Below are positions 1-16,694 of a stretch of 16,694 nt of DNA, in pieces. The notes under the pieces are model-generated. The model searched no databases and was not told where the DNA came from. It saw only the letters and a list, made by a program, of their open reading frames with translations. Source of the DNA: a virus. Lineage: Duplodnaviria; Heunggongvirae; Uroviricota; Caudoviricetes. The translations under genes and the position numbers were made by a program. The DNA lies in the IMG/VR virus record IMGVR_UViG_2617270968_000003, positions 1-16,694 of that record; one strand, given 5' to 3'. How positions within the stretch are numbered: the stretch's first letter is position 1; the number at the start of each line of letters is the position of its first letter.

Positions 1-267
1 GATGACCGTTTGGGCTACTTCGTTAATCACGATATGGCGGGGGATGAGGTGCCGGTTCATGCGGATATCCCAAAACAGGAGGGGATTTTCCTGGATGATA
101 CCGACCCCATATCCTCCCCGATGAAGGCCAAAGGTGTCGGTGAGCTGGGCCTGTGCGGCGTGAGCGCGGCTATCGCCAACGCGGTGTATAACGCCACCGG
201 TATTCGGGTACGGGATTATCCCATCACTCTGGATAAGCTGCTCGATAAGCTGCCGGATGTGGTTTAA
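1..267 (+). CDS. paoC: Xanthine dehydrogenase-family molybdopterin-binding subunit (PaoC/YagR-like), C-terminal end; 5' part lies outside window
   Basis: Open frame from nt 1 ending at stop 265-267; C-terminal sequence ...GVGELGLCGVSAAIANAVYNATGIRVRDYPITLDKLLDKLPDVV matches remembered PaoC/XDH C-terminus; followed 9 nt later by paoD with strong SD. Confidence 0.7.
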   Translation, partial: DDRLGYFVNHDMAGDEVPVHADIPKQEGIFLDDTDPISSPMKAKGVGELGLCGVSAAIANAVYNATGIRVRDYPITLDKLLDKLPDVV

Positions 268-276
268 GGAGGAACA

Positions 277-1233
277 ATGTCATACCCGCTTTTTGACAAA
301 GACGAACACTGGCATAAGCCAGAGCAGGCGTTTCTCACCGATGACCACCGGACCATTCTGCGCTTCGCCGTAGAGGCGCTAATGTCCGGTAAAGGAGCGG
401 TGCTGGTGACGCTGGTGGAGATACGCGGCGGCGCGGCGCGCCCGCTCGGGGCGCAGATGGTGGTGCGCGAAGATGGTCGTTACTGCGGTTTTGTCTCTGG
501 CGGCTGCGTGGAGGCCGCTGCCGCTTTTGAAGCGCTGGAGATGATGGGCTCAGGCCGCGATCGCGAAATTCGCTATGGCGAAGGTTCGCCGTGGTTTGAC
601 ATCGTTCTGCCCTGCGGCGGTGGGATCACGCTGACGCTCCATAAACTACGCTCGGCACAGCCTCTGCTCGCCGTGCTGAACCGCCTGGAACAGAGAAAAC
701 CGGTGGGGCTGCGCTACGATCCGCAAGCACAATCGCTGGTGTGCCTGCCCACGCAAACCCGGACGGGCTGGAATCTCAATGGCTTTGAGGTGGGGTTCAG
801 GCCATGCGTCAGGCTGATGATTTACGGACGTTCTCTTGAGGCGCAGGCAACCGCGAGTCTTGCAGCAGCCACAGGCTATGACAGCCATATCTTCGATCTT
901 TTTCCGGCCTCAGCCAGCGCTCAGATCGATACCGATACGGCGGTCATTTTGCTGTGCCATGATCTCAACCGGGAGCTGCCAGTGTTGCAGGCCGCGCGAG
1001 AAGCAAAACCCTTTTATCTCGGCGCATTGGGCAGCTATCGAACCCACACGTTACGTCTGCAAAAGCTCCACGAGCTGGGATGGTCCAGGGAGGAAACAAC
1101 GCAAATCCGGGCACCCGTCGGGATATTCCCCAAAGCCCGGGATGCGCATACTCTGGCACTCTCCGTGCTGGCAGAAGTCGCCTCTGTACGTCTCCATCAG
1201 GAGGAGGATTCATGCCTGCCCCCGTCGTCCTGA
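277..1233 (+). CDS. paoD: XdhC/CoxI-family molybdenum cofactor insertion chaperone (PaoD/YagQ-like), 318 aa
   Basis: ATG at 277 preceded by AAGGAGG; 318 aa, the length of E. coli PaoD; GC-rich codon usage; genomic context after paoC. Confidence 0.8.
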   Translation: MSYPLFDKDEHWHKPEQAFLTDDHRTILRFAVEALMSGKGAVLVTLVEIRGGAARPLGAQMVVREDGRYCGFVSGGCVEAAAAFEALEMMGSGRDREIRYGEGSPWFDIVLPCGGGITLTLHKLRSAQPLLAVLNRLEQRKPVGLRYDPQAQSLVCLPTQTRTGWNLNGFEVGFRPCVRLMIYGRSLEAQATASLAAATGYDSHIFDLFPASASAQIDTDTAVILLCHDLNRELPVLQAAREAKPFYLGALGSYRTHTLRLQKLHELGWSREETTQIRAPVGIFPKARDAHTLALSVLAEVASVRLHQEEDSCLPPSS

Positions 1234-1622
1234 TCCTTGCGGCCGGGCGTGGAGAGCGCTTTCTCGCCTCCGGGGGAAATACCCATAAGTGTATCGGCTG
1301 GCGTCAGTCCCCGGAGGTTGCGCCTTATCGCTGGCCATTTGAAGAAAACGGGAGAACTTTCGACCTTGCGATTGAACCGCAGATTACGACTAATGATCTG
1401 CGTCTGATGTTGAGGCTGGCTCTTGCCGGCGGAGGAATAACAATTGCCACTCAGGAAACTTTCAGGCCATATATTGAAAGCGGTAAGCTTGTATCGCTGC
1501 TTGATGACTTTCTTCCACAATTTCCGGGCTTCTATCTGTATTTCCCACAGCGTCGCAATATTGCACCAAAGCTCCGCGCCCTGATTGACTACGTCAAAGA
1601 ATGGCGGCAGCAATTGGCTTAA
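1212..1622 (+). CDS. yagP: YagP-like 136-aa ORF: short nucleotidyltransferase-like N-terminus (MPAPVVLILAAGRGERF) fused to a LysR-type substrate-binding domain C-terminal fragment; probably a gene remnant
   Basis: ATG at 1212 with GAGGAGGA SD, overlapping the paoD stop; 136 aa equals remembered length of K-12 YagP; C-terminal half resembles a LysR effector-domain tail; no HTH N-terminus. Confidence 0.55.
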   Translation: MPAPVVLILAAGRGERFLASGGNTHKCIGWRQSPEVAPYRWPFEENGRTFDLAIEPQITTNDLRLMLRLALAGGGITIATQETFRPYIESGKLVSLLDDFLPQFPGFYLYFPQRRNIAPKLRALIDYVKEWRQQLA

Positions 1623-1746
1623 ATGTCTGCACCTGCACTGCCTGATGTCAGAACAGTATTTTGATGAATTGCCAAGGTTACAATGGCACAAATACGGCAC
1701 AGGAGGAAACGTGGTGTATTTAAATATGGGGTAACTCTTTGATTTT

Positions 1747-3276
1747 AATGGTGCCGATAATAGGAGTCGAACCTACGACCTTCGCATTACGAATTATAAG
1801 AATCCACTTCTAATTCAAAGCATTACCCCATCAACACTGCGCTCACACGTCCCACCACATCAAAACATGTAAAGCCTTGCAAGCCATTGTGAGGCCTTAT
1901 GTGTCTCAGTTTTGTCCCACCTTGTATTACGACTTGCATAGCCAATGAAGATCAACGTGACGACAAACGGCGCAGCAGTCTTCTTTTCCTTCATACTTTC
2001 CCCAATCAGCATACATACTTTCTACCATAACTGTAGTGAATGTCTGTTATGAGCGAGCAAAAGAGATTCAATTACCGGGGAATTACTCCGACATAAGCTC
2101 TCCCAGAAACACCGGAACAGCGATTCGCATATTCTCTTCTATACTTTCAGTCTGACCGGCTGGAGATTTCATAGCAAGAAAATGGATGCGCCAAGACCTA
2201 TGCGGGAAAGAGGCTGAGGAAATAATTGCCGATAGCACTGTGCCCGCCGAAAAGTTATCTGGCACGCAATGACGCGCGTCCTTGGGGCATCAGGAATCAG
2301 AGAGCCAACTTAACAACCCATTATATATTATTTAACCGGACCGTTACATGTACAAAGTTCAATGATTAGTGATTCTGTGACGCCACATACAACCTAAGCC
2401 CCTGATATAAAACCAGTCTATGCAACACCTAAAAATCATATATGATAGGGTGATAAGTCAACGCGCAGTATAAAAATCAAGCTAAAAAATGCTTTCAGCA
2501 TAGTGAATCTATTTCACACTACATAATTAAGGATGAAAAAATGACTGCACCAGTAATTAGTTTTATCAATATGAAAGGTGGGGTTGGTAAAACAACTTTA
2601 TGCGTTGGGATTGCTGAGTTTTTAGCCAACCATATGGGGCGCAAGGTTCTAGTTATCGATATTGATCCTCAATTTAATGCCACTCAGTCCTTAATGGGGC
2701 ATTATGATCGAGTAGAAGAATATATGACTGCCCTTCGCCCTAATAATCAAACCATTCGAAAGATTTTTGAGCTTCCAAATTCATTAATGGAAGATGAAAA
2801 GAAAGTGACACCAGAACAGGTCATTACTAAAGTTTCAGACAATCTTGATATTATCTTAGGTGATATAAACATTATCTTTGATACTAACCAAGAGGGTATT
2901 AGAATAAAAATGTTGCGTAAATTCATCACCGAAAATGACTTAAAAGAAAGTTACGACTATATCTTTATCGATAGCCCCCCAACAATCTCATTATTTACAG
3001 ATACCGCACTCCTTGCTTCTGATTATTATCTTACTCCGGTTAAAATTGATCACTACTCGGTGCTTGGAGCAAGCAGTTTAAATAGCGTTATAAGAAATAT
3101 GCGCACACATCATGAGAAAGAAATCAAGCAAGTCGGTTACATTTATACAAACACTGATGCTGAAATGACCAATAAAACAAGGGAAATTAAAGAGCAATTC
3201 GAAAACCATACTCAATTTACAAATTTTTATTTCTTTGAAAATCAATTAACCTACGTGCGTGATTTAATGGTAGGTT
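1747..3276. repeat. Direct repeat copy 1 (about 1530 bp) of the element's left end: att fragment, 745-bp leader, 5' 736 nt of ParA-like gene
   Basis: Matches 15165..16694 at offset 13,418; verified by eye at both ends and at internal points; two 60-aa ORF translations in the track are identical between copies. Confidence 0.85.
1749..1794 (-). other. 46-nt 3' fragment of tRNA-Thr(CGU) (thrW-type) - attachment-site copy (ptwF-like tRNA pseudogene), copy 1
   Basis: Plus strand reads TGGTGCCGATAATAGGAGTCGAACCTACGACCTTCGCATTACGAAT, the reverse complement of a tRNA 3' end (CCA, acceptor stem, T-arm GGTTCGACTCC, anticodon loop with CGT); similarity stops where the 5' half of a tRNA should be, so the gene is partial. 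Confidence 0.8.
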
Positions 3277-3386
3277 ATCAAGGGAATATTCCTTCTTGTT
3301 ATTCAAAGTCACGCCAAGATATAGAAAAGATCTGTAACGAATTTATTAACAGAGTGGCTCACTTGGAAGGTAACACAAATGAATAA
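2541..3386 (+). CDS. ParA/MinD/Soj-family P-loop ATPase (deviant Walker A), 281 aa; first gene of a three-gene operon
   Basis: N-terminal ISFINMKGGVGKTT (KGGxGKT deviant Walker A), VIDIDPQ, IFIDSPP (ParA-type Walker B region); ATG at 2541 with AAGGA SD 7 nt upstream; AT-rich. Confidence 0.85.
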   Translation: MTAPVISFINMKGGVGKTTLCVGIAEFLANHMGRKVLVIDIDPQFNATQSLMGHYDRVEEYMTALRPNNQTIRKIFELPNSLMEDEKKVTPEQVITKVSDNLDIILGDINIIFDTNQEGIRIKMLRKFITENDLKESYDYIFIDSPPTISLFTDTALLASDYYLTPVKIDHYSVLGASSLNSVIRNMRTHHEKEIKQVGYIYTNTDAEMTNKTREIKEQFENHTQFTNFYFFENQLTYVRDLMVGYQGNIPSCYSKSRQDIEKICNEFINRVAHLEGNTNE

Positions 3387-3777
3387 ACAATTAATTAAAG
3401 CGCTCAATAAAGCTAACAATATGCCCATGACCAAAGAAAACTTCTTAGGCTTGGTAATTATGTTGATTCTTTCAAAAGAGGTTTTTAGATCAAATTTTGA
3501 TGTTAGTAAATTTATTAACAAAACCTTCAAAATATCTTTTTTGAATTATGCTGTACGGTCAAGAACTTTGATGTGCGCTAAAATTTGCAAACATATTAAT
3601 GAATTAAGTGAGAATGACATAAAGATGGCTTATACGCATTTCTTAAACAACATTAACACATTAGACATTATTTTTAATGATGCAAATAAAACAAGCCAAA
3701 AATCCACATCTAAAAGCAAGCATGCTATAAGGAATTTAAATATTTGGATTAATGCAAATAAAAAGGAAGAAGAATAA
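3379..3777 (+). CDS. Hypothetical protein, 132 aa, Lys/Asn-rich; second gene of the ParA-like operon
   Basis: ATG at 3379 overlaps the ParA stop by 8 nt (ATGAATAA) with GGAAGG SD; same AT-rich composition; no motif I can assign. Confidence 0.6.
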   Translation: MNKQLIKALNKANNMPMTKENFLGLVIMLILSKEVFRSNFDVSKFINKTFKISFLNYAVRSRTLMCAKICKHINELSENDIKMAYTHFLNNINTLDIIFNDANKTSQKSTSKSKHAIRNLNIWINANKKEEE

Positions 3778-4442
3778 TGCTCACGCAGGATCCCTTCAAC
3801 ATTGGAAGAGATGTAAATTATTTTAGAGCGGAGGTGCAAAAGCACCTCAGAACCACTGATGAAATAAACAAATCAGTATCAATATTTAGGCAAATAAGTC
3901 TTTGTAATACAATTTTAAGTCACAATCCTAATCTAAATCACTCTTCTTATATAAAAGGTTTTATATATGATACCTTAAACTCCTTAATTGCCATTATAAA
4001 AAAAAGAGAACGGTATCTCCAACTGAACTTCCGCTCAATGGTGGAGCATGTGGCCAGAATAAGCCTCAATAAGAACTACAATGGTGGGGATTTTGACCAA
4101 ACTGTACGTCGTAGAGACTTTGACTTCTTAAAAGCCCAACAAGTCGATGAAGGCTGGTCTTATTTACATAATGTCTATATCAACGCCTGTTATTATGTTC
4201 ACTCCTCCCCCCAAGCGAACCTAAATGTTACATCAACATTTATATCACTTATGGAGGGAGATTGTAATTCAACACAGCATAAAATGGTGAAAAAACTTCA
4301 TGAGGTAGTATCGGCGCTGATGAGAATCATTATAAAGTATTATCATCAGCATATCTCAAACATTTTCTTTAGAAACAAAAAGGATTTAGAGAAAATAATG
4401 GGAAAAAGCCTTTATTCATATTATACCAGCTTAGACAATTAA
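3777..4442 (+). CDS. Hypothetical protein, 221 aa; third gene of the ParA-like operon
   Basis: ATG at 3777 overlaps the previous stop (TAATG) with AAGGAAGA SD; AT-rich; no recognisable domain by eye. Confidence 0.6.
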   Translation: MLTQDPFNIGRDVNYFRAEVQKHLRTTDEINKSVSIFRQISLCNTILSHNPNLNHSSYIKGFIYDTLNSLIAIIKKRERYLQLNFRSMVEHVARISLNKNYNGGDFDQTVRRRDFDFLKAQQVDEGWSYLHNVYINACYYVHSSPQANLNVTSTFISLMEGDCNSTQHKMVKKLHEVVSALMRIIIKYYHQHISNIFFRNKKDLEKIMGKSLYSYYTSLDN

Positions 4443-4479
4443 TTCTCTCATATTCATTGCGTAGAGCATAAATATCTAT

Positions 4480-4900
4480 CTAACCACCTAAAATGCCAGA
4501 AAATCTAGTTGTATACCGGTGCGAAAATATCTCGCGTTTCATCTGCCACTGCTGCTGAATGCCCTGCCCAGCGAAACAGAGTGTTTCCTTCCCGTCTTTT
4601 GCGTTGAGGTGCTCCAGCACGCTCATTAACTTTTCGCTCCCAGGACCCAGCGCGTTATCGTCGAATAGGTTAGGGCATGCTCTGACTGAAGAAGTCCCCC
4701 AGCATTACCCCGGCTTTCTGATATCGGTGTCCGTCTTTCCATATTGCATCCAGACTCCCCGTTGCTACTGCAATGATATCCCGACTGTCCTGTGTCGGGA
4801 TGAGCAGCTTCACCGACGCGTTGTTACAGTAGTACGACTCGTTCAACGCAAAGGGTATCGTGTAAAACCGATGATGACACTGCCGGCAATCAGCACTGAC
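4480..4900 (-). pseudogene. umuC: 3' remnant of a umuC-like Y-family (Pol V) translesion polymerase gene; frameshifted and truncated
   Basis: Minus-strand translation gives ...PFALNESYYCNNASVKLLIPTQDSRDIIAVATGSLDAIWKDGHRYQKAGVMLGDFFSQ, then after a frameshift NLFDDNALGPGSEKLMSVLEHLNAKDGKETLCFAGQGIQQQWQMKREIFSHRYTTRF, closely matching the remembered C-terminal ~140 aa of E. coli UmuC; no intact ORF, N-terminal 2/3 absent. Confidence 0.75.
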
Positions 4901-5372
4901 GTCAGCAAACGTGAGAAAGAACAGATAAGCCGAACGATTTAGGAAATGTTTGAAGAGACTGATATGTGGATGGTTTCAGTTTAAACGCCTTGAACCGTCA
5001 TATTACCTAAGTACAATCCGCTGTGACTGGCAATCATTCAATACTTGCACTATCAAAAGTGCATCAGCCAACCGCAGCACGTCTTGCATACGACCTGTCT
5101 GCGGTTTCAATCACCTCTCACCACCAGTCCCATCAATAATAATTAAACAGCGCCTAAACAAAATAAATAACAACAAGTCAACAACCTCGACAGGATGCCG
5201 ATGGGATGATGAAGAGATAAGAAAGAATAACTAGTAAAGCCCTAAAACGTCAGCGTTCAGACGCGTTTTTTACTTAACCGGTAACAAATACGTTGTATCA
5301 TAGCAACATAAAATGATTGTTCTAAATCAGATTAACTCCTCACTTTTGTACAATGTCGCTTACAGGTATACC

Positions 5373-7262
5373 ATGAAATCCGAGACGCTAACTGTCCAAC
5401 AACTTTTTCAAGACCGCCGACAATACTGTGTTCCATTCTATCAACGTGCCTATGTATGGACTCAGCGAAACCAATGGTCAGCTCTACTGGAGGATATCCT
5501 AGAGAAAGCACAATCCCGGCTCTCGGGTACAAAACCAACTCCCCATTTCCTTGGTGCAGTTGTACTGGAACCTCAACCAAAAAAAGGATTATTCGGTGTA
5601 GATTCCATACATATTATTGATGGTCAGCAACGATTGACCACTCTTCAATATGTTCTGGCATCCATCCGATTAGCATTACGTGCAACAGATCTTTCCAACT
5701 TAGAGCCTCTCATTTCGTCTTGCCTGAAAAACTCAAACGAAGACACAATGCGAAATAAAGAAGTAGAGCGCTTCAAACTGTGGCCAACTTTTCGGGATCA
5801 AACTCATTTTATTCAAAGTTTTAATGTTGAAAATATTGACGATATCCGGAATGTATTCTCTGATAGTTTCACGCAGCATGGTACGTTGCGTAAGCATTTT
5901 AATCACCCGCCATCACTAGAAGCATTATGTTTTTTTACTGAAGCCTTTATAAAGTGGATTAAAATAGAAAATCACTCACCACGAGAAAATGCTGTAGCAT
6001 TAATTGAGGCTGTCTTGACGGATCTGAAACTAGTAAGCATATTTCTCGAGGCTGAAGATGACGCTCAAATAATTTTTGAAACATTAAATGGCAGAGGTGC
6101 GGAACTTCATGCCACAGATCTTATTCGCAATTATATTTTTATGTGCGCTGAACATGAAAATATTAATGCTGTTGAATTATATGAGAATGAGTGGAAGATC
6201 TTTGAAGATACGTACTGGTCAGAAAGACAACGTCGTGGTCGTATTAATAAACCACGCATGGAGTGGCTAGTGCATGCAACATTGCAATCAGAAAGGCAAC
6301 GTGAAATCGATCTGTCTCGTCTTTACAATGAGTATCGTGATTATGTAAGTAAGGACTTGCCTTCACAACGAGCAGATCTGCAAGTAAAGCGCCTCAAACA
6401 ATATGCATCACAATATAAAGAATTGGTTGGTGGTTTTGGCACAACCCCCATCTCACACTTTGGACATCGCATCGCAGCCTATGATGTGACGACACTTTAT
6501 CCGCTTGCTTTGTTCATTTCGATAGCTAACATCGCCGATGATGAGAAAGCAGCCATGTATAATGATCTTGTCTCCTACGTAGTACGAAGAGCCGTATGTG
6601 GCCTGACGCCAAAGAATTACAACAATGTATTTATGAATGTATTGCGGCACTTGTCTAAAACAGAAATTTCCAGTGTTGAGTTACGTAATATCCTCAATAG
6701 CTTAAATGGCGAAGCCTCACGTTGGCCTGGGGACTCAGAATTTCTCAACGCTTGCATCAATGCTCCACTTTATCCTGGCAGGCTCGACGCACCGAAAATG
6801 CGCTCAATGTTAACGGAACTTGAAAGAGAACTTTGTCGCCAAGTGAAGACAGAGAAGCCTGATGTTCCAAATCTTTCTAACCTCGATATCGATCATCTTA
6901 TGCCTCAAAGTTGGTATTCCTGTTGGCCTCTCGAAAATGGTCATATGGTGACAAATTCAGATGCTACGGTATTGAACCAAATTGTTCTGTCTGGAACCGA
7001 TCTTACCCCAGAACAGCTACTGGTAAGGAAACGGCAACAAGCGATAGCTACGTTGGGAAATCTAACTTTGCTTAACCTTAGCGTAAACCGTTCTGTTCAG
7101 AATGCTGTATTTCTGAAAAAACGTGATGCTCTCATCGTCCACACCAATCTACGACTGAACATTCCACTTATAGTTAAGGATAAATGGGATGAGGATGAAA
7201 TCCTGGAGCGGGGTAAAATGTTGGGGGAAATTGCATTGAAAGTATGGCCAAAACACGATTAA
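5373..7262 (+). CDS. GmrSD-family type IV (modification-dependent) restriction endonuclease: N-terminal DUF262 (ParB-like NTPase) + C-terminal DUF1524 (His-Me finger nuclease)
   Basis: DUF262 signatures VPFYQRAYVW and IIDGQQRLTT; C-terminal DIDHLMPQSW ... LGNLTLLNLSVNRSVQNAVFLKKR typical of DUF1524; about 630 aa. Start taken at 5373 (MKSETLT, weak AGG SD); in-frame ATG at 5313 is possible. Confidence 0.8.
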   Translation: MKSETLTVQQLFQDRRQYCVPFYQRAYVWTQRNQWSALLEDILEKAQSRLSGTKPTPHFLGAVVLEPQPKKGLFGVDSIHIIDGQQRLTTLQYVLASIRLALRATDLSNLEPLISSCLKNSNEDTMRNKEVERFKLWPTFRDQTHFIQSFNVENIDDIRNVFSDSFTQHGTLRKHFNHPPSLEALCFFTEAFIKWIKIENHSPRENAVALIEAVLTDLKLVSIFLEAEDDAQIIFETLNGRGAELHATDLIRNYIFMCAEHENINAVELYENEWKIFEDTYWSERQRRGRINKPRMEWLVHATLQSERQREIDLSRLYNEYRDYVSKDLPSQRADLQVKRLKQYASQYKELVGGFGTTPISHFGHRIAAYDVTTLYPLALFISIANIADDEKAAMYNDLVSYVVRRAVCGLTPKNYNNVFMNVLRHLSKTEISSVELRNILNSLNGEASRWPGDSEFLNACINAPLYPGRLDAPKMRSMLTELERELCRQVKTEKPDVPNLSNLDIDHLMPQSWYSCWPLENGHMVTNSDATVLNQIVLSGTDLTPEQLLVRKRQQAIATLGNLTLLNLSVNRSVQNAVFLKKRDALIVHTNLRLNIPLIVKDKWDEDEILERGKMLGEIALKVWPKHD

Positions 7263-7284
7263 TGCAATTAATAAAATGATTATA

Positions 7285-7310
7285 GCGGCCTTACATTAGT
7301 AAGGCCGCTA
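7285..7310 (+). terminator. Stem-loop downstream of the GmrSD gene (11-bp perfect stem AGCGGCCTTAC / GTAAGGCCGCT, 4-nt loop)
   Basis: Perfect inverted repeat 23 nt after the stop; trailing sequence only moderately T-rich, so may act as terminator or RNA-stability hairpin. Confidence 0.55.
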
Positions 7311-7512
7311 CTCACTATTAAATCCTTTAATTTGCAACAAGAACAGCAGTGTCAGCCCTAGGTTTCGGACTTTGTACCGCTTATCTTGTCTTCAAAAATC
7401 AGCTCGCATCCTGCACAGCTCAACGCATTACGTTGTAGATCGGTGTTCTGGTCATTTGTTGATACGCGTACATAGCCAATAAGCATGGTAGATCCCCCTG
7501 ACAAAAGCAGGA

Positions 7513-8085
7513 ATGATGCCATTTGCTCGTTATTTCTGCATTTTCATAAACGTTGGTTTGGGAGAAGGTGCTCCAGCTATTGGCGTTCCGTTCTTCTGGC
7601 CGTCCGCCGCAATGCCAAATACTGTAATCGACAGTTGGTCCAGTATGGTGTTTTTGAAGTTCAACGGCGCGAAATTCTCTGCCACTGATTACCCTGTGCT
7701 GGCGAAAGTGTTTCCGGCGCTAGCATTACCTGACGCACGGGGTGATTTCATTCGTATCTGGGATGATGGGCGCGGGATTGATGTCGGACGTACCCTACTT
7801 TCAGGGCAATCACACACAATTATGGATCATGCACACAATATGGAATTGTGGACGGGGGACGGGCTTGCCGCAGGAAGTGCACGGGAAGGAGTAAACCCAG
7901 GAATACTGGCTACATACGGTGACGGGGGAATAGTTAAAACGGACGAACCCGGTCTTAAGGTGCCTTCCTCACTACGAGCTCTTAGCTCTCGTAGTGTTAA
8001 ACGTTATGGTGAAATTAGTGGAAATGTAGATACAGAAACCCGTCCACGAAATATTGCATTTAACTTTCTGGTGAGGGCTAAATAA
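7513..8085 (+). CDS. Phage tail-fibre C-terminal fragment (tail-collar domain), 190-aa ORF; probably a remnant
   Basis: PFFWP...MPNTVIDSW...NGAKFSATDYPVLAKVFP...LPDARGDFIRIWDDGRGID fits the phage tail-collar pattern; C-terminal ...ETRPRNIAFNFLVRAK is tail-fibre-like; no N-terminal anchoring region and no other structural genes nearby. Confidence 0.5.
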   Translation: MMPFARYFCIFINVGLGEGAPAIGVPFFWPSAAMPNTVIDSWSSMVFLKFNGAKFSATDYPVLAKVFPALALPDARGDFIRIWDDGRGIDVGRTLLSGQSHTIMDHAHNMELWTGDGLAAGSAREGVNPGILATYGDGGIVKTDEPGLKVPSSLRALSSRSVKRYGEISGNVDTETRPRNIAFNFLVRAK

Positions 8086-8146
8086 TGATACCTGTTTTTG
8101 ATGAAAATGGGCTGGCTACAGTGCCGGGCGATATGCGTTGTTTTTA

Positions 8147-8320
8147 TTATAATGCAGTATCCCCTTCACAACGGTGAGCCACACGCCCACTCTGACGTAA
8201 CTTGCTTGCTGACTGCTGAACGCGCTGCCGCGAGTAACCAGCAAAAGCATCCGCAATGTCTCCGGAAGTACACCCCGGATTGGCTTCAATGAATTTCTGA
8301 ACGTCATTTAACAGACTCAT
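8147..8320 (-). CDS. Small hypothetical protein (57 aa), possible winged-helix DNA-binding protein, coupled to the replication gene
   Basis: ATG at 8320 lies 2 nt after the TGA stop of the upstream gene, with an AGGGGG SD; translation MSLLNDVQKFIEANPGCTSGDIADAFAGYSRQRVQQSASKLRQSGRVAHRCEGDTAL; under 60 aa so absent from the ORF track. Confidence 0.4.
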   Translation of the reverse strand: MSLLNDVQKFIEANPGCTSGDIADAFAGYSRQRVQQSASKLRQSGRVAHRCEGDTAL

Positions 8321-8322
8321 GA

Positions 8323-9264
8323 TCACCCCCTGAATCCTGCCGGGATCTGGCTGTAGTCCACGTTGTCGTAACTGGCTTTGAAGTACGGGTCTTCACGTTT
8401 TTCTGTGTGCGTGCTGACGGACGGCGATAAGCGCAGGGAAAGCTCATCCCATTTTTCCCGCAACTTCGACGGGCTGAGCACGTTACGGCACCAGAACGGA
8501 TCGCGGCTGACGCGGCTGTACATCTCGCAGATTTGTTTGTGAGTACGACCATCCTGCACACACATCAGGCGAATTTCGTTTGCCCAGGCTGTCCAGTTAG
8601 GTTCTTTGGGACGAACCACCTCGCCGTCACATTCGGCGGCCTGCTCGTACAGGGCGATGATTTTTTTCCAGAGCCACTGTGCGCAGGTCAAATCATCCTG
8701 CGTTCCCCACTGGCGCTTTTTAGAGCTGAATACAACCGCATCAGGATGACGAGTTAAAAAATCCTGTTCATCCTTCTTCATGTCCGGTTGCGAAGCGTCC
8801 GGACGAGAAGTTTTTTTATCTGACGGATCATGTTTTGATTTTACTGACGGATCCCCGCCAGATTCTGACGGGTGAAAACCCGCTTTTTTGCCAGATTTCG
8901 ACGCATCAAATTTTGACGGGTCAGATTTTGATGCGTCAGATTTTGACGGGTCAGAATCTGACAGTTGAGAAAATGCCGCTGCCTGAAGCTTCGCAACGTT
9001 AAGCTGATAAACATTCGACGCATTGCGGTTACCCTGGCGACGCGCCTTACGCGTTAACCAGCCTTCTGCTTCCAGCCGTGCGATAGCCGTTCTGACGGTA
9101 CTCATCCCCGCGCCAATCTGGCGGGCAATGGTTTCAATTGATGGCCAGCACACACCTTCGTCATTACTGAAATCAGCCAGGCGGGCCATAATTGCCACGC
9201 TGGATAACTTCATGCCTGACGCAGCGCAACCATCCCATACATAGCCGGTTAATTTAGTGCTCAT
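8323..9264 (-). CDS. Phage replication initiation protein (lambda O-like: N-terminal winged HTH, pentapeptide-repeat linker, C-terminal domain), 313 aa
   Basis: N-terminus LSSVAIMARLADFSNDEGVCWPSIETIARQIGAGMSTVRTAIARLEAEGWLTRKARRQGNRNASNVYQLN resembles replication-initiator wHTH domains; GAGG SD before ATG at 9264; position after cro/CII genes on the same strand. Confidence 0.65.
   Translation of the reverse strand: MSTKLTGYVWDGCAASGMKLSSVAIMARLADFSNDEGVCWPSIETIARQIGAGMSTVRTAIARLEAEGWLTRKARRQGNRNASNVYQLNVAKLQAAAFSQLSDSDPSKSDASKSDPSKFDASKSGKKAGFHPSESGGDPSVKSKHDPSDKKTSRPDASQPDMKKDEQDFLTRHPDAVVFSSKKRQWGTQDDLTCAQWLWKKIIALYEQAAECDGEVVRPKEPNWTAWANEIRLMCVQDGRTHKQICEMYSRVSRDPFWCRNVLSPSKLREKWDELSLRLSPSVSTHTEKREDPYFKASYDNVDYSQIPAGFRG
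8861..8964. repeat. Imperfect tandem 15-bp repeats (GATTTTGACGGGTCA-like, about 6 units) inside the replication-initiator gene, encoding DPSKS/DASKS pentapeptide repeats
   Basis: Units at 8861, 8894, 8909, 8924, 8939 and a partial one at 8954; protein shows SDSDPSKSDASKSDPSKFDASKSGKK. Confidence 0.8.
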
Positions 9265-9273
9265 GACCGACCT

Positions 9274-9612
9274 CTATTTCCCTGAATTTACGACGAAACT
9301 GTTCGAGCGGGCTGAAGCACTCATGCTCATAGCCTTCGCGGAGGTAGATAACCCGTTGTGTTTCCGGCTCCCAACGAATGACTCTGACGGGTACTCCGTA
9401 GTGATCTTTGAACCAGCGGTTAACTTGTCGCAAAGGACTGTCTCCTTCTGCCGGTTGAAATCACCCACAGCCCACTCTGCAAAGCTGTGGGTTACAATTT
9501 CCCTGTCACCTGGTACATTCACTGCATAGCAATATTCCACCTTCGCTTTTCCACCCGGTACAGGAAGCGCAATCAGTTGCGAGCGACGGTAGTGTGTTGT
9601 TAAACTGTTCAT
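9274..9612 (-). CDS. Hypothetical protein, 112 aa, between CII-like and replication genes
   Basis: ATG at 9612 overlaps the CII-like stop as ATGA; GGAGA SD 9 nt upstream; stop 9 nt before the next gene's SD. Contains a 9-bp perfect hairpin at 9463..9492. No recognisable domain. Confidence 0.45.
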
Positions 9613-10178
9613 GCGTTAGTTTCTCCACAACCAGAAGCAATCGACGCCACGACGCCCGGAGCTGCACACTCGCGGGCGTCATTACTTTCTGAAATGCAAA
9701 AAATTTTGTAAACAAGTGCTGCATGCTCCTGCAGCTTCGAAATTGAGAGATACAGCTCGTCGTTAATTGCTGTCTTCTCATGCGGTTCCACTACACCGTC
9801 TTCGATTGCTGAACGAATCTGTTTTGAATAACTGCCGATCTGTTCAATGACTTCCAGCAGACGCTGGTTAATATCGGCGTTGTCCACATCCTCGACGTCA
9901 GGAAGAGACACAAAGACGCCATTTGCAGACTGCGCCACAGCATCAGCAATGAAGTGAGTGCCACCAGCACGCTGTAAAACCATTGCCCATCCCAGCGGGA
10001 AAATCTGATCGCCATCTGCACGAAGGCGGTTGAATAAAGCGTTTTCTGTTACATCGAGCCAGTCAGCCGCTTCAGCGTAACCACCCGGCAACGCCGCGAT
10101 AGTTTTTCTGACAGCTTTCACGTACCACTCAGGCTGTTTTTCTATTTTCCAGTGATGCTTACCCACGATTAGCCTCAT
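9609..10178 (-). CDS. Phage regulatory protein, CII-like (CP76/YdaT-like family), 189 aa
   Basis: Immediately downstream of the cro-like gene on the same strand, as lambda cII is; size and context fit the enterobacterial prophage CII-like family; family assignment is from memory. Confidence 0.5.
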
Positions 10179-10209
10179 CGTTCTGTGGTTAAAAATTGAA
10201 AGTGTTCTG

Positions 10210-10410
10210 CTAATCTTTCGGATAGATATCCGGTCTTAAGTCAGATTTCGTAATTGCACCTGACGTGCATTGCTCAAGTTTTTTAGCCAGCACAAAACTG
10301 GCTTTTTTATAGCCATTGAAAACCAGCCGTAAGTAGCCAGGTGTTGAGCCAACTTTTCCGGCCAACTCGCCCTGCTGTTCTTTGGTTAAAGAGTCCCAAT
10401 ACGATTTCAT
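10210..10410 (-). CDS. Cro/YdaS-like HTH transcriptional regulator, 66 aa
   Basis: ATG at 10410 with GGAGG SD 9 nt upstream; MKSYWDSLTKEQQGELAGKVGSTPGYLRLVFNGYKKASFVLAKKLEQCTSGAITKSDLRPDIY resembles Cro/YdaS-type HTH proteins; divergent from the cI-like gene. The longer 167-aa ORF in the track is an upstream extension without SD. Confidence 0.65.
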   Translation of the reverse strand: MKSYWDSLTKEQQGELAGKVGSTPGYLRLVFNGYKKASFVLAKKLEQCTSGAITKSDLRPDIYPKD

Positions 10411-10500
10411 ACGATATGTACCTCCGGTGTACATATTACATGATTGAAATGAACCTTCAAGATACTTGTACCTTAACGGTACAAGGGTTTTAATTTCGTT
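10411..10500. promoter_or_regulatory. Divergent cI/cro intergenic control region with two palindromic operator-like sites
   Basis: Inverted repeats ATGTACCTCCGGTGTACAT (10416..10434) and CTTGTACC-TTAAC-GGTACAAG (10465..10485), both built on TGTACC/GGTACA half-sites, between divergent repressor and cro-like starts. Confidence 0.6.
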
Positions 10501-11175
10501 ATGAAAACAATCCATGACATCCGGCGGTCTAACGCCAGAAAACTGAGAGATGGTGTTGGCGGGAATTCTTCCTTTGCCACTATGATTGATCGCGAGCCAA
10601 CCCAGACCAGCAGGTTTATGGGAGATGGTGCTACTAAAAATATCGGTGACAGCATGGCACGACACATCGAAAAATGTTTCGACCTGCCTGTCGGATGGCT
10701 CGATCAAGAACACCAGACAACGAACATCACAAAAAAACCTGATGTTTCAATCACTAATAAACAAATCACATTAGTCCCTGTCATATCATGGGTACAGGCC
10801 GGAGCATGGAAAGAAGTTGGATATTCTGAGGTTGATTTGAGCACAGCAGAAACGTATCCCTGCCCTGTACCCTGTGGGGAAATGACTTATATCTTGCGGG
10901 TGATAGGTGATTCAATGATTGATGAGTACCGCCCGGGAGACATGATTTTTGTCGATCCTGAAGTACCTGCCTGCCACGGTGACGACGTTATTGCATTGAT
11001 GCACGATACAGGTGAAACCACCTTCAAAAGGTTGATAGAAGATGGGACACAGCGTTATCTCAAAGCGTTAAACCCAAACTGGCCTGAGCCTTACATTAAG
11101 ATCAACGGTAATTGCTCTATAATTGGAACTGTGATTTTCTCAGGAAAACCAAGAAGATACAAAATCAAAGCCTAA
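10501..11175 (+). CDS. CI-like phage repressor with C-terminal S24 (LexA-like) autopeptidase domain, 224 aa
   Basis: C-terminal VIGDSMIDEYRPGDMIFVDP...GDDVIA (S24 Ser site GDSM, later Lys); divergent from cro-like gene; no SD upstream of the ATG, so possibly leaderless like lambda cI from PRM. Confidence 0.75.
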   Translation: MKTIHDIRRSNARKLRDGVGGNSSFATMIDREPTQTSRFMGDGATKNIGDSMARHIEKCFDLPVGWLDQEHQTTNITKKPDVSITNKQITLVPVISWVQAGAWKEVGYSEVDLSTAETYPCPVPCGEMTYILRVIGDSMIDEYRPGDMIFVDPEVPACHGDDVIALMHDTGETTFKRLIEDGTQRYLKALNPNWPEPYIKINGNCSIIGTVIFSGKPRRYKIKA

Positions 11176-11187
11176 TCAATGTTTATG

Positions 11188-11210
11188 AACCTGCTTCGGC
11201 AGGTTTTTTT
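11188..11210 (+). terminator. Rho-independent terminator after the cI-like gene
   Basis: AACCTGC-TTCG-GCAGGTT hairpin followed by TTTTTTT, 13 nt after the stop. Confidence 0.75.
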
Positions 11211-11214
11211 ATAC

Positions 11215-11243
11215 TTGACAATGTACCCTTGAGATACATAATG
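11215..11243 (+). promoter_or_regulatory. Sigma70-like promoter (TTGACA, 17-nt spacer, ATAATG) overlapped by two direct AATGTACCC repeats
   Basis: TTGACA at 11215..11220 and CATAAT/ATAATG at 11237..11243; the repeats share the TGTACC half-site seen in the cI/cro operators. Confidence 0.5.
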
Positions 11244-11323
11244 TACCCAAGAGAAACAACAAACAGGCAGAACGCCCACGAAGTAGCCGCCTGGGGCATA
11301 TGAAGTCCAGGATGATTCGTTAG

Positions 11324-11351
11324 CAACAAAAAAGCGCCCTACAGGACGCTT
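11324..11351 (-). terminator. Rho-independent terminator on the minus strand (8-bp stem with one G-U, UGUA loop, U-run)
   Basis: Minus strand reads AAGCGUCC-UGUA-GGGCGCUU followed by UUUUUUGUUG; on the plus strand the hairpin lacks a U-run. Confidence 0.55.
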
Positions 11352-11409
11352 AGCTCTTTAACAATCTGGTCCCCATCAACAAGTAACTGATAACTTGAGG
11401 AGGTGTGAA

Positions 11410-11616
11410 ATGCACAAAACAGAACCCAAAATCGTCGCGCCCGGATACACAAATGAGGAAATTTACGAGTGGATGGCAAAGAAGCTGGCAGCTATAAACC
11501 AGCTTCGTGAAGTGCTGTCTTATCGACAGGAAATAATAGACTCCTTAAAAAAACTGGATCAGGAAATCACGGTTTTATCACAGGATGTTACTTTAGATAT
11601 TGTGCAGACAAATTAG
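11410..11616 (+). CDS. Small hypothetical protein, 68 aa
   Basis: ATG at 11410 with GAGGAGGTG SD; coiled-coil-like composition; 3' end overlaps the convergent 144-aa gene by 29 nt. Confidence 0.5.
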   Translation: MHKTEPKIVAPGYTNEEIYEWMAKKLAAINQLREVLSYRQEIIDSLKKLDQEITVLSQDVTLDIVQTN

Positions 11617-12022
11617 GATCCCATTCATTTTCGTCAAAATCATCAAAGTGATGAATTTGTGATCTCCAGTCTCGATAATCTAAAAATTTCTGGGCGGTTA
11701 CGCTTATTTTATCAAGTGTGAGTTCATCCTGAATTGAAAGAAGAAGTTCATCAAATTTCATCTCATTAATCTGTTTTGGCATCCAGTGATGCTTCATCAG
11801 AATAAGGTGAACCAGAGCCTTTTTCCCATTCAACTGATTATAGGGAGTGCCGAATTTCTTCCGGTGCTCATGTAAGACAAGGTCCAGAAGAGTAAGTAAT
11901 GTTGCCCTTGATTCGACTTTGCTTATTTCGACTGATGACACTACCCCACTGATTTCAATGCCCCGATACTTTCCAACATTTTCACAGTGGGATTTGTACA
12001 GCGTGTAGATATTACCGGACAT
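11588..12022 (-). CDS. Hypothetical protein, 144 aa; orphan accessory gene in the immunity region
   Basis: ATG at 12022 with AAGGAAAAG SD; AT-rich; no recognisable domain; sits where lambdoid phages carry rex/sie-type exclusion genes. Confidence 0.55.
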   Translation of the reverse strand: MSGNIYTLYKSHCENVGKYRGIEISGVVSSVEISKVESRATLLTLLDLVLHEHRKKFGTPYNQLNGKKALVHLILMKHHWMPKQINEMKFDELLLSIQDELTLDKISVTAQKFLDYRDWRSQIHHFDDFDENEWDPNLSAQYLK

Positions 12023-12099
12023 TTCTTTTCCTTTTGCGTTGTTGGGGATAACCAGATTAACCGAATCCTTGTTGTTGGGGAATAACCAGGTCCACCTCG

Positions 12100-12500
12100 C
12101 CTGATGTGGCTAAAAGCAGGCACATAACAGCTAAGTATTTTCAACCAGAGAGAATCCTTAGCGTTGTGGTGAATGCGGCTCAGCGCACGCGGGTTAAGGT
12201 TGAGGCTGACAGTCGACCTTCTGTGGATACCTACCCGCCTGGTGTGCAACCTTCGCCAGGCACCGGGAGGCACCCGGCACCACAACTTTATGCTGTGTGT
12301 AGTCCTGGCGGTACCAGTTTGTACCCTTGCTTCCGGCTGGTACCGTCCTTTTTACAAAACAGAGAAGAGCATCACCGGACGACGGGCTCATAACCCAATC
12401 CATCCGGGCGGCTGCCACCGCAGGTGTTCTTCTCTGTTTTGTGGAGAAACTAACCGCCCCTGCGGGGGCATCTATTGAAACGTAATTGACTCAATAATCG
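12100..12500. other. GC-rich, hairpin-dense non-coding block upstream of the early operon; candidate structured RNA and/or operator region
   Basis: ORFs open in several frames on both strands (typical of GC-rich non-coding DNA); 15-bp perfect inverted repeat 12354..12368 / 12428..12442; 9-bp hairpin 12309..12317 / 12337..12345; further GC hairpins at about 12237..12262, 12263..12280 and 12456..12470. Confidence 0.4.
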
Positions 12501-12567
12501 CCGGATGGTGAGGGCTTCCTTTTCCCAAAATTCAGCGCGGTGCAGCGCATATAAAGTGGAGAACGAA

Positions 12568-13104
12568 ATGTCATTTATTAAAACTTTTTCCGGGAAGCAT
12601 TTTTATTATGACAAGATAAATAAAGACGACATCGTTATTAACGATATCGCGGTTTCCCTTTCAAATATCTGCCGCTTTGCCGGTCATCTTTCTCACTTCT
12701 ACAGCGTCGCCCAACATGCGGTGCTTTGCAGCCAGCTGGTGCCGCAGGAATTTGCTTTTGAAGCTTTAATGCATGATGCAACAGAAGCATATTGCCAGGA
12801 CATCCCCGCACCACTGAAACGACTTCTTCCTGACTATAAACGGATGGAAGAAAAAATAGACGCCGTAATCCGTGAGAAATACGGGTTACCTCCTGTTATG
12901 AGCACGCCAGTGAAATATGCCGATCTCATTATGCTGGCAACCGAACGCCGCGATCTCGGGCTTGATGATGGCTCTTTCTGGCCTGTGCTGGAAGGTATCC
13001 CGGCAACAGAGATGTTCAACGTGATTCCACTGGCTCCAGGCCATGCCTACGGGATGTTTATGGAACGCTTTAACGAATTATCGGAGTTACGCAAATGCGC
13101 ATGA
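12568..13104 (+). CDS. HD-domain metal-dependent phosphohydrolase (YfbR/YfdR-like 5'-deoxynucleotidase family), 178 aa
   Basis: H...HD...D pattern (SVAQHAV, LMHDATEAY, QDIP); ATG at 12568 with GGAG SD; the track's 12505 start has no SD. Confidence 0.65.
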   Translation: MSFIKTFSGKHFYYDKINKDDIVINDIAVSLSNICRFAGHLSHFYSVAQHAVLCSQLVPQEFAFEALMHDATEAYCQDIPAPLKRLLPDYKRMEEKIDAVIREKYGLPPVMSTPVKYADLIMLATERRDLGLDDGSFWPVLEGIPATEMFNVIPLAPGHAYGMFMERFNELSELRKCA

Positions 13105-13457
13105 ATGTTTTCGAAATGGAAGGGTTTCTTCGTGGGAGATGTGTACCGCGAGATCTGAAAGTGAATGAAACGGATGCTGAATACCTAGTGCGTAAATTCG
13201 ATGCGCTTGAAGCTAAATGTGCAGCACAGGAAAACAAAGTAATACCAGTGTCAACTGAACTGCCACCAGCAAATGAAAGTGTTTTGTTATTCGATGCTAA
13301 CGGAGAAGGCTGGCTAATTGGCTGGCGTTCTCTCTGGTACACCTGGGGACAAAAAGAAACCGGAGAATGGCAGTGGACATTTCAGGTCGGGGACCTTGAA
13401 AACGTCAATATCACTCACTGGGCAGTAATGCCAAAAGCACCGGAGGCTGGAGCATAA
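13095..13457 (+). CDS. DUF551-like phage protein, 120 aa
   Basis: Trp-rich C-terminal half (GWLIGWRSLWYTWGQ...WQW...THWAVMP) typical of DUF551 prophage proteins; start overlaps the HD gene stop; GGAG SD. Confidence 0.5.
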   Translation: MRMNVFEMEGFLRGRCVPRDLKVNETDAEYLVRKFDALEAKCAAQENKVIPVSTELPPANESVLLFDANGEGWLIGWRSLWYTWGQKETGEWQWTFQVGDLENVNITHWAVMPKAPEAGA

Positions 13458-13762
13458 TGACCACTTTTACCGACAAAGAACTGATTAAAGAAATTAAAGA
13501 GCGTATCAGCAGCCTTGACGTGCGAGACGATATTGAGCGCCGTGCTTATGAAATCGCACTCCTATCTCTGGAAGTAGAACCAGATGAACGCGAAGCTTAT
13601 GAATTATTCATGGAAAAGCGTTTTGGTGACTTAGTAGATCGTCGGAGAGCAAAAAACGGCGATAACGAATACATGGCATGGAATATGACTCTCGGTTGGA
13701 TCGTCTGGCAGCAACGAGCTGGTATCCATTTCTCAAAAATCTCACAGCAAGAGGTGAAATAA
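13457..13762 (+). CDS. Hypothetical phage protein, 101 aa
   Basis: ATG overlaps the previous stop (TAATG); stop overlaps the xis start (TAATG); part of a coupled operon. Confidence 0.5.
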   Translation: MTTFTDKELIKEIKERISSLDVRDDIERRAYEIALLSLEVEPDEREAYELFMEKRFGDLVDRRRAKNGDNEYMAWNMTLGWIVWQQRAGIHFSKISQQEVK

Positions 13763-14112
13763 TGGAGCCATACAGCCTCACACTCGATGAGGCCTGTCAT
13801 TTTCTCAAGATATCCAGACCGACTGCCATTAACTGGATACGCACAGGGCGTCTTCAGGCAACACGCAAAGATCCCACTAAGAATAAATCTCCTTACCTCA
13901 CAACACGACAAGCCTGCATTGCGGCTCTTCAGTCTCCGCTGCATACTGTCCAGGTGAGCGCGGGTGATGGCATAACAGAGGAAAGAAAATGTCACTCTTC
14001 CGCAGAGGTGAAATATGGTACGCCAGTTTCACATTGCCGAACGGTAAAAGATTTAAACAGTCTCTTGGAACAAAGGACAAAAGGCAGGCGACAGAACTCC
14101 ATGACAAGCTAA
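13762..14112 (+). CDS. xis: Excisionase (Xis/AlpA-type HTH), 116 aa, overlapping the integrase start
   Basis: [37 protein letters not shown] matches the excisionase-family HTH pattern; GAGGTG SD before ATG at 13762; 3' 124 nt overlap the integrase in another frame. Confidence 0.65.
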
Positions 14113-15152
14113 AGGCTGAAGCATGGCGGGTCAGCAAACTTGGTGAAATACCTGATATAACGTTCGAGGAAGCGTGTGTCAGGTGGCTTGAAGAGAAAGC
14201 ACATAAAAAATCACTGGACGATGACAAAAGCCGGATCGGATTCTGGCTTCAACATTTCGCAGGAATGCAACTAAGAGACATTACTGAATCAAAAATTTAT
14301 TCAGCAATGCAGAAAATGACGAACCGGCGTCATGAGGAAAACTGGAGACTCAGGGCAGAAGCATGCAGAAAAAAAGGGAAACCTGTTCCAGAATACACGC
14401 CAAAACCAGCGTCCGTTGCAACGAAGGCTACGCATCTTTCATTTATAAAGGCCCTACTAAGAGCCGCAGAGCGTGAATGGAAAATGCTGGATAAGGCACC
14501 AATTATTAAAGTGCCTCAACCAAAGAATAAACGGATCCGCTGGCTGGAGCCCCATGAAGCACAAAGGCTGATTGATGAATGTCCGGAGCCATTAAAGTCT
14601 GTTGTTGAATTTGCACTGGCAACAGGTTTAAGACGCTCGAACATCATCAACCTTGAATGGCAACAAATAGATATGCAGCGCCGGGTGGCATGGATAAACC
14701 CGGAAGAGAGTAAATCAAACCGCGCAATTGGCGTTGCGCTGAATGATACTGCATGTCGCGTATTGAAAAAACAAATCGGGAATCATCACCGTTGGGTATT
14801 TGTGTACAAGGAAAGCTGTACCAAACCAGACGGAACGAAAGCGCCAACAGTAAGGAAGATGCGGTATGACGCAAACACAGCCTGGAAAGCGGCGCTGAGA
14901 CGGGCTGGTATTGATGATTTCAGATTTCACGACTTGAGACACACCTGGGCAAGTTGGCTGGTTCAAGCCGGAGTCCCGTTGTCAGTGTTACAGGAAATGG
15001 GAGGCTGGGAGTCTATCGAAATGGTTCGTCGATATGCTCACCTTGCACCTAATCACCTTACCGAACACGCACGGCAAATAGACTCGATCCTGAACCCATC
15101 GGTCCCAAATTTGTCCCAGTCAAAAAATAAGGAAGGTACTAATGATGTGTAA
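13989..15152 (+). CDS. int: Tyrosine-type site-specific recombinase (phage integrase), 387 aa
   Basis: N-terminal arm-binding-like [34 protein letters not shown]; C-terminal catalytic [12 protein letters not shown] ... MVRRYAHL (R-H-R-Y); ends 14 nt before the tRNA-fragment att copy. Confidence 0.85.
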
Positions 15153-15166
15153 CTTATTGATTTAAA

Positions 15167-15212
15167 TGGTGCCGATAATAGGAGTCGAACCTACGACCTT
15201 CGCATTACGAAT
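15167..15212 (-). other. 46-nt 3' fragment of tRNA-Thr(CGU), attachment-site copy 2, directly after int
   Basis: Identical to the fragment at 1749..1794; again followed by element-left-end sequence instead of the tRNA 5' half. Confidence 0.8.
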
Positions 15213-15958
15213 TATAAGAATCCACTTCTAATTCAAAGCATTACCCCATCAACACTGCGCTCACACGTCCCACCACATCAAAACATGTAAAGCCTTGCAA
15301 GCCATTGTGAGGCCTTATGTGTCTCAGTTTTGTCCCACCTTGTATTACGACTTGCATAGCCAATGAAGATCAACGTGACGACAAACGGCGCAGCAGTCTT
15401 CTTTTCCTTCATACTTTCCCCAATCAGCATACATACTTTCTACCATAACTGTAGTGAATGTCTGTTATGAGCGAGCAAAAGAGATTCAATTACCGGGGAA
15501 TTACTCCGACATAAGCTCTCCCAGAAACACCGGAACAGCGATTCGCATATTCTCTTCTATACTTTCAGTCTGACCGGCTGGAGATTTCATAGCAAGAAAA
15601 TGGATGCGCCAAGACCTATGCGGGAAAGAGGCTGAGGAAATAATTGCCGATAGCACTGTGCCCGCCGAAAAGTTATCTGGCACGCAATGACGCGCGTCCT
15701 TGGGGCATCAGGAATCAGAGAGCCAACTTAACAACCCATTATATATTATTTAACCGGACCGTTACATGTACAAAGTTCAATGATTAGTGATTCTGTGACG
15801 CCACATACAACCTAAGCCCCTGATATAAAACCAGTCTATGCAACACCTAAAAATCATATATGATAGGGTGATAAGTCAACGCGCAGTATAAAAATCAAGC
15901 TAAAAAATGCTTTCAGCATAGTGAATCTATTTCACACTACATAATTAAGGATGAAAAA

Positions 15959-16694
15959 ATGACTGCACCAGTAATTAGTTTTATCAATATGAAAGGTGGG
16001 GTTGGTAAAACAACTTTATGCGTTGGGATTGCTGAGTTTTTAGCCAACCATATGGGGCGCAAGGTTCTAGTTATCGATATTGATCCTCAATTTAATGCCA
16101 CTCAGTCCTTAATGGGGCATTATGATCGAGTAGAAGAATATATGACTGCCCTTCGCCCTAATAATCAAACCATTCGAAAGATTTTTGAGCTTCCAAATTC
16201 ATTAATGGAAGATGAAAAGAAAGTGACACCAGAACAGGTCATTACTAAAGTTTCAGACAATCTTGATATTATCTTAGGTGATATAAACATTATCTTTGAT
16301 ACTAACCAAGAGGGTATTAGAATAAAAATGTTGCGTAAATTCATCACCGAAAATGACTTAAAAGAAAGTTACGACTATATCTTTATCGATAGCCCCCCAA
16401 CAATCTCATTATTTACAGATACCGCACTCCTTGCTTCTGATTATTATCTTACTCCGGTTAAAATTGATCACTACTCGGTGCTTGGAGCAAGCAGTTTAAA
16501 TAGCGTTATAAGAAATATGCGCACACATCATGAGAAAGAAATCAAGCAAGTCGGTTACATTTATACAAACACTGATGCTGAAATGACCAATAAAACAAGG
16601 GAAATTAAAGAGCAATTCGAAAACCATACTCAATTTACAAATTTTTATTTCTTTGAAAATCAATTAACCTACGTGCGTGATTTAATGGTAGGTT
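15959..16694 (+). CDS. ParA/MinD-like ATPase, second copy, 3' end beyond window
   Basis: Identical to 2541..3276 of copy 1 by the repeat offset; same Walker A motif. Confidence 0.8.
   Translation, partial: MTAPVISFINMKGGVGKTTLCVGIAEFLANHMGRKVLVIDIDPQFNATQSLMGHYDRVEEYMTALRPNNQTIRKIFELPNSLMEDEKKVTPEQVITKVSDNLDIILGDINIIFDTNQEGIRIKMLRKFITENDLKESYDYIFIDSPPTISLFTDTALLASDYYLTPVKIDHYSVLGASSLNSVIRNMRTHHEKEIKQVGYIYTNTDAEMTNKTREIKEQFENHTQFTNFYFFENQLTYVRDLMVG

Follow-up and report, generated by a model that had tools for sequence, protein, structure and literature searches.

RemAIN is encoded by STM14_3218-3220 of the Gifsy-1 prophage in Salmonella Typhimurium 14028s (Sargen & Helaine 2024, Cell Host Microbe 32:2063). 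As summarised in papers that cite this primary study, its parts are an ATPase, RemA, an immunity protein, RemI, and a HEPN tRNase, RemN (PMC13043305, PMC12724215, PMC12409363); RemN is described there as cutting tRNA anticodon loops, and RemI as neutralising RemN in the Salmonella system. Citing papers present the system as both anti-phage and anti-prophage, blocking the lytic cycles of incoming phages and of co-resident prophages (PMC13043305, PMC12724215, PMC12626290, PMC12409363). When remAIN was supplied on a plasmid in Salmonella LT2, phage FO1 was not restricted (PMC12724215), which suggests that RemAIN depends on host background.

Other prophage defences share part of this design. HepS, also of Gifsy-1 (STM14_3211), acts independently of RemAIN (PMC13043305). 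Together with Tha it represents prophage-encoded HEPN RNases that are constitutive in lysogens and halt phage production, and HepS resembles RemAIN further in that tRNA anticodon loops are cut; both differ from the operon described below in working as lone proteins that phage tail proteins activate directly, with neither an ATPase nor an immunity partner. GiPD474, a single-gene ParA-like defence protein from Gifsy-1 of S. Typhimurium 4/74 (Bosma et al. 2025), is a ParA/MinD-like ATPase (AAA_31) in the Gifsy immunity slot whose phage resistance shows that ParA-type ATPases are used in defence. Judged by its description, GiPD474 differs from the operon in that a single 1,086-bp gene (~361 aa) encodes it, an additional domain is present, and RemI and RemN partners are lacking.

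A remAIN-like operon in a degraded prophage

The window, by which we mean the whole 16,694-nucleotide stretch analysed, carries three consecutive genes on its plus strand: a remA-like gene for a ParA/MinD-type ATPase of 281 aa (2541-3386; assigned by Pfam, PHROG and homology to Gifsy-1 RemA), a remI-like gene for a 132-aa all-helical protein (3379-3777; assigned by homology to RemI), and a remN-like gene for a 221-aa HEPN-fold protein, the predicted tRNA anticodon nuclease effector (3777-4442). Our reference was locus L006, found by exact match of the remAIN cloning primers (Bosma et al. 2025, Table S2) at 6769-6787 and 8657-8679. The primers bracket exactly three ORFs, of 279, 128 and 220 aa (6783-7622, 7615-8001 and 8001-8663), which have the same order and overlaps as the window operon; they follow immediately on the repressor gene, within the immunity region of a lambdoid prophage from Salmonella. 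Over their full length, the window proteins are 65% (RemA, BLASTP E = 1e-141), 32% (RemI, 8e-22) and 49% (RemN, 6e-88) identical to those of the reference. Sizes correspond closely (279/128/220 in Gifsy-1, 281/132/221 aa here), starts overlap in both, both are prophage-borne, and both encode a ParA-type ATPase, a small helical protein and a HEPN-fold protein with the motif RSM[VI]EH. The differences are the strong divergence of the window proteins, RemI above all; the slot, which is the b-region by attR with its own AT-rich leader here and a position behind the repressor gene in Gifsy-1; and the host, E. coli rather than Salmonella. None of 5,426 complete E. coli genomes matched the Salmonella remAIN at the DNA level by megablast.

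We conclude that the operon is very probably a diverged E. coli member of the RemAIN family that stops rival phages. By homology, it would act here by cleaving tRNAs and so prevent rival phages and prophages from growing lytically; because RemI and RemN are only 32% and 49% identical to their counterparts, the trigger and the tRNA specificity may differ from those in Salmonella. The first-pass annotation had proposed the triplet as a candidate undescribed system, and this no longer holds: each of its genes has a homologue in RemAIN of Salmonella Gifsy-1, and a match to a named defence system means that the system is not undescribed. The companion proposal, of a defence or exclusion module that travels as cargo of a prophage and does not serve partition, is supported: neither partner protein resembles a ParB, parS-like repeats are missing, and true plasmids lack the triplet.

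The layout agrees with the three tightly coupled genes, each with its own Shine-Dalgarno (SD) sequence, that had been read from the sequence initially. The remA and remI ORFs overlap by 8 nt (ATGAATAA) and those of remI and remN by 1 nt (TAATG), and a purine-rich SD-like stretch precedes each start (AAGGA for remA, GGAAGG for remI, AAGGAAG for remN). The operon is also as AT-rich as had been remarked, with a GC content of 0.33 against 0.447 for the whole window (33% versus 45%) and 0.47 for the prophage core. Between close variants, dN/dS is 0.02-0.10 for remA and remN, with remA within 0.03-0.07, and 0.11-0.20 for remI; given these low values, remA, remI and remN are real coding genes under recent purifying selection. 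The AT-rich leader 5' of remA (2314-2540, plus strand), where a promoter is expected, yielded only weak sigma-70-like matches, no better than those in shuffled sequence. Upstream regions of triplets from different elements do not align between contexts; the leader is not conserved, and a search for a promoter or operator travelling with the cassette found none.

The prophage, a degraded e14-like element at thrW, carries the operon at its cargo end. The element is bounded on this side by its att site, a 46-nt copy of the 3' end of thrW (tRNA-Thr; 1749-1794, minus strand) that exactly matches the first 46 nt of the annotated tRNA-Thr of locus L001; ARAGORN found no whole tRNA in the window. The operon had been placed directly inside this site, which is nearly right: the att fragment is there, but about 750 bp holding a pseudogene for an SOS-response-associated peptidase (SRAP) intervene. 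Its reported neighbours, a GmrSD gene (5313-7262; Pfam GmrSD_N and GmrSD_C, PADLOC mREase_IV with E = 0) and a umuC remnant (DUF4113), were both recovered, the latter just downstream with a DinI remnant. The host prophage is heavily decayed, an observation that counts against RemAIN function here. The right end of the window, overlooked at first pass, is a repeat: in a blastn of the window against itself, 15149-16694 is a 99.8% copy of 1731-3276. This gives a second remA from 15959 onwards (15959-16694, plus strand), its first 245 codons translating to an identical protein before the window end cuts it, and a second att copy lies at 15167-15212. The repeat would correspond to a putative tandem duplication of 13.4 kb.

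The three proteins and their distribution

As first proposed, the 281-aa protein is a ParA/MinD-type ATPase with a deviant Walker A motif. It matches Pfam AAA_31 (7.9e-38) and CbiA (7e-17) as well as PHROG 164 (2e-57), and its nearest solved relatives are Soj/ParA proteins. Its deviant Walker A motif KGGVGKT (residues 12-18), DIDPQ and the Walker B motif IFIDSPP are kept in all full-length homologues. NCBIfam ParA_partition stayed below its cut-off (77 bits versus 180), and a PDC-M28B match was rejected, as it covered the P-loop alone. An IS insertion is present in four of the matching E. coli sequences (H15-H18), with its position inside remA checked for SCEC020023 only, and loci with a disrupted remA keep remI and remN. 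Since remA has been broken in several lineages that retain the other two genes, RemA is probably not the antitoxin, a role we had considered and dropped given these independent disruptions next to intact remI and remN. Instead, remA emerges as the component most often lost.

The 221-aa protein had been left without a family at first pass, and searches of Pfam, NCBIfam and PADLOC gave no family match for either of the two smaller proteins; PADLOC 2.0 (2023) predates RemAIN, which accounts for its silence on the triplet. The 132-aa protein has a conserved core (Y57, S61-R62-T63-L64, A67), a disordered basic linker (98-114) and then a C-terminal helix with an invariant W123. A PD-T4-2_B match to it was rejected (E 0.003 over 40 residues). 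By homology it would be the immunity protein that restrains the nuclease, and RemI appears to be the fast-evolving, specificity-bearing part of the system. The 221-aa protein, predicted to be the tRNA anticodon nuclease effector, has a HEPN domain with an Rx4-6H motif, here R86-S87-x2-E90-H91 (Rx4H), plus Y134 and H142. Only R86, E90, Y134 and H142 are invariant across the family; in most of its distant members H91 is replaced, mostly by N, so the catalytic site of RemN may not be canonical. A profile of the 221-aa protein matched no PDB sequence, and Foldseek of its model against the PDB gave no significant match.

The triplet is unsplit in the 50 related loci inspected. The RemA and RemI genes lie directly upstream of the RemN gene in all 43 loci found via close RemN relatives, save those in which the RemA gene is missing or short at a contig end or is disrupted. 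From Enterobacterales to Firmicutes, the triplet occupies accessory positions in prophages and integrative elements, and in Firmicutes prophages it lies between repressor and integrase. It is found after cI, by int/att, and next to genes of the GmrSD, SocA/Panacea and TIR-like kinds, all of them moron or defence slots. The variant studied here is present at no less than 99.6% identity in 52 E. coli genomes. In a blastn of the operon against 50,697 phage records, the matches were confined to the P-loop part of ParA in Lactobacillus and Lactococcus phages, and tblastn of RemN against phages found no match.

Alternative readings of the operon

An immunity protein and a nuclease are formally a toxin-antitoxin pair, and the operon might be read as an addiction-like module that mainly stabilises its prophage or island; RemN would be the toxin, RemI the antitoxin and RemA an accessory, and defence would be incidental or absent in this variant. 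The genes are translationally coupled, the triplet often sits beside integrases at element edges, and it persists in a prophage stripped of most of its other genes. We nevertheless regard this as improbable, for two reasons: the Salmonella homologue, in the papers that report on it, protects measurably against phages and blocks co-resident prophages (PMC13043305, PMC12724215), and the triplet is missing from 72,555 of 72,556 plasmids, where addiction modules are common. Identity with the HepT/MntA (HEPN-MNT) toxin-antitoxin system was rejected, there being no nucleotidyltransferase domain in the RemI-like or RemA-like protein, and the RemN-like protein showed no sequence match to solved HepT proteins. 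The plasmid survey also bears on whether the operon is a partition or maintenance system, in which a small adaptor that binds a centromere would work with ParA to segregate the element once excised or in plasmid form. The first gene does encode a true ParA/Soj-type ATPase with all motifs, and a 44.6-kb circular record labelled plasmid carries one near relative. That record, however, is the one match to RemN by tblastn among the 72,556 and is a whole e14-like phage genome with integrase; true plasmids lack the triplet, and the elements that carry it integrate. The RemI-like protein has no HTH or RHH fold and no similarity to ParB, no repeat family of more than two copies occurs in 1700-5300, and the third gene encodes a HEPN-fold protein. 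Type Ib ParA/ParB systems and the delta-omega-epsilon-zeta system of pSM19035 are alike in that small proteins follow a small ParA ATPase, and pSM19035 has its ParA gene beside a toxin-antitoxin operon, but the present operon differs in the absence of a centromere-binding fold in RemI, of parS repeats and of plasmid presence, and its third gene encodes a HEPN nuclease, not a zeta kinase. Partition is thus very improbable, and the initial view that a simple partition module is not the likeliest reading stands.

It is also quite improbable that the operon is an inactive relic, its ORFs intact in appearance but without expression or function in this host as the prophage decays. Such decay would fit the pseudogenes that surround it (SRAP, umuC, dinI and tail fibre), the failure to find a convincing promoter, and the IS disruption of remA in several E. 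coli strains, with the position inside the gene checked for SCEC020023 only. Yet none of the three ORFs is broken in the window, an undisrupted ParA gene and two hypothetical proteins are annotated under the match in most of the 52 E. coli genomes, and dN/dS of 0.03-0.19 between close variants indicates recent purifying selection.

Proposed mechanism and implications

If the operon is a RemAIN system, the prophage would express the module in the lysogen to stop rival phages. Translational coupling would make RemA, RemI and RemN together, and RemI (132 aa) would keep RemN (221 aa) silent. As a rival phage develops, the ParA-type ATPase RemA (281 aa) would serve as an ATP-dependent switch that releases RemN, which would then cleave tRNAs, so that translation stops and no phage particles are made. 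In PrrC and RloC, an ABC-type ATPase is fused to a HEPN nuclease in one polypeptide, and PrrC is silenced by a restriction-modification enzyme. The resemblance is that an NTPase accompanies a HEPN tRNA anticodon nuclease that is silent until infection, when translation arrest aborts phage growth; here, in contrast, the ATPase is separate and of ParA/MinD type, and the inhibitor is a dedicated small protein.

A wider reading, which we offer tentatively and consider rather doubtful, is that RemAIN is an ancient module spread across phyla (Enterobacterales, Halomonadaceae, and streptococcal and clostridial-type prophages) whose ParA-type switch binds the nucleoid and might sense nucleoid takeover or phage DNA, with the hypervariable RemI setting which phages trigger it. 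If true, the E. coli variant would respond to a trigger range of its own and might also differ in its tRNA targets.

For annotation, family members may be recognised by the Y-x3-SRT-L-x2-A core and C-terminal W of RemI, by RS-x2-E[HN]-x2-R and Y-x3-C-x-[YF]-[VI]-H in RemN, and by gene order. Roughly 1% of complete E. coli genomes, and many Enterobacterales, carry the annotation of a hypothetical pair behind a 'ParA family protein'; it is now recognisable as a defence system, which should put a stop to reading it as partition. That RemI appears to evolve fast and that remA emerges as the gene most often lost bear on how the system senses phages and on what it costs the host.

Relation of the operon to RemAIN

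Three ORFs on the plus strand at the cargo end of a decayed e14-like prophage encode proteins A (2541-3386, 281 aa), B (3379-3777, 132 aa) and C (3777-4442, 221 aa), with overlaps of 8 nt between A and B and 1 nt between B and C, and with a purine-rich ribosome-binding stretch before each. At 0.33, the GC content of the operon is below that of the window (0.447) and of the prophage core (0.47). Its first product is a full ParA/MinD-type ATPase (AAA_31 at 7.9e-38, with KGGVGKT, DIDPQ and IFIDSPP all present) whose closest solved structures are Soj and ParA, confirming the first-pass annotation of three tightly coupled, AT-rich genes with a ParA/MinD-like leader. Neither B nor C matches any family in Pfam, NCBIfam or PADLOC 2.0; they belong to phrog_6264 (7e-25) and phrog_7540 (6e-77), respectively, both of unknown function.

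The first-pass annotation also proposed that this might be an undescribed system, a suggestion overtaken by RemAIN, reportedly first described by Sargen & Helaine in 2024, to which the triplet is homologous gene for gene. We tied the RemAIN gene names to sequence through the remAIN cloning primers in Table S2 of Bosma et al. 2025 (PMC12724215), the gene-specific parts of which match a Salmonella lambdoid prophage locus (L006) exactly. The forward primer (6769-6787, plus strand) ends 5 nt into gene A and the reverse primer (8657-8679, minus strand) spans the gene C stop codon, so that the amplicon holds exactly a ParA-like gene (279 aa), a 128-aa gene and a 220-aa gene. Because A, B and C are 65%, 32% and 49% identical to this primer-verified triplet, each over its full length, the window operon is by homology a new, diverged member of the RemAIN family with a predicted function, in which A is RemA-like, B RemI-like and C RemN-like.

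According to Bosma et al. 2025 (PMC12724215), remAIN is the three-gene cluster STM14_3218-3220 in the Gifsy-1 immunity region of S. Typhimurium 14028s and keeps both co-resident prophages and incoming phages from growing lytically. Papers that cite the system describe Salmonella RemN as an anticodon nuclease that cleaves tRNA in the anticodon loop (PMC12626290, PMC12409363), RemI as its immunity protein and RemA as the ATPase of the same functional unit, the outcome being that rival prophages and phages are blocked in lytic growth. In other Salmonella strains the same Gifsy-1 slot is filled instead by gipd474, which at 1,086 bp encodes a ParA-like ATPase bearing an additional domain and as a single gene suffices for protection against FO1, Alf5 and T4 (PMC12724215).

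Genomic setting and carrier elements

The window comes from the Escherichia coli chromosome at thrW, a tRNA-Thr gene; paoD (277-1233) and a LysR-type pseudogene are followed there by a 46-nt att fragment of the thrW 3' end (1749-1794). An identical second att copy lies at 15167-15212, just past the integrase of the decayed e14-like lambdoid prophage (13989-15152); ARAGORN found no whole tRNA in the window, which places the intact thrW past its right end. The last 1,546 bases (15149-16694) are a copy of 1731-3276 at 99.8% identity, with 3 mismatches and no gaps, comprising the att fragment, a remnant of the SOS-response-associated peptidase (SRAP) and the first 245 codons of a second remA that is cut by the window end. 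Since the repeat spacing of 13,418 bp is the length of the prophage remnant, the remnant seems to be present as a tandem duplicate, or else a sister element comes next. No complete E. coli genome among 5,426 carries the operon in two copies.

About 870 bp downstream of remN begins an intact GmrSD type IV restriction gene (5313-7262; Pfam GmrSD_N and GmrSD_C, PADLOC mREase_IV at E = 0), and remnants of umuC, dinI and the SRAP gene lie near the operon, which bears out the GmrSD and umuC neighbours named in the first-pass annotation. Two defence systems, GmrSD and the RemAIN-like operon, are thus found at the cargo end of the remnant.

In each of the first 43 loci gathered through relatives of C, whether in genomes, metagenome assemblies or viral contigs, A and B lie directly upstream of C with their order unchanged, except where a contig end removes or shortens A or where A itself is disrupted. 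The carriers are integrating mobile elements. The triplet adjoins int/attP in e14-like E. coli prophages, sits immediately after the repressor gene of the Salmonella lambdoid prophage, the position that rexAB holds in lambda, forms a moron among the structural genes of a Pantoea phage, and is carried by ICE-like islands of Vreelandella, Yersinia, Erwinia and Dickeya. In one prophage (L012) it directly follows a SocA/Panacea-domain gene pair (5505-6409), with an N6/N4 DNA methyltransferase (2835-3896) nearby, a further sign that it travels among defence and toxin-antitoxin cargo. One record, NZ_CP148393.1 (pZ1323HEC0010-3, 44.6 kb; L003), is labelled a plasmid yet consists of the entire circular genome of an e14-like phage, with cI/cro, int, tail fibres and a diverged RemAIN triplet right beside int.

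That the operon, ParA-type leader included, serves in partition is very unlikely: only one of 72,556 plasmid records contains C, namely the circular phage genome with an integrase just described, no repeat array was found near the operon, and the sequence upstream of the triplet does not align from one element to another. The first-pass annotation was right to lean to a defence or exclusion module over a partition system.

Family breadth, selection and loss of remA

An exhaustive profile search with C gave 103 family representatives when taken at 50% identity, nearly all of them standalone proteins of ~215-235 aa. Distant members occur in low-GC IMG/VR contigs (L044-L050), whose gene content and the Javan1 match point to Firmicutes type, and in Streptococcus phage Javan1 itself (MK448665, 4731-6672; L051). 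Among these distant members the C homologue again comes after a ParA gene, whose product shares 39% identity with A (2e-65), and a 114-aa B homologue (hhalign probability 97.5%), with the prophage repressor on one side of the triplet and the integrase on the other. In Javan1 a B-sized gap (5654-5992) separates the ParA gene from the C homologue, with no gene annotated in it. One contig (L048) has a 352-aa ORF between triplet and integrase that is, by eye, an Abi-like candidate. Residues R86, E90, Y134 and H142 of RemN are invariant family-wide, and position 91, H in RemN, is mostly N in distant members, so that the RemN active site may depart from the textbook Rx4-6H form in part of the family.

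Within E. coli, the window variant is present at ≥99.6% identity in 52 of the 5,426 complete genomes, always in single copy, and 16 further genomes carry a second, strongly diverged variant (58%, 38% and 37% identical to window A, B and C in global alignment); megablast found no match to Salmonella remAIN DNA in this set. Purifying selection acts on all three genes, with RemI evolving two to five times faster (dN/dS 0.11-0.20 versus 0.02-0.10 for RemA and RemN); one pair of close variants shares 82% amino-acid identity in B versus 97% in A and 91% in C. In three loci remA has been disrupted independently with remI and remN intact, by IS903B in E. coli SCEC020023 (L052, 1742-3653), by IS1 in Dickeya (L008, 6003-7620) and by a frameshift in Erwinia sp. 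S63 (L004, 8767-9607). RemA is therefore probably not required to keep RemN harmless, and the disruptions suggest that bacteria tolerate losing the ATPase or may even benefit from it.

Proposed mechanism

By homology, the window locus would run the Salmonella RemAIN scheme. Translational coupling would set the stoichiometry of RemA, RemI and RemN, and RemI would be the inhibitor that bears specificity. ATP-dependent DNA binding is expected of a ParA-type RemA, and this protein could act as a switch, driven by ATP, through which a phage cue releases or activates RemN. The modest interest of the operon lies mainly in the divergence of this variant, in the reach of the family across phyla and in the role of a ParA-type ATPase in a tRNA-cleaving defence.

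Follow-up and report, generated by a model that had tools for sequence, protein, structure and literature searches.

Tandem lysogeny at the tRNA gene thrW has been described for Shigella flexneri, in which SfI and SfX integrate experimentally one behind the other next to proA, with an att site between the two prophages, the newcomer having entered at the attL nearer to thrW (Sun et al. 2011, PMC3306764). Tandem prophages that share one att site are also well documented in E. coli (PMC8112680), and the 46-nt attP core of SfI, SfII, SfV, SfX and P22 has been published as ATTCGTAATGCGAAGGTCGTAGGTTCGACTCCTATTATCGGCACCA (PMC3636060). A further array is found in the chromosome of E. coli ET201 (NZ_CP100994.1), where two intact units of about 40.0 kb lie exactly head-to-tail in the order attR-unit-attP-unit-thrW, followed by proA, with 0 mismatches between the copies, as read from an assembly that contains many indel errors.

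A second point of comparison is e14 of E. coli K-12, a defective lambdoid prophage of 14-15 kb that has int/xis, ymfK/ymfT/ymfL, a pin/tail-fibre inversion cassette and, beside its att end, the type IV restriction enzyme McrA. e14 excises as a circle after SOS induction, and we know of no tandem form of it.

The locus described here, a stretch of 16,694 nt from an IMG/VR virus record (the window), uses the same Int/Xis/attP system, identical core and chromosomal site as SfI and SfX. Whereas these are two different intact infectious phages that arrived by sequential infection, the visible ends here are identical and belong to an unpackageable 13.4-kb remnant. The Int protein (WP_223716396.1) is identical to that of ET201 and the array would have the same architecture, although the ET201 units are full-length, with head, tail and lysis genes.

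Results

The left end of the element recurs directly after its integrase gene (Table 1). In a base-by-base comparison at an offset of 13,418, positions 1747-3276 and 15165-16694 show 0 mismatches over 1,530 nt (100% identity), which bears out a match first made by eye; the extent is taken from this comparison, as the repeat finder listed only the 300-nt reference copy. A chance origin of a perfect repeat of this length is impossible. The repeat begins 2 nt ahead of the 46-nt att core. The preceding 16 nt (1731-1746 and 15149-15164) agree at 13 of 16 positions, with mismatches at 1737, 1738 and 1746, and left of 1731 and 15149 identity drops to background, about 25-30%. The second copy ends with the window, inside the ParA gene, and the visible part of the second unit is only 1.5 kb.

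Table 1. Features of the 16,694-nt window; positions count from its first letter.
Feature	Position	Strand	Basis
Chromosomal flank: paoC 3' end (1-267), paoD (277-1233), LysR-type pseudogene = yagP remnant (1284-1622)	1-1730	+	RefSeq annotation, 100%-identical loci L001-L003
Chromosomal DNA immediately downstream of thrW (B' side, bacterial type)	1731-1746		Same sequence beside ptwF in K-12
att core copy 1 (attR): 46 nt of thrW 3' end, partial tRNA = K-12 ptwF	1749-1794	-	Published attP core
P' arm of attP; GTCCCA motifs at 1849 and 1914	1795-1920		Alignment: conserved in SfI and P22-like phage L
Cargo operon: ParA-family ATPase (2541-3386), 132-aa protein (3379-3777), 221-aa protein (3777-4442)	2541-4442	+	Pfam
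umuC-like (DUF4113) and dinI pseudogene fragments	4480-4942		RefSeq annotation of L001
GmrSD-type (DUF262) type IV modification-dependent restriction enzyme	5373-7262	+	Pfam GmrSD_N and GmrSD_C
Tail-fibre inversion module remnants	7364-8156		L001 annotation; blastn against full-length relatives
Deletion junction: tfa' joined to first ~57 codons of PerC-like gene	8156-8157		blastn against relatives
O-like replication initiator (HTH_36)	8323-9264	-	Pfam
e14-type immunity region	9254-11175		L001 annotation; Pfam Phage_CP76, Peptidase_S24
Early-left accessory genes	11410-13762		L001 annotation; Pfam
xis, 116 aa, HTH_17	13762-14112	+	Pfam
int, P22/SfV-type tyrosine integrase, 387 aa from first ATG	13989-15152	+	Pfam Phage_integrase, PF00589, E=3.5e-48
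Complete attP-type junction: int 3' end/P arm, 46-nt core, P' arm	15090-15340		Contiguity in free phages; alignments
Start of second unit: core, P' arm, leader, first 245 ParA codons (15959-16694)	15165-16694	+	100% identical to 1747-3276

Both cores, the second at 15167-15212, carry the thrW 3' end in reverse complement and match the reverse complement of the published attP core exactly; the annotated thrW of locus L001 ends with the same 46 nt. The original prediction had taken both att copies for partial tRNAs, had placed the int stop 14 nt from the second copy and had described, for K-12, a tRNA pseudogene next to yagP with an integrase gene directly beside it. All three agree with what we found: both copies hold the same 46 nt and ARAGORN detects no complete tRNA anywhere in the window, the int stop codon ends at 15152 while the core starts at 15167, and K-12 carries the same flank beside the CP4-6 end (ptwF), with the same core at 297209-297254, between yagP and intF. 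The CP4-6 element at the ptwF end is itself unrelated, its intF (466 aa) reading inward from ptwF. Beyond the first core, phage homology stops after about 125 nt, and the two GTCCCA motifs in this P' arm are candidate arm-type Int sites.

The junction that follows int has the parts of a complete attP. Its P arm contains GTCCCA at 15102 and 15113, and its P' arm at 15267 and 15332. Because the block is contiguous, up to window position 15337, in the free phage genomes of SfIV, SfV, SfI and SfII at 98.4-99.5% identity, it is a complete attP; it also aligns with the mid junction of ET201 and with the attP of SfI and of phage L. Where the element is single-copy, this P arm and core lead into the remainder of thrW. 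To the left of the core, the 16 nt of the first copy are of bacterial type and those of the second of phage type, which is the pattern expected of an attR followed by an attP. Judged by its sequence, the junction links the right end of the element with its own left end in the manner of an attP, and an internal complete attP lies between the end of int and the cargo end of the next unit.

The integration genes belong to the same lineage. With the RefSeq start at 14034, int encodes the 372-aa protein WP_223716396.1; its nucleotide identity is 98.4-99.5% to SfIV, SfV, SfI and SfII and about 79% to P22, with int, xis and attP together 98-99% identical to those of the four Sf phages. The length of int and its 14-nt spacing to the core are as in SfI, and Xis shows 94% amino acid identity to SfI Xis over its full length. 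The module thus combines a thrW-identical core, an integrase of the P22/SfV lineage directly upstream of attP and a xis that overlaps the int start. Both int and xis are full-length ORFs, 94-99% identical to those of functional phages, and Int/Xis may be active in the source strain.

By gene content and order, the unit is a 13,418-bp deletion remnant of an SfV/e14-type lambdoid prophage in thrW, beside paoD/yagP, and belongs to a well-known phage family of Shigella and E. coli. It retains int, xis, immunity genes, an O-like replication gene and the ParA/GmrSD cargo block, and it is devoid of lysis, packaging, head and tail genes. What is left of the inversion module is part of a pin-type recombinase gene on the minus strand (7364-7486), a C-terminal piece of a tail-fibre gene (7516-8085) and tfa up to codon 24 (8085-8156). 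Across the deletion junction, 8044-8155 matches tfa in relative L016 and 8157 onward matches relative L006 from its position 3454; the PerC-like gene joined to tfa' is the one downstream of the replication gene, and the nin region, Q and the lysis, terminase, head and tail genes are gone at this point. The SfI/SfV cos 10-mer does not occur within the element. Within the O-like gene, 15-nt iterons form an array at 8892-8966 (direct-repeat family D2), a candidate replication origin. In the immunity region, a DUF4222 gene (9254-9433), the CII-like ymfL (9609-10166) and the Cro-like ymfT (10210-10410) lie on the minus strand and ymfK (10501-11175), encoding a CI/LexA-type S24 repressor, on the plus strand; the early-left genes comprise a hypothetical gene, an ECs1072-family gene, a frameshifted ORF, the 5'-deoxynucleotidase gene yfdR and two genes for small phage proteins.

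With ymfK/ymfT/ymfL, a pin/tail-fibre cassette in which pin is a fragment, and the loss of morphogenesis genes, the element has the make-up of an e14-like defective lambdoid prophage. It is not e14 itself, as it sits in thrW with an SfV-type Int rather than in icd with the e14 integrase, and it carries GmrSD where e14 has McrA; the pin gene of e14 is intact. The resemblance to e14 lies in how the element works. Nor is it a phage satellite (P4-like or PICI), because, the one internal deletion at 8156/8157 aside, its genes follow the order of full-length SfV-like prophages, a Pfam search of the element found no satellite hallmark families and cos is absent. Full-length relatives show the SfV-type architecture, lambdoid with Mu-like tail genes.

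The first cargo protein matches Pfam AAA_31/CbiA, while the 132-aa and 221-aa proteins have no Pfam family and the operon has no convincing PADLOC match; the operon is kept at the left end of full-length relatives. The restriction gene is recognized at full length as PADLOC mREase_IV (1436 bits).

A 100%-identical element is present in five complete genomes, as a single copy in each (5/5) and followed directly by intact thrW and proA; intact thrW lies directly right of int in every related genome. The remnant was found in tandem in 0 of 5,426 complete genomes, and among 1,268 carriers of this int only 3 have a contiguous int-attP-P' arm junction. The second left end shows 0 differences from loci bearing the same remnant, whereas all 17 sampled relatives with the ParA arm differ from the repeat by 1-13 mismatches and at least one indel.

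Discussion

An int-core-left-arm join of this type is the generic mark of a tandem lysogen or of an excised circle, that is, of two copies in a row or of a looped-out element, both of which are ordinary for such phages. We favour a real chromosomal tandem over a circle captured by the assembly, and hold the chances to be about evenly balanced that the repeat is the start of a second, identical 13,418-bp unit placed head-to-tail after the first at thrW. The source molecule would then read paoD-yagP', attR, unit 1, attP, unit 2, with attL, intact thrW and proA beyond the window. A P22/SfV-type Int would recombine the 46-nt core common to attP and the thrW 3' end, so that a prophage has a partial tRNA at its cargo end (attR) and a restored tRNA at its int end (attL), and a second unit beside the first would leave a complete attP between them, as at 15090-15340. 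With neither packaging genes nor cos left in the remnant, the second unit could not have come in as a virion and must have formed inside the cell, either when Int/Xis excised a circle that Int reinserted into an att site of a sister chromosome, or by unequal attL x attR exchange between sister chromosomes, for which Int/Xis or, over the 48 identical nt, RecA would be responsible. A perfect 13.4-kb tandem is expected to be RecA-unstable, and it may therefore be present in only part of the population.

The same junction would arise if the source held one integrated copy and, in some cells, an excised 13.4-kb circle or replicating concatemer whose attP junction was threaded into the assembly, the apparent second copy being the same DNA read twice by the assembler or in a chimeric or concatemeric long read. 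We regard this as a serious possibility, albeit one that would be somewhat surprising. Excision yields exactly such a complete attP, and the single-copy state of the identical element in complete genomes fits this explanation. Since int, xis, the SOS-cleavable repressor YmfK and the O-like initiator with its iterons are all retained, induction, excision and perhaps replication are plausible; excised forms of this phage family have been deposited as circular 'plasmids' (pCE-O153H30-A; CP077666, CP085522 and NZ_CP148393), as have the 15.2-kb e14-like OR902858 and OR902851. However, the deletion has cut short the gene that follows the initiator, which makes autonomous replication uncertain. Moreover, assemblers normally give a separate circular contig rather than a fusion behind the integrated copy, and the path in the window is continuous from chromosomal flank through the whole unit into the next. 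Of the original prediction of a tandem organisation, the attP-type junction stands and its list of alternatives includes the answer; the tandem as such is not proven by it, given that the identical element is single-copy in those five genomes and that a circle gives the same sequence.

The second unit could also be a different SfV-like prophage, for instance a full-length one, that came by infection and shares attP, P' arm and ParA left end. Accretion of unlike elements at thrW is common (as in EC21Z-144, and in P4-type islands beside the same ParA arm), the published SfI and SfX double lysogen is a case in point (PMC3306764), relatives of full length that share the ParA/GmrSD left end occur widely, and the second unit is visible for 1.5 kb only. 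We nevertheless consider such a mixed array improbable, as the visible 1,530 nt equal unit 1. The repeat is the remnant's own allele, from which all 17 relatives differ, and the original suggestion of two relatives sharing a left end is therefore disfavoured.

A pure assembly artefact with no attP molecule in the sample, either a de Bruijn mis-walk or a circular-contig wrap-around, is very improbable. At k below 48, an assembler could have connected the int arm with the P' arm through the short core (46-48 nt) without a spanning read, and the repeat does extend exactly to the window end. But de Bruijn unitigs do not hold the same 1.5 kb twice. The first copy, which begins at 1747, is preceded by 1.7 kb of true chromosomal flank and so is no terminal overlap of a circular contig, and both window ends fall inside genes (paoC and ParA), as if the window had been cut arbitrarily out of something longer.

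The phenomenon itself, with its integration system and site, is already known from published tandem lysogens formed by exactly this Int/attP system at thrW (PMC3306764), and the repeat opens no new biological question. When genomes are scanned, read-level evidence should be sought for an int-core-left-arm join before any meaning is assigned to it. Should the junction be real, whether as a tandem or as a circle, a cryptic prophage with heavy deletions would have kept its int/xis/att machinery active. Loss, duplication or relocation of the element with its type IV restriction cargo would then be possible, and the thrW locus would be unstable in an outbreak-associated ST10/ST8087 E. coli lineage.

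A more specific idea, which we think quite improbable, is that the packaging-dead remnant excises and reinserts beside itself through Int/Xis and thereby amplifies its defence cargo (GmrSD and the three-gene ParA operon). In that case, site-specific recombination would serve to switch the copy number of a domesticated defence island, possibly under selection for dosage, such as attack by phages with modified DNA. As in the Shigella serotype-converting phages, the cargo slot of the element lies immediately after attP; here it holds ParA, two further ORFs and GmrSD instead of gtrABC, and in pCE-O153H30-A the place of GmrSD is taken by Avs2.

The left end of the remnant recurs behind int

The original prediction held that positions 1747-3276 recur at 15165-16694, and a full comparison of the two copies bears this out: in a self-comparison of the window at an offset of 13,418, 1,530 of 1,530 positions agree, with 0 differences (the repeat tool lists the pair merely as a 300-nt reference copy). 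Immediately to the left, 13 of 16 nt match between 1731-1746 and 15149-15164, and further left identity is at background level. The second copy is cut by the end of the window within the ParA gene. Each copy contains the same 46 nt of the thrW 3' end, the core, and ARAGORN detected no complete tRNA in the window.

Features of the window and their coordinates
Feature	Position	Remarks
paoC', paoD, LysR pseudogene (yagP remnant)	1-1730	annotation of identical chromosomes
46-nt core, TGGTGCCGATAATAGGAGTCGAACCTACGACCTTCGCATTACGAAT	1749-1794; 15167-15212	
ParA-family ATPase, 132-aa ORF, 221-aa ORF	2541-4442	operon
15-nt iterons, five to six, CAGATTTTGACGGGT-like	8892-8966	inside O-like HTH_36 gene, 8323-9264, minus strand
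25-nt inverted repeat, 84% complementary, 39-nt spacer	12354-12378 / 12418-12442	in annotated frameshifted hypothetical gene
GTCCCA motifs	15102, 15113, 15267, 15332; also 1849, 1914	plus strand

The 16 nt flanking the core are of different types at the two junctions: on the left they are bacterial, without any difference from K-12, and internally they are of the phage type, exactly as next to int in genomes with a single copy. An attR followed by an attP should look like this. The join at ~15090-15340, which consists of the P arm (int side), the core and the P' arm (ParA side), is a complete attP.

Read as its reverse complement, the core equals the attP core published for SfI, SfII, SfV and SfX, which P22 is reported to share (PMC3636060). 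The segment 14000-15337 (int, core and ~125 nt past the core) is contiguous in free phage genomes, with an identity of 99.5% for SfIV, 98.9% for SfV, 98.4% for SfI and SfII and ~79% for P22-like phages. The int ORF of SfI has the same length (387 aa) and stops the same 14 nt ahead of the annotated core, and Xis is 94% identical to its SfI counterpart. The window has six distinct GTCCCA hexamers on the plus strand; four of them surround the att core in a span of ~230 nt, with two in each arm, and phage L, which is P22-like, retains all four in its attP despite an overall identity of 79%. These four are candidate arm-type Int binding sites.

The remnant is single-copy in identical chromosomes

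Five complete E. coli chromosomes match the window at 100% identity. Four of them (IAL7250, IAL7252, IAL7254 and IAL7255) stem from an O3:H2 outbreak in Brazil, and the fifth, BS74R-D, comes from Switzerland. Each of the five matches begins at position 1 and ends at 15212, where the remaining part of an intact thrW (tRNA-Thr) takes over, followed by proA. Because int is directly followed by the complete thrW in each of them, the remnant is single-copy there. The window has the identical int arm and core, but continues with the remnant's own left arm instead of thrW. The flank is also present in K-12, where the 46-nt partial tRNA likewise lies between yagP and intF at the end of CP4-6; what the original prediction says of K-12 is thus correct.

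Two of the five chromosomes carry an extra IS element within the remnant, which is otherwise identical: ISCro1 in the tail-fibre fragment of BS74R-D (22991-25606 of locus L002) and an rve-type IS between DUF4222 and ymfL in IAL7255 (24635-25693 of locus L003). These differing insertions indicate that decay of the remnant is ongoing in this lineage. At another locus, L030, an IS1 lies inside ParA. The paper on the outbreak of the IAL strains (PMC13141912) makes no mention of the thrW remnant locus, of tandems or of duplications.

The unit is a packaging-dead prophage remnant

The early region is lambdoid and of the e14 type, with ymfK (S24 repressor), ymfT, ymfL, DUF4222 and an O-like HTH_36 initiator. 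The iterons within the initiator gene resemble a lambda-style origin; the downstream gene is shortened by deletion. Compared with full-length relatives, the unit has a single deletion junction, at 8156/8157, where the beginning of tfa meets that of the gene following the initiator; the whole stretch from the nin region up to the tail fibres is lost. The cos 10-mer of SfI/SfV was not found in the remnant. With the late genes and cos missing, the unit is a 13.4-kb packaging-dead remnant of an SfV/e14-type prophage. A phage satellite (P4-like or PICI) was ruled out, since the remnant is collinear with full-length prophages apart from the one deletion.

The cargo adjoining attP comprises a ParA-family ATPase, two unassigned ORFs, umuC' and dinI' fragments and a GmrSD type IV restriction enzyme; elsewhere, this slot holds gtrABC (Sf phages) or Avs2 (the circular relative pCE-O153H30-A). 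Many prophages in thrW have the three-gene ParA operon conserved at the end nearest attP, and 1,045 assembly blocks are listed for its 132-aa protein. Neither this protein nor the 221-aa protein belongs to a Pfam or PADLOC family. Partition and defence were considered as possible roles of the operon; a known defence system was rejected, PADLOC giving only a weak P-loop match.

Origin of the attP junction

An attP junction can be part of a head-to-tail array or of an excised circle or concatemer, but of no other molecule, and its sequence does not tell the two apart. Of the tandem organisation originally predicted, the attP-type head-to-tail junction therefore stands, but the array as such is not proven, given that a circle or concatemer gives the same junction and that the five identical genomes are single-copy.

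Our preferred reading is a tandem in the chromosome, just as the source assembly has it, and we give it roughly an even chance. Tandem prophages with a common att site are well known from E. coli (PMC8112680), and tandem integration at thrW has been demonstrated in experiments with SfI and SfX (PMC3306764). Moreover, E. coli ET201 (NZ_CP100994.1, 3564197-3644254) carries two copies of an intact relative at thrW, with three att cores in the order attR-unit-attP-unit-thrW; the Int protein encoded there is identical to that of the window. This pair is exactly head-to-tail like the proposed array, although its unit is ~40.0 kb and intact rather than a 13.4-kb remnant. The ET201 copies differ by 0 mismatches and 39 indels (indel noise), and both a biological tandem and a long-read assembly effect were considered for them.

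What speaks against a tandem is that the int-attP-arm junction is rare among complete genomes. This int is carried by 1,268 of the 5,426 complete E. coli genomes in RefSeq; a contiguous int-attP-arm junction is found in only three of these carriers, none of which involves the remnant. In a search for what follows position 16694, the exact 83-nt junction had 0 matches across IMG/VR, the representative genomes of GTDB and the JGI metagenomes, and int upstream of ParA was present in none of the longest contigs listed for Int, the 132-aa protein, GmrSD or the tail-fibre fragment in exact-protein searches. A shorter junction pattern of 66 nt matched 22 viral contigs and two chromosomes, but was discarded as non-diagnostic for tandems: most matches are ordinary attR sites, because the flank in several strains shares 9 nt with the phage P arm.

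Alternatively, an excised circle or concatemer may have been threaded into the assembly, which we regard as possible but not probable. The remnant retains int, xis and an SOS-type repressor, and excised relatives as well as e14-like circles have repeatedly been deposited as 'plasmids'. However, the deposited forms are separate circular records and are not fused behind an integrated copy. PLSDB holds no 13.4-kb circular 'plasmid' record of the remnant. A heterotypic array, with a different relative sharing the left end as second unit, is unlikely: the 1,530 nt have 0 differences from loci bearing the same remnant, whereas 17 of 17 ParA-arm relatives differ, by 1-13 mismatches and at least one indel each. 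A pure artefact deserves little weight, and a circular-contig wrap-around, named in the original prediction among its possible refuters, is ruled out because 1.7 kb of chromosome precede the first copy.

Returning to the chromosomal tandem, packaging of the remnant is impossible, and its second copy would thus not stem from infection. Int and Xis could excise a circle, which Int would reinsert at an att site of a sister chromosome. An unequal attL x attR exchange between sister chromosomes, by Int/Xis or by RecA on 48-nt identity, could also generate the array. We infer the formation step itself; the observed junction is expected from every one of these routes.

The integration module, the site, the remnant type and tandem lysogeny at thrW are already described, and the identical remnant is already in annotated public genomes; the sole new detail is the attP junction shown by this particular remnant. 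The phenomenon is ordinary in either form.

Relatives and surroundings of thrW

The 44.8-kb circular 'plasmid' pCE-O153H30-A (NZ_CP172337.1) is an excised SfV/e14-like phage genome with Avs2 cargo. Its attP is damaged (~38885-39230): the 46-nt core is reduced to its first 25 nt, ~132 nt of core and P' arm are gone, and a repeat tract of the CCCTT type has been inserted. Such damage might be the reason for its unintegrated persistence. Two 15.2-kb E. coli 'plasmids' in PLSDB (OR902858.1 and OR902851.1), with hin/pin, a LexA-type repressor, tfaE and mcrA, resemble e14 circles that were excised and then submitted as plasmids.

Finally, thrW is an accretion hotspot, at which islands with P4-type integrases lie directly left of the same ParA arm in heterotypic tandem arrays (loci L019, L022, L026, L029, L032, L033, L035 and L038). 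These islands carry reverse transcriptases, an OLD-TOPRIM and UvrD pair, RelA/SpoT-like genes or Psu/Ogr satellite genes.

Follow-up and report, generated by a model that had tools for sequence, protein, structure and literature searches.

Shigella phage SfIV (NC_022749.1), a complete and inducible cos phage of 39.8 kb, belongs with SfI, SfII and SfV to the serotype-converting phages of Shigella flexneri and carries the serotype-conversion genes gtrABC in a slot flanked by attP and the tail-fibre genes. The 15.2-kb remnant e14 of Escherichia coli K-12, a member of the same phage group, has icd as its attachment site and IntE/XisE for recombination; it possesses ymfK, ymfT, ymfL and ymfM, an invertible tail-fibre segment with an intact pinE, an att-proximal type IV restriction gene (mcrA), pieces of the terminase, portal and baseplate genes, and only 234 nt of an O-like gene. 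A further K-12 remnant, CPS-53 (KpLE1), has the integrase IntS and is attached at argW. A 46-bp attP has been reported to be common to SfI, SfV and SfIV (PMC3851460); excision of e14 is increased 356-fold by mitomycin C, and CPS-53, about 10 kb long, still excises at low frequency (PMC3105296). Gram-negative phage-inducible chromosomal islands (PICIs) of the EcCICFT073 type measure 12-15 kb and carry an integrase, a replication module and cargo without structural or lytic genes; their att sites are never used by prophages, they possess an AlpA activator, a pri-rep primase-helicase and PICI-exclusive genes, their induction is helper-dependent and not SOS-dependent, and they are specifically packaged (PMC6092414).

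The window analysed here, the whole 16,694-nt stretch of IMG/VR record IMGVR_UViG_2617270968_000003, contains one unit of 13,418 bp (nt 1749-15166) with a 46-nt thrW att core at both bounds (Table 1). This element is a cryptic prophage of the SfIV/SfV-e14 lambdoid group at E. coli thrW, derived by deletion from a ~40-kb phage; we consider it probable, at roughly 60%, that it is one with Int/Xis still working. At nt 8157-15337 the window was collinear with SfIV (98.2-98.4% DNA identity), sharing the int-xis-early genes, the repressor/cro/CII-like switch, the O-like initiator, the start of the PerC-like gene and the same 46-bp att core in thrW. A full-size relative, the ML775 prophage of about 41 kb between paoD and thrW, had the same cargo at 99.5% identity and differed from the element by 0.3-0.5%. 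As these alignments indicate, what has been kept is the SfIV-type Int/Xis and att core, the e14-type switch, the O-like initiator with iterons, and the att-side cargo slot, occupied by GmrSD and a ParA cassette in place of the gtr genes of SfIV. The original prediction of a defective prophage or satellite/PICI-like island with defence cargo is upheld for the defective prophage with cargo and not for the satellite: the element has the gene order of SfIV and of a full-size prophage occupying this site, along with two deletion scars, several gene remnants and sister copies that are acquiring IS insertions.

Table 1. Features of the thrW element and its flanks (positions in the window)
Feature	Position	Strand	Basis or remark
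attL core	1749-1794		46-nt copy, 3' part of tRNA-Thr thrW (tRNA on minus strand)
Phage-side att arm (P')	1795-2057		Conserved beside core in related phages
SOS-response-associated peptidase (SRAP) gene remnant	2174-2313	+	RefSeq on identical IAL7250 sequence: frameshifted, without N-terminus
ParA/MinD-type ATPase, cassette gene 1	2541-3386	+	Pfam AAA_31 7.9e-38; PHROG 164 ParA-like
132-aa protein, cassette gene 2	3379-3777	+	Sole match PHROG 6264, unknown function
221-aa predicted HEPN-fold protein, cassette gene 3	3777-4442	+	
umuC C-terminal remnant (DUF4113), frameshifted	4480-4861	-	RefSeq annotation
DinI remnant	4856-4942	+	RefSeq annotation
GmrSD-type (DUF262/DUF1524) type IV restriction enzyme, intact	5373-7262	+	Pfam GmrSD_N 7.9e-34, GmrSD_C 5.8e-20
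Pin-type invertase remnant, N-terminal 41 codons	7364-7486	-	RefSeq annotation
Tail-fibre C-terminal segment, silent copy of invertible segment	7549-8085	+	RefSeq 'phage tail protein, missing N-terminus'
First 24 codons of tail-fibre assembly gene	8085-8156	+	RefSeq annotation
PerC/YfdN-like regulator, N-terminal 57 codons, cut by deletion	8156-8326	-	RefSeq; PHROG 1324 and 23071
Joint of ~25-kb deletion	8157-8159		3-bp microhomology GTA
O-like replication initiator, intact	8323-9264	-	PHROG 391 'replication initiation O-like' 1e-134; Pfam HTH_36
Seven iteron-like 13-15-bp sites, CGTCARAATYTGR, internally palindromic	8858-8961		Inside linker-coding part of O-like gene
DUF4222 frame overlapping ymfM homologue	9254-9433		Pfam DUF4222 8.6e-19
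ymfM homologue (e14 SOS-inducible division inhibitor)	9274-9612	-	In 99%-identical block common to e14
ymfL, CII-like regulator	9609-10166	-	Pfam Phage_CP76 1.3e-13; PHROG 101 CII-like 7e-71
ymfT, Cro-like HTH protein	10210-10410	-	RefSeq ymfT; weak YdaS/HTH_3 matches
Two perfect palindromic operators, TGTAC-N7-GTACA	10417-10433 and 10467-10483		Between ymfT and ymfK
ymfK, CI/LexA-like S24 repressor	10501-11175	+	Pfam Peptidase_S24 1.5e-26
Promoter-like site, TTGACA-16-CATAAT	11215-11242	+	Overlaps third operator; faces xis, int
Small hypothetical gene	11410-11616	+	RefSeq annotation; no family match
ECs1072-family phage-associated gene	11588-12022	-	NCBIfam NF033230 1.7e-46
Frameshifted hypothetical gene	12166-12485	+	Holds second deletion scar, about 12456-12467
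yfdR, HD-domain 5'-deoxynucleotidase	12568-13104	+	RefSeq annotation; weak YfbR-like Pfam match
YfdS-like (DUF551) early gene	13095-13457	+	
YfdT-like early gene	13457-13762	+	
Excisionase xis	13762-14112	+	Pfam HTH_17; PHROG 2907 excisionase 1e-50
Tyrosine integrase, thrW-specific	13989-15152 (alternative start 14034)	+	Pfam Phage_integrase 3.5e-48
Second 46-nt core	15167-15212		attP-type junction: int side, core, left arm; not attR/thrW
Start of second identical copy	15213-16694	+	P' arm, SRAP remnant, first part of ParA

The alignments trace the loss of the late genes to one deletion of about 25 kb in a ~40-kb phage, by which tfa, the left parent, was fused to a PerC/yfdN-like gene, the right parent, both of which read GTA at the break; in ML775 and SfIV the latter gene has its full length of 495 nt. 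Relative to SfIV, it removed everything from the PerC-like gene through the antiterminator (Q), lysis, cos/terminase, head, tail and baseplate genes. At the second scar, 1,292 bp of the SfIV early region are missing (yfdQ/DUF2303 and part of gp34). In agreement with the original prediction that lysis and morphogenesis genes were lacking, neither the ORF list nor the Pfam, PHROG and NCBIfam scans contained a terminase, capsid, tail, lysis or P/DnaC-type gene, and nothing in the element resembled the cos/terS region of SfIV. Among 5,426 complete E. coli genomes only 5 carried the joint; it further occurred in a single IMG isolate, a single NCBI draft and about 17 SRA contigs, and in no viral-particle-type contigs. 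These carriers were a handful of near-identical copies which, wherever the context was visible, adjoined thrW singly; IS insertions interrupted the element in two of the complete-genome copies (IAL7255 and BS74R-D), indicating that selection is not preserving all modules.

The integration module, predicted to be complete, does comprise int and xis, each with Pfam support. Int shared 386 of 387 residues with SfIV Int and 371 of 372 with ML775 Int, and Xis shared its RefSeq accession (WP_000433939.1) with the Xis of the full-size ML775 prophage. Base 1749 is the start of the thrW-derived copy, and the two 46-nt cores were identical to each other and to the 46 nt at the 3' end of the IAL7250 thrW gene. 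Adjoining the core, nt 1731-1919 shared 97% identity with the sequence beside SfIV attP, while nt 1732-2056 were matched by a 44-kb IMG/VR phage contig and nt 1700-2057 by phage phi458. The likeness to CPS-53 is one of annotation names, with yfdN (PerC-like), yfdR, yfdT and a YfdS-family gene occurring here or in ML775.

The immunity switch corresponded to that of e14, with 98.95% identity over nt 9031-11324 and a repressor identical to K-12 YmfK in 224 of 224 residues. Besides the two perfect operators, a third with one mismatch was located at nt 11222-11238, giving three sites of this pattern in the window versus 0.28 expected by chance; the promoter-like site overlapping it lies inside a block 99% identical to e14 and is a candidate early-left promoter. 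Both the predicted switch with operators and its lambdoid, non-AlpA character were borne out, S24 repressor, cro-like and CII-like genes being present and AlpA absent.

Unlike e14, the element has an intact O-like gene with iterons, a truncated pin and no morphogenesis genes. The O-like protein shared 307 of 313 residues with the ML775 protein. The iteron search that had been proposed near this gene revealed a repeat of period 15 and 4.3 copies by TRF; the iteron pattern had eight matches in the window, seven of them within the array listed in Table 1, versus 0.28 expected for the whole window, and this array is a candidate origin. The helicase loader noted as missing is indeed absent, but this is no sign of decay, since none is annotated in functional SfIV or in the full-size ML775 prophage either. 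Deleted genes downstream of the initiator might be required for replication.

The cargo slot, as read from its annotation, holds the intact GmrSD and the ParA/unknown/HEPN-like cassette amid older gene remnants. GmrSD scored 1436 bits with PADLOC mREase_IV, covering the entire 629-position profile. The three-gene cassette is low in GC (31-34%), and in Dickeya and Yersinia the 132-aa gene is always flanked by the ParA gene and by the third cassette gene. The umuC remnant, cited as a trace of degradation, was accompanied by DinI, SRAP peptidase and pin remnants, and the tail-fibre collar fragment by the 24 codons of the assembly gene. The pin border (nt 7363-7568) shared 95% identity with the pinE/stfE border of K-12 e14; the tail-fibre segment had a weak Pfam Collar match and aligned inverted to the ML775 tail fibre, and many genomes have intact stf-tfa genes with 100% identity to nt 7900-8159.

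Past nt 15212 the window departed from thrW and continued like nt 1795 onward, nt 15165-16694 being 100% identical to nt 1747-3276 (the second copy being visible for 1,530 bp), and ARAGORN found no tRNA. The predicted boundaries hold for the 13,418-bp unit, but the right core leads into a second left end and not into the rest of thrW. An attP-type junction followed by a repeated left end implies a tandem or circular copy, and the identity over 1,530 bp implies a recent event. A full-size relative is present in tandem in strain ET201 and another was assembled as a 44.8-kb circle; in strains 3150 and EC21Z-144, integrase remnants lie to the left of attL, evidence that arrays arise at thrW and decay there.

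The junction would most simply be a product of working Int/Xis; it is consistent with, and no proof of, a working module as in e14. SOS control, excision and replication are inferred from the sequence identity with e14 and SfIV. While the element is at rest, YmfK would repress both divergent promoters and confer e14-type superinfection immunity, and the cargo would protect the host from other phages. SOS induction would cause self-cleavage of YmfK and expression of the early operons, xis and int among them, after which the element would excise as a 13.4-kb circle, like e14, and may replicate from the O/iteron origin; lysis and packaging would be impossible, as late genes and cos are absent.

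Less probable, though the strongest competitor, is a remnant of the same origin which is now inert, Int/Xis and the switch being unused and the junction stemming from RecA-dependent unequal crossing-over, perhaps selected for defence-gene dosage, or from an assembly error. The att repeats (48 bp identical, 64 bp at 95%) suffice for occasional homologous exchange, every other carrier has a single copy, two copies bear IS insertions, and the small element was not found as a circle or tandem in other assemblies, plasmid records or viral contigs. Against this, none of Int, Xis, YmfK, YmfT, YmfL and the O-like protein is damaged and each shares 98-100% identity with a protein of SfIV or of excision-proficient e14, Int-mediated tandem integration is documented for this phage family at thrW, SfI inserting at the attL of a resident SfX (PMC3306764), and the second copy reflects a recent event. 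Clear deletion scars, which the original prediction named as evidence against itself, are present; inertness does not follow from them, because the window contains an attP-type junction.

It is rather doubtful that the window represents a tandem double lysogen, in which the small element is the decayed member beside a full-size sibling with the same left end. The second copy, visible for its first 1,530 bp only, could be such a sibling, and the ET201 tandem and the integrase remnants left of attL provide precedents; however, all inspectable carriers of the joint have the small element alone adjoining thrW, and the two copies are 100% identical, versus the 0.3-0.5% difference of the full-size ML775 relative.

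A cryptic prophage also accounts better for the locus than a PICI-like satellite with helper-dependent induction and packaging, high-frequency spread and defence cargo, which is very improbable: 13.4 kb without structural or lytic genes fits two screening criteria in PMC6092414, int, regulator, replication module and anti-phage cargo are all carried, and the attP-type junction signifies some recombination at att, but none of the features that set PICIs apart (an att site never used by prophages, AlpA, pri-rep, PICI-exclusive genes, helper-dependent induction, specific packaging) applies here, the proposed profile search for small-terminase or capsid-redirection genes yielded none (no AlpA, pri-rep, terS, capsid, ppi or rpp-type gene in Pfam, PHROG and NCBIfam scans), the cos region of SfIV-type phages is absent, the joint is confined to a few near-identical carriers and absent from viral-particle-type contigs, thrW is the normal site of full-size SfI, SfII, SfIV and SfV phages and of the ML775 prophage, all genes in the part matching SfIV/ML775 have counterparts in those phages, a single deletion joint accounts for the size, and the S24 repressor predicts SOS, not helper, induction.

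As listed in the original prediction, the 13,418-bp element carries int, xis, a switch of repressor, cro- and CII-like genes, and an O-like initiator gene (Table); late genes were absent, with no gene for terminase, capsid, tail, lysis or helicase loader found in any scan of the window (ORF list, Pfam, PHROG and NCBIfam). Also present were remnants of several genes, namely umuC, DinI, SRAP peptidase and pin fragments, a C-terminal segment of a tail fibre, and 24 codons of a tail-fibre assembly gene. RNA searches of the window (Rfam and ARAGORN) gave no match. In the five complete genomes with the same element, its right end abuts the tRNA-Thr gene thrW, followed by proA and proB; therefore, the element sits in the thrW attachment site.

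Features of the element and its left flank
Feature	Position (nt)	Remarks
End of paoC, then paoD and truncated LysR-type gene	1-1622	E. coli chromosome, left flank
att core, 46 nt	1749 (first base)	3′ part of thrW; recurs at 15167-15212; unit of 13,418 bp
Cassette of ParA-type ATPase (281 aa), X (132 aa) and Y (221 aa)	2541-4442	GC 31-34%
O-like initiator	8323-9264	PHROG 391, 1e-134
ymfL, CII-like	9609-10166	Downstream of ymfT
ymfT, Cro-like	10210-10410	
ymfK, S24 repressor	10501-11175	Divergent from ymfT
xis	13762-14112	
int	13989-15152	Tyrosine integrase

The region 8157-15337 was collinear with the genome of SfIV, a functional serotype-converting phage of Shigella flexneri (NC_022749.1), with the same gene order and 98.2-98.4% identity. 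SfIV integrates at thrW, has a 46-bp attP in common with SfI and SfV, carries gtr cargo beside int-attP, and uses cos packaging (PMC3851460). The integrase of the element was identical to that of SfIV at 386 of 387 residues, which together with the att core places the element in the SfIV/SfV-e14 group. Another full-size relative was the prophage of about 41 kb in strain ML775, which lies between the same paoD flank and thrW, has left-end cargo as in the element with 99.5% identity, and possesses a full set of Q, lysis, HNH/terminase, head, Mu-like tail, and baseplate genes; its O-like protein and Int were identical to those of the element at 307 of 313 and 371 of 372 residues, respectively, and the Xis proteins were the same. 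The exact Int protein was extremely common (5,870 blocks), and among the matches listed all ten places shown adjoin proA. A complete relative with an intact pinE and with Avs2 in the cargo slot was assembled as a circle in the 44.8-kb record of pCE-O153H30-A (NZ_CP172337.1), which was deposited as a plasmid and is probably an excised phage genome instead.

The reading as a defective prophage, one of two offered in the original prediction, was upheld by this collinearity with a functional phage, by the shared Int and att site, and by deletion scars. Many genomes contain intact tail-fibre and tail-fibre-assembly genes that match nucleotides 7900-8159 with 100% identity, and in many others the start of a PerC/yfdN-like gene and the end of the O-like gene match nucleotides 8157-8420 with 98.5% identity. 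The two parental matches overlap by 3 bp, and both parents read GTA at the break; thus, a single deletion made the joint, fusing codon 24 of the tail-fibre assembly gene (silent arm of an invertible segment) to codon 57 of the PerC-like gene. Compared with ML775 or SfIV, approximately 25-27 kb and all late functions were lost here, and no sequence similar to the SfIV cos/terS region was found in the window. At a second scar, near 12456-12467, 1,292 bp of SfIV comprising yfdQ/DUF2303 and part of gp34 were missing between two similar hairpin sequences. Loss of the virion-production modules is thereby marked by the joint at 8157-8159, with both parents known, by the second scar, and by truncated tfa, PerC-like and pin genes; clear deletion scars had been named beforehand among the findings that would speak against a satellite. 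Since ML775 carries the cargo on a full-size prophage, the cargo is older than the deletion. An inverted repeat was also observed at 12354-12442, within a frameshifted gene beside the second scar; its 25-nt arms are 84% complementary and are separated by 39 nt.

Among 5,426 complete E. coli genomes the joint was rare, occurring in 5 (four of a single Brazilian collection and one Swiss); it was also present in one IMG isolate, in one NCBI draft, and in about 17 contigs derived from SRA. It was absent from species-representative genomes, no plasmid record spanned it, and a search of IMG/VR returned one isolate-derived provirus, a single copy adjoining thrW. Wherever the context was visible, carriers possessed a single copy beside thrW, and two of them had later IS insertions within the element.

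As judged from sequence, the control region is of the lambdoid type, with divergent S24 repressor and Cro-like genes, repeated palindromic operators between them, and a CII-like gene downstream of cro. Two perfect TGTAC-N7-GTACA palindromes were located between ymfT and ymfK and a third, with one mismatch, at nt 11222-11238 (3 sites versus 0.28 expected by chance); the third overlaps a near-consensus promoter-like site directed to xis and int. The immunity block (nt 9031-11324) was 98.95% identical to that of e14, a cryptic prophage of K-12, and the repressor was identical to e14 YmfK at all 224 residues. Just downstream of ymfK, a 20-bp unit occurs twice (nt 11220-11258), overlapping the third operator-like site as well as the promoter-like hexamers; the two copies may represent paired early-left operators. 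Two overlapping minus-strand frames were observed at nt 9254-9612, a homologue of e14 ymfM (9274-9612, 112 aa) and a DUF4222 frame (9254-9433, Pfam 8.6e-19); the latter, not the former, is annotated by RefSeq, and gene callers in other assemblies choose one or the other.

A search for iterons, suggested in the original prediction, revealed seven internally palindromic iteron-like repeats of 13-15 bp at nt 8858-8961, inside the linker-coding part of the O-like gene. In phage lambda, the origin repeats likewise lie within the linker-coding part of the initiator gene O. The predicted replication module is thus of the lambda type, an initiator gene containing its own candidate iteron origin. No separate helicase loader of the P or DnaC type was found in the element, and none is annotated in SfIV or ML775. 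Because these full-size relatives also have no annotated loader, its absence is a family trait, and its interpretation as a sign of decay was rejected.

The other reading originally offered, a satellite or PICI-like island carrying defence cargo, was weighed against the features of Gram-negative PICIs of the EcCICFT073 type (PMC6092414). The element has no structural or lytic genes apart from tail-fibre and tfa fragments, and its 13,418 bp fall within the range of about 12-15 kb; small size and missing late genes are the sole PICI features that fit, and both result from the deletion. PICIs occupy prophage-free attachment sites, whereas ML775 has a full-size prophage at the same site and thrW is the site used by SfI, SfII, SfIV, and SfV. 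Scans with Pfam, PHROG, and NCBIfam gave no match to an AlpA activator or a pri-rep/primase-helicase, the regulator being an S24 repressor and the initiator O-like. The proposed profile search for terminase and capsid-redirection genes likewise came out negative, with no terS, capsid-redirection or other packaging gene in the same three collections; cos was absent by comparison with the SfIV cos/terS region, and an unrecognised pac site in the element is possible. Each gene in the part shared with SfIV and ML775 has a counterpart in these full-size phages. Moreover, the repressor type predicts SOS induction, not helper induction, and the distribution, five complete genomes with near-identical flanks, argues against frequent transfer. 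The satellite reading was therefore abandoned, and the element is a cryptic lambdoid prophage like e14, a well-known kind. It should not be counted as PICI-like on size and gene content, and has little consequence for satellite biology, representing textbook prophage decay as in e14 and CPS-53 of K-12.

The cargo includes a predicted type IV restriction enzyme of the GmrSD kind, with GmrSD_N (DUF262) and GmrSD_C (DUF1524, His-Me nuclease) domains in one protein, both above Pfam cut-offs; it is intact, matching positions 1-629 of the 629-position PADLOC mREase_IV profile with 1436 bits. The same position is held by mcrA in e14, likewise a cryptic lambdoid prophage, and by gtrABC in SfIV. The ParA/X/Y cassette had no strong match in PADLOC 2023, with weak partial ones only (best 1.9e-06, in the P-loop region of ParA); its second and third genes had no informative match in Pfam, NCBIfam, or PADLOC, and a literature search for a ParA plus HEPN defence system yielded nothing specific. 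The structure predicted for Y (pLDDT 88) had HEPN domains as its best structural matches, suggesting a HEPN-like fold, and R86-x4-H91 was invariant in 27 homologues. The trio is conserved as a set in Dickeya and Yersinia, where its mobile surroundings are unrelated, and in strain 3150 a lambda-J-type prophage carries it at its left end. A toxin-antitoxin or abortive-infection module is plausible for this cassette.

Past nt 15212, after the second core, the window diverges from thrW, with no tRNA detected by ARAGORN. Nucleotides 15165-16694 were 100% identical to 1747-3276, and the order int side, core, left arm is that of an attP-type site, a junction that the original prediction did not mention; the three positions at which the repeat copies differ are all to the left of the core, in the arm that belongs to the bacterial side at attL and to the int side at the second site. 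As the second core leads into a copy of the left end, either the source has a head-to-tail second copy or the assembly caught a circular form. Copy 2 matched copy 1 with 100% identity, against a divergence of 0.3-0.5% for ML775; therefore, the event was recent and within the source lineage, and an independently acquired relative was rejected. The junction suggests that the remnant may still recombine at att. Tandem integration at this site has a precedent, SfI integrating at attL of a resident SfX (PMC3306764).

Such junctions were sought elsewhere by exact scanning with a 72-nt pattern. It matched only a 44-kb full-size phage contig in IMG/VR and a single attL-type site in metagenomes, and was absent from species-representative genomes; int followed by ParA was not found by exact-integrase look-up among the matches listed, all beside proA. 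Hence, no second case of the small element in tandem or circular form was found in IMG/VR, metagenomes, species-representative genomes, plasmid records, or the integrase look-up. A Logan (SRA) contig of 13,430 bp was rejected as a circular form; its length is exactly that expected when a k=31 unitig runs between two repeated cores of 48 bp (15194-1765+1), which makes the contig uninformative on topology. In the chromosome of E. coli ET201 (NZ_CP100994.1, approximately 19189-24505), a full-size relative appears in tandem, in the order portal ... int, attP, GmrSD gene, pin remnant, tail genes ... portal, with many assembly frameshifts; the arrangement could be a genuine double lysogen, or induced phage DNA may have affected the long-read assembly.

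A mode of action can be proposed that starts from the observed deletion origin, intact reading frames, regulatory and origin motifs, and attP-type junction, and otherwise follows e14 and SfIV by analogy. YmfK would shut both early promoters, giving e14-type immunity, with the cargo expressed constitutively; upon SOS induction, self-cleavage of YmfK would activate the early operons, xis and int among them, and the element would excise as a 13.4-kb circle. Excision of e14 is induced 356-fold by mitomycin C, and e14 is lost from 13% of cells (PMC3105296). The excised circle may replicate from the O/iteron origin; neither killing by lysis nor specific packaging would follow, because Q, lysis, cos, and morphogenesis genes are lacking. 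The tandem junction would most simply be a by-product, through Int/Xis acting between sister chromosomes or re-integration of the circle; alternatively, the 48-64-bp repeats may have undergone unequal exchange mediated by RecA, or the assembly may be in error. A bolder reading regards the remnant as a self-excising mini-element that replicates from this origin, forms tandem or circular copies, possibly keeps its excised form by means of ParA, and could be moved without cos by an SfIV-like helper, for example after forming a cointegrate with a full-size sibling beside it in tandem, or through recombination within the 7 kb of early region that the two have in common. The element would then be a prophage in transition to a satellite-like vehicle for defence genes, a reading that we consider very improbable.

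With the element taken as a cryptic prophage, the points of note are the anti-phage cargo in the att slot, the tandem junction, and the uncharacterised cassette of ParA, an unknown protein, and a HEPN-like protein. The att-proximal slot of thrW phages, known in Shigella for gtr serotype-conversion genes, holds anti-phage cargo in E. coli: GmrSD here, Avs2 in pCE-O153H30-A, and a type II restriction-modification pair in strain EC21Z-144. Integrase gene remnants, residue of older arrays, were found directly left of attL in strains EC21Z-144 and 3150, and the att arm is common to different cargo sets (AbiE, a large reverse transcriptase, and the type II restriction-modification pair) and prophage types (lambda J-type tails). 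Thus, thrW holds arrays of elements, and att-proximal cargo is exchanged between phage types. In the present window, the 18 bp left of the two cores (nt 1731-1748 and 15149-15166) were alike at 15 of 18 positions, so that homology reaches beyond the tRNA part, and this likeness at attL may be a vestige of the 3′ end of an older integrase gene.

Follow-up and report, generated by a model that had tools for sequence, protein, structure and literature searches.

A probable deletion scar of an SOS module in a degraded lambdoid prophage at thrW

In the stretch of DNA analysed here (16,694 nucleotides, referred to as the window), the 3' ends of a umuC-like and a dinI-like gene form what is very probably a non-functional deletion scar of the SOS module of a lambdoid prophage at thrW, generated by a single deletion of about 1.5 kb and subjected to decay afterwards. 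The two remnants, designated umuC' and 'dinI, point away from each other and are joined head to head, the 5' end being missing from both (Table 1). A third member of the former module, SRAP' (SOS response-associated peptidase), is likewise present as a frameshifted remnant. An initial annotation of this DNA had read the region as a frameshifted 3' remnant of a umuC-like gene without the catalytic part and the element as a decayed mosaic; this core reading is supported here and agrees with the RefSeq PGAP annotation. The dinI remnant adjoining umuC' on the plus strand had been overlooked, however, and bases 4859-4900 are dinI and not umuC. Of the extent given at that time (about 140 aa, 4480-4900), the start at 4480 is kept, while the length has to be reduced to about 127 aa and the end moved to 4856.

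Table 1 Features of the window that make up or surround the scar
Feature	Position	Strand	Description and evidence
att core	1750..1795		Copy of the 3' half of tRNA-Thr (thrW) at the island end by yagP'/paoD; alignment with the int-thrW junction of BS74R-D
SRAP remnant (SRAP')	2174..2313	+	PGAP pseudogene; residues 172-209 of UTAK-5 SRAP on 2174-2286 (tblastn)
AT-rich three-gene cassette	2541..4442	+	ParA-family ATPase (Pfam AAA_31/CbiA); 132-aa and 221-aa proteins without Pfam family
umuC remnant (umuC')	4480..4856	-	Codons ~296-422 of a 422-aa UmuC-like Y-family polymerase; stop codon TAG at 4480-4482
48-aa ATG-initiated ORF	4480..4626	-	DUF4113 only; gene call with PF13438 in 3 of 10 assemblies (L089, L091, L092)
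5-bp deletion causing the frameshift	4671..4672	-	In the Q-L codons of ...AQLNLFDD...; MAFFT alignment with 8 intact umuC genes
Mechanical ORF	4559..4942	+	Antisense of umuC' (4559-4858), continuing in frame into dinI codons 40-66 and ending at the dinI nonsense codon
Deletion junction	4857..4858		5'-truncated umuC joined to 5'-truncated dinI; ~1.5 kb absent compared with intact relatives
dinI remnant ('dinI)	4859..4984	+	Codons 40-80 of an 80-aa DinI-family protein; in-frame CAG>TAG at 4940-4942
Mechanical ORF	4950..5234	+	dinI tail out of frame, pin 3'-flank-like sequence and GmrSD leader; non-coding
Type IV restriction enzyme gene of GmrSD type (DUF262/DUF1524), intact	5373..7262	+	Pfam GmrSD_N and GmrSD_C; PADLOC mREase_IV, full length, 1436 bits
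pin remnant (pin')	7355..7486	-	First 44 codons of a Pin/Hin-type invertase; tblastn 91% to UTAK-5 PinE 1-44

Identity and limits of the umuC and dinI remnants

The remnant umuC' comprises the end of the little-finger domain followed by DUF4113, in total about 127 residues or the last ~30% of the protein. That the minus strand encodes a UmuC C-terminus, as had been proposed, is borne out by several comparisons. In BLASTP, its translation, repaired across the frameshift, shows 74% identity (E 3e-63) to residues 294-419 of K-12 UmuC (b1184), which is the catalytic subunit of DNA polymerase V, and 76% identity (E 2e-66) to an intact Y-family polymerase encoded by a prophage of E. coli UTAK-5; its identity to UmuC proteins overall is 74-80%. 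Additionally, Pfam recognizes DUF4113 (6.7e-17, 61.7 bits vs. a cut-off of 24) as well as IMS_C (6.2e-06, 27 bits vs. a cut-off of 20.7), the latter only over profile positions 58-99. At the level of sequence, the match to UmuC goes far past chance. Using tblastn with UmuC, as the initial annotation had suggested for verification, UmuC residues 285-355 are found on 4888-4676 and residues 359-419 on 4671-4489, so that the similarity on which its proposal depended is indeed present. The two matches lie in different, adjacent minus frames, which read ...PFALNESYYCNNASVKLLIPTQDSRDIIAVATGSLDAIWKDGHRYQKAGVMLGDFFSQSMP and ...NLFDDNALGPGSEKLMSVLEHLNAKDGKETLCFAGQGIQQQWQMKREIFSHRYTTRFSGILGG, each up to a stop codon, and hence no uninterrupted reading frame exists.

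The frameshift, likewise already recognized from the letters, can be attributed to a deletion: between 4671 and 4672, all eight intact umuC genes aligned with MAFFT (K-12, UTAK-5, three Citrobacter, Enterobacter hormaechei, Escherichia whittamii and Salmonella arizonae) have five more bases than the window. The affected QLNLF is the beta-clamp-binding motif of UmuC. Translesion synthesis requires an intact UmuC beta-clamp-binding motif (SOS review PMC6590174). The loss is without further effect in a gene which is already short of its catalytic domain.

The absence of this N-terminal catalytic part had been claimed before and holds for the whole window, as UmuC residues 1-284 give no match anywhere in it (tblastn, E<=0.01, two full-length UmuC queries) and the Pfam IMS catalytic domain (palm, fingers and thumb; residues ~1-240) is absent from umuC', where only IMS_C and DUF4113 were found. 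Nor could umuD be detected in the window by tblastn; the sole UmuD-like match, at 10885-11034, falls on the S24 domain encoded by the prophage repressor gene. This ymfK-like gene of the LexA family (S24 peptidase; 10501-11175), whose UmuD-like tblastn match amounts to 47% over 51 aa, is not umuD. At the DNA level, homology of umuC' with five intact relatives stops at 4855/4856.

On the opposite strand, residues 40-78 of UTAK-5 DinI are found by tblastn on 4859-4975 (82% over 39 aa, E 1e-19). Beyond the in-frame TAG, the dinI frame runs on to its normal stop codon at 4982-4984, as judged by DNA alignment with UTAK-5 dinI. Hence, 'dinI does not represent a full-length protein of about 80 aa with a start codon, but only the TAG-interrupted residues 40-80. 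The 28-aa piece preceding the TAG gives no Pfam match, for which it is too short. The window represents chromosomal DNA of E. coli. Strain BS74R-D is 100% identical to it over 4300-5300, and PGAP annotates its equivalent of 4480-4861 (-) as pseudogene 'DUF4113 domain-containing protein; frameshifted; incomplete; missing N-terminus' and its equivalent of 4856-4942 (+) as 'DinI family protein; missing N-terminus'.

Two mechanically called plus-strand ORFs cover parts of this region, and both had been regarded as artefacts of the hidden umuC fragment. While neither of them is a gene, only ORF 4559-4942 owes anything to umuC, and even this ORF is partly dinI: it shares its frame with the dinI tblastn match, and its last 27 sense codons represent the true dinI frame. 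ORF 4950-5234 does not overlap umuC' at all. Here, positions 4974-5117 are 76% identical to the sequence 3' of UTAK-5 pinE, and the leader 5029-5312 occurs at 92-97% identity in hundreds of E. coli genomes with no feature annotated there. Neither ORF has a Pfam family, a PGAP call or a gene call in ten other assemblies. An Rfam search (E<=0.1) combined with a promoter and terminator scan of the region returned no RNA family and no terminator, and promoter-like sites at chance level only.

The intact SOS module and its probable deletion

Five intact relatives, including UTAK-5 and two Citrobacter species, carry the genes in the order SRAP (+), umuC (-), umuD (-), LexA box and dinI (+). In the UTAK-5 locus (NZ_CP157152.1, 1599231-1601905), SRAP is located at 7307-7978 (+), the Y-family polymerase at 7971-9239 (-), umuD, which is itself frameshifted, at 9241-9661 (-) and dinI at 9739-9981 (+), followed by hipA, a DUF3037 gene, pinE (-), a tail protein gene and tfaE. 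The 77 bp between umuD and dinI contain a perfect LexA box, CTGTATATAAATACAG. SRAP directly adjoins umuC in UTAK-5, C. werkmanii and the intact locus L067, and generally the counterparts of SRAP' and umuC' abut or overlap in the intact relatives. Of the 78 intact umuC loci compared from enterobacterial species representatives, ten encode DinI divergently upstream of umuD. In 22, an SRAP gene is found no further than 1.5 kb from umuC, and in 20 of these it is located downstream in convergent orientation. All three, SRAP, umuC and DinI, come together in four loci, including C. werkmanii and C. youngae, which are also, along with UTAK-5, among the closest relatives of umuC'. SRAP/umuDC/dinI is thus a recurrent mobile module.

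The three remnants of the window share gene order and orientation with the modules of UTAK-5, C. werkmanii and C. youngae, as well as a neighbourhood of cargo, pinE, tail fibre and tail-fibre assembly genes; DNA identity to this module type is 82% for umuC and 87% for dinI. In contrast to the window, with its deletion of about 1.5 kb, the UTAK-5-type module has a full-length polymerase gene and dinI, with the LexA box between umuD and dinI. Further differences are the ParA cassette, which parts SRAP' from umuC', and the GmrSD gene, which stands in place of the HipA/DUF3037 cargo and most of pin. A umuDC operon is not present, as umuD is missing upstream of umuC' and no LexA box is found in the window, both of which UTAK-5 possesses: a perfect box (CTGT-N8-ACAG) is absent from the window, and matches with one mismatch (six found vs. 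5.1 expected) are at chance level.

The ancestor would accordingly have been a lambdoid prophage integrating at thrW, with the SOS module in the cargo region between attP and the pin/tail-fibre genes. In this ancestral module, SRAP on the plus strand would have been followed by umuC and umuD on the minus strand, a divergent promoter region of about 77 bp with a LexA box, and dinI on the plus strand. One deletion of about 1.5 kb, from umuC codon ~295 to dinI codon ~39, would then have stripped umuC of its catalytic two-thirds and dinI of its start, along with the whole of umuD and the shared SOS promoter region, leaving the 3' ends of umuC and dinI joined head to head at 4856-4859. SRAP was gutted, too. 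In the window, 2138-2170 matches the sequence just 5' of the intact SRAP start and is joined directly to codon 172, from which it follows that SRAP codons 1-171 have been deleted.

The alignment to intact umuDC loci, proposed earlier for locating the deletion endpoints, places the breakpoints at 4856 and 4859 in comparison with five relatives. On the umuC side homology ends at 4855/4856 and on the dinI side it begins at 4858/4859 relative to UTAK-5, C. werkmanii, C. youngae and L067, and the fifth relative, L039, gives two identical window breakpoints. With clean endpoints, as in the former four relatives, the missing interval measures 1498-1500 bp. Since the closest intact relative is only 82-87% identical, the junction is not resolvable to the base.

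Two or more separate deletions, for instance of umuD and the 5' part of umuC first and of the 5' part of dinI later, could have led to the same arrangement, and the limited resolution of the junction as well as the fact that neither an intermediate nor the direct ancestor was found would be compatible with such a course. The breakpoints are immediately adjacent, however, as no filler DNA separates them and no more than 1-2 bases remain unassigned, and the missing stretch is a contiguous interval in four intact relatives, which renders a stepwise origin very improbable. A single event, which appears more parsimonious from the arrangement of the sequence, is therefore preferred, and this deletion probably arose by illegitimate recombination.

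What speaks against the reading as scar of a single deletion is that an intact copy of this very umuC allele was not found, the ancestral arrangement being deduced from relatives rather than from a direct ancestor. Megablast against 5,426 complete E. coli genomes returned 52 copies of the scar (4470-4950 at >=99% identity, 51 of them over >=80% of the length) and three intact prophage-borne polymerase genes with 81-82% identity. Identity did not exceed 74% among plasmids and phages (blastn) and 80% at the protein level in 185,579 species-representative genomes, while contigs encoding the neighbouring 221-aa protein yielded ten contexts with the scar in all of them.

Devoid of promoter, start codons and selection, the remnants would subsequently have decayed, umuC' by the 5-bp deletion and substitutions and 'dinI by its nonsense codon. 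At positions that are invariant in the eight intact homologues, umuC' displays 15 private substitutions, compared to 0-4 per intact sequence in leave-one-out controls, which indicates that umuC' is decaying. These include G305C, T314I, Y388C and P407H (residue numbers past 357 are offset by 2, as the Q-L codons were dropped from the alignment). The dN/dS of the window versus its closest relatives is 0.11-0.20, compared to 0.06-0.07 among those relatives (124 codons; indicative only). Taken together, substitutions, dN/dS, 5-bp deletion and dinI nonsense codon point to relaxed selection after inactivation. Although raised, dN/dS of the window lineage is still far below 1, and part of the divergence may predate inactivation. 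Only three sites of umuC' vary among 12 scar copies, which is too few for a test of constraint by SNP density.

Probably nothing is expressed from the scar. The 48-aa ATG-initiated ORF within umuC' could nevertheless still be in use, providing a stand-alone DUF4113 peptide which interferes with the host polymerase V or its partners. This ORF has retained its ATG start, is intact in 12 of 12 copies, matches DUF4113 well above the Pfam threshold and was called as a gene in some assemblies (Table 1). Its intactness is uninformative, however, because the copies are 99.3-100% identical overall. Moreover, it contains seven of the 15 private substitutions noted above, the native promoter and LexA box are deleted, a scan of 4300-5450 revealed nothing promoter-like on the minus strand over the ~670 bp upstream, and PGAP treats the ORF as part of a pseudogene. 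Continued use of the ORF is hence very improbable, and that its sequence, intact in every copy of a block which the protein index has in about 3,000 sample blocks, might be expressed as free UmuC C-terminal peptide is hardly to be expected. If true, such a peptide could titrate a partner of host polymerase V, thereby damping or altering SOS mutagenesis in carriers.

With 74% protein identity to K-12 UmuC, umuC' might alternatively be regarded as a displaced copy of the host chromosomal umuC, resulting from duplication or recombination, instead of a remnant of a mobile-element umuDC. This origin has next to no probability and was rejected based on megablast and dS. In none of the 5,426 genomes did the megablast search with umuC' described above match chromosomal umuC, from which umuC' is too diverged for this method, and dS of umuC' versus K-12 umuC is saturated, compared to 0.7-1.1 versus the prophage-type alleles of UTAK-5 and Citrobacter. 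In addition, remnants of dinI and SRAP lie to either side of umuC', in agreement with the mobile module, whereas K-12 umuDC is located between hlyE and dsbB without either of them. Different from K-12 UmuC, to which it is similar over the end of IMS_C and DUF4113, the window encodes only the last ~30% and no catalytic domain, umuD or LexA box, and has the 5-bp deletion in the QLNLF codons. Finally, single frameshifts in assemblies are frequently errors, but that umuC is really intact, with a sequencing or assembly error or a programmed frameshift feigning its truncation, is practically precluded and refuted by the shared indel and the missing N-terminus, since the same 5-bp deletion and junction recur in 12 genomes assembled independently of one another, 4470-4950 has matches of >=99% in 52 complete E. 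coli genomes, a 5-bp gap is no homopolymer error, and 294 catalytic codons as well as umuD are missing from the whole window.

Prophage setting and cargo region

The element containing the scar is a degraded lambdoid prophage, a 13.4 kb stump without structural genes, located between thrW and yagP'/paoD, which is the CP4-6 site. Starting from the att core, of which a second copy is found at 15168-15213, the window displays SRAP', the AT-rich ParA cassette, umuC', 'dinI, the pin 3' flank, GmrSD and pin', followed by tail-fibre fragments, the immunity and early region, and int. A circular lambdoid phage genome of 44.8 kb, pCE-O153H30-A, carries int, attP, cargo (Avs2), pinE and tail genes in this order, and its integrase gene is identical to that of the window over the 3' stretch compared. 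Based on this gene order and the matching integrase, the scar lies in the phage cargo region between att and pin, i.e. the same position as the variable (defence) cargo region between attP and pin of pCE-O153H30-A and e14-like prophages. For the e14 prophage itself, the order is pinE, mcrA. Besides the integrase, the window shares with pCE-O153H30-A the att core and intact defence genes by the pin/tail-fibre genes. Unlike in such prophages, its cargo is pieced together from three dead SOS genes and two intact cassettes within the 13.4 kb stump.

The ParA cassette between SRAP' and umuC' has a GC content of 27-35%, compared to 51% in umuC'. Its 132-aa and 221-aa proteins give marginal PADLOC matches only; for the latter, the collection has entries in about 3,000 sample blocks. 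Being situated in a prophage cargo region beside GmrSD, the ParA cassette is possibly an uncharacterised defence or partition cassette.

The GmrSD gene has replaced most of pin. The corresponding cassette (5029-7567) displaced pin except for its first 44 codons, annotated by PGAP as 'recombinase family protein, missing C-terminus', while the pin 3'-flank-like sequence at 4974-5117 survives on the other side. A GmrSD cassette with matching pin stump (96-99% identical) is also present in E. coli prophages at other sites, e.g. by ssrA in PMV-1.

Several further observations concern the architecture of the element. Positions 15149-16694 and 1731-3276 form a direct repeat of 1546 bp with 99.8% identity, which reaches the window end; its copies are 13,418 bp apart, and its three mismatches are all within the first ~20 bases. 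The integrase gene is thus followed by the att core and then by the left arm of the island (SRAP', ParA) instead of thrW, resulting in an attP-like junction. Such a junction may reflect copies of the 13.4 kb stump arranged in tandem, its excision as a circle, or an artefact of assembly. No complete E. coli genome of the collection carries the ParA cassette twice, and one genome, ET201, contains an integrase-att-left-arm junction at 97% identity. At loci L088-L093, the att copy to the left of the ParA block (window 1747-1795) has received another island in several genomes, which encodes a P4-type integrase and, in four of them, also a methyltransferase and an ORC/CDC6-like ATPase. Hence, the thrW-distal att copy has been reused for tandem accretion of islands. 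Collinearity of the window with BS74R-D fails beyond 7960, where BS74R-D has an additional ISCro1 and the last 1.5 kb of the window repeat 1731-3276. This 2.7 kb ISCro1 (IS66 family) of BS74R-D, absent from the window, corresponds to 7953-7960, where an overlap of 8 bp looks like a target-site duplication; the point falls among tail-protein fragments. Moreover, 8892-8966 holds four overlapping copies of a CAGATTTTGACGGGT-like 30-nt unit with 15-bp spacing inside a 313-aa helix-turn-helix gene (8323-9264, minus strand), which look like origin iterons within the O-type replication gene of a lambdoid phage.

Spread of the scar and its meaning

The block 1747-5077 is found with at least 99.3% identity in ten further genomic contexts, and junction and 5-bp deletion are common to all 12 copies compared. 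In L091 and L094, homology ends at 5077 and 5109, respectively, and other genes take the place of the GmrSD cassette. Since the scar thus exists with and without this cassette, the exchange on the GmrSD side postdates the umuDC deletion. The ParA cassette, in turn, occurs in 52 complete E. coli genomes, and the scar is present in every one of them. The earlier expectation that the scar would date the cargo insertions relative to the loss of umuDC consequently holds for the later turnover on the GmrSD side only, while for the ParA cassette, which never occurs without the scar, no order is obtained.

The scar as such is already known, as PGAP marks these pseudogenes in more than 50 E. coli genomes; it is real but ordinary and of little importance alone. 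Its description fixes the boundaries of two adjacent pseudogenes, and the plus-strand ORFs should not be annotated as genes. Beyond that, the umuC'/'dinI junction in combination with the 5-bp deletion is of modest use as a clonal tag. It marks a 3.3 kb block comprising att, SRAP', the ParA cassette, umuC' and 'dinI, which many different prophage and island arrays of E. coli carry at their thrW-distal end. The block shows that loss of the SOS-mutagenesis module preceded the exchange of the defence cargo next to it, the GmrSD cassette. This agrees with the general view that prophage cargo regions turn over fast, with defence genes being kept and other accessory genes decaying.

What the first reader, a model, noticed from the sequence alone, without database searches (positions are those of the whole stretch)
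5373..7262. GmrSD-family type IV restriction enzyme inserted where umuC was truncated
The DUF262 + DUF1524 architecture is that of GmrSD/BrxU-like enzymes that cut modified (for example glucosyl-hmC) phage DNA. The gene has its own upstream region and a perfect 11-bp hairpin downstream, and abuts the point where the umuC-like remnant loses its N-terminal two thirds, suggesting a cassette insertion into an older umuDC locus. Together with the ParA-like operon it forms a compact defence-cargo region.
Basis: partly seen in the sequence, partly recalled or inferred. Interest (0 to 1): 0.55.

Follow-up and report, generated by a model that had tools for sequence, protein, structure and literature searches.

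The report
Known prophage GmrSD restriction enzyme allele
This gene is an intact, near-identical copy of the well-studied E. coli prophage enzyme GmrSD, which cuts the sugar-modified DNA of T4-like phages.

Summary
The ORF at 5373-7262 (+) is real and encodes a 629-aa single-chain GmrSD. Both Pfam domains match well above their cut-offs: GmrSD_N/DUF262 and GmrSD_C/DUF1524. It aligns without gaps to two enzymes that have been studied experimentally: 94.0% identical to Eco94GmrSD and 96.2% to the UTI89 enzyme. The DGQQR motif and the essential residues D507, H508 and N522 are all kept, and dN/dS is about 0.12-0.17. The downstream hairpin exists, with 12 perfect pairs rather than 11.

The insertion story is not supported.
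- The umuC remnant (about 4480-4861, minus strand) directly abuts a dinI fragment, not gmrSD, which starts 512 bp away.
- The same umuC'/dinI' junction occurs at 99.6% identity in strain CUPF09, where a type II restriction-modification pair takes the place of gmrSD.
- Compared with an intact pinE, window 5118-7364 replaces 422 bp inside the pin invertase gene.
- That gmrSD-pin' junction is present in 303 genomes, against 306 that carry gmrSD, at thrW, icd and ssrA prophages.
- This is the slot that holds mcrA in K-12 e14.

The link between gmrSD, a phage invertase and tail-fibre genes is already in the literature. The ParA operon has no support as a defence system. Verdict: already known, low interest.

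The parts
5373..7262 (+). gmrSD coding sequence: 629-aa single-chain type IV (modification-dependent) restriction endonuclease. N-terminal DUF262 ParB-like NTPase domain with DGQQR at residues 83-87; C-terminal DUF1524 HNH nuclease domain with D507, H508, N522.
   Evidence: 94.0% identical to Eco94GmrSD and 96.2% to UTI89_C2960, with no gaps.
5111..5372 (+). Cassette leader that travels with gmrSD in UTI89-type loci. It contains one weak sigma-70-like match (TTAACC-16-TATCAT, 5274-5301) about 70 nt upstream of the ATG.
   Evidence: The promoter is a consensus match only and has not been shown to be used.
7263..7363 (+). Cassette 3' flank between the gmrSD stop codon and the point where pinE similarity resumes.
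   Evidence: Conserved in the UTI89, PA45B, H22 and YZ22PE67 loci.
7283..7310 (.). Perfect 12-bp stem with a 4-nt loop, 21 nt after the stop codon. Probably a 3' stabiliser or terminator-like element, but it lacks a U-tract on the + strand.
   Evidence: dG -22.5 kcal/mol, z -7.15. In UTI89 one arm changes C to T, which keeps a G-U pair only in the + strand RNA.
7364..7486 (-). pin' : the first 41 codons of a pinE-type serine invertase, with the C-terminus missing. This is the right-hand edge of the replacement.
   Evidence: About 96% identical to K-12 pinE over 7363-7500.
5027..5110 (.). ~80-bp structured repeat that normally lies just 3' of pin genes at prophage ends. 5107-5109 corresponds to the pinE stop codon. 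This is the left-hand edge of the replacement and the point where the cargo differs between strains.
4856..4942 (+). dinI' fragment (N-terminus missing), joined directly to umuC'.
   Evidence: 87% identical to a Citrobacter phage dinI-like gene over 4858-5026.
4480..4861 (-). umuC' : frameshifted C-terminal third of a prophage-type umuC. A neighbouring relic, not the insertion site of gmrSD.
   Evidence: (71% identical to chromosomal umuC over 4497-4856).

Best explanation
The gene is a functional allele of the prototype Escherichia coli prophage-borne GmrSD (the EcoCT596 / Eco94 / UTI89 GmrSD group).

Inferred mechanism, by homology to Eco94GmrSD and BrxU: the N-terminal DUF262 (ParB/Srx-like, DGQQR) domain binds and hydrolyses NTP. 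This licenses the C-terminal DUF1524 HNH nuclease (D507-H508...N522) to make double-strand cuts in DNA that carries 5-hydroxymethylcytosine or glucosyl-5hmC. Incoming T-even-type phage genomes are destroyed, while the host's unmodified DNA is spared. No methyltransferase partner is needed.

Genomically, the gene is cargo at the tail-fibre/invertase end of an e14/SfII-like prophage, here a heavily deleted remnant integrated at thrW. A 2.25-kb segment (leader, gene and hairpin) replaced the interior of the pin invertase gene once. The resulting gmrSD-pin' module has since moved between prophages at thrW, icd and ssrA by recombination.

The adjacent umuC' and dinI' fragments are decayed SOS-type cargo from the same prophage-end region. 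They were joined by a separate deletion.
For: Shown here:
- Both Pfam domains score above their gathering cut-offs, and the PADLOC type IV model matches over the full length.
- The protein is gap-free and colinear with Eco94GmrSD (94.0% identity) and UTI89GmrSD (96.2%). DGQQR 83-87, E271, E273, E278, D507, H508 and N522 are conserved (reference sequences from the supplement of PMC4437046).
- The gene is under purifying selection, dN/dS 0.12-0.17 across four alleles.
- The identical protein is on 114 public contigs, in a 90%-identity cluster of 1185 members.
- The gene is in 306 of 5426 complete E. coli genomes, always on the chromosome.
- Against an intact pinE locus (L006), window 5027-5117 corresponds to the repeat plus the pinE 3' end, and window 7365-7568 to the pinE 5' end plus upstream sequence. 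So 5118-7364 replaces 422 bp of pinE.
- The right junction is present in 303 genomes.
- The same module lies next to tail-fibre and baseplate genes in UTI89 at ssrA, H22 at icd and YZ22PE67 at thrW.
- In K-12 e14 the equivalent slot holds mcrA. In other strains it holds mcrBC-like genes or FRG + AAA + HNH genes.

From the literature:
- Eco94GmrSD cuts glc-5hmC and 5hmC DNA, is stimulated by ATP, and restricts T4 delta-ip1 more than 10^6-fold. The D507A, H508A and N522A mutants are inactive. The gene lies 'immediately downstream' of the tail-fibre genes (PMC4437046).
Against: - No activity was tested for this allele.
- Purified UTI89 enzyme, the closest characterised relative, was inactive in vitro under every condition tried, although the UTI89 strain restricts some T-even phages.
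- The allele has T at position 280, where Eco94 and UTI89 have K, and the Eco94 E278A/K280A double mutant had little or no activity. However, T280 recurs in several other natural alleles, including one found on 134 contigs.
- The surrounding prophage is badly degraded.
- Expression is not shown. The promoter call is a weak consensus match, in a region where such matches are no more frequent than in shuffles.
Confidence: 0.88

Rival explanations
1. One reading: a gmrSD cassette was inserted into an older umuDC locus, and that insertion removed the N-terminal two thirds of umuC.
For: A umuC C-terminal remnant lies 512 bp upstream on the opposite strand. Temperate phages do carry umuDC between the integrase and the tail fibres, so a former umuDC cargo locus is real.
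Against: - umuC' is fused at 4856-4858 to a dinI fragment, not to cassette sequence.
- The identical umuC'/dinI' junction and flank up to window 5110 (99.6% identity) exists in CUPF09 with a type II R-M system and no gmrSD.
- gmrSD modules in UTI89, H22 and YZ22PE67 have no umuC nearby.
- The cassette ends map to the pin stop codon and to pin codon 41.
Confidence: 0.04
2. The gene is a decaying, non-functional passenger in a dead prophage: an intact reading frame, but catalytically or regulatorily silent.
For: - The prophage has lost its morphogenesis genes; tail-fibre fragments are fused to replication genes.
- pin, umuC, dinI and the SOS-response peptidase gene are all pseudogenes.
- The allele carries K280T.
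- Purified UTI89 enzyme was inactive in vitro.
Against: - The ORF is a full 629 aa with no frameshift.
- dN/dS is 0.12-0.17.
- Every mutationally validated catalytic residue is kept.
- T280 is shared by other widespread alleles.
- The identical protein is kept on 114 contigs, while its neighbours decay around it.
Confidence: 0.08
3. The protein is the nuclease component of a larger multi-gene system, like BrxU in BREX or SspE in phosphorothioate defence, and works together with the neighbouring ParA operon.
For: There are weak N-terminal PADLOC hits to SspE models and to Orf5/HEC-06 models. The ParA operon lies 930 bp upstream in the same cargo region.
Against: - The best PADLOC hit by far is the stand-alone type IV model (1436 bits against 259 or less).
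- There are no BREX or ssp genes in the window.
- gmrSD occurs without the ParA operon in UTI89, H22 and YZ22PE67, and the ParA operon occurs without gmrSD in CUPF09.
- Eco94GmrSD works alone when cloned (PMC4437046).
Confidence: 0.02

Closest known systems
Eco94GmrSD (ECSTEC94C_1402, WP_000834395) and EcoCT596GmrSD, the prototype single-chain GmrSD type IV restriction enzymes of E. coli prophages
   Same: 629 aa, gap-free alignment and 94.0% identity. DGQQR, E271/E273/E278 and D507/H508/N522 are identical. Both are prophage-borne and lie immediately next to tail-fibre and invertase genes.
   Different: There are 38 substitutions, 26 of them in the first 170 residues. In that region this allele belongs to the UTI89 class (84.7% identity to Eco94 against 94.1% to UTI89). 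It has K280T. The host prophage here is a deleted remnant at thrW rather than a 41.5-kb SfII-like prophage.
EcoUTI89GmrSD (UTI89_C2960, WP_000834402.1, the 'UT enzyme')
   Same: 96.2% identity. The leader, hairpin and pin' junction are the same (window 5029-7567 is 96.2% identical in nucleotides to the PA45B locus, whose GmrSD protein is identical to that of UTI89).
   Different: There are 24 substitutions, including H524 here where UTI89 has R524, two residues after the catalytic N522. The integration site is ssrA in UTI89 and thrW here. By the literature, the UT enzyme is insensitive to T4 IPI* and spares T4 but restricts T2 and T6. Whether this allele behaves the same way is not known.
mcrA of the K-12 e14 prophage
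   Same: Also a type IV (modification-dependent) HNH restriction gene, in the same prophage slot between the attachment site and pinE and the tail fibres.
   Different: It is an unrelated protein family with a different specificity (5mC/5hmC). In e14 pinE stays intact, whereas gmrSD loci keep only the first 41 codons of pin.
BrxU (GmrSD-family enzyme inside the pEFER BREX locus)
   Same: DUF262 + DUF1524 architecture, DGQQR and DH..N motifs, and nucleotide-controlled cutting of modified DNA (PMC8565348).
   Different: It is only about 13% identical to GmrSD by the literature, is plasmid-borne and is embedded in BREX. No BREX genes are present here.

Membership tests
GmrSD family (type IV restriction, DUF262 + DUF1524) | N-terminal DUF262 / GmrSD_N (ParB/Srx-like) domain | tested here: met
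   PF03235 at residues 8-256, E=6.8e-34, 118.2 bits against a cut-off of 33.2.
GmrSD family (type IV restriction, DUF262 + DUF1524) | Invariant DGQQR nucleotide-hydrolysis motif within (I/V)(I/V)DGQQRLTT | tested here: met
   IIDGQQRLTTL, with DGQQR at residues 83-87. The motif definition is from PMC4619093.
GmrSD family (type IV restriction, DUF262 + DUF1524) | C-terminal DUF1524 / GmrSD_C HNH (His-Me finger) domain | tested here: met
   PF07510 at residues 451-619, E=5.4e-20, 72.1 bits against a cut-off of 23.
GmrSD family (type IV restriction, DUF262 + DUF1524) | Catalytic D-H...N residues (Eco94GmrSD D507, H508, N522; the alanine mutants are inactive) | tested here: met
   D507, H508 and N522 are present at the same positions. 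C517, N528 and N535 are also kept. The mutagenesis data are from PMC4437046.
GmrSD family (type IV restriction, DUF262 + DUF1524) | Both domains on one polypeptide, joined by a helical linker and colinear with a characterised member | tested here: met
   629 aa against 629 aa with no gaps; 94.0% identity to Eco94GmrSD and 96.2% to UTI89GmrSD.
GmrSD family (type IV restriction, DUF262 + DUF1524) | NTP-stimulated cutting of 5hmC / glucosyl-5hmC DNA, and restriction of T-even phages | not testable with these tools
   Shown for Eco94GmrSD and CT596GmrSD (PMC4437046). Inferred here from 94% identity.
E. coli prophage gmrSD-pin' module | gmrSD followed by the hairpin and a pin fragment of 41 codons next to invertible tail-fibre genes | tested here: met
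   The junction-spanning query is found in 303 genomes.
BrxU / BREX-associated GmrSD | Embedded in a BREX locus (brxA/B/C, pglX, pglZ, brxL) | tested here: not met
   No such genes among the window ORFs or in the RefSeq annotation of the identical locus.
SspE (phosphorothioate-sensing DUF262 nuclease) | Full-length match to SspE, with sspBCD modification genes adjacent | tested here: not met
   Only residues 8-120 match the SspE models, at 55 bits or less. There are no ssp genes nearby.
   The breakpoint at 4856-4861 abuts dinI'. The same junction is present in gmrSD-free CUPF09.

The most novel reading that the evidence does not exclude
The structured ~80-bp repeat that lies just 3' of pin genes (window 5027-5110) may be a recombination anchor defining a defence-gene exchange hotspot at the tail-fibre end of e14-like and lambdoid prophages. 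It is present in 5394 of 5426 E. coli genomes, with a median of 3 copies. Across the strains sampled here this slot holds gmrSD, mcrA, mcrBC-like genes, a type II R-M system or FRG+AAA+HNH genes. In addition, this gmrSD allele has a UTI89-class N-terminal region but Eco94-type residues such as H524, next to the active site. It could be a natural recombinant with its own phage range or its own sensitivity to the T4 inhibitor IPI*.
Probability: 0.3. Interest if true: 0.35.

Novelty: already known. Interest (0 to 1): 0.14.

Why it matters
The finding adds little. The enzyme family, this E. coli prophage lineage of it and its position next to tail-fibre and invertase genes were all described between 2007 and 2015, and the exact protein is already in RefSeq.

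Three things are still useful.
- Public annotation calls the protein only 'DUF262 domain-containing protein'. It can safely be renamed GmrSD (type IV restriction).
- Strains carrying it, about 5.6% of complete E. coli genomes, should be expected to resist some T-even phages. That matters when choosing phages for therapy.
- The mapped boundaries show that acquiring the gene destroyed the Pin invertase. The same slot holds different restriction genes in different strains, which makes it a small, tidy example of defence-gene turnover at a prophage end.

Tried and rejected
Nothing closer than 71-73% nucleotide identity turned up in E. coli genomes, plasmids or phages. Only the gene order could be compared, using phages Oslo and PHB10.
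- Rfam scan of 4400-7700. It gave only two sub-threshold chance hits inside the coding sequence and nothing for the hairpin or the 80-bp repeat.
- A possible intrinsic terminator upstream of the promoter-like site (5236-5280). Its fold is no better than shuffles (z = +0.14), so it was dropped.
- The solved-structure sequence search returned only a weak DUF262 match (9jfl_B, E=1e-7). With 94% identity to a characterised enzyme, structure prediction was not needed and was not run.
- tblastn against the phage collection found no close gmrSD homologue in any deposited phage genome (best 24-28% identity). The gene is seen only in integrated prophages.
- K280T was considered as an inactivating change. 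It was rejected as a private lesion because T280 recurs in other natural alleles.
- The ParA operon was tested as a defence system against PADLOC, NCBIfam and PHROGs, with no support.
- The alternative start codon at 5313 was rejected in favour of 5373, which matches the experimentally expressed proteins.

Full report
**Where the window comes from.** The window is a stretch of E. coli chromosome. Positions 4400-7500 are 100% identical to strain BS74R-D. In the RefSeq annotation of that strain the window runs from paoD to a tyrosine integrase next to tRNA-Thr (thrW). A 64-bp repeat of the thrW-proximal sequence lies at 1731-1794. Everything from about 1795 to the integrase therefore belongs to DNA integrated at thrW. 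The order of features is:
- a LysR fragment and an SOS-response-peptidase fragment;
- a ParA gene and two hypothetical genes, in a stretch of about 30-35% G+C;
- a umuC C-terminal fragment (DUF4113) on the minus strand;
- a dinI fragment;
- the gene of interest;
- a fragment of a serine recombinase gene and tail-fibre fragments;
- e14-type replication and immunity genes (ymfL, ymfT, ymfK), then the integrase.

The morphogenesis genes are gone, so this is a heavily deleted prophage remnant.

**The observation.** The ORF is real (5313..7262). Pfam finds GmrSD_N (PF03235, residues 8-256, E=6.8e-34) and GmrSD_C (PF07510, residues 451-619, E=5.4e-20), both far above their gathering scores. A 629-position PADLOC model for type IV methyl-directed restriction enzymes matches end to end at 1436 bits. 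The downstream hairpin is there, with arms 7283-7294 and 7299-7310: 12 perfect pairs, not 11, and a 4-nt loop. As RNA it folds at -22.5 kcal/mol, z = -7.15. No U-tract follows it on the coding strand, and the consensus scan scores it as terminator-like only on the opposite strand. In UTI89 one arm carries a C-to-T change that keeps a G-U pair only in the + strand RNA. That is a weak hint that it acts on the gmrSD transcript.

**What the protein is.** The supplement of He et al. 2015 (PMC4437046) prints the sequences of EcoCT596GmrSD, Eco94GmrSD and the UTI89 enzyme. The window protein has the same length (629 aa) and aligns to them without gaps. It is 94.0% identical to Eco94GmrSD and 96.2% to UTI89_C2960 (UTI89 confirmed independently from its genome).

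The DGQQR motif (83-87) is conserved. So are D507, H508 and N522, whose alanine mutants abolish cutting by Eco94GmrSD, and E271, E273 and E278. One position stands out, K280T, because the Eco94 E278A/K280A double mutant was nearly inactive. T280 recurs, however, in several other natural alleles, including one found on 134 contigs and one from E. albertii. It is a shared polymorphism and not a lesion.

Across four alleles dN/dS is 0.12-0.17, so the gene is under purifying selection. The first 170 codons show a synonymous divergence of 0.66-0.74 between the UTI89/window class and the H22/YZ22PE67 class, against 0.07-0.14 for the rest of the gene. The alleles are therefore mosaics of two old N-terminal types. 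The exact protein is on 114 public contigs, in a 90%-identity cluster of 1185 members, all labelled only 'DUF262 domain-containing protein'.

**How it most likely works.** This step is inferred, not tested. By homology with Eco94GmrSD (PMC4437046) and the structurally characterised BrxU (PMC8565348), the DUF262 domain binds and hydrolyses NTP. The DUF1524 HNH domain then cuts DNA containing 5hmC or glucosyl-5hmC. For Eco94GmrSD the preferred sites have two modified cytosines on opposite strands 17-23 bp apart. This destroys incoming T-even-type genomes, and no cognate methyltransferase is needed. Eco94GmrSD restricts T4 lacking the IPI* inhibitor more than 10^6-fold. The UTI89 strain restricts some T-even phages but not T4, and its enzyme is reported to be insensitive to IPI*. 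Which of these phenotypes this allele has cannot be told from sequence.

The umuC remnant (71% identical to chromosomal umuC over 4497-4856) ends at 4856-4861, directly against a dinI fragment (4856-4942, with dinI-like similarity running to 5026). It does not end against gmrSD. Strain CUPF09 carries the same SOS-peptidase' - ParA - hyp - hyp - umuC' - dinI' block. It is 99.5% identical over window 1743-5110 and 99.6% over 4400-5110. It then continues with a type II restriction endonuclease, a C5 methyltransferase and a GIY-YIG gene before lambdoid tail-fibre genes. The umuC truncation therefore exists without gmrSD and is a separate event. Temperate phages vB_SosS_Oslo and PHB10 show the intact order integrase - (SOS-response peptidase) - umuC - umuD - tail fibre. 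So umuDC was ordinary prophage cargo here and later decayed. One deletion across the 5' part of umuC, umuD and the 5' part of a divergently oriented dinI would produce the observed junction. That is inference, because no close intact relative was found.

**What the cassette actually displaced.** Most partial matches to this region in other E. coli genomes cover only window 7363-7500, which is the 5' end of pinE (95.7% identical to K-12 pinE). Against a locus with intact pinE (L006), window 5027-5117 aligns to the ~80 bp downstream of pinE plus its last 11 nt. The pinE stop codon corresponds to window 5107-5109. Window 7365-7568 aligns to the first 122 nt of pinE and its upstream region. Window 5118-7364 is 2247 bp and comprises the leader, gmrSD and the hairpin. 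It thus replaces 422 bp of the pinE interior.

A 201-bp query spanning the right junction is found nearly complete in 303 genomes, against 306 that carry gmrSD. The replacement therefore happened once. The left junction is shared by 218 genomes. The gmrSD-pin' module sits beside tail-fibre and baseplate genes in prophages at ssrA (UTI89, PA45B), at icd, which is the e14 site (H22), and at thrW (YZ22PE67 and this window). In K-12 e14 the slot between the attachment site and pinE holds mcrA. In other strains it holds mcrBC-like genes or FRG + AAA + HNH genes. It is a recurrent site for restriction-type cargo.

**Comparison with what is known.** All of this is established. He et al. [quoted passage not shown] They say the same for the UTI89 and APEC O1 copies. 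Machnicka et al. [quoted passage not shown] The present locus is one more allele of that lineage. I did not find in the papers read that the invertase next to gmrSD is a 41-codon stump whose interior was replaced by the cassette, or that the left edge falls at the pin stop codon beside a widespread 80-bp repeat. Both are minor refinements.

**The ParA operon.** The 281-aa protein is a generic ParA/AAA_31 ATPase. The two downstream proteins match only PHROG families of unknown function (phrog_6264, phrog_7540). There is no significant PADLOC hit and no NCBIfam hit above cut-off. The operon occurs without gmrSD in CUPF09, and gmrSD occurs without it in UTI89, H22 and YZ22PE67. Calling it 'defence cargo' is unsupported, though not excluded.

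**Verdict.** The insertion-into-umuC story is wrong. The finding is an already known enzyme in its already known context, so interest is low.

Noticed in passing
window 5027-5110: An ~80-bp unannotated repeat is present in 5394 of 5426 complete E. coli genomes (median 3 copies, up to 8). Where its surroundings were inspected it lies at prophage ends, usually just 3' of a pin gene: K-12 Qin near pinQ, and e14-type loci. A weaker copy (84% identity) sits in the core ecpE-ykgJ intergenic region. It folds into two hairpins (z -3.5 and -2.9) and has no Rfam match. In CUPF09 a 38-bp copy also flanks the far side of the R-M cargo. It may be the pin terminator or 3' UTR, and it may serve as a recombination anchor for cargo exchange.
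   Followed up: partly
window 2541-4442: A low-GC (about 30-35%) three-gene operon: a ParA-like ATPase, a 132-aa protein and a 221-aa protein. The last two match only PHROG families of unknown function (6264, 7540). The operon is conserved at about 99.5% identity in CUPF09 at a different chromosomal site. Its function is unknown and it is not in PADLOC v2.
   Followed up: partly
window 4856-4861: A clean junction between a minus-strand umuC C-terminal third and a plus-strand dinI fragment. It is consistent with a single deletion that removed the umuC 5' part, umuD and the dinI 5' part from a divergent umuDC/dinI cargo pair. No close intact relative was found; the best umuC match is 73% in nucleotides.
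   Followed up: partly
window 1731-1794 and the thrW side beyond 15152: A 64-bp direct repeat (95% identity) of the thrW-proximal sequence marks the distal attachment site of the thrW-integrated element. It lies just after a LysR-family pseudogene next to paoD.
   Followed up: no
window 5373-5882 (codons 1-170 of gmrSD): The N-terminal part of gmrSD falls into two deeply diverged allele classes (dS 0.66-0.74), while the rest of the gene differs by dS 0.07-0.14. This indicates recombination between old N-terminal types, possibly linked to phage inhibitor escape.
   Followed up: partly
window 7513-8085 and 8323-9264: A tail-collar-domain fragment is followed almost directly by an e14-type replication/HTH gene on the opposite strand. 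This marks a large deletion of the morphogenesis genes. In BS74R-D the alignment with the window breaks at about 7953-7960, where that strain carries an extra IS66-family element (ISCro1) absent from the window.
   Followed up: no
L002, L003 and L008 (PA45B, CUPF09, UTI89): A LEM-3-like GIY-YIG domain gene recurs in the same prophage-end cargo region, beside gmrSD or beside the type II R-M system. It may be another variable cargo gene of unknown role.
   Followed up: no

Follow-up and report, generated by a model that had tools for sequence, protein, structure and literature searches.

Gene content of the operon

Positions 8147-10410 of the window (the whole stretch of 16,694 nt that was analysed) carried genes in the order ymfT (cro), ymfL (CII/CP76 family), ymfM, DUF4222, O-like initiator and yfdN', with touching or overlapping stop and start codons at most junctions. 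The features of this region and its flanks were:

10501..11175, plus strand: ymfK (cohE), cI-like repressor with a Peptidase_S24 autocleavage domain (Pfam PF00717, 1.5e-26), divergent from the operon
10411..10500, no strand: cI-cro intergenic control region, with operator-like palindromes and a weak sigma-70-like promoter upstream of cro
10210..10410, minus strand: ymfT (croE), 66 aa, Cro-like HTH repressor and first gene of the operon (PHROG 35 'transcriptional repressor', 4.7e-15)
9609..10178, minus strand: ymfL, 189 aa, regulator resembling CII, of the CP76 family of phage 186 (PHROG 101 'CII-like transcriptional activator', 7e-71; Pfam PF06892 with 51.5 bits, cut-off 26)
9274..9612, minus strand: ymfM (orf112), 97% identical over 112 aa to the K-12 'cell division inhibitor YmfM'
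9463..9492, minus strand: perfect 9-bp stem-loop within ymfM, extended to 11 bp in the fold, arms 9463-9471/9484-9492, 12-nt loop
9254..9433, minus strand: DUF4222 gene, 59 aa, TTG start (Pfam PF13973, 67.3 bits against a cut-off of 27, 8.6e-19; PGAP WP_001250269)
8323..9264, minus strand: O-like replication initiator, 313 aa (Pfam HTH_36; PHROG 391, 1e-134; AlphaFold models)
8863..8965, no strand: proposed ori iterons, near-palindromic 15-bp units TCTGAC(C/G)C(G/A)TCAAAA with A-tracts, encoding DPSKS/DASKS
8805..8844, no strand: proposed unwinding element immediately 3' of the repeats, the 40-nt stretch with the highest A+T content (70%) in the initiator gene
8147..8320, minus strand: yfdN' stub (orf57), 57 aa, codons 1-55 of a 164-aa wHTH+PerC-family gene, then two junction-derived codons and a stop
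8085..8156, plus strand: fragment of a tail-fibre-assembly gene abutting the junction 8156/8157 (PGAP annotation of the identical locus L001)

The five minus-strand reading frames that the earlier note had joined into one operon were present, as were the ATGA stop/start overlap at 9609..9612 and the 2-nt gap at 8321..8322; the sixth gene, DUF4222, had been overlooked. The calls of cro, CII-like and O-like genes were borne out by the PHROG 35 match of YmfT, the Pfam Phage_CP76 match of YmfL, and PHROG 391 together with a lambda O C-terminal domain in the initiator. YmfT also had matches below threshold to YdaS_toxin and HTH_3, and was 97% identical to K-12 YmfT. YmfL was 99% identical to K-12 YmfL, and its PF06892 score above the gathering cut-off places this predicted activator in the phage 186 CII/CP76 family; in K-12 and PGAP annotations the gene starts at GTG 10166, giving 185 aa. 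The ymfK product is annotated as LexA family in L001 and in K-12. Operator-like palindromes occurred at 10407-10443 and at 10465-10485 CTTGTACC/GGTACAAG (inverted repeats I4 and I10), and a weak candidate sigma-70-like promoter, TTGAAG-16-TAATAT, was picked out by eye and was not listed by a consensus promoter scan. No Rfam family was matched anywhere in the window at gathering thresholds.

The 2264-bp region was 100% identical to annotated E. coli chromosomes, with matches to parts of it in 2789 of 5426 complete E. coli genomes and to at least 80% of it in 1493. The prophage adjoins tRNA-Thr/proA in E. coli genomes with the matching region and, judging from the identical 2264 bp in those genomes, this is apparently the insertion site of the remnant too. 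The Shigella serotype-converting phage SfI also integrates at tRNA-Thr/proA (thrW) (PMC3636060). The operon is already known as a common prophage module and is largely annotated; near-identity and collinearity with named genes of the K-12 prophage e14 and with orf38-42 of phage SfII place it among the e14/SfII-type operons. The region is very probably the early rightward (PR-type, cro-to-replication) operon of a lambdoid prophage of this type, in which everything 3' of yfdN codon 55 has been lost and in which repeats inside the initiator gene represent putative ori iterons.

Homology to intact yfdN stopped at 8157, with the deletion junction at 8156/8157. The stub holds wHTH residues 1-55 only and nothing of PerC, which occupies residues 100-151 of the intact protein, and PGAP describes it as 'MarR family, incomplete, missing C-terminus'. 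What had been taken for a 57-aa wHTH protein in place of P is this truncated yfdN, and everything 3' of it was deleted in the remnant; nin, Q, lysis, head and tail genes, seen in intact relatives (L002, SfII), are missing between yfdN' and the tail-fibre fragment. The repressor, promoter region, intact initiator and putative origin are retained, so that SOS induction could conceivably fire local replication in situ.

ymfM, the overlapping DUF4222 gene and an internal hairpin

Profile and sequence comparison identified orf112, which had been entered as a reading frame without known identity, as YmfM, with a 3' half common to the DUF4222 gene. The N-terminal ~60 codons (9433..9612) formed a conserved small-protein module with stand-alone homologues of 52-70 aa in L091, L103, and L126, and the C-terminal 52 codons were the +1 frame of the DUF4222 gene. 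YmfM has been published as a cell-division inhibitor, based on filamentation upon expression of the ORF, and frame-specific mutants of ymfM were not reported there (bioRxiv 10.1101/2020.11.19.390815).

The DUF4222 gene lies in a different frame from orf112 and overlaps its 3' 160 nt, with AAGGAG 8 nt upstream of the TTG start and a stop 8 nt within the O-like gene. In 28 diverse loci, DUF4222 was immediately 5' of the initiator gene or overlapped its start codon; in a literature search, it received incidental mentions only. Membership of the family was evident from a score above the gathering cut-off and from purifying selection in the DUF4222 frame. In the overlap (9274..9433), 4 synonymous vs 20 non-synonymous changes were counted in the ymfM frame and 14 vs 10 in the DUF4222 frame, with ~21% synonymous expected, and the N-terminal half of ymfM had 16 synonymous vs 6 non-synonymous changes. 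DUF4222 is the constrained frame in the 3' half of ymfM. Annotations are split, K-12 having ymfM without the DUF4222 ORF, and PGAP having DUF4222 without ymfM. As both frames carry signal, the division inhibitor that has been studied shares its DNA with a second, better-conserved gene, and knock-out or over-expression constructs for either gene alter the other too.

The ymfM frame was free of stops across DUF4222 in 16 of 20 lineages, vs ~7 expected when codons were permuted within each gene; a null of uniform synonymous codons was set aside as unfair, because it inflates rare NTA codons. The lineages with an open frame include Providencia and Proteus phages without a YmfM-N homologue upstream, and in all 16, both frames stopped no more than ~25 nt from the initiator start codon. 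If dual-coding, the segment could be a conserved two-frame device that supplies ribosomes to the initiator, or encode an overprinted second protein, which would bear on the product that underlies the published filamentation. It is possible, if on balance doubtful, that one or other of two things holds, namely that 9274..9433 is truly dual-coding, or that O-type initiators without P (see below) load host DnaB by an undescribed route, possibly with DUF4222.

The hairpin reported in orf112 is present, with a predicted fold of -25.5 kcal/mol (z = -2.6; 2 of 200 shuffles were equally good). Perfect stems of this kind would arise by chance ~0.2 times per 2.3 kb, a rough estimate based on the length of the stem and the base odds. 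A functional RNA or DNA element within ymfM, be it a control of DUF4222 translation, an RNase III site, a terminator or an attenuator, would fit with a stem that is perfect over 9 bp, with its z value, with its position just 5' of the DUF4222 ribosome-binding site (the hairpin ends 15 nt 5' of the Shine-Dalgarno), and with its retention in L089 and L091, two loci that have diverged to 46-65% YmfM-N identity. However, the arms are codons (H-S ... A-V-G) of the most conserved peptide of YmfM, HSFAEWAVG, and coding constraint on that peptide accounts for the retention. The hairpin is also missing from L126, L088, L103, L097, L107, and L117, the variants seen had the stem broken or shortened with nothing compensating, and neither compensatory changes nor covariation were seen among the related loci compared. 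The structure itself stands, but it bears no sign of selection as a structure, and a functional element at this place is quite unlikely. An intrinsic terminator was ruled out, as the stem is followed by GAUUUCAACC with no U-run, and the site was neither among the terminator-like sites listed by the scan nor matched in Rfam.

Initiator domains and the repeats within the gene

The initiator comprised an N-terminal winged helix (residues 1-98) and a helical C-terminal domain (164-280), joined by a linker predicted to be disordered (102-163), and ended in a C-terminal tail. It was 98% identical to SfII_41 (SfII orf41), and BLASTP aligned it with lambda O (2e-26, 31% over 216 aa, residues 70-277) and phi80 gp15 (6e-24, 35%); tblastn found many O genes of lambda and Stx phages at 35.6% identity. 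The C-terminal domain is homologous to the P-interacting domain of lambda O. No N-terminal Phage_rep_O domain was found in the initiator, which has an HTH_36/MarR-like winged helix instead, and a PDB search with the family profile returned weak MarR-type matches to the N-domain and none for the C-domain. The C-terminal tail (281-313) was considered as a mark of P-less initiators and rejected: it is similar to the C-termini in lambda and phi80, and in L092 P is present along with the tail.

TRF detected an array at 8892..8955 (period 15, 4.3 copies, 81% matches). The unit TCTGACCCGTCAAAA, with up to three mismatches, occurred at 8941-8955, 8926-8940, 8911-8925, and 8863-8877, with 0.5 occurrences expected in the whole window, and degenerate units lay at 8896-8910 and ~8956-8965, so that the earlier description of about six imperfect copies at 8861..8964 was fair. 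The search inside the initiator gene for iterons and an AT-rich origin, which the earlier note had advised, thus yielded both as candidates, and an origin of lambda type is predicted here at the level of sequence. The repeats are at nt 310-400 of the gene and the AT peak at nt 421; in phi80, 21-bp tandem repeats taken as iterons are at gene nt 367-439 and the AT peak at 441, as is the AT peak of lambda. That the origin lies within the initiator gene is a textbook feature of lambdoid phages. In 74 of 80 diverse homologues, a tandem array in the middle of the gene preceded an AT-rich peak, and the arrays differed in sequence and period.

Where N-domain identity was at least 72%, three to eight window-type 15-mers were kept, even with C-domains 44-67% identical. 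Conversely, the L097 initiator, with a C-domain 96% and an N-domain 17% identical, had no window-type 15-mers, and the P0038 gene (C-domain 97%, N-domain 67%) had a variant 15-mer and a mosaic junction at nt ~420, within the 8805..8844 tract. Identity to the L168 gene was 0.55-0.78 up to about nt 420 and 0.88-1.0 beyond. The repeat sequence tracks the N-terminal DNA-binding domain of the initiator, not its C-terminal domain, across genera and mosaic junctions. The repeats are best read as putative ori iterons, the translation of which forms the disordered interdomain linker.

The repeats had been described as a slippage-prone variable linker, and their number does vary among relatives, with proteins of 274-337 aa that differ by gain or loss of 5-aa units, but the putative role of the repeats as DNA sites matched to the N-terminal domain was missed. 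A flexible protein linker with no role of its DNA, in an element that is a helper- or host-dependent replicon for want of P, would agree with this range of lengths, with the predicted disorder of the repeat segment, and with the lack of a P, DnaB or DnaC gene. Yet it would leave aside that the repeat sequence follows the DNA-binding domain, that differing arrays precede an AT-rich peak at the same place in so many homologues, and that their position matches the lambda and phi80 origins; furthermore, the best 80 IMG/VR copies of the initiator were all of one length, and SfII, with the same module, grows on its own. A linker without a DNA role is therefore very improbable. In principle, repeat expansion could have produced the 15-bp spacing and the palindromes as a side effect. 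Variants in which most repeats are lost (P0015, P0017, P0067, and P0032, the last on 128 contigs) count against an origin role, because an essential origin would not tolerate such loss, unless the prophages are defective. Under the reading as putative iterons, changes in copy number would amount to iterons gained or lost, as between lambda (4) and Stx phages (6); in Stx-phage O, two extra iterons add 13 aa (PMC7466680).

Absence of P, helicase loading and related systems

As had been claimed, no P, DnaC or DnaB homologue follows the O-like gene, and this was also true of intact relatives and SfII. In particular, no Phage_lambda_P homologue was found in the window, in 80 close IMG/VR loci or in SfII, and P does not stand immediately 3' of the initiator gene as in the lambda O-P module; the same test detected P (PF06992, up to 4.6e-63) after homologous initiators in L092, L093, L095, and L102. 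Intact relatives have the order O - yfdN - LexA-DBD protein - RusA - KilA-N - DUF968 - Q, and the complete SfII genome (41.5 kb) has no further annotated replication gene. SfII is inducible and infective (PMC3772137). Because it holds in intact relatives and in viable SfII, the absence of P is a family trait, and the dependence on a helper proposed earlier does not follow from it. P-less modules of O type are common, a P-like gene being absent from 32 of the 75 diverse loci, and viable phages have them; SfII would be a convenient model for helicase loading. Among 111 ORFs downstream of 31 P-less loci, three matched DnaC-like families, and DnaB_C was not among the 25 families listed of the 40 matched.

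By analogy with lambda, inactivation of the S24-type repressor YmfK would allow transcription of the operon. The N-terminal winged helix of the initiator may then bind the 15-bp putative iterons in its own gene, the adjacent A+T-rich tract would melt, and the C-terminal domain would bring in the replicative helicase. As the e14/SfII-type family lacks genes for a P, DnaC-like or DnaB-like protein, the latter is most likely host DnaB, recruited either through delivery by host DnaC or by direct binding.

In Morganella, Erwinia, Edwardsiella, and Serratia, a genuine lambda-P gene comes after close homologues of the initiator, which implies that the C-domain may be built for a P-like partner and that a substitute not yet recognised may serve the P-less phages. 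Proteins of the PerC family are known to activate transcription. A phage-encoded partner beyond homology detection might recruit the helicase, the candidates being the DUF4222 protein, the translation of which is tied to that of the initiator, and YfdN, the wHTH+PerC protein encoded immediately 3' of the initiator gene. Besides the pairing of the same C-domain family with P elsewhere and the tight position of DUF4222 before the initiator, this draws on the presence of DUF4222 in 20 of 32 P-less vs 5 of 43 P-containing loci (Fisher p = 5e-6), and on yfdN-like wHTH genes after the initiator in several lineages. However, the association of DUF4222 with P-less loci is confounded by relatedness, P and DUF4222 co-occurred in five loci, DUF4222 was missing from 12 of the P-less loci, and the genes after O in P-less loci are diverse (Dam, MT-A70, ParB-like, DUF1627). 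With YfdN assigned to a family of activators, and no structural or sequence link found to any loader, such a partner appears unlikely, and recruitment of host DnaB by the initiator remains the preferred reading.

The K-12 cryptic prophage e14 (ymfK-ymfT-ymfL-ymfM-oweE (ymfN)) has the same genes in the same order, with 97-99% protein identity for YmfT, YmfL, and YmfM, and the window shares e14-like pin and tail-fibre fragments. K-12 oweE is 99% identical to the first 79 codons of the initiator, but in K-12 only these ~79 codons are left, fused to a terminase gene, whereas the window has an intact initiator and a deletion that begins in yfdN. In K-12, e14 lies at icd, while the copy in the window is probably at tRNA-Thr/proA. 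The SfII (KC736978) genes orf38-orf42 match in their order of cI, cro, cII, orf40 (= ymfM), O-family and PerC-family genes, and, as in the window, the annotation of the SfII genome contains neither P nor a helicase gene. SfII differs in its cro and in being a complete phage, whereas the window holds a remnant without nin, Q, lysis, and morphogenesis genes. SfV/mEp460 has a related P-less module with a different initiator that has only the last 33 residues in common. Weigel and Seitz, in FEMS Microbiol Rev in 2006, reportedly classified single-initiator ('initiator-solo') phage replication modules, a term that was not found in our literature search; these modules are likewise said to have an O-type initiator and an internal origin with no adjacent helicase or loader gene, which offers a lead. 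Lambda O with ori-lambda and phi80 gene 15 with its ori differ from the window in that P (lambda) or gene 14 (phi80) follows the initiator, in having iterons of 18-21 bp rather than putative iterons of 15 bp and, for lambda, in the Phage_rep_O type of N-terminal domain. They are alike in their homologous C-terminal domains (31-35% identity) and in a two-domain initiator with the origin, iterons and then an AT-rich tract, at the interdomain linker, as is predicted here, and the likeness extends to a mosaic junction between a unit of N-domain plus iterons and the C-domain, and to an iteron number that varies between related phages.

Identity and decay of the operon

The five minus-strand ORFs running from 10410 to 8147, with an ATGA overlap at 9609..9612 and a 2-nt gap between the initiator TGA and the next ATG at 8321..8322, were all present in the window sequence as the earlier note had described them. 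It is a known module, and a very common one. The 2264-bp region recurred at 100% identity in several annotated E. coli chromosomes, and of 5426 complete genomes of the species, 2789 gave a match to it and 1493 contained at least 80% of it. The genes ymfK, ymfT, ymfL and ymfM are named e14 genes of K-12 (protein identity 97-99%), ymfL starting at GTG 10166 in the K-12 and PGAP annotations, and the 313-aa initiator shares 98% identity with the phage SfII product named 'O protein family protein'. At an identical locus, tRNA-Thr and proA adjoined the element; this is the integration site of the Shigella serotype-converting phage SfI (PMC3636060).

Features of the operon and of the adjoining debris
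10501..11175, plus strand: ymfK, cI-like, S24 peptidase; named K-12 e14 gene
10210..10410, minus strand: ymfT, cro; named K-12 e14 gene
9254..9433, minus strand: DUF4222 gene, 59 aa, in another frame than ymfM (Pfam DUF4222, 67 bits, cut-off 27)
8085..8156, plus strand: tail-fibre-assembly fragment
7513..8085, plus strand: tail-fibre C-terminal fragment
7358..7522, minus strand: stub of a Pin-type serine invertase, 54-aa N-terminal part

The observations made earlier were largely correct, and their interpretation has to be amended in four respects: one overlapping gene was missed, the last gene is truncated, the repeats are read as iterons, and the absence of P (the lambda-type helicase loader gene) is a family trait. 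Follow-up seems worthwhile only for the ymfM/DUF4222 overlap and the helicase-loading route of P-less O-type initiators.

The last ORF, orf57, had been taken for a small 57-aa gene in the place of P; it is instead a truncated yfdN in which codons 1-55 run into two junction codons and then a stop. The intact yfdN of relatives encodes 164 aa, with a PerC domain besides a MarR-like winged helix; homology to these relatives stops at 8157, where the tail-fibre-assembly fragment starts. Compared with these relatives, the nin, Q, lysis, head and tail genes are gone from the prophage.

The remains of an e14-like invertible tail-fibre region occupy 7358..8156, with parts 87-95% identical to K-12 pinE/stfE/tfaE DNA; strain BS74R-D (the annotated locus L001) carries an IS66-family insertion in this debris, which is absent from the window. 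Just past the pin stub lies a 649-aa ORF (5313..7262, plus strand) with GmrSD_N and GmrSD_C domains, annotated by PGAP as a DUF262 domain-containing protein and likely a type IV modification-dependent restriction enzyme. Three genes, one of the ParA family and two hypothetical, lie on the left side of the remnant (2541..4442, plus strand); at the identical locus in L001 they were flanked by fragments of SOS-response-associated peptidase, umuC-like (DUF4113) and dinI genes, which suggests that another mobile element has decayed here. Between the divergent repressor and cro genes (10407..10485) there were two operator-like palindromes built around GTAC, TCATACGATATGTAC/GTACATATTACATGA and the perfect CTTGTACC-n5-GGTACAAG.

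ymfM and the overlapping DUF4222 gene

The orf112 product is YmfM, which the K-12 annotation calls a cell-division inhibitor; with the ymfM ORF expressed from pBAD24, Z-rings fail to form and the cells filament (bioRxiv 10.1101/2020.11.19.390815). The earlier gene list, correct in its five ORFs, missed a sixth, the overlapping DUF4222 gene (9254..9433), whose TTG start has AAGGAG 8 nt upstream. PGAP calls this gene where K-12 has ymfM, and leaves out ymfM itself.

Among 52 distinct close sequences, substitutions in the 5' half of ymfM were mostly synonymous in the ymfM frame (16 synonymous, 6 non-synonymous). In the 160-nt overlap, the counts were 4 and 20 in the ymfM frame and 14 and 10 in the DUF4222 frame, against an expectation of about 21-24% synonymous. 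The YmfM N-terminal module was a stand-alone ORF of 52-70 aa in three distant loci (L091, L103, L126) and was fused to YmfL in a fourth (L088). By the counts and these modules, therefore, DUF4222 and YmfM residues 1-60 are the conserved units, and the 52 C-terminal residues of YmfM represent DUF4222 read in an alternative frame. In L088 (Pantoea sp. R13S299, 4042-4815) the YmfL homologue and the YmfM module share one 257-codon open frame, an apparent gene fusion which hints that YmfL and YmfM act together.

The DUF4222 genes of 29 loci (L085-L145), 33-100% identical, were surveyed for open frames. The +1 frame, that of YmfM (window 9274..9433, minus strand), was stop-free in 24 loci, and the remaining alternative frame was open in none of the 29. 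With each gene's own synonymous codons permuted, 7.0 open lineages were expected against 16 observed among 20 lineages delimited by eye (Poisson-binomial P ~4e-7). In Providencia and Proteus, which have no YmfM-N homologue, an ATG ORF of 58-62 aa fills the +1 frame. Across the 16 open lineages, and relative to the initiator start codon, the alternative-frame stop fell at -10 to +16 nt and the DUF4222 stop at -13 to +25 nt. This suggests a conserved two-frame arrangement, which may reflect either coupling or overprinting.

The 9-bp perfect stem-loop claimed within orf112 is present in both sequence and fold (11 bp in the fold, z = -2.6). In HSFAEWAVG, the most conserved YmfM peptide, H-S and A-V-G are encoded by the stem arms, and the stem-loop was kept in two diverged loci that retain this peptide and missing from six others. 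Variants in close relatives weaken it with no compensatory change, and neither a U-run after it nor an Rfam match was found. In our reading, the hairpin is a coincidence of coding; there is a slim chance that it acts in the translation of DUF4222.

Repeats within the initiator gene

TRF detected 4.3 copies of a 15-bp period at 8892..8955. The unit TCTGACCCGTCAAAA, allowing up to 3 mismatches, occurred four times within 8863-8955 against 0.5 expected over the whole window, with degenerate copies on both flanks; the units are imperfect palindromes of 13-19 nt. Lambda O (2e-26) and phi80 gp15 (6e-24) have C-terminal domains homologous to the initiator C-domain. The phi80 gene has 21-bp tandem repeats, taken to be the phi80 iterons, at nt 367-439 and then an AT-rich peak at 441; in lambda the peak also lies at nt 441, directly past the ori repeats. 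In the window gene the repeats span nt 310-400 and the AT-richest 40 nt (70% A+T) begin at nt 421. Of 80 diverse homologues in other genera, 74 had a mid-gene tandem array, mostly followed by an AT-rich maximum, the arrays differing in sequence and period (12, 15, 21-24 or 45 nt).

Genes with an N-domain at least 72% identical kept 3-8 window-type 15-mers, even at C-domain identities of 44-67% (Pantoea, Providencia, Citrobacter), and L097, with a 96% identical C-domain and an unrelated N-domain, had none. The P0038-type E. coli gene (N-domain 67%, C-domain 97%) carries a variant 15-mer, TTGACCCGTCAAATA, and its nucleotide identity to the window gene rises from 0.55-0.78 to 0.88-1.0 at nt ~420, exactly past the repeats. 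The 15-mer type thus tracks the N-domain, not the C-domain, 'N-domain + repeats' being inherited as one specificity unit. N-domain and repeats likewise form one specificity unit in lambda O and ori-lambda.

The earlier note read the array as a variable linker. AlphaFold predicted a winged helix (1-98), a helical domain (164-280) and, joining the two, a disordered linker (102-163) made of the repeat-encoded residues. Copy number varied as expected, relatives' initiators being 274-337 aa long and differing by steps of 5 or 10 residues; the 313-aa form was dominant and found in all 80 closest IMG/VR copies. Because of their position, generality and covariation with the N-domain, we read the repeats as more than a linker, namely as putative DNA sites, i.e., origin iterons, the pentapeptides being merely what the iterons encode. 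Initiator variants with most repeats lost, presumably in dead prophages, are the main caveat to the iteron reading.

Helicase loading without P

Downstream of the initiator, intact relatives carry in turn yfdN, a LexA-DBD protein, RusA, KilA-N, DUF968 and Q, and the complete 41.5-kb SfII genome has no further annotated replication gene. Phage mEp460 (L167, 2778-3596) and Stx2c phages encode a different 272-aa 'replication protein' of the SfV gp39 type, likewise followed by a PerC-family gene; only its last 33 residues are common to the window initiator (82% identity), and a mosaic junction therefore lies near the initiator gene 3' end.

In 75 diverse loci the downstream sequence was long enough to look for P: a lambda-P homologue was present in 43 and absent from 32. 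DUF4222 was present in 20 of the 32 P-less and 5 of the 43 P-containing loci (L085-L164; Fisher p = 5e-6, confounded by relatedness), and in this set its gene lay immediately upstream of O-like initiator genes with several N-domain types. Only three of 111 ORFs downstream of 31 P-less loci matched DnaC-like families, and DnaB_C was absent from the 25 families listed out of 40 matched. P adjoins full-length homologues of the window initiator in Morganella, Erwinia, Edwardsiella and Serratia; beside the P-less loci, this means that the C-domain family works in either setting, P present or absent. Structural searches with the initiator C-domain gave no informative match. The likeliest helicase route here, we infer, is host DnaB with host DnaC.

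P is indeed absent from the window, but the reason given earlier for the lack of a helicase loader does not hold, since intact relatives and SfII are also P-less. Nor does the element appear helper-dependent on this ground, the P-less state being a family trait shared with SfII, which was induced from a wild strain and is infective for several serotypes (PMC3772137).

Follow-up and report, generated by a model that had tools for sequence, protein, structure and literature searches.

The window, i.e., the whole stretch of 16,694 nt that was analysed, is a decayed, defective prophage inserted in E. coli at the tRNA site thrW, a remnant of a lambdoid phage of the e14/SfV type. Its immunity region is an ordinary lambda-type switch, essentially the known e14/SfV module, to which a map of the putative operators is a modest addition. 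The new item, beyond the known switch, is a structured leader RNA encoded at the beginning of the early-left transcript, although an earlier mention of it is possible. The explanation as a whole, an e14/SfV-type switch combined with a leader RNA that may aid resistance to transcription termination, is considered likely. The sequence motifs with their pattern of conservation, the covariation of the RNA and the leaderless start mapped in the e14 orthologue are observations; the assignment of proteins to particular sites, the signs of regulation and the function of the RNA are inferred.

The repressor module and its relatives

The core of the module is built of the following elements:

10501..11175, plus strand: cI repressor gene of the YmfK/CohE type (224 aa), with an N-terminal HTH and a C-terminal S24 autopeptidase domain
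10210..10410, minus strand: cro-like gene, a ymfT homologue coding for a 66 aa HTH protein (RefSeq annotation in an identical locus; PHROG 35, transcriptional repressor)
10489..10501, plus strand: PRM -10-like hexamer TTTAAT (10489-10494) and putative leaderless start at A10501, based on the transcription start site (TSS) of e14, which has an identical upstream sequence
11187..11210, plus strand: intrinsic terminator of cI (stem 11187-11206 in the terminator scan), annotated in SfV as well

The region 9200-12100 shares 98% identity with Shigella phage SfIV and 95% with SfV. The same cI and cro genes with the same intergenic region are present in e14, SfV and SfIV, and in the SfV record itself the DNA separating cro from cI is marked as a "putative operator region", with the terminator marked too. 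The regulatory DNA is near-identical to that of the E. coli K-12 cryptic prophage e14 (repressor ymfK/cohE and ymfT/croE), with two substitutions in the 90-bp cro–cI intergenic DNA, full identity from 10414 to 10515 and matches also in the terminator, PL and OL sequences. Because all its parts represent a known kind of system, the switch is of low novelty. No definition of the individual e14/SfV operators was found in the literature examined, and an earlier description of them is possible. The copy in the window is separate from those of e14, SfV and SfIV, as it is decayed and sits at thrW. It also differs in the first gene of the PL operon, which encodes a 68-aa phrog_1744 protein followed by a convergent ECs1072 moron in the window, whereas ymfJ is found in e14 and orf33 in SfV. 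In strain IAL7250, carrying an identical locus, the annotated order is paoD ... ParA island ... ymfL, ymfT, ymfK ... xis, int, tRNA-Thr.

The cI gene is oriented divergently to cro at a distance of 90 bp, with cI on the plus and cro on the minus strand. Its product matched Peptidase_S24 with E = 1.5e-26 and its C-terminal domain could be aligned with the C-terminal domain of lambda cI, LexA and UmuD. Inspection of the translation by eye revealed a QAG cleavage motif, the GDSM serine and the FKRL lysine, i.e., the Ala-Gly site and the Ser/Lys dyad of the self-cleaving HTH + S24 architecture. The N-terminal domain showed a weak resemblance to the SPC32H Rep repressor (PDB 5d50). For the cro product, the HTH_3/YdaS matches fell below the Pfam cut-off. 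The gene beyond cro is YmfL, a member of the 186-type CII family (Pfam Phage_CP76), which in the window replaces the CII of lambda.

The original prediction described cI as a gene without a Shine–Dalgarno (SD) sequence and possibly leaderless, and the analysis agreed with it, as neither an upstream in-frame start nor an SD at a usable distance was found for the start codon at 10501. In e14, mapping placed the TSS of ymfK on the A of its start codon ATG, giving a leader length of 0 (Romero et al., PMC4681348 Table S3), and ymfK was among only five leaderless mRNAs found in K-12 in that study (PMC4681348). A hexamer NNTAAT located 6-7 nt 5' of the ATG is kept in all relatives and the intervening bases vary. 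The start of the cI mRNA at the A of the ATG in the window is thus supported by the TSS mapped in the e14 orthologue, which is preceded by the same sequence.

Putative operators on both sides of cI

The sites and promoters assigned to the control regions flanking cI are as follows:

10416..10434, no strand: OR-a, ATGTACCTCCGGTGTACAT, an exact match to TGTAC-N7-GTACA; overlaps the -10 end, start site and SD (GGAGG) of the cro transcript
10449..10467, no strand: OR-c (weak), ATGAACCTTCAAGATACTT, reading ATGAACC-N5-GATACT; covers the -35 of PR, with its centre at -43 relative to the cI start
10466..10484, no strand: OR-b, TTGTACCTTAACGGTACAA, an exact match and part of a perfect dyad over 10465-10485; covers the -35 and the spacer of the cI promoter, with its centre at -26
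10433..10460, minus strand: putative PR, with -35 TTGAAG (10460..10455), a 16-nt spacer, -10 TAATAT (10438..10433) and a start near 10426-10428
11215..11242, plus strand: PL-analogue promoter, TTGACA (from 11215), a 16-nt spacer and CATAAT (to 11242), 11/12 consensus positions, start near 11249
11221..11239, no strand: OL1, ATGTACCCTTGAGATACAT, one mismatch; in the PL spacer and -10
11241..11259, no strand: OL2, ATGTACCCAAGAGAAACAA, over the PL start site; right half degenerate (GAAACA)

All elements listed in the original prediction were found at the positions given there. Two palindromes composed of TGTACC/GGTACA half-sites had been proposed between cro and cI. The palindrome at 10465-10485 was confirmed as CTTGTACCTTAACGGTACAAG, perfect over 21 bp. 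The one at 10416-10434 is present, but its right arm reads TGTACA instead of GGTACA, with 6-nt arms around a 7-nt centre, and the third, weaker site at 10449-10467 had been overlooked. The motif search of the window with TGTAC-N7-GTACA, allowing at most one mismatch, gave three matches (10417, 10467 and 11222) against 0.28 expected, a number reached in none of 200 shuffles, and all three flank the cI gene. TGTACC alone was found 15 times in the window (5.0 expected).

The comparison set comprised 18 distinct variants of the cro–cI control region and 19 variants of the downstream promoter, collected from phages and viral contigs that share the immunity type of the window. The half-sites, even those not used as anchors, were constant in the 18 OR and 19 OL variants, while the five central bases varied freely, and on this ground ATGTACC-N5-GRTACAT is proposed as the operator consensus. 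The right half-site of OR-a, which did not serve as an anchor, was invariant and its centre variable; for OR-b, GGTACA was invariant and the 5-nt centre variable. The OR-c counterpart in relatives reads ATGAACC-N5-GGTACT, and the site adjoins OR-b in E. coli, Edwardsiella and Pseudomonas alike; the repressor may bind there as well. OR-c contains the PR -35, and its conservation may stem from that alone. Both PR hexamers are kept in relatives and the PR spacer varies; the promoter was absent from the output of the promoter scan since it matches the consensus at only 8/12 positions. Together, three candidate operators appear to overlap the two divergent promoters.

On the other side of cI, a near-consensus sigma70 promoter following the cI terminator had been predicted, and both elements were recovered by the scans. 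The promoter is annotated as such in phage Ayreon and lies where phages of other immunity types have theirs. The two direct repeats reported over it are real, as there are exactly two copies of AATGTACCC, at 11220 and 11240, 20 bp apart, and they carry the same half-site as the OR palindromes; what had been missed is that each repeat is the left half of a dyad operator. Several variants have a perfect dyad, ATGTACC-N5-GGTACAT, as their OL1, and the centre of OL1 is fully variable. In OL2, the left half and GAAACA are nearly invariant among the variants and the centre is variable, and the counterpart of OL2 in Edwardsiella phage EPP-1 is a good dyad (TGTACTTATAAGATACA) with the same 20-bp spacing. 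The possibility that OL2, with its two mismatches, is a chance match was rejected on the basis of the variants and the EPP-1 dyad. One mismatch in the left half of OL2 was noted in phage Ayreon. The proposed control of the downstream promoter by the repressor is supported by the two dyads placed 20 bp apart over it and by the promoter being the analogue of lambda PL, so that a second operator set would cover the early promoter downstream of cI.

The same motif was found near more distant repressors. The repressors of Edwardsiella EPP-1 and Pseudomonas BR133a and LESphi3 are 55-64% identical to cI in the N-terminal domain and have the helix REPTQxSR in common with it. All three carry the same dyads at a spacing of 50-51 bp in surrounding DNA which is otherwise unrelated, and one dyad in these relatives covers the SD of the leftward gene, as OR-a does. 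In EPP-1, two good dyads 20 bp apart are also located over a TTGACA promoter following a terminator. The GTAC dyad motif was absent in RSK1 and BP-4795, the repressors of which differ in the recognition helix. These data suggest a repressor specificity common to e14/SfV-type, Edwardsiella and Pseudomonas phages, and they yield an operator consensus that can be tested for repressors of the YmfK/CohE family, which includes those of e14, SfV, SfIV, cdtI and several Stx2c phages.

The functional overlaps of the dyads (OR-a with the cro SD, OR-c with the PR -35, OR-b with the PRM -35 and OL1 with part of the PL -10) could also mean that they are not operators of cI, and that they serve only Cro or a host factor or are conserved merely as promoter and SD sequences. 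Such an explanation is highly improbable, as the dyad is also found at OL, where an SD plays no part, the half-sites are invariant also outside the promoter hexamers with variable centres between them, and the presence of the dyad follows the recognition helix of the repressor across Escherichia, Edwardsiella and Pseudomonas despite unrelated flanking DNA. The view of the GTAC-core palindromes as repressor operators, put forward in the original prediction, is therefore supported by the invariant half-sites, the variable centres and the same motif near related repressors.

It is very likely that the region works as a lysis–lysogeny switch with a PL/OL arm. According to the proposed model, the SOS-cleavable cI would bind the consensus dyads at OR and OL. 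When bound to OR-a, it would block the -10 and the start of the cro promoter, and on the weak OR-c it would block the -35, turning PR off. On OR-b, the repressor would limit its own promoter, and the position of this site over the -35 of the cI promoter accordingly implies a negative autoregulation. Cro presumably occupies the same sites as cI. Transcription of cI would end at the strong terminator with the PL analogue directly after it, and cI on OL1 and OL2 would keep the early-left promoter off. Self-cleavage of cI stimulated by RecA under SOS conditions would then derepress both operons. In K-12, an iModulon joins ymfJ, ymfH, xisE and intE as well as ymfT, L, M and N with sulA and recN (PMC12132413 Table 1), and such co-expression of both ymfK flanks with sulA/recN is indirect evidence compatible with the SOS switch model. 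A LexA box was also considered from the sequence, did not fit and was absent from Rfam.

Like lambda, the module has divergent cI and cro genes, three OR dyads, a probably leaderless cI mRNA, a repressor of the SOS-cleaved S24 type and a second operator set on a strong promoter reading in the direction of cI. It differs from lambda in the HTH and in the operator sequence, in the spacing of the OR sites (33 + 17 bp in comparison with 24 + 23 in lambda), in the location of the best site on the PRM -35, in having two OL sites and in the lack of rex genes and N. A point against the model is that the -35 covered by OR-b, the best dyad, belongs to a promoter which is active in K-12 lysogens.

A structured leader RNA at the 5' end of the PL transcript

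Downstream of the PL analogue, the following elements were identified:

11259..11320, plus strand: conserved structured leader RNA of about 62 nt, with P1 (11259-65/11313-20), a hairpin (11266-76) and P2 (11290-94/11307-11)
11332..11351, no strand: hairpin, serving as intrinsic terminator of the gene on the minus strand; on the PL transcript, a stem of boxB-like appearance containing a C.A mismatch
11353..11364, plus strand: rrn-type boxA, GCTCTTTAACAA, directly after the hairpin
11410..11616, plus strand: first PL gene, encoding 68 aa and preceded by a strong SD (GAGGAGG), matching phrog_1744 over its full length (E = 1.8e-33); a PGAP call in an identical locus
11588..12022, minus strand: convergent ECs1072-family gene, a moron (NCBIfam NF033230, E = 1.7e-46)

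The promoter had been placed about 170 nt upstream of the 68-aa gene. The leader between the PL start and this gene is indeed about 160 nt long, and it is its content that had been overlooked. Alignment of 47 distinct copies revealed a three-way junction consisting of the closing helix P1, a small invariant hairpin and the hairpin P2. Compensatory double changes were detected by RNAalifold in 9 of 15 pairs, and 98.2% of the cells of the alignment were paired. The covariation score reached 0.371, in comparison with 0.094 for shuffles and at most 0.075 for controls with slid partners. Since the single-sequence fold of the leader was no better than shuffles (z = 0.37), it is the covariation that carries the case for the structure. 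The covariance model found one copy in the window (11254-11327, 88.7 bits) and no second copy in the PR operon. The leader very probably represents a genuine structured RNA family. One long single-stranded segment in it, CACGAAGUAGC, is invariant. P1 of the window copy contains an A.C mismatch, and the prophage hosting this copy is decayed.

In 51 of 67 contexts with a good promoter, the -10 ended 28-31 nt 5' of the alignment anchor, which places the start of the RNA less than 10 nt from +1. No match to the 11254-11327 segment was obtained in Rfam 15 at E ≤ 10, either in the scan of 9000-13000, made by E-value without gathering thresholds, or in a lax scan of 11240-11420. Rfam likewise gave no match on HK022 putL. 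A hammerhead or other ribozyme was considered from the sequence, did not fit and had no counterpart in Rfam.

The segment 11255-11321 is conserved across phages with quite different repressors and operators. The RNA was detected in at least 120 viral contigs and 49 phage records, always directly after a cI-type gene and a promoter and with varied immunity, and many Enterobacterales phages of different immunity types carry it. Among the carriers are SfII, SfIV, SfV, ST64B, mEp237, SPN3UB, ZF40, YeP1-3, AH07, phiNP, Klebsiella phages and the K-12 element e14. In T5-like Providencia phages, it is located in the terminal repeat/pre-early region after a strong promoter. Phages yong2 and Ayreon have the same immunity region as the window and no leader RNA, thus the immunity region and the leader RNA are separate modules. 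In a 14-mer scan of bacterial genome contigs, about 97 of 100 checked loci were chance matches, the real ones coming from Leclercia, Kosakonia and Kluyvera; as a specificity control, the covariance model rejected the 97 chance matches from unrelated bacteria.

Possible functions of the leader RNA

The PL transcript would carry, in this order, the three-way-junction RNA, the hairpin, the rrn-type boxA, the 68-aa gene and the genes of the xis/int side. Of the Shigella serotype-converting phages, SfII, SfIV and SfV carry the leader RNA; Sf6 and SfI, both with N and nut sites, do not. SfII, SfIV and SfV were reported to lack N (SfIV paper). In the window, the first PL gene (phrog_1744) had no match to the N family, and no N protein with a cognate boxB was found.

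The leader may enable RNA polymerase to pass terminators in phages devoid of N. The position at the 5' end, the size, the independence of the downstream gene, the occurrence in N-less phages and the adjacent boxA led us to propose, tentatively and at somewhat less than even chances, that the RNA is a second, structurally unrelated put-like class, acting in cis in processive antitermination of the early-left operon of N-less Enterobacterales lambdoid phages. A defining trait of the HK022 put family is protein-independent antitermination through the zinc-binding domain of the beta' subunit. Like the put RNAs of HK022 and HK639, the leader is structured, measures about 60-70 nt and lies at the extreme 5' end of the PL transcript of an N-less lambdoid phage. 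Homology to HK022 put was not detected, as a blastn comparison of the leader with the early region of HK022 yielded chance words only and the covariance model of the leader had no match in HK022 or HK639 at E ≤ 10; the annotated putL-like RNA of HK639, by comparison, is plainly homologous to HK022 putL. The architecture is different as well, since put consists of two adjacent stem-loops and its 5' end pairs locally, whereas in the window leader the terminal helix P1 closes a three-way junction. Unlike put, the leader is present in a single copy, with no counterpart of putR.

To our knowledge, antitermination in the early operons of N-less lambdoid phages is accounted for only by put RNAs of the HK022 type. 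In a 2025 analysis of lambdoid phages, "put-like" was merely a guess for an N-less phage (PMC12315714). The presence of a covarying and widespread RNA in the exact position of putL, also in the K-12 chromosome, makes the question of antitermination in N-less phages testable with standard reporters.

The boxA in the window is an exact 12-mer, the same as in the K-12 rrnB leader, with the hairpin preceding it likewise. This arrangement resembles the rrn antiterminator (boxB hairpin, boxA, boxC) and lambda nut in having an exact boxA right after a hairpin, in the rrnB order. It departs from both in that the hairpin has no relationship in sequence and also terminates the opposing gene, no boxC could be recognised and N is missing. 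The distance from the RNA to the downstream boxA, a sequence binding NusB/NusE, is 33 nt in the window and about 10 nt in Providencia phage PR1, and the invariant single-stranded segment resembles a recognition surface; these features would suit a nut-like docking site for a phage or host protein. Stems at the 5' end are also known to stabilise mRNAs, so the element could instead be a 5' stabiliser or processing element. A docking, stabilising or processing role also has less than even chances and is nearly as probable as the put-like one; against it, no conserved N-like gene follows the element, the first genes differ among phages, and the boxA stands beside the element in only 19 of 99 contexts, the ones in which the hairpin/boxA module recurs.

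As an alternative to control of a rightward operon, it had been suggested that the rightward promoter serves a small RNA. No support was obtained for a free-standing sRNA; the transcript does, though, open with the conserved structured leader. In such a scenario, PL would produce a stand-alone regulatory RNA of about 100 nt ending at the hairpin 11332-11351 and not the leader of an operon. The structure is conserved whatever gene follows, and the hairpin with the AGCUCUUU sequence after it falls about 100 nt from the start site. The hairpin nevertheless pairs better on the minus strand (G.U in place of the C.A of the plus strand), and a T-run is present there; most contexts have no terminator after the element, and the sequence diverges directly past P1. 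The boxA, the strong SD and a genuine ORF of a PHROG family all come after the element, and in e14 the genes on the PL side are co-induced as an operon-like set, which makes a stand-alone product improbable in comparison with an operon leader. Across the loci, the stem of the 11332-11351 hairpin was conserved and its loop variable.

Leader RNA in a T5-like phage and behind lambda-type operators

A copy of the leader RNA was detected at 1490-1565 of Providencia phage PR1, a T5-like phage, with a score of 65 bits. It is located in the terminal repeat, 3' of a strong promoter, and both P1 and P2 carry compensatory changes. Some 10 nt 3' of the element there is a boxA (CGCTCTTTAA). The presence of the leader RNA together with boxA in this T5-like phage indicates that the module is not restricted to temperate phages.

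Some copies of the leader RNA are preceded by lambda-type operators (TATCACTTCCGGC...), as in the comparison sequences L070, L028 and L266 (8095-8151). The lambda-type PL transcript begins with ATCAGCAGGACGC, which looks like the 5' portion of the leader RNA carrying an internal deletion; this likeness may have been left by exchange at this junction.

Operator-like motifs in other phages

Repeats with the GTAC core (ATGTACTATTGGTACTTTACAT and TAAGTACAT) were also identified in the PL operator region of HK022 (approximately 5630-5690, minus strand), even though the HK022 repressor differs from that of the window. In two Pseudomonas phages (L135 and L137), two palindromes of the CTGTATATACAG type were found 3' of the repressor gene (approximately 2320-2390), at the position expected for OL and in place of it. 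These palindromes look like LexA boxes.

YmfL, the O-like gene and an sRNA-like region

Features of the minus-strand region:
8323-9264, minus strand, O-like replication gene containing the repeat run
8815-8966, run of 4-5 direct repeats of 15 bp each (CAGATTTTGACGGGT-like); inverted copies lie close by
9612-10178, minus strand, YmfL, with hits to Pfam Phage_CP76, the CII type of phage 186, and to the PHROG 'CII-like transcriptional activator'

The cII gene was stated to be missing from SfIV, SfV and SfII in the SfIV genome paper. The repeats within the O-like gene look like origin iterons.

The region 12133-12355 (plus strand) matched the Rfam sRNA family STnc100 (RF02076) over its full length with 43.1 bits (E = 3e-7), slightly below the gathering score of 47. 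The match lies within a PGAP-annotated frameshifted hypothetical gene.

Duplication at thrW

An almost exact direct duplication was revealed between 1731-3276 and 15149-16694, with three mismatches near the junction. Both duplicates start with the att core, which is the 3' part of the tRNA-Thr gene thrW; the second directly follows the integrase gene. Because of this arrangement, a ParA island and the prophage remnant appear to be placed in tandem at thrW. ARAGORN found no intact tRNA in the window.

Follow-up and report, generated by a model that had tools for sequence, protein, structure and literature searches.

In phage lambda, the rexAB genes are situated between cI and OL and are transcribed together with cI, and membrane proteins are found among the Rex and Sie proteins. 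Morons as defined by Juhala and Hendrix, for example lambda bor, are present or absent among close relatives, are AT-richer, lie against the surrounding operon and bring a terminator of their own. Two prophage defence systems, BstA/aba of Salmonella BTP1 (PMC8585504) and Tha of S. aureus prophages (PMC11087260), are set out in these sources, in outline, as genes needing cognate self-immunity when their prophage is induced. In the Qin prophage of E. coli K-12, ydfA, ydfB and ydfC come first after the promoter of the dicBF operon (ydfABC-dicF-dicB; PMC5069750), and the YdfC literature reports no function for the last of these. The founder of the protein family considered here, ECs1072 (ECs_5703), belongs to prophage Sp4 of E. 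coli O157:H7 Sakai; the family is listed as NF033230, a 'hypothetical equivalog' to which no function is attached. Under the ECs1072, PHROG, NCBIfam, UniProt and WP identifiers the literature yielded no functional study and one microarray table only; in uninduced Sakai, ECs1072 is detectably expressed, with a fall of about 4-fold (log2 -2.13) on entry into stationary phase (PMC2241611). The gene family has already been catalogued, then, without a function, while its conserved pairing with a second gene and its antisense embedding in phage operons, described below, appear undescribed.

The window that we analysed is a stretch of 16,694 bp (IMG/VR record IMGVR_UViG_2617270968_000003), in which a 144-aa gene of the ECs1072 family overlaps, tail to tail, a 68-aa gene on the other strand. 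In this window, 1731-3276 recurs 13,418 bp further on as a perfect direct repeat, 15149-16694. Between paoD and thrW lies a decayed, SfV/e14-like prophage remnant of 13.4 kb that is single-copy in E. coli IAL7250, is apparently tandemly duplicated in the source of the window and carries an intact GmrSD type IV restriction enzyme (5313-7262).

The 144-residue gene and the ECs1072 family

The gene encodes a protein of approximately 17 kDa with a pI of 6.4:

11588-12022, minus strand: ECs1072-family protein gene, 144 aa, ATG start, corresponding to SfIV_36 (RefSeq WP_000016389.1), with relatives that align over their full length

Its product is 100% identical to SfIV_36, annotated as "hypothetical protein" in Shigella phage SfIV, which shares 98.7% identity with the region. 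Full-length alignment with homologues from M1 backs the ATG start, and a Shine-Dalgarno sequence (AAGGAA, 12033-12028) has its GG 7 nt 5' of the ATG, in agreement with the open reading frame and ribosome-binding site reported in a preliminary description of this DNA. The same description had regarded the gene as an orphan, which it is not. The protein scores 157.8 bits against NCBIfam NF033230 ("ECs1072 family phage-associated protein"; cut-off 70), with residues 4-144 on profile positions 2-142, and falls in PHROG 5286 with an E value of 1.5e-90 over residues 1-144. Near-identical copies (at least 95%) occur in 421 of 5426 complete E. coli genomes (~8%), and the exact protein is recorded from at least 1000 contigs. 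Comparison of the family profile with 1.8 billion representatives recovered 76 clusters with E values of 0.001 or below; nearly all are single-domain proteins of 143-157 aa, and the clusters that bear a source name come from Enterobacterales. Residues conserved across the family are R54, L64, G66, A69, H72, K77 and W134; R54, G66, K77 and W134 are invariant, and H53 and H72 are mostly conserved. Because of its membership in NF033230 and PHROG 5286, its presence in several hundred E. coli genomes and its diverged cluster representatives, the open reading frame is a genuine protein-coding gene.

Two further statements of the preliminary description stand in part. The gene is indeed AT-rich, with a G+C content of 38.6% against 44.7% for both cI and the whole window (12023-12467 reaches 53.9%), but the difference is only moderate. 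That the product has no recognisable domain is correct for Pfam, which gave none for the 144-aa protein and no recurrent family when 58 family members were scanned singly, but the protein is a full-length member of the two families named above. Remote-homology and structure comparisons, which the description had proposed, gave no Pfam, PADLOC, PDB or fold match: profiles built from 5- and 58-sequence alignments found no relative of the 144-aa protein among PDB sequences, and neither the 144-aa nor the 68-aa product matched PADLOC-DB 2.0.0 up to an E value of 1, while the GmrSD of the window, as a positive control, scored 1436 bits. Two confident AlphaFold models are both all-alpha (pLDDT 82.4 and pTM 0.82; pLDDT 85.9 and pTM 0.84), and no Foldseek hit to the PDB or to viral models was better than an E value of 0.5, so that the predicted fold of the ECs1072 family appears unmatched in the libraries compared. 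A helical nuclease or phosphohydrolase of the HD or HEPN type was considered, and both a fold match and the catalytic motif (H..HD..D, Rx4-6H) are absent from the 144-aa protein. No membrane segment was found in the 144-aa protein or the 68-aa protein by a 19-residue Kyte-Doolittle average (maximum 0.84 and 0.29, respectively). The 144-aa gene product is a soluble, all-alpha protein.

Regulatory layout and the convergent partner

The 144-aa gene lies in the early-left region of the prophage, beyond the repressor gene and a series of regulatory sites:

10416-10434 and 10466-10484: operator-like sites between cI and cro, of the same type as the pair over pL
10501-11175: gene for an S24/LexA-type cI repressor
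11187-11206, plus strand: cI terminator, from a terminator scan and annotated as a terminator in SfV
11215-11242, plus strand: pL-like promoter, TTGACA-16-CATAAT, 11 of 12 matches
11221-11239 and 11241-11259, plus strand: operator-like sites over pL, of the form ATGTACC-N5-GGTACAT
11322-11351, minus strand: intrinsic terminator for minus-strand transcripts, stem 11351-11332 with 8 pairs (5 GC), then TTTTGTTG (T run)
11410-11616, plus strand: YdfC-family small protein gene, 68 aa, PHROG 1744, the first gene after pL and the tail-to-tail partner of the 144-aa gene
11588-11616: 29-nt 3' overlap of the two genes, from the coordinates of both reading frames

We read the promoter at 11215-11242 as a probable cI-repressed early-left promoter, pL, because of its match to the promoter consensus and because the operator sites over it are shared with the cI-cro interval; sites of this type number four in the window against 0.56 expected. 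The downstream plus-strand genes, from an HD phosphohydrolase through the integrase (13989-15152), all follow it, and the 144-aa gene is antisense within this operon.

The 68-aa gene was mentioned in the preliminary description only as a small overlapping gene; that it is a conserved YdfC-family partner had been missed. Its product belongs to PHROG 1744 (E 1.8e-33) and shares 38-39% identity over 66 of 68 residues with genes annotated ydfC in Qin-type phages (tblastn, E 3e-8); in turn, the Qin-type YdfC matches an HMM of the partner proteins with an E value of ~1e-12. Like ydfC of the Qin prophage, the 68-aa gene is promoter-proximal in an early operon controlled by the repressor, and the long stretch after it is untranslated and contains an sRNA-like element (PMC5069750). 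Unlike the window, Qin-type phages have no ECs1072-type gene downstream of ydfC. Since YdfC genes are found alone in these phages, the dependence within the pair is one-way.

At the overlap, the window has TAGGATCCCA (11614-11623), which we read as a degenerate form of a palindrome, TGGGATCCCA. Both proteins of Salmonella phage ST64B, Klebsiella phage KPP5665-2 and Serratia have W-D-P at this place; from these protein motifs and the window sequence, we infer that the palindrome is read on both strands. In the window, a change of TGG to TAG provides the stop codon of the 68-aa gene and is silent (Pro) in the 144-aa frame.

The minus-strand terminator lies 237 nt past the stop codon of the 144-aa gene, close to the figure of about 240 bp given in the preliminary description, whose account of the 29-nt overlap was also accurate. 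A minus-strand transcript that reaches this terminator would cover the 68-aa gene completely in antisense, in line with the long antisense 3' UTR proposed there, and would end short of pL/OL and cI. The same terminator is present in phage PhiR29_1 with a different cargo gene. Terminator-like sites are frequent in this part of the window (10 in 10100-12700, compared with 2.8 expected from shuffled sequences).

Upstream, the 144-aa gene is preceded by a leader that is conserved across genera and, beyond it, by an sRNA-like element:

12023-12132, minus strand: conserved 5' leader of the 144-aa gene, from sequence comparison across genera
12129-12117, minus strand: leader element TGTTATGTGCCTG
12109-12092, minus strand: leader element CCACATCAGGCGAGGTGG
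12089-12071 and 12055-12038, minus strand: direct repeats CTGGTTAT(T)CCCCAACAAC, a part of the leader that is doubled in the window
3' of these, minus strand: C/A-rich tract of the leader, then the Shine-Dalgarno sequence
12133-12355, plus strand: STnc100/PasD-like prophage sRNA element, matching the whole model of Rfam RF02076 (1-206) with 43.1 bits (gathering score 47) and an E value of 1e-7

Across genera, the ~100 nt 5' of the family gene retain TGTT(A/G)TGTGCCTG, then CCACNTCAGGCG..GTGG, the C/A-rich tract and the Shine-Dalgarno sequence. No sigma-70-like promoter for the 144-aa gene was found on the minus strand between 12015 and 12480, relaxed rules included. At the gathering threshold, Rfam gave no match in the window, and it did not find STnc100 in six related loci; the STnc100-like element is a conserved flank of the slot rather than a part peculiar to the module. 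PasD is a relative of STnc100 (bioRxiv 10.64898/2026.05.13.724894). A DicF match at 12294-12348 was weak (E 2.7) and was treated as chance, and the 144-aa gene is not svsR, which sits at the 3' end of cI (PMC12803456).

This layout alters the comparison with rex that had been made in the preliminary description. Like lambda rexAB and the sieB genes of lambda and P22, the 144-aa gene lies in the immunity region of a lambdoid prophage, and it is convergent with cI as stated there, but the cI terminator, a strong promoter and two operator-like sites intervene. Unlike rexAB and sieB, it is placed beyond the operator-bearing pL and on the opposite strand, its product is soluble and its sequence is unrelated; the slot is thus not of the rex type, and exclusion of the Rex type was set aside on the grounds of position. 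A membrane component of the Rex or Sie type (RexB, SieA, SieB) was likewise set aside, both proteins of the pair being without a membrane segment, and neither PADLOC nor the fold comparisons gave any link to exclusion or abortive infection. The term moron fits for the most part: the gene is an accessory one in a variable SfV/SfIV-like slot, present or absent among close relatives, AT-richer, directed against the operon and followed by its own terminator, as morons are. It departs from morons such as lambda bor in having no recognisable promoter and in being half of a convergent two-gene unit rather than a single gene.

Phage contexts and joint inheritance of the pair

From the ~76 family clusters, we sampled 13 distinct phage contexts. 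An ECs1072-type gene is antisense to the adjoining phage genes in all 13, at the following places:

Window and SfIV: just beyond pL, in the early-left operon
Pectobacterium, Lonsdalea, Symbiopectobacterium and a further locus, L014: between the S24 repressor and the early-left genes
Locus L010: in the early-left region
Pantoea P2-like prophages: in the early operon
Serratia prophage, Salmonella phage ST64B and Klebsiella phage KPP5665-2: between Q and holin
Sakai Sp4 (ECs1072): between a cII-like gene and an O-like replication gene
Locus L104: between cro and O

In ST64B and KPP5665-2 the gene had been left unannotated. The window protein resembles the founder ECs1072 in its size, its conserved residues and its antisense position inside a lytic operon; unlike the founder, which sits between cII-like and O-like genes, the window copy follows pL.

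A YdfC-like gene stands tail to tail with the ECs1072-type gene, and reads with the operon, in 9 of the 13 contexts. The partner proteins are mutually best hits and share an N-terminal motif, (E/Q)P-x5-7-(Y/L)(T/S)-x-(E/Q)(E/Q)L-x-(E/D)W(L/M). The 3' ends overlap by 29 to ~140 nt in seven contexts; the overlap in Sakai is possibly 317 nt, and in L014 the two genes are 35 nt apart. In three Pectobacteriaceae contexts the convergent reading frame is a different one, of 109-129 aa, which is conserved among the three and for which homology to YdfC was not demonstrable by sequence comparison, and L010 has no convergent partner gene. Pair and family together span at least five kinds of context, in Escherichia, Shigella, Salmonella, Klebsiella, Serratia, Pantoea and Pectobacteriaceae.

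Related phages delimit the slot. Phage SfV matches the window as far as 11321 and resumes at 12092, with orf33 (plus strand) in between. PhiR29_1 is common with it up to 11369, including the minus-strand terminator, and again from 12038, within the leader; its cargo is an unrelated 171-aa minus-strand gene that encodes a coiled coil and a zinc ribbon. Ayreon has small open reading frames only. The YdfC-like and ECs1072-type genes are both missing from all three phages, and the stretch missing in PhiR29_1, 11370-12037, corresponds almost exactly to the two genes. Neither the 171-aa gene of PhiR29_1 nor SfV orf33 is a known defence gene.

The two genes also travel together on a wider scale. Among 80 IMG/VR contigs with an identical 144-aa gene, the YdfC-like gene and the terminator are present in 79 and the leader and STnc100-like flank in all 80, but this cI and pL in only 39; because the partner is kept so much more faithfully than cI, the block from ~11258 to 12467 moves across immunity types. 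In the complete E. coli genomes, the 68-aa gene occurs in 414 and the STnc100-like flank in 2782. Pairwise similarities of the family proteins and of their partners are correlated (Pearson 0.81, Mantel p 0.0002, Spearman rho 0.45), a relationship that is partly driven by three close pairs. The 144-aa and YdfC-like genes are gained and lost together and constitute a conserved mobile two-gene module.

Possible roles of the module

The antisense placement within a lytic operon suggests a function that is expressed in the lysogen and turned off in the lytic phase. We tentatively favour, as one possible reading, an effector made in lysogens to their benefit, interfering with other phages or arresting growth, and switched off for the phage's own lytic growth. 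An effector of the defence or growth-arresting type is proposed because such wiring suits a function that is useful to the lysogen and harmful to the lytic growth of its own phage. The more specific proposal, which we hold as rather doubtful, is that ECs1072-type and YdfC-type proteins make up a hitherto unrecognised two-component prophage system, in which an effector with a new alpha-helical fold, encoded in antisense, would have a lytic off-switch consisting of head-on and antisense transcription and a YdfC antagonist. In a repressed prophage, with pL off, the 144-aa gene could be transcribed from its conserved, non-canonical upstream region, and the long 3' UTR of its transcript would silence leaky YdfC-like mRNA. 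Upon derepression, the strong transcription from pL would run into that of the 144-aa gene and its RNA would pair with the 144-aa transcript; the firing of pL would also yield the YdfC-like protein, which may bind and neutralise leftover 144-aa protein. The result would be a defence-type moron with built-in self-immunity. As proposed, the module would resemble BstA/aba and Tha, as outlined in the sources cited above, in being a lysogeny-expressed accessory gene that is harmless to its own phage on induction; it differs from them in having no relationship of sequence or fold, and its postulated self-immunity would lie in a convergent small protein and antisense transcription.

Several observations count against the effector model. 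The 144-aa protein has no homology or fold likeness to a known defence, exclusion or toxin protein in PADLOC, the PDB or Foldseek comparisons, this copy has no recognisable promoter, and the other cargo of the slot does not consist of known defence genes either. With respect to the partner, YdfC-family genes stand alone in Qin-type phages, the three Pectobacteriaceae contexts are without a demonstrable YdfC and L010 is without a partner. In the Q-holin contexts, moreover, the YdfC-like gene is downstream of a pR'-like promoter; as pR' is constitutive in lambda, lysogens too may make the partner, and an antidote restricted to the lytic phase becomes less likely.

Other explanations deserve consideration alongside a lysogen-expressed effector. 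That the 144-aa frame is a chance or decaying one, which its lack of a recognisable promoter and domain could suggest, is hardly credible and is refuted by conservation, given that ~76 diverged homologues run the full length, keep a constant size and share conserved residues, that 421 genomes have a near-identical gene and that the AlphaFold model is confident. An unlikely, but more substantial, alternative is that the module regulates the phage's own lysis-lysogeny decision in the manner of an excludon or of oop: antisense transcription, perhaps together with the 144-aa protein, would hold down leakage from the lytic operon, and on induction the YdfC-like product or strong transcription of that operon would turn the switch. 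Lambda has an antisense RNA, oop, between cII and O, the position taken by the Sakai Sp4 copy between its cII-like and O-like genes, and a regulatory role would also accord with the location of the gene inside and against a lytic operon near its promoter (pL, pR, the pR' leader or a P2-like early operon), with the conserved upstream leader and with a terminator placed so that antisense RNA would span the first gene after pL entirely. However, the module is dispensable and only some of the otherwise near-identical SfV-like phages carry it, an unusual pattern for core regulation; unrelated cargo occupies the same slot, and Pfam identifies no DNA- or RNA-binding domain in the 144-aa protein.

It seems to us improbable that the pair stabilises the prophage as an addiction module of the toxin-antitoxin kind, in which one product inhibits growth and the other product or the overlapping antisense RNA neutralises it. 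The type I systems txpA/RatA and bsrG/SR4 of Bacillus prophages have a convergent 3' overlap, a compact arrangement that the present pair shares, and the pair moves as a unit and persists in a decayed prophage; yet neither the 144-aa nor the 68-aa protein is a small hydrophobic peptide, no toxin-antitoxin family was matched in Pfam, NCBIfam or PADLOC, YdfC genes exist alone, and the position of the 68-aa gene under a cI-repressed pL would mean that the two products are not co-expressed in lysogens. We also think it rather unlikely that the 144-aa protein serves lysogenic conversion by altering host physiology (for example metabolism, stress or virulence regulation), outside any phage-phage conflict and next to a YdfC-like gene that is merely linked. 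Such a role would be compatible with the gene being intact in a 13.4-kb remnant whose phage genes have mostly decayed to pseudogenes, with the growth-phase dependence of the ECs1072 transcript in Sakai and with the neighbouring prophage sRNAs svsR and STnc100/PasD, which target host genes (PMC12803456; bioRxiv 10.64898/2026.05.13.724894), but it leaves unexplained the strict antisense embedding and the tail-to-tail pairing in five kinds of context.

Should the effector and antagonist model prove correct, the YdfC family, a long-standing y-gene family, would gain its first function. The pair would then represent a new defence-type module with a new fold, and would offer a model for how prophages avoid self-targeting.

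An STnc100-like element beside the leader of the 144-aa gene

The 144-aa gene, a member of the ECs1072 family (11588-12022, minus strand), lies close to a prophage sRNA element, and two ORFs annotated in phage SfIV overlap this element and the start of the gene:

12133-12355, plus strand: STnc100-like prophage sRNA element, full-length match to RF02076
11941-12285, minus strand: SfIV_35 ORF, as annotated in SfIV
12173-12478, plus strand: ORF forming the N-terminal portion of SfIV_34, as annotated in SfIV

The match to RF02076 (STnc100) reaches 43.1 bits (E 1e-7), slightly below the gathering score of 47. The 335-bp stretch at 12133-12467 is far commoner than the pair of the 68-aa YdfC-family and 144-aa genes: of 5426 complete E. 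coli genomes, 2782 carry it. According to a recent preprint, PasD and STnc100 are related (bioRxiv 10.64898/2026.05.13.724894). SfIV_35 and the N-terminal part of SfIV_34 are probably mis-annotations because neither ORF has any family match.

5′ of ECs1072-type genes, a leader of about 100 nt (12023-12132, minus strand, in the window) is conserved across genera, as seen in the related loci L005, L006, L011 and L014. It carries, in order, TGTTRTGTGCCTG, CCACNTCAGGCG..GTGG and a C/A-rich tract; no sigma-70 promoter is recognisable within it. The same leader and the minus-strand terminator of the window's 144-aa gene flank a different cargo in PhiR29_1 (L019):

1791-2306, minus strand (L019): 171-aa cargo gene, GTG start

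Its product combines a coiled coil with a zinc ribbon (CxxC...CxxC) and matched no PADLOC or Pfam family; the 242-aa CDS annotated in PhiR29_1 is probably over-extended relative to the 171-aa gene.

Relatives between Q and holin, and the gene overlap

Unannotated ECs1072-family genes flanked by Q and holin were found in two further phages, where they look to lie within the pR′-tR′ leader:

3281-3715 (ST64B, L016): ECs1072-family gene, antisense to the late operon
4038-4011 (ST64B, L016): promoter-like site
3196-3177 (ST64B, L016): terminator
3345-3791 (Klebsiella phage KPP5665-2, L017): ECs1072-family gene, antisense to the late operon

At the overlap of the tail-to-tail pair, the ST64B, Klebsiella and Serratia relatives have W-D-P in both proteins, from which we infer a putative palindrome, TGGGATCCCA. 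The window reads TAGGATCCCA at 11614-11623, which is this palindrome with one base changed; this substitution cuts the small protein short and leaves the residue encoded in the 144-aa frame as it was.

Immunity region and prophage remnant

Operator-like sites (ATGTACC-N5-GGTACAT) number four, against a chance expectation of 0.56, and form two clusters on either side of cI:

10416-10434, 10466-10484, 11221-11239 and 11241-11259: operator-like sites

The clusters mark OR and OL for the window's immunity type. In the SfV-like prophage NC-SV, the prophage sRNA svsR is reported at the cI 3′ end, on the cI strand (PMC12803456); the matching part of the window's cI would be about 11100-11209.

The remnant that holds the module also carries an intact restriction gene:

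5313-7262, plus strand: GmrSD-type (DUF262/DUF1524) type IV methyl-directed restriction enzyme (PADLOC mREase_IV, 1436 bits)

ARAGORN detected no intact tRNA in the window. Positions 1731-3276 recur in direct orientation at 15149-16694 with 100% identity; the repeat spans 1546 bp or more (the window end cuts the second copy) and has a period of 13,418 bp. E. coli IAL7250 has one copy of the same 13.4-kb element, rich in pseudogenes, with paoD on one side and tRNA-Thr/proA on the other. The window appears to capture a tandem duplication of a whole decayed 13.4-kb prophage, comprising ParA, GmrSD, a replication gene, cII/cro/cI, the ECs1072/YdfC module and int.

Follow-up and report, generated by a model that had tools for sequence, protein, structure and literature searches.

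The locus under study lies in the window, by which we mean the whole 16,694-nt stretch of phage DNA analysed here, between the immunity region and the early-left operon. The first gene of that operon is here yfdR, because yfdP and yfdQ have been deleted. The features of the region were as follows.

11187-11206: cI terminator, directly followed by PL/OL
11215-11258: PL/OL, with the operators TGTACCCTTGAGATACA and TGTACCCAAGAGAAACA of the TGTAC..(G/A)TACA type
11215-11220 and 11237-11242, plus strand: TTGACA and CATAAT of the PL promoter, with a 16-nt gap (11 of 12 consensus matches)
11410-11616 (plus strand) and 11588-12022 (minus strand): a moron pair between PL and the block
12092-12129, plus strand: module A, a conserved 38-nt segment at the 5' edge of the block
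12130-12142 with 12150-12162, plus strand: arms of a 5' hairpin that matches the 5' part of the Rfam STnc100 model
12162-12306, plus strand: body of module 1, a multi-stem junction
12163-12171 with 12278-12286, plus strand: closing helix P1 of module 1 (GUUGUGGUG/CACCACAAC)
12263-12277, plus strand: hairpin P5 of module 1, CCGGG-AGGCA-CCCGG, adjoining the 3' strand of P1
within 12287-12306, plus strand: conserved single-stranded linker GCUGUGUGUAGUC
12307-12347, plus strand: stem of the intrinsic terminator of module 1, including the 9-bp GGTACC arms, followed by U5 at 12349-12353
12349-12447, plus strand: module 2 (also Module C), a three-way-junction leader RNA that starts inside the terminator U-run
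12349-12373 with 12423-12447, plus strand: P1 of module 2, including the 15-bp perfect repeat
12375-12407, plus strand: P2 of module 2
12383-12396, plus strand: tip of P2, CGGGCUCAUAACCC, with three G-C pairs and the loop CUCAUAA (anticodon CAU)
12408-12421, plus strand: P3 of module 2
12455-12470, plus strand: small GC hairpin 3' of module 2
12569-13104, plus strand: yfdR (5'-deoxynucleotidase)

The arrangement of the cI terminator and PL/OL is the same in ST64B, F1055 and sal3. Module A is 97% identical in Cronobacter phage phiES15 (L006, positions 2501-2538) and is also present in SfV, F1055, sal3 and Kp4866-6; a minus-strand moron always precedes it. The yfdP-yfdQ deletion junction falls at the 12455-12470 hairpin, with microhomology at 12456-12467, and in most of the other loci examined a small hairpin of variable sequence occupies the equivalent spot before the first gene. 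Part of the region was present in 3018 of the 5426 complete E. coli genomes searched; the block was absent from CPS-53 of E. coli K-12, which was checked for it.

The sequence-only reading had singled out 12100-12500 as a GC-rich block dense in hairpins and open in several frames, and this description held. The GC content was 0.55-0.56 at 12100-12400 versus 0.35-0.44 in the flanks, and 56-99 codons were free of stops in five of the six frames. The perfect 15-bp inverted repeat was confirmed (ACAAAACAGAGAAGA at 12354-12368 versus TCTTCTCTGTTTTGT at 12428-12442, with a 59-nt spacer) and lengthened to 25 nt at 84% complementarity; it was the longest perfect inverted repeat with a loop of up to 100 nt, the maximum in 300 dinucleotide shuffles being 11 bp. 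The 9-bp hairpin was likewise present (CGGTACCAG at 12309-12317 and CTGGTACCG at 12337-12345), and it was judged on comparative evidence and not on its length, because a 9-bp repeat on its own arises in about 9% of shuffles. The plus strand of 12100-12500 folded with a minimum free energy (MFE) of -167.8 kcal/mol (z = -7.35), a value equalled or bettered in 0 of 100 shuffles, and the minus strand reached z = -3.0 against its shuffles. Four candidate identities had been offered for the block, and the correct one was a structured regulatory RNA other than put or a retron: the block consists of two separable RNA modules on the plus strand, at 12162-12352 and 12349-12447. Module 1 occurs without module 2 in phiES15, and module 2 occurs without module 1 in a Mixta prophage. 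The two-module make-up had escaped the sequence-only reading, as had the relation of one module to a described sRNA family.

The covariance-model search suggested for the block gave a divided answer for module 1. At the gathering threshold, Rfam returned no match in the whole window; with an E-value threshold, a relation to STnc100 (RF02076) surfaced at 12133-12355 on the plus strand, spanning model positions 1-206 of 206 (43.1 bits, E = 6.7e-8). Since this score is below the curated gathering cutoff of 47 bits, module 1 falls outside strict STnc100 membership, and the sister copies in SfV, phiES15, sal3 and ST64B score 35-41 bits. In structure, module 1 has the multi-stem junction closed by P1, the GGUGAAU joiner, the CCGGG-AGGCA-CCCGG hairpin abutting P1 and the 3' Rho-independent terminator that characterise STnc100. 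Covariation was found in P1, P3 and P5 in an alignment that mixed early-left and late-region copies; the stems covary and the loop and joining nucleotides GGUGAAU and AGGCA are invariant. A T-run stands at the place of the terminator in 129 of 132 loci, and in ST64B, F1055, Kp4866-6, phiES15 and many genera the terminator stem has been swapped for unrelated complementary sequences with a U-run. No consensus sigma-70 promoter was found between the moron and module 1. In many late-region copies, the same core lies directly before a start codon, about 25 nt after P1 and without a terminator; such copies are no less suggestive of a cis-regulatory element than of a trans-acting sRNA.

The closest characterised relative is sRNA-17 of E. 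coli K1 RS218, a 193-nt RNA of an mEp460-like prophage defined by 5'/3' RACE and Northern blot (Sun et al. 2020, PMC7719688). Its sequence was rebuilt from the published full-length primers and then located in mEp460; exact copies were found in mEp460 and Stx2a-WGPS2, each with module 2 downstream of it. The orientation of the published primers (PMC7719688) places sRNA-17 on the yfdP-sense strand. It shares with module 1 both the strand and the slot between the immunity region and yfdP/yfdR, and in addition its first 16 nt (CGUUGUGGUGAAUGCG, identical from the RACE-mapped 5' end), the closing helix and the GGTACC terminator (95% identical); its 3' RACE end sits in the U-run of this near-identical hairpin. 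In contrast, the two RNAs differ in the internal arms of their junctions and align poorly from P1 to the terminator. Module 1, whose common ground with sRNA-17 is limited to the 5' 16 nt, the terminator and the 3' strand of P1, is a variant of it and not the same RNA. The authors of that study found no relative in Rfam, and their description leaves out the three-way junction downstream (PMC7719688). They reported that yfdP and yfdR rise in the sRNA-17 deletion mutant (PMC7719688), an effect that is ambiguous, as the deletion primers spare the terminator and transcription from the resistance cassette may extend into yfdP.

Expression of STnc100 copies has been seen in EHEC, confirmed in one case by Northern blot, and the STnc100-related PasD of EPEC and EHEC prophages was found by Hfq RIL-seq; PasD has many mRNA contacts on Hfq and so, according to the Pas authors, has STnc100. 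Module 1 resembles both in the GGUGAAU junction, the CCGGG-AGGCA-CCCGG hairpin, the terminator and the lambdoid prophage setting. Unlike in STnc100, its first internal hairpin departs from the consensus, and the canonical STnc100 location is the late region, in the neighbourhood of Q, esterase, stx and holin genes, whereas module 1 lies in the early-left leader. Judged by sequence and predicted fold, module 1 is a member of a prophage sRNA superfamily that holds STnc100, PasD and sRNA-17, and these three are independently given names for members of one family. Homology with sRNA-17, STnc100 and the Pas sRNAs predicts a discrete Hfq-associated sRNA from module 1.

Module 2 folded with an MFE of -51.2 kcal/mol (z = -7.6). 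Compensatory base changes, which had been proposed as a check of the block, were present: alifold and pair counts gave 36 pairs, 97.8% paired, with nine pairs doubly changed (0 of 500 shuffles). A covariance model of the module scored 113.6 bits on the plus strand versus 36.8 bits on the minus strand, and the G.U pairs of P1 become A.C if read from the other strand. The tip of P2 (CGGGCUCAUAACCC) is identical in 14 of 14 positions to positions 29-42 of E. coli tRNA-fMet, a level reached in 0 of 2000 shuffles, and the identity ends exactly at the three initiator-specific G-C pairs. Of the anticodon arm, the mimic retains just the loop and the three uppermost base pairs. The motif GGGCTCAT[A/T]ACCC, in a stretch left unconstrained in the search pattern, was kept in 116 of 127 copies, and conservation of the tip persists across copies in which P1 and P3 vary; some lineages alter A37 and A38 of the tip.

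Several other identities were considered for parts of module 2. ARAGORN reported no tRNA in the window or in eight related loci, and the Rfam tRNA model had no match at E <= 10 in the window; a tRNA or tRNA-like gene was rejected, as neither program saw a cloverleaf and the anticodon stem-loop alone is copied. A tiny ORF, (A/G)UG GAG AAA..., at the 3' foot of P1 was also rejected, its peptides being unrelated across phages and its sequence overlapping a covarying hairpin. The boxA of rrn operons is GCUCUUUAAC, and a boxA-like reading of GCUCAUAAC was weaker than the 14/14 identity to tRNA-fMet. Inspection of related loci showed no conserved pairing of the CAU loop with downstream start regions; such pairing exceeds the AUG in only some lineages. 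The junction of module 2 was absent from Rfam 15 and from the searchable literature, and literature searches on a phage initiator-tRNA mimic, a VapC decoy and the literal motif returned nothing relevant. Module 2 is apparently undescribed, and it is widely conserved.

Module 2 recurs across Enterobacterales prophages, including phages of Shigella and Salmonella, and usually lies just past a terminator and before the first early-left gene. Its distance to the first start codon of the operon is 25-50 nt in most loci; in the window, yfdR begins about 120 nt away, a longer gap that results from the deletion of yfdP and yfdQ. As yfdP, the natural first gene, has been lost, module 2 may be a relic in this window. 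In the Mixta prophage, a PL-like promoter region is followed by the junction and a yfdP-like gene. A second class lies between Q/tR' and the holin gene, as in L279, where the order is Q, isrJ, junction and holin S. In the holin-leader class, as well as in a Pantoea MAG and an Acidobacteriaceae MAG, the tip is kept although P1, P2a and P3 are wholly replaced. The genes that follow module 2 include yfdP, rdgC-like, holin and endolysin genes.

The reading that we favour, to which we assign a probability of roughly 60% with the roles included, is that the block is a structured non-coding leader of the early-left operon, made up of two independent plus-strand RNA modules. The non-coding status, both structures, the family relation, the geometry of the terminator, the conservation and the genomic context are observations. 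As for the roles, most transcripts in a lysogen would stop at the terminator of module 1 and be released as a small RNA of about 190 nt, which here, too, may act in trans. The terminator would also keep transcription out of the early-left genes as an insulator. Module 2 would be made only when RNA polymerase passes the terminator, and its arm would then present a copy of the initiator-tRNA anticodon stem-loop. We infer that module 2 acts in cis, as a 5'-UTR element: it would engage a factor whose usual target is the anticodon arm of the initiator tRNA, and would in this way determine how well the read-through mRNA is translated or how stable it is. Among such factors, the 30S P site together with IF3 is the candidate that would best fit the conserved features.

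The remaining identities offered for the block fared poorly. In favour of a decayed protein-coding gene, NCBI PGAP annotates a 'hypothetical protein, frameshifted' in the identical E. coli locus, over the stretch that corresponds to 12166-12485; there are also ORFs of 95 and 101 codons, and some phage records carry the labels 'hypothetical protein' or 'YfdP'. However, similarity to homologues runs in five frames at once and only in the patches of the RNA modules, compensatory changes preserve the helices, no frame is open across distant homologues, and Pfam gave no match; the sequence-only reading had been right to call the block unlikely to be coding. The block had further been placed at the position of lambda PL/OL, with OL operators as a possible content; PL/OL is located about 850 nt upstream, and the cI-type motif (TGTAC-N7-GTACA type) is lacking in the block, being found only at OR (10417-10483) and at 11222-11258. 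The GGTACC hairpin was rejected as an operator, as it is 95% identical in the hetero-immune mEp460 and Stx2a-WGPS2, which have TTGCGCAA-type operators, and is replaced by an unrelated hairpin and a U-run in ST64B, F1055 and Kp4866-6. A retron msr/msd remnant is contradicted by the inverted repeat being P1 of a junction conserved in many phages, and neither the identical E. coli locus nor the annotated related-phage regions examined carry a gene annotated as a reverse transcriptase. We regard a decayed gene, OL operators or a retron remnant, taken together, as barely credible. An RNA of the HK022 put kind, for processive antitermination without a protein, is very unlikely too, whether formed by the block or by one module. 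The putL and putR sites offer a parallel as structured RNA in the early-operon leaders of a lambdoid phage without N; no N-like gene is evident here either, expression of xis and int requires passage through the terminators of the early-left leader, and module 2 comes first after the PL-like promoter region of the Mixta prophage. HK022 put RNA consists of two stem-loops of about 70 nt, an architecture different from a multi-stem junction and a three-way junction, and its region lies directly after PL, whereas the block is about 850 nt away from it. BLAST against HK022 22000-30000 (nun-PL-cI-cro), which includes PL and the put sites, gave only E >= 2.2. Module 2 lies downstream of the terminator that it should suppress in 129 of 132 loci, and its holin class coexists with the Q antiterminator. 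Moreover, module 1, as judged by its relatives, would give an abundant terminated RNA in lysogens, so it probably does not suppress its own terminator constitutively, and a better put candidate lies right after PL, at 11262-11322.

Other explanations accept the two modules and assign them different roles. Module 1 might be mainly a cis-acting attenuator, riboswitch-like or protein-binding, with the junction as sensor, the terminator or a nearby Shine-Dalgarno region as expression platform, and the RNA seen on blots as a terminated by-product. This is improbable but deserves serious attention: one core is coupled to two platforms, a terminator (early-left copies and Rfam STnc100) or a start codon (late-region copies), its loop and joining nucleotides are invariant in the midst of covarying stems, and it lies in sense orientation in an operon leader. 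Against it, no antiterminator pairing conserved across the variants was found, PasD makes contact with many mRNAs on Hfq, as does STnc100 according to the Pas authors, and the internal arms of phiES15 and mEp460-type copies are very different, which is unusual for a ligand pocket. For module 2, a mere processing or stability hairpin (an RNase III site, 5' protection or a block to Rho loading), with the tRNA-fMet identity as a relic, seems unlikely. The long, nearly perfect P1 would suit it; RNase III hairpins are known in lambda-type leaders such as the N leader and sib, and tRNA-derived sequence is frequent in phage genomes. A relic should decay first, yet the tip is the most conserved part of the module and survives the replacement of P1, P2a and P3, and it is precisely at the three initiator-specific G-C pairs that the identity breaks off. 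Somewhat less likely still is a trans-acting decoy that sequesters a nuclease of the VapC/MvpT type, specific for tRNA-fMet, or is cleaved by it in place of that tRNA, and so protects phage translation. The copied part is exactly the region of tRNA-fMet concerned (positions 29-42), phages of Shigella and Salmonella bear it, and phage tRNAs that counter tRNA-targeting defences are an established idea. RNase III cleavage of P1, which has about 25 bp including G.U pairs and a perfect run of 15, and is long enough for this enzyme, could free a tRNA-sized piece. However, the placement is of a cis type, 15-50 nt before a start codon and behind a terminator, A37 and A38 beside the VapC cut site are changed in some lineages, and the literature search found no paper joining phages, VapC and a decoy.

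Two known systems offer parallels to the leader that we propose. The E. coli thrS operator includes a leader hairpin that imitates tRNA-Thr, binds ThrRS and overlaps the ribosome binding site. Like module 2, it copies a tRNA anticodon stem-loop before a start codon; unlike it, module 2 mimics the initiator tRNA, on a three-way junction and 25-50 nt from the start. The thrS operator regulates through its own product, ThrRS, whereas module 2 precedes unrelated genes (yfdP, rdgC-like genes, holins) and its partner is putative. Lambda 6S RNA is the promoter-proximal terminated RNA of the lambdoid late operon, and it and isrJ resemble module 1 as short terminated RNAs before an operon that needs terminator override. 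The order Q, isrJ, junction and holin in L279 parallels the order sRNA, terminator, junction and early-left genes in the window. In contrast to the late operons, the early-left copy has no known Q-like protein or Q binding site, and the equivalence of roles is suggested by gene order.

In the early-left leader of SfV-, ST64B- and mEp460-type phages, a sub-family of the STnc100/PasD/sRNA-17 family has gone unrecognised; NCBI PGAP currently labels it a frameshifted pseudogene. Module 2 heads early-left, holin and endolysin operons, including lysis functions, that are to be silent in the lysogen. As a tentative proposal, and one that we hold to be possible but not probable, it may represent an undescribed, widespread class of phage leader RNAs that mimic the anticodon arm of the initiator tRNA, follow terminators under antitermination control where early-left and lysis operons start, and engage the 30S P site/IF3 or a tRNA-fMet-specific nuclease, thereby gating the translation or survival of mRNAs that are silent in the lysogen. 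Should the mimicry prove functional, temperate phages would have a new means of tying expression of their early-left and lysis operons to the translation-initiation machinery or, alternatively, of evading tRNA-targeting toxins.

The window is a lambdoid prophage remnant, and its positions 7953-15212 are identical to a prophage integrated at thrW in E. coli BS74R-D; the IS66 element of that otherwise identical locus is missing from the window. Tandem or att-flanked copies of the element are suggested by a 1546-bp direct repeat (1731-3276 and 15149-16694, 99.8% identity) that reaches from the integrase gene's 3' end into a ParA-family gene. The GC-rich block at about 12100-12500 lies in the following gene order:

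minus strand, ymfL and cro-like ymfT
10501-11175, plus strand, ymfK, cI/LexA-like
11410-11616, plus strand, small ORF
11588-12022, minus strand, 'ECs1072 family' gene
12023-12568, gap of 546 nt
3' of the gap, yfdR, three small genes and integrase

Unlike mEp460 (L002 323-511), ST64B (L003 409-597) and SfV (L004 226-414), which carry a C4 antisense RNA and isrK (both above the Rfam gathering score) within an ant-like regulator gene, the window has neither.

The block had been placed at the position of lambda PL/OL-nutL, but the promoter and operators were found at 11215-11258 instead: a near-consensus promoter (TTGACA-16-CATAAT, 11215-11242) directly 3' of the cI terminator, and two operators (11222-11258) matching in type those of the cI-cro gap. 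This layout recurs in ST64B, F1055 and 118970_sal3 (sal3). The ST64B leader extends unbroken for ~700 nt between PL and the first early-left gene. The leader in the window carries an inserted moron pair, and yfdP and yfdQ, the two genes that begin the early-left set and lie 3' of the block in SfV, mEp460, ST64B and Stx2 phages, are deleted between two small GC hairpins (12-nt microhomology at 12456-12467; compare SfV, L004 3366-3377 and 4670-4681). The deletion joins the two hairpins, so that the leader now adjoins yfdR, and the block is thus the distal part of the early-left leader. In E. coli K-12 CPS-53 (L270 6400-6540, 5' of yfdP), the whole block is missing and iteron-like repeats (TTTTGACGGGTCAGA / TTTTGATGCGTCAGA) stand upstream of yfdP in its place. 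The 12039-12129 unit contains direct repeats, GTTGTTGGGGA(A)TAACCAG, in two copies 34 nt apart; 3' of them lies a 38-nt segment (12092-12129) with 97% identity to its counterpart in Cronobacter phage phiES15. Always 3' of a minus-strand moron in related phages and missing in moron-free ST64B, this unit may be a control region or recombination boundary of the moron cassette.

All features described in the sequence-only reading were found in the block. The 15-bp perfect inverted repeat is beyond chance (maximum of 11 in 300 dinucleotide shuffles), and 12100-12500 folds with z = -7.35 on the plus strand and -3.0 on the minus strand. The view that the block is unlikely to be coding was upheld. Stop-free stretches exist in five frames, and the 'match' of each to homologues is confined to patches corresponding to the RNA modules described below; no frame is open throughout in ST64B, phiES15, Kp4866-6, F1055 or mEp460, and Pfam gave no match for the two longest ORFs. 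The PGAP label 'frameshifted hypothetical protein' on the equivalent of 12166-12485 was rejected on the same patchy five-frame similarity and lack of a conserved open frame. The proposed put, retron and OL-operator identities each failed on a defining feature, the retron one on the lack of an annotated reverse transcriptase in the identical E. coli locus and in the annotated regions of related phages; against an operator, the window's version of the GGTACC hairpin keeps 95% identity in the hetero-immune mEp460 and Stx2a-WGPS2. The remaining proposal, another structured regulatory RNA, was borne out by two covarying structures, module 1 (12162-12352) and module 2 (12349-12447), both on the plus strand and both with double changes in alignments of relatives.

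The suggested Rfam search, run at permissive thresholds, aligned 12133-12355 (+) to the whole STnc100 model at 43.1 bits (E 6.7e-8), below the gathering score of 47; copies occupying the corresponding position in SfV, phiES15, sal3 and ST64B scored 35-41 bits. The junction of module 1 is closed by GUUGUGGUG/CACCACAAC (12163-12171 with 12278-12286), and in other copies the counterpart of its hairpin CCGGG-AGGCA-CCCGG reads CCUGG-AGGCA-CCAGG or GGUGG-AGGCA-CCACC. Double changes were present in 8 of 25 predicted pairs in an eight-sequence alignment mixing early-left and late-region copies. The terminator is the 9-bp GGTACC hairpin followed by U5; ST64B, F1055, Kp4866-6, phiES15 and many genera have other complementary sequences as the stem, again with a U-run after it. 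Sun et al. (PMC7719688) described a 193-nt 'sRNA-17' from an mEp460-like prophage of E. coli K1, visible on Northern blot and with ends mapped by 5' and 3' RACE. Their primers place it on the yfdP-sense strand, with its 5' start at CGTTGTGGTGAATGCG and its 3' end in the U-run of the same GGTACC hairpin; mEp460 and Stx2a-WGPS2 carry exact copies. The window shares with sRNA-17 the first 16 nt, the 3' strand of helix P1 and the terminator, and differs in the internal arms. STnc100 has been related to Hfq-bound PasD sRNAs (2026 preprint), and its copies are expressed in EHEC. With sRNA-17 and STnc100/PasD as its closest known entities, the STnc100 match and the shared features place module 1, as a variant, in a known superfamily of prophage sRNAs.

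Module 1 would yield a terminated ~190-nt RNA in lysogens, its terminator shielding the early-left genes. Deletion of sRNA-17 raised yfdP ~96-fold, and yfdR also rose (PMC7719688), which is compatible with shielding but ambiguous, because the terminator was retained and the resistance cassette may read through. At many viral loci (e.g., L135, L137, L139), terminator-less STnc100-type cores (GGTGAATGCGGCT...CCTGGAGGCACCAGGCAC) lie ~25 nt 5' of the start codons of small late-region genes, which suggests cis-regulatory use of the fold and makes such a role possible for module 1 as well.

In module 2, a three-way junction (MFE -51.2 kcal/mol, z = -7.6) found in 56 distinct versions on 120 viral contigs, the 15-bp repeat forms helix P1. 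In an alignment of 21 diverse versions, 97.8% of cells at 36 pairs were paired and nine pairs had changed on both sides; none of 500 shuffles reached these values, and slid controls paired at only 39-54%. On the opposite strand, several of the conserved G.U pairs would turn into A.C, and the covariance model scored 113.6 bits on the plus strand versus 36.8 on the minus strand, so the folded species is plus-strand RNA. P1 and P3 vary freely, with P3 insertions of up to ~25 nt, and P2 is almost invariant. The P2 tip (12383-12396, CGGGCUCAUAACCC) is identical to positions 29-42 of E. coli tRNA-fMet, comprising three G-C pairs and the loop CUCAUAA; a common word of 14 was never reached in 2000 shuffles. 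The three G-C pairs are an initiator-specific feature, elongator tRNA-Met having the identical loop on a different stem. With a search pattern leaving the tip stretch free, GGGCTCAT[A/T]ACCC was kept in 116 of 127 copies; the anticodon CAT was altered in one singleton copy and the loop base preceding it in another. No Rfam 15 family matches module 2, and our literature search found no paper in which the tip motif is printed. The known system nearest to module 2 in principle is the thrS operator, another anticodon-arm mimic. By sequence, two T-arm-like hairpins (CTGGTTCGATTCCAG and GTCCGTTCAATTCGGAC) just 5' of the STnc100-like core appear to be further look-alikes of tRNA parts in the leaders of F1055 (L007 2600-2720), sal3 (L008 2385-2500) and Kp4866-6 (L005 2810-2930).

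Among species-representative genomes, module 2 was present in Escherichia, Shigella, Citrobacter, Enterobacter, Kosakonia, Mixta, Buttiauxella, Leclercia, Phytobacter, Pseudescherichia, Pseudocitrobacter, Erwinia and Klebsiella. The two modules are separable, since a Mixta prophage has the junction directly after a PL-like promoter region and no module 1, and phiES15 has module 1 and no junction. A T-run directly precedes module 2 in 129 of 132 distinct loci, and the first ORF, usually yfdP-like and sometimes rdgC-like or other, mostly starts 25-45 nt 3' of P1. In a second class, 5' of holin genes, unrelated stems carry the identical inner motif (GA-C-GGG-CUCAUAA-CCC-AA-UC). One such locus (L279) reads antiterminator Q (Pfam, 289 bits), isrJ, junction and holin S; in another (L278), the junction is preceded by two terminators and a canonical STnc100 scoring 84 bits, and followed by a LydA-type holin and a GH108 endolysin. 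The tip also recurs outside Enterobacterales, on a hairpin 5' of a small gene in an Acidobacteriaceae MAG. Common to these contexts is a structured leader that stands immediately 3' of a terminator and just 5' of the operon's first start codon, the terminator being overridden by antitermination, at least in Q-controlled late operons.

Module 2 would act in cis, in the 5' UTR of the read-through mRNA, and cis control of translation or stability ranks first among its putative functions. In the tip, the anticodon and the three G-C pairs specific to the initiator are conserved, and positions 37 and 38 may vary; recognition by MetRS would suit this pattern less well than recognition by the 30S P site with IF3 or by a nuclease specific for tRNA-fMet, such as VapC. 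Lower in rank are a vestigial processing hairpin, a VapC decoy and put-like antitermination, the put-like option being disfavoured because the junction sits behind the terminator and coexists with Q. If this N-less phage has a put-like element, the place to look is 11262-11322, which covers the first ~60 nt transcribed from PL. This stretch is conserved with the Salmonella phages ST64B, F1055 and sal3, with a compensatory change from CCUGG/CCAGG to CCGGU/ACCGG; HK022 putL occupies the equivalent place and shares a short 'CAGGATGA' stretch, with no significant BLAST similarity between the two regions.

With module 1 in a known family and module 2 lacking a described counterpart, one part of the block is ordinary, being a variant of a prophage sRNA already known, and the other is new, an undescribed, widespread leader motif that appears to mimic initiator tRNA and has a putative function in cis control.
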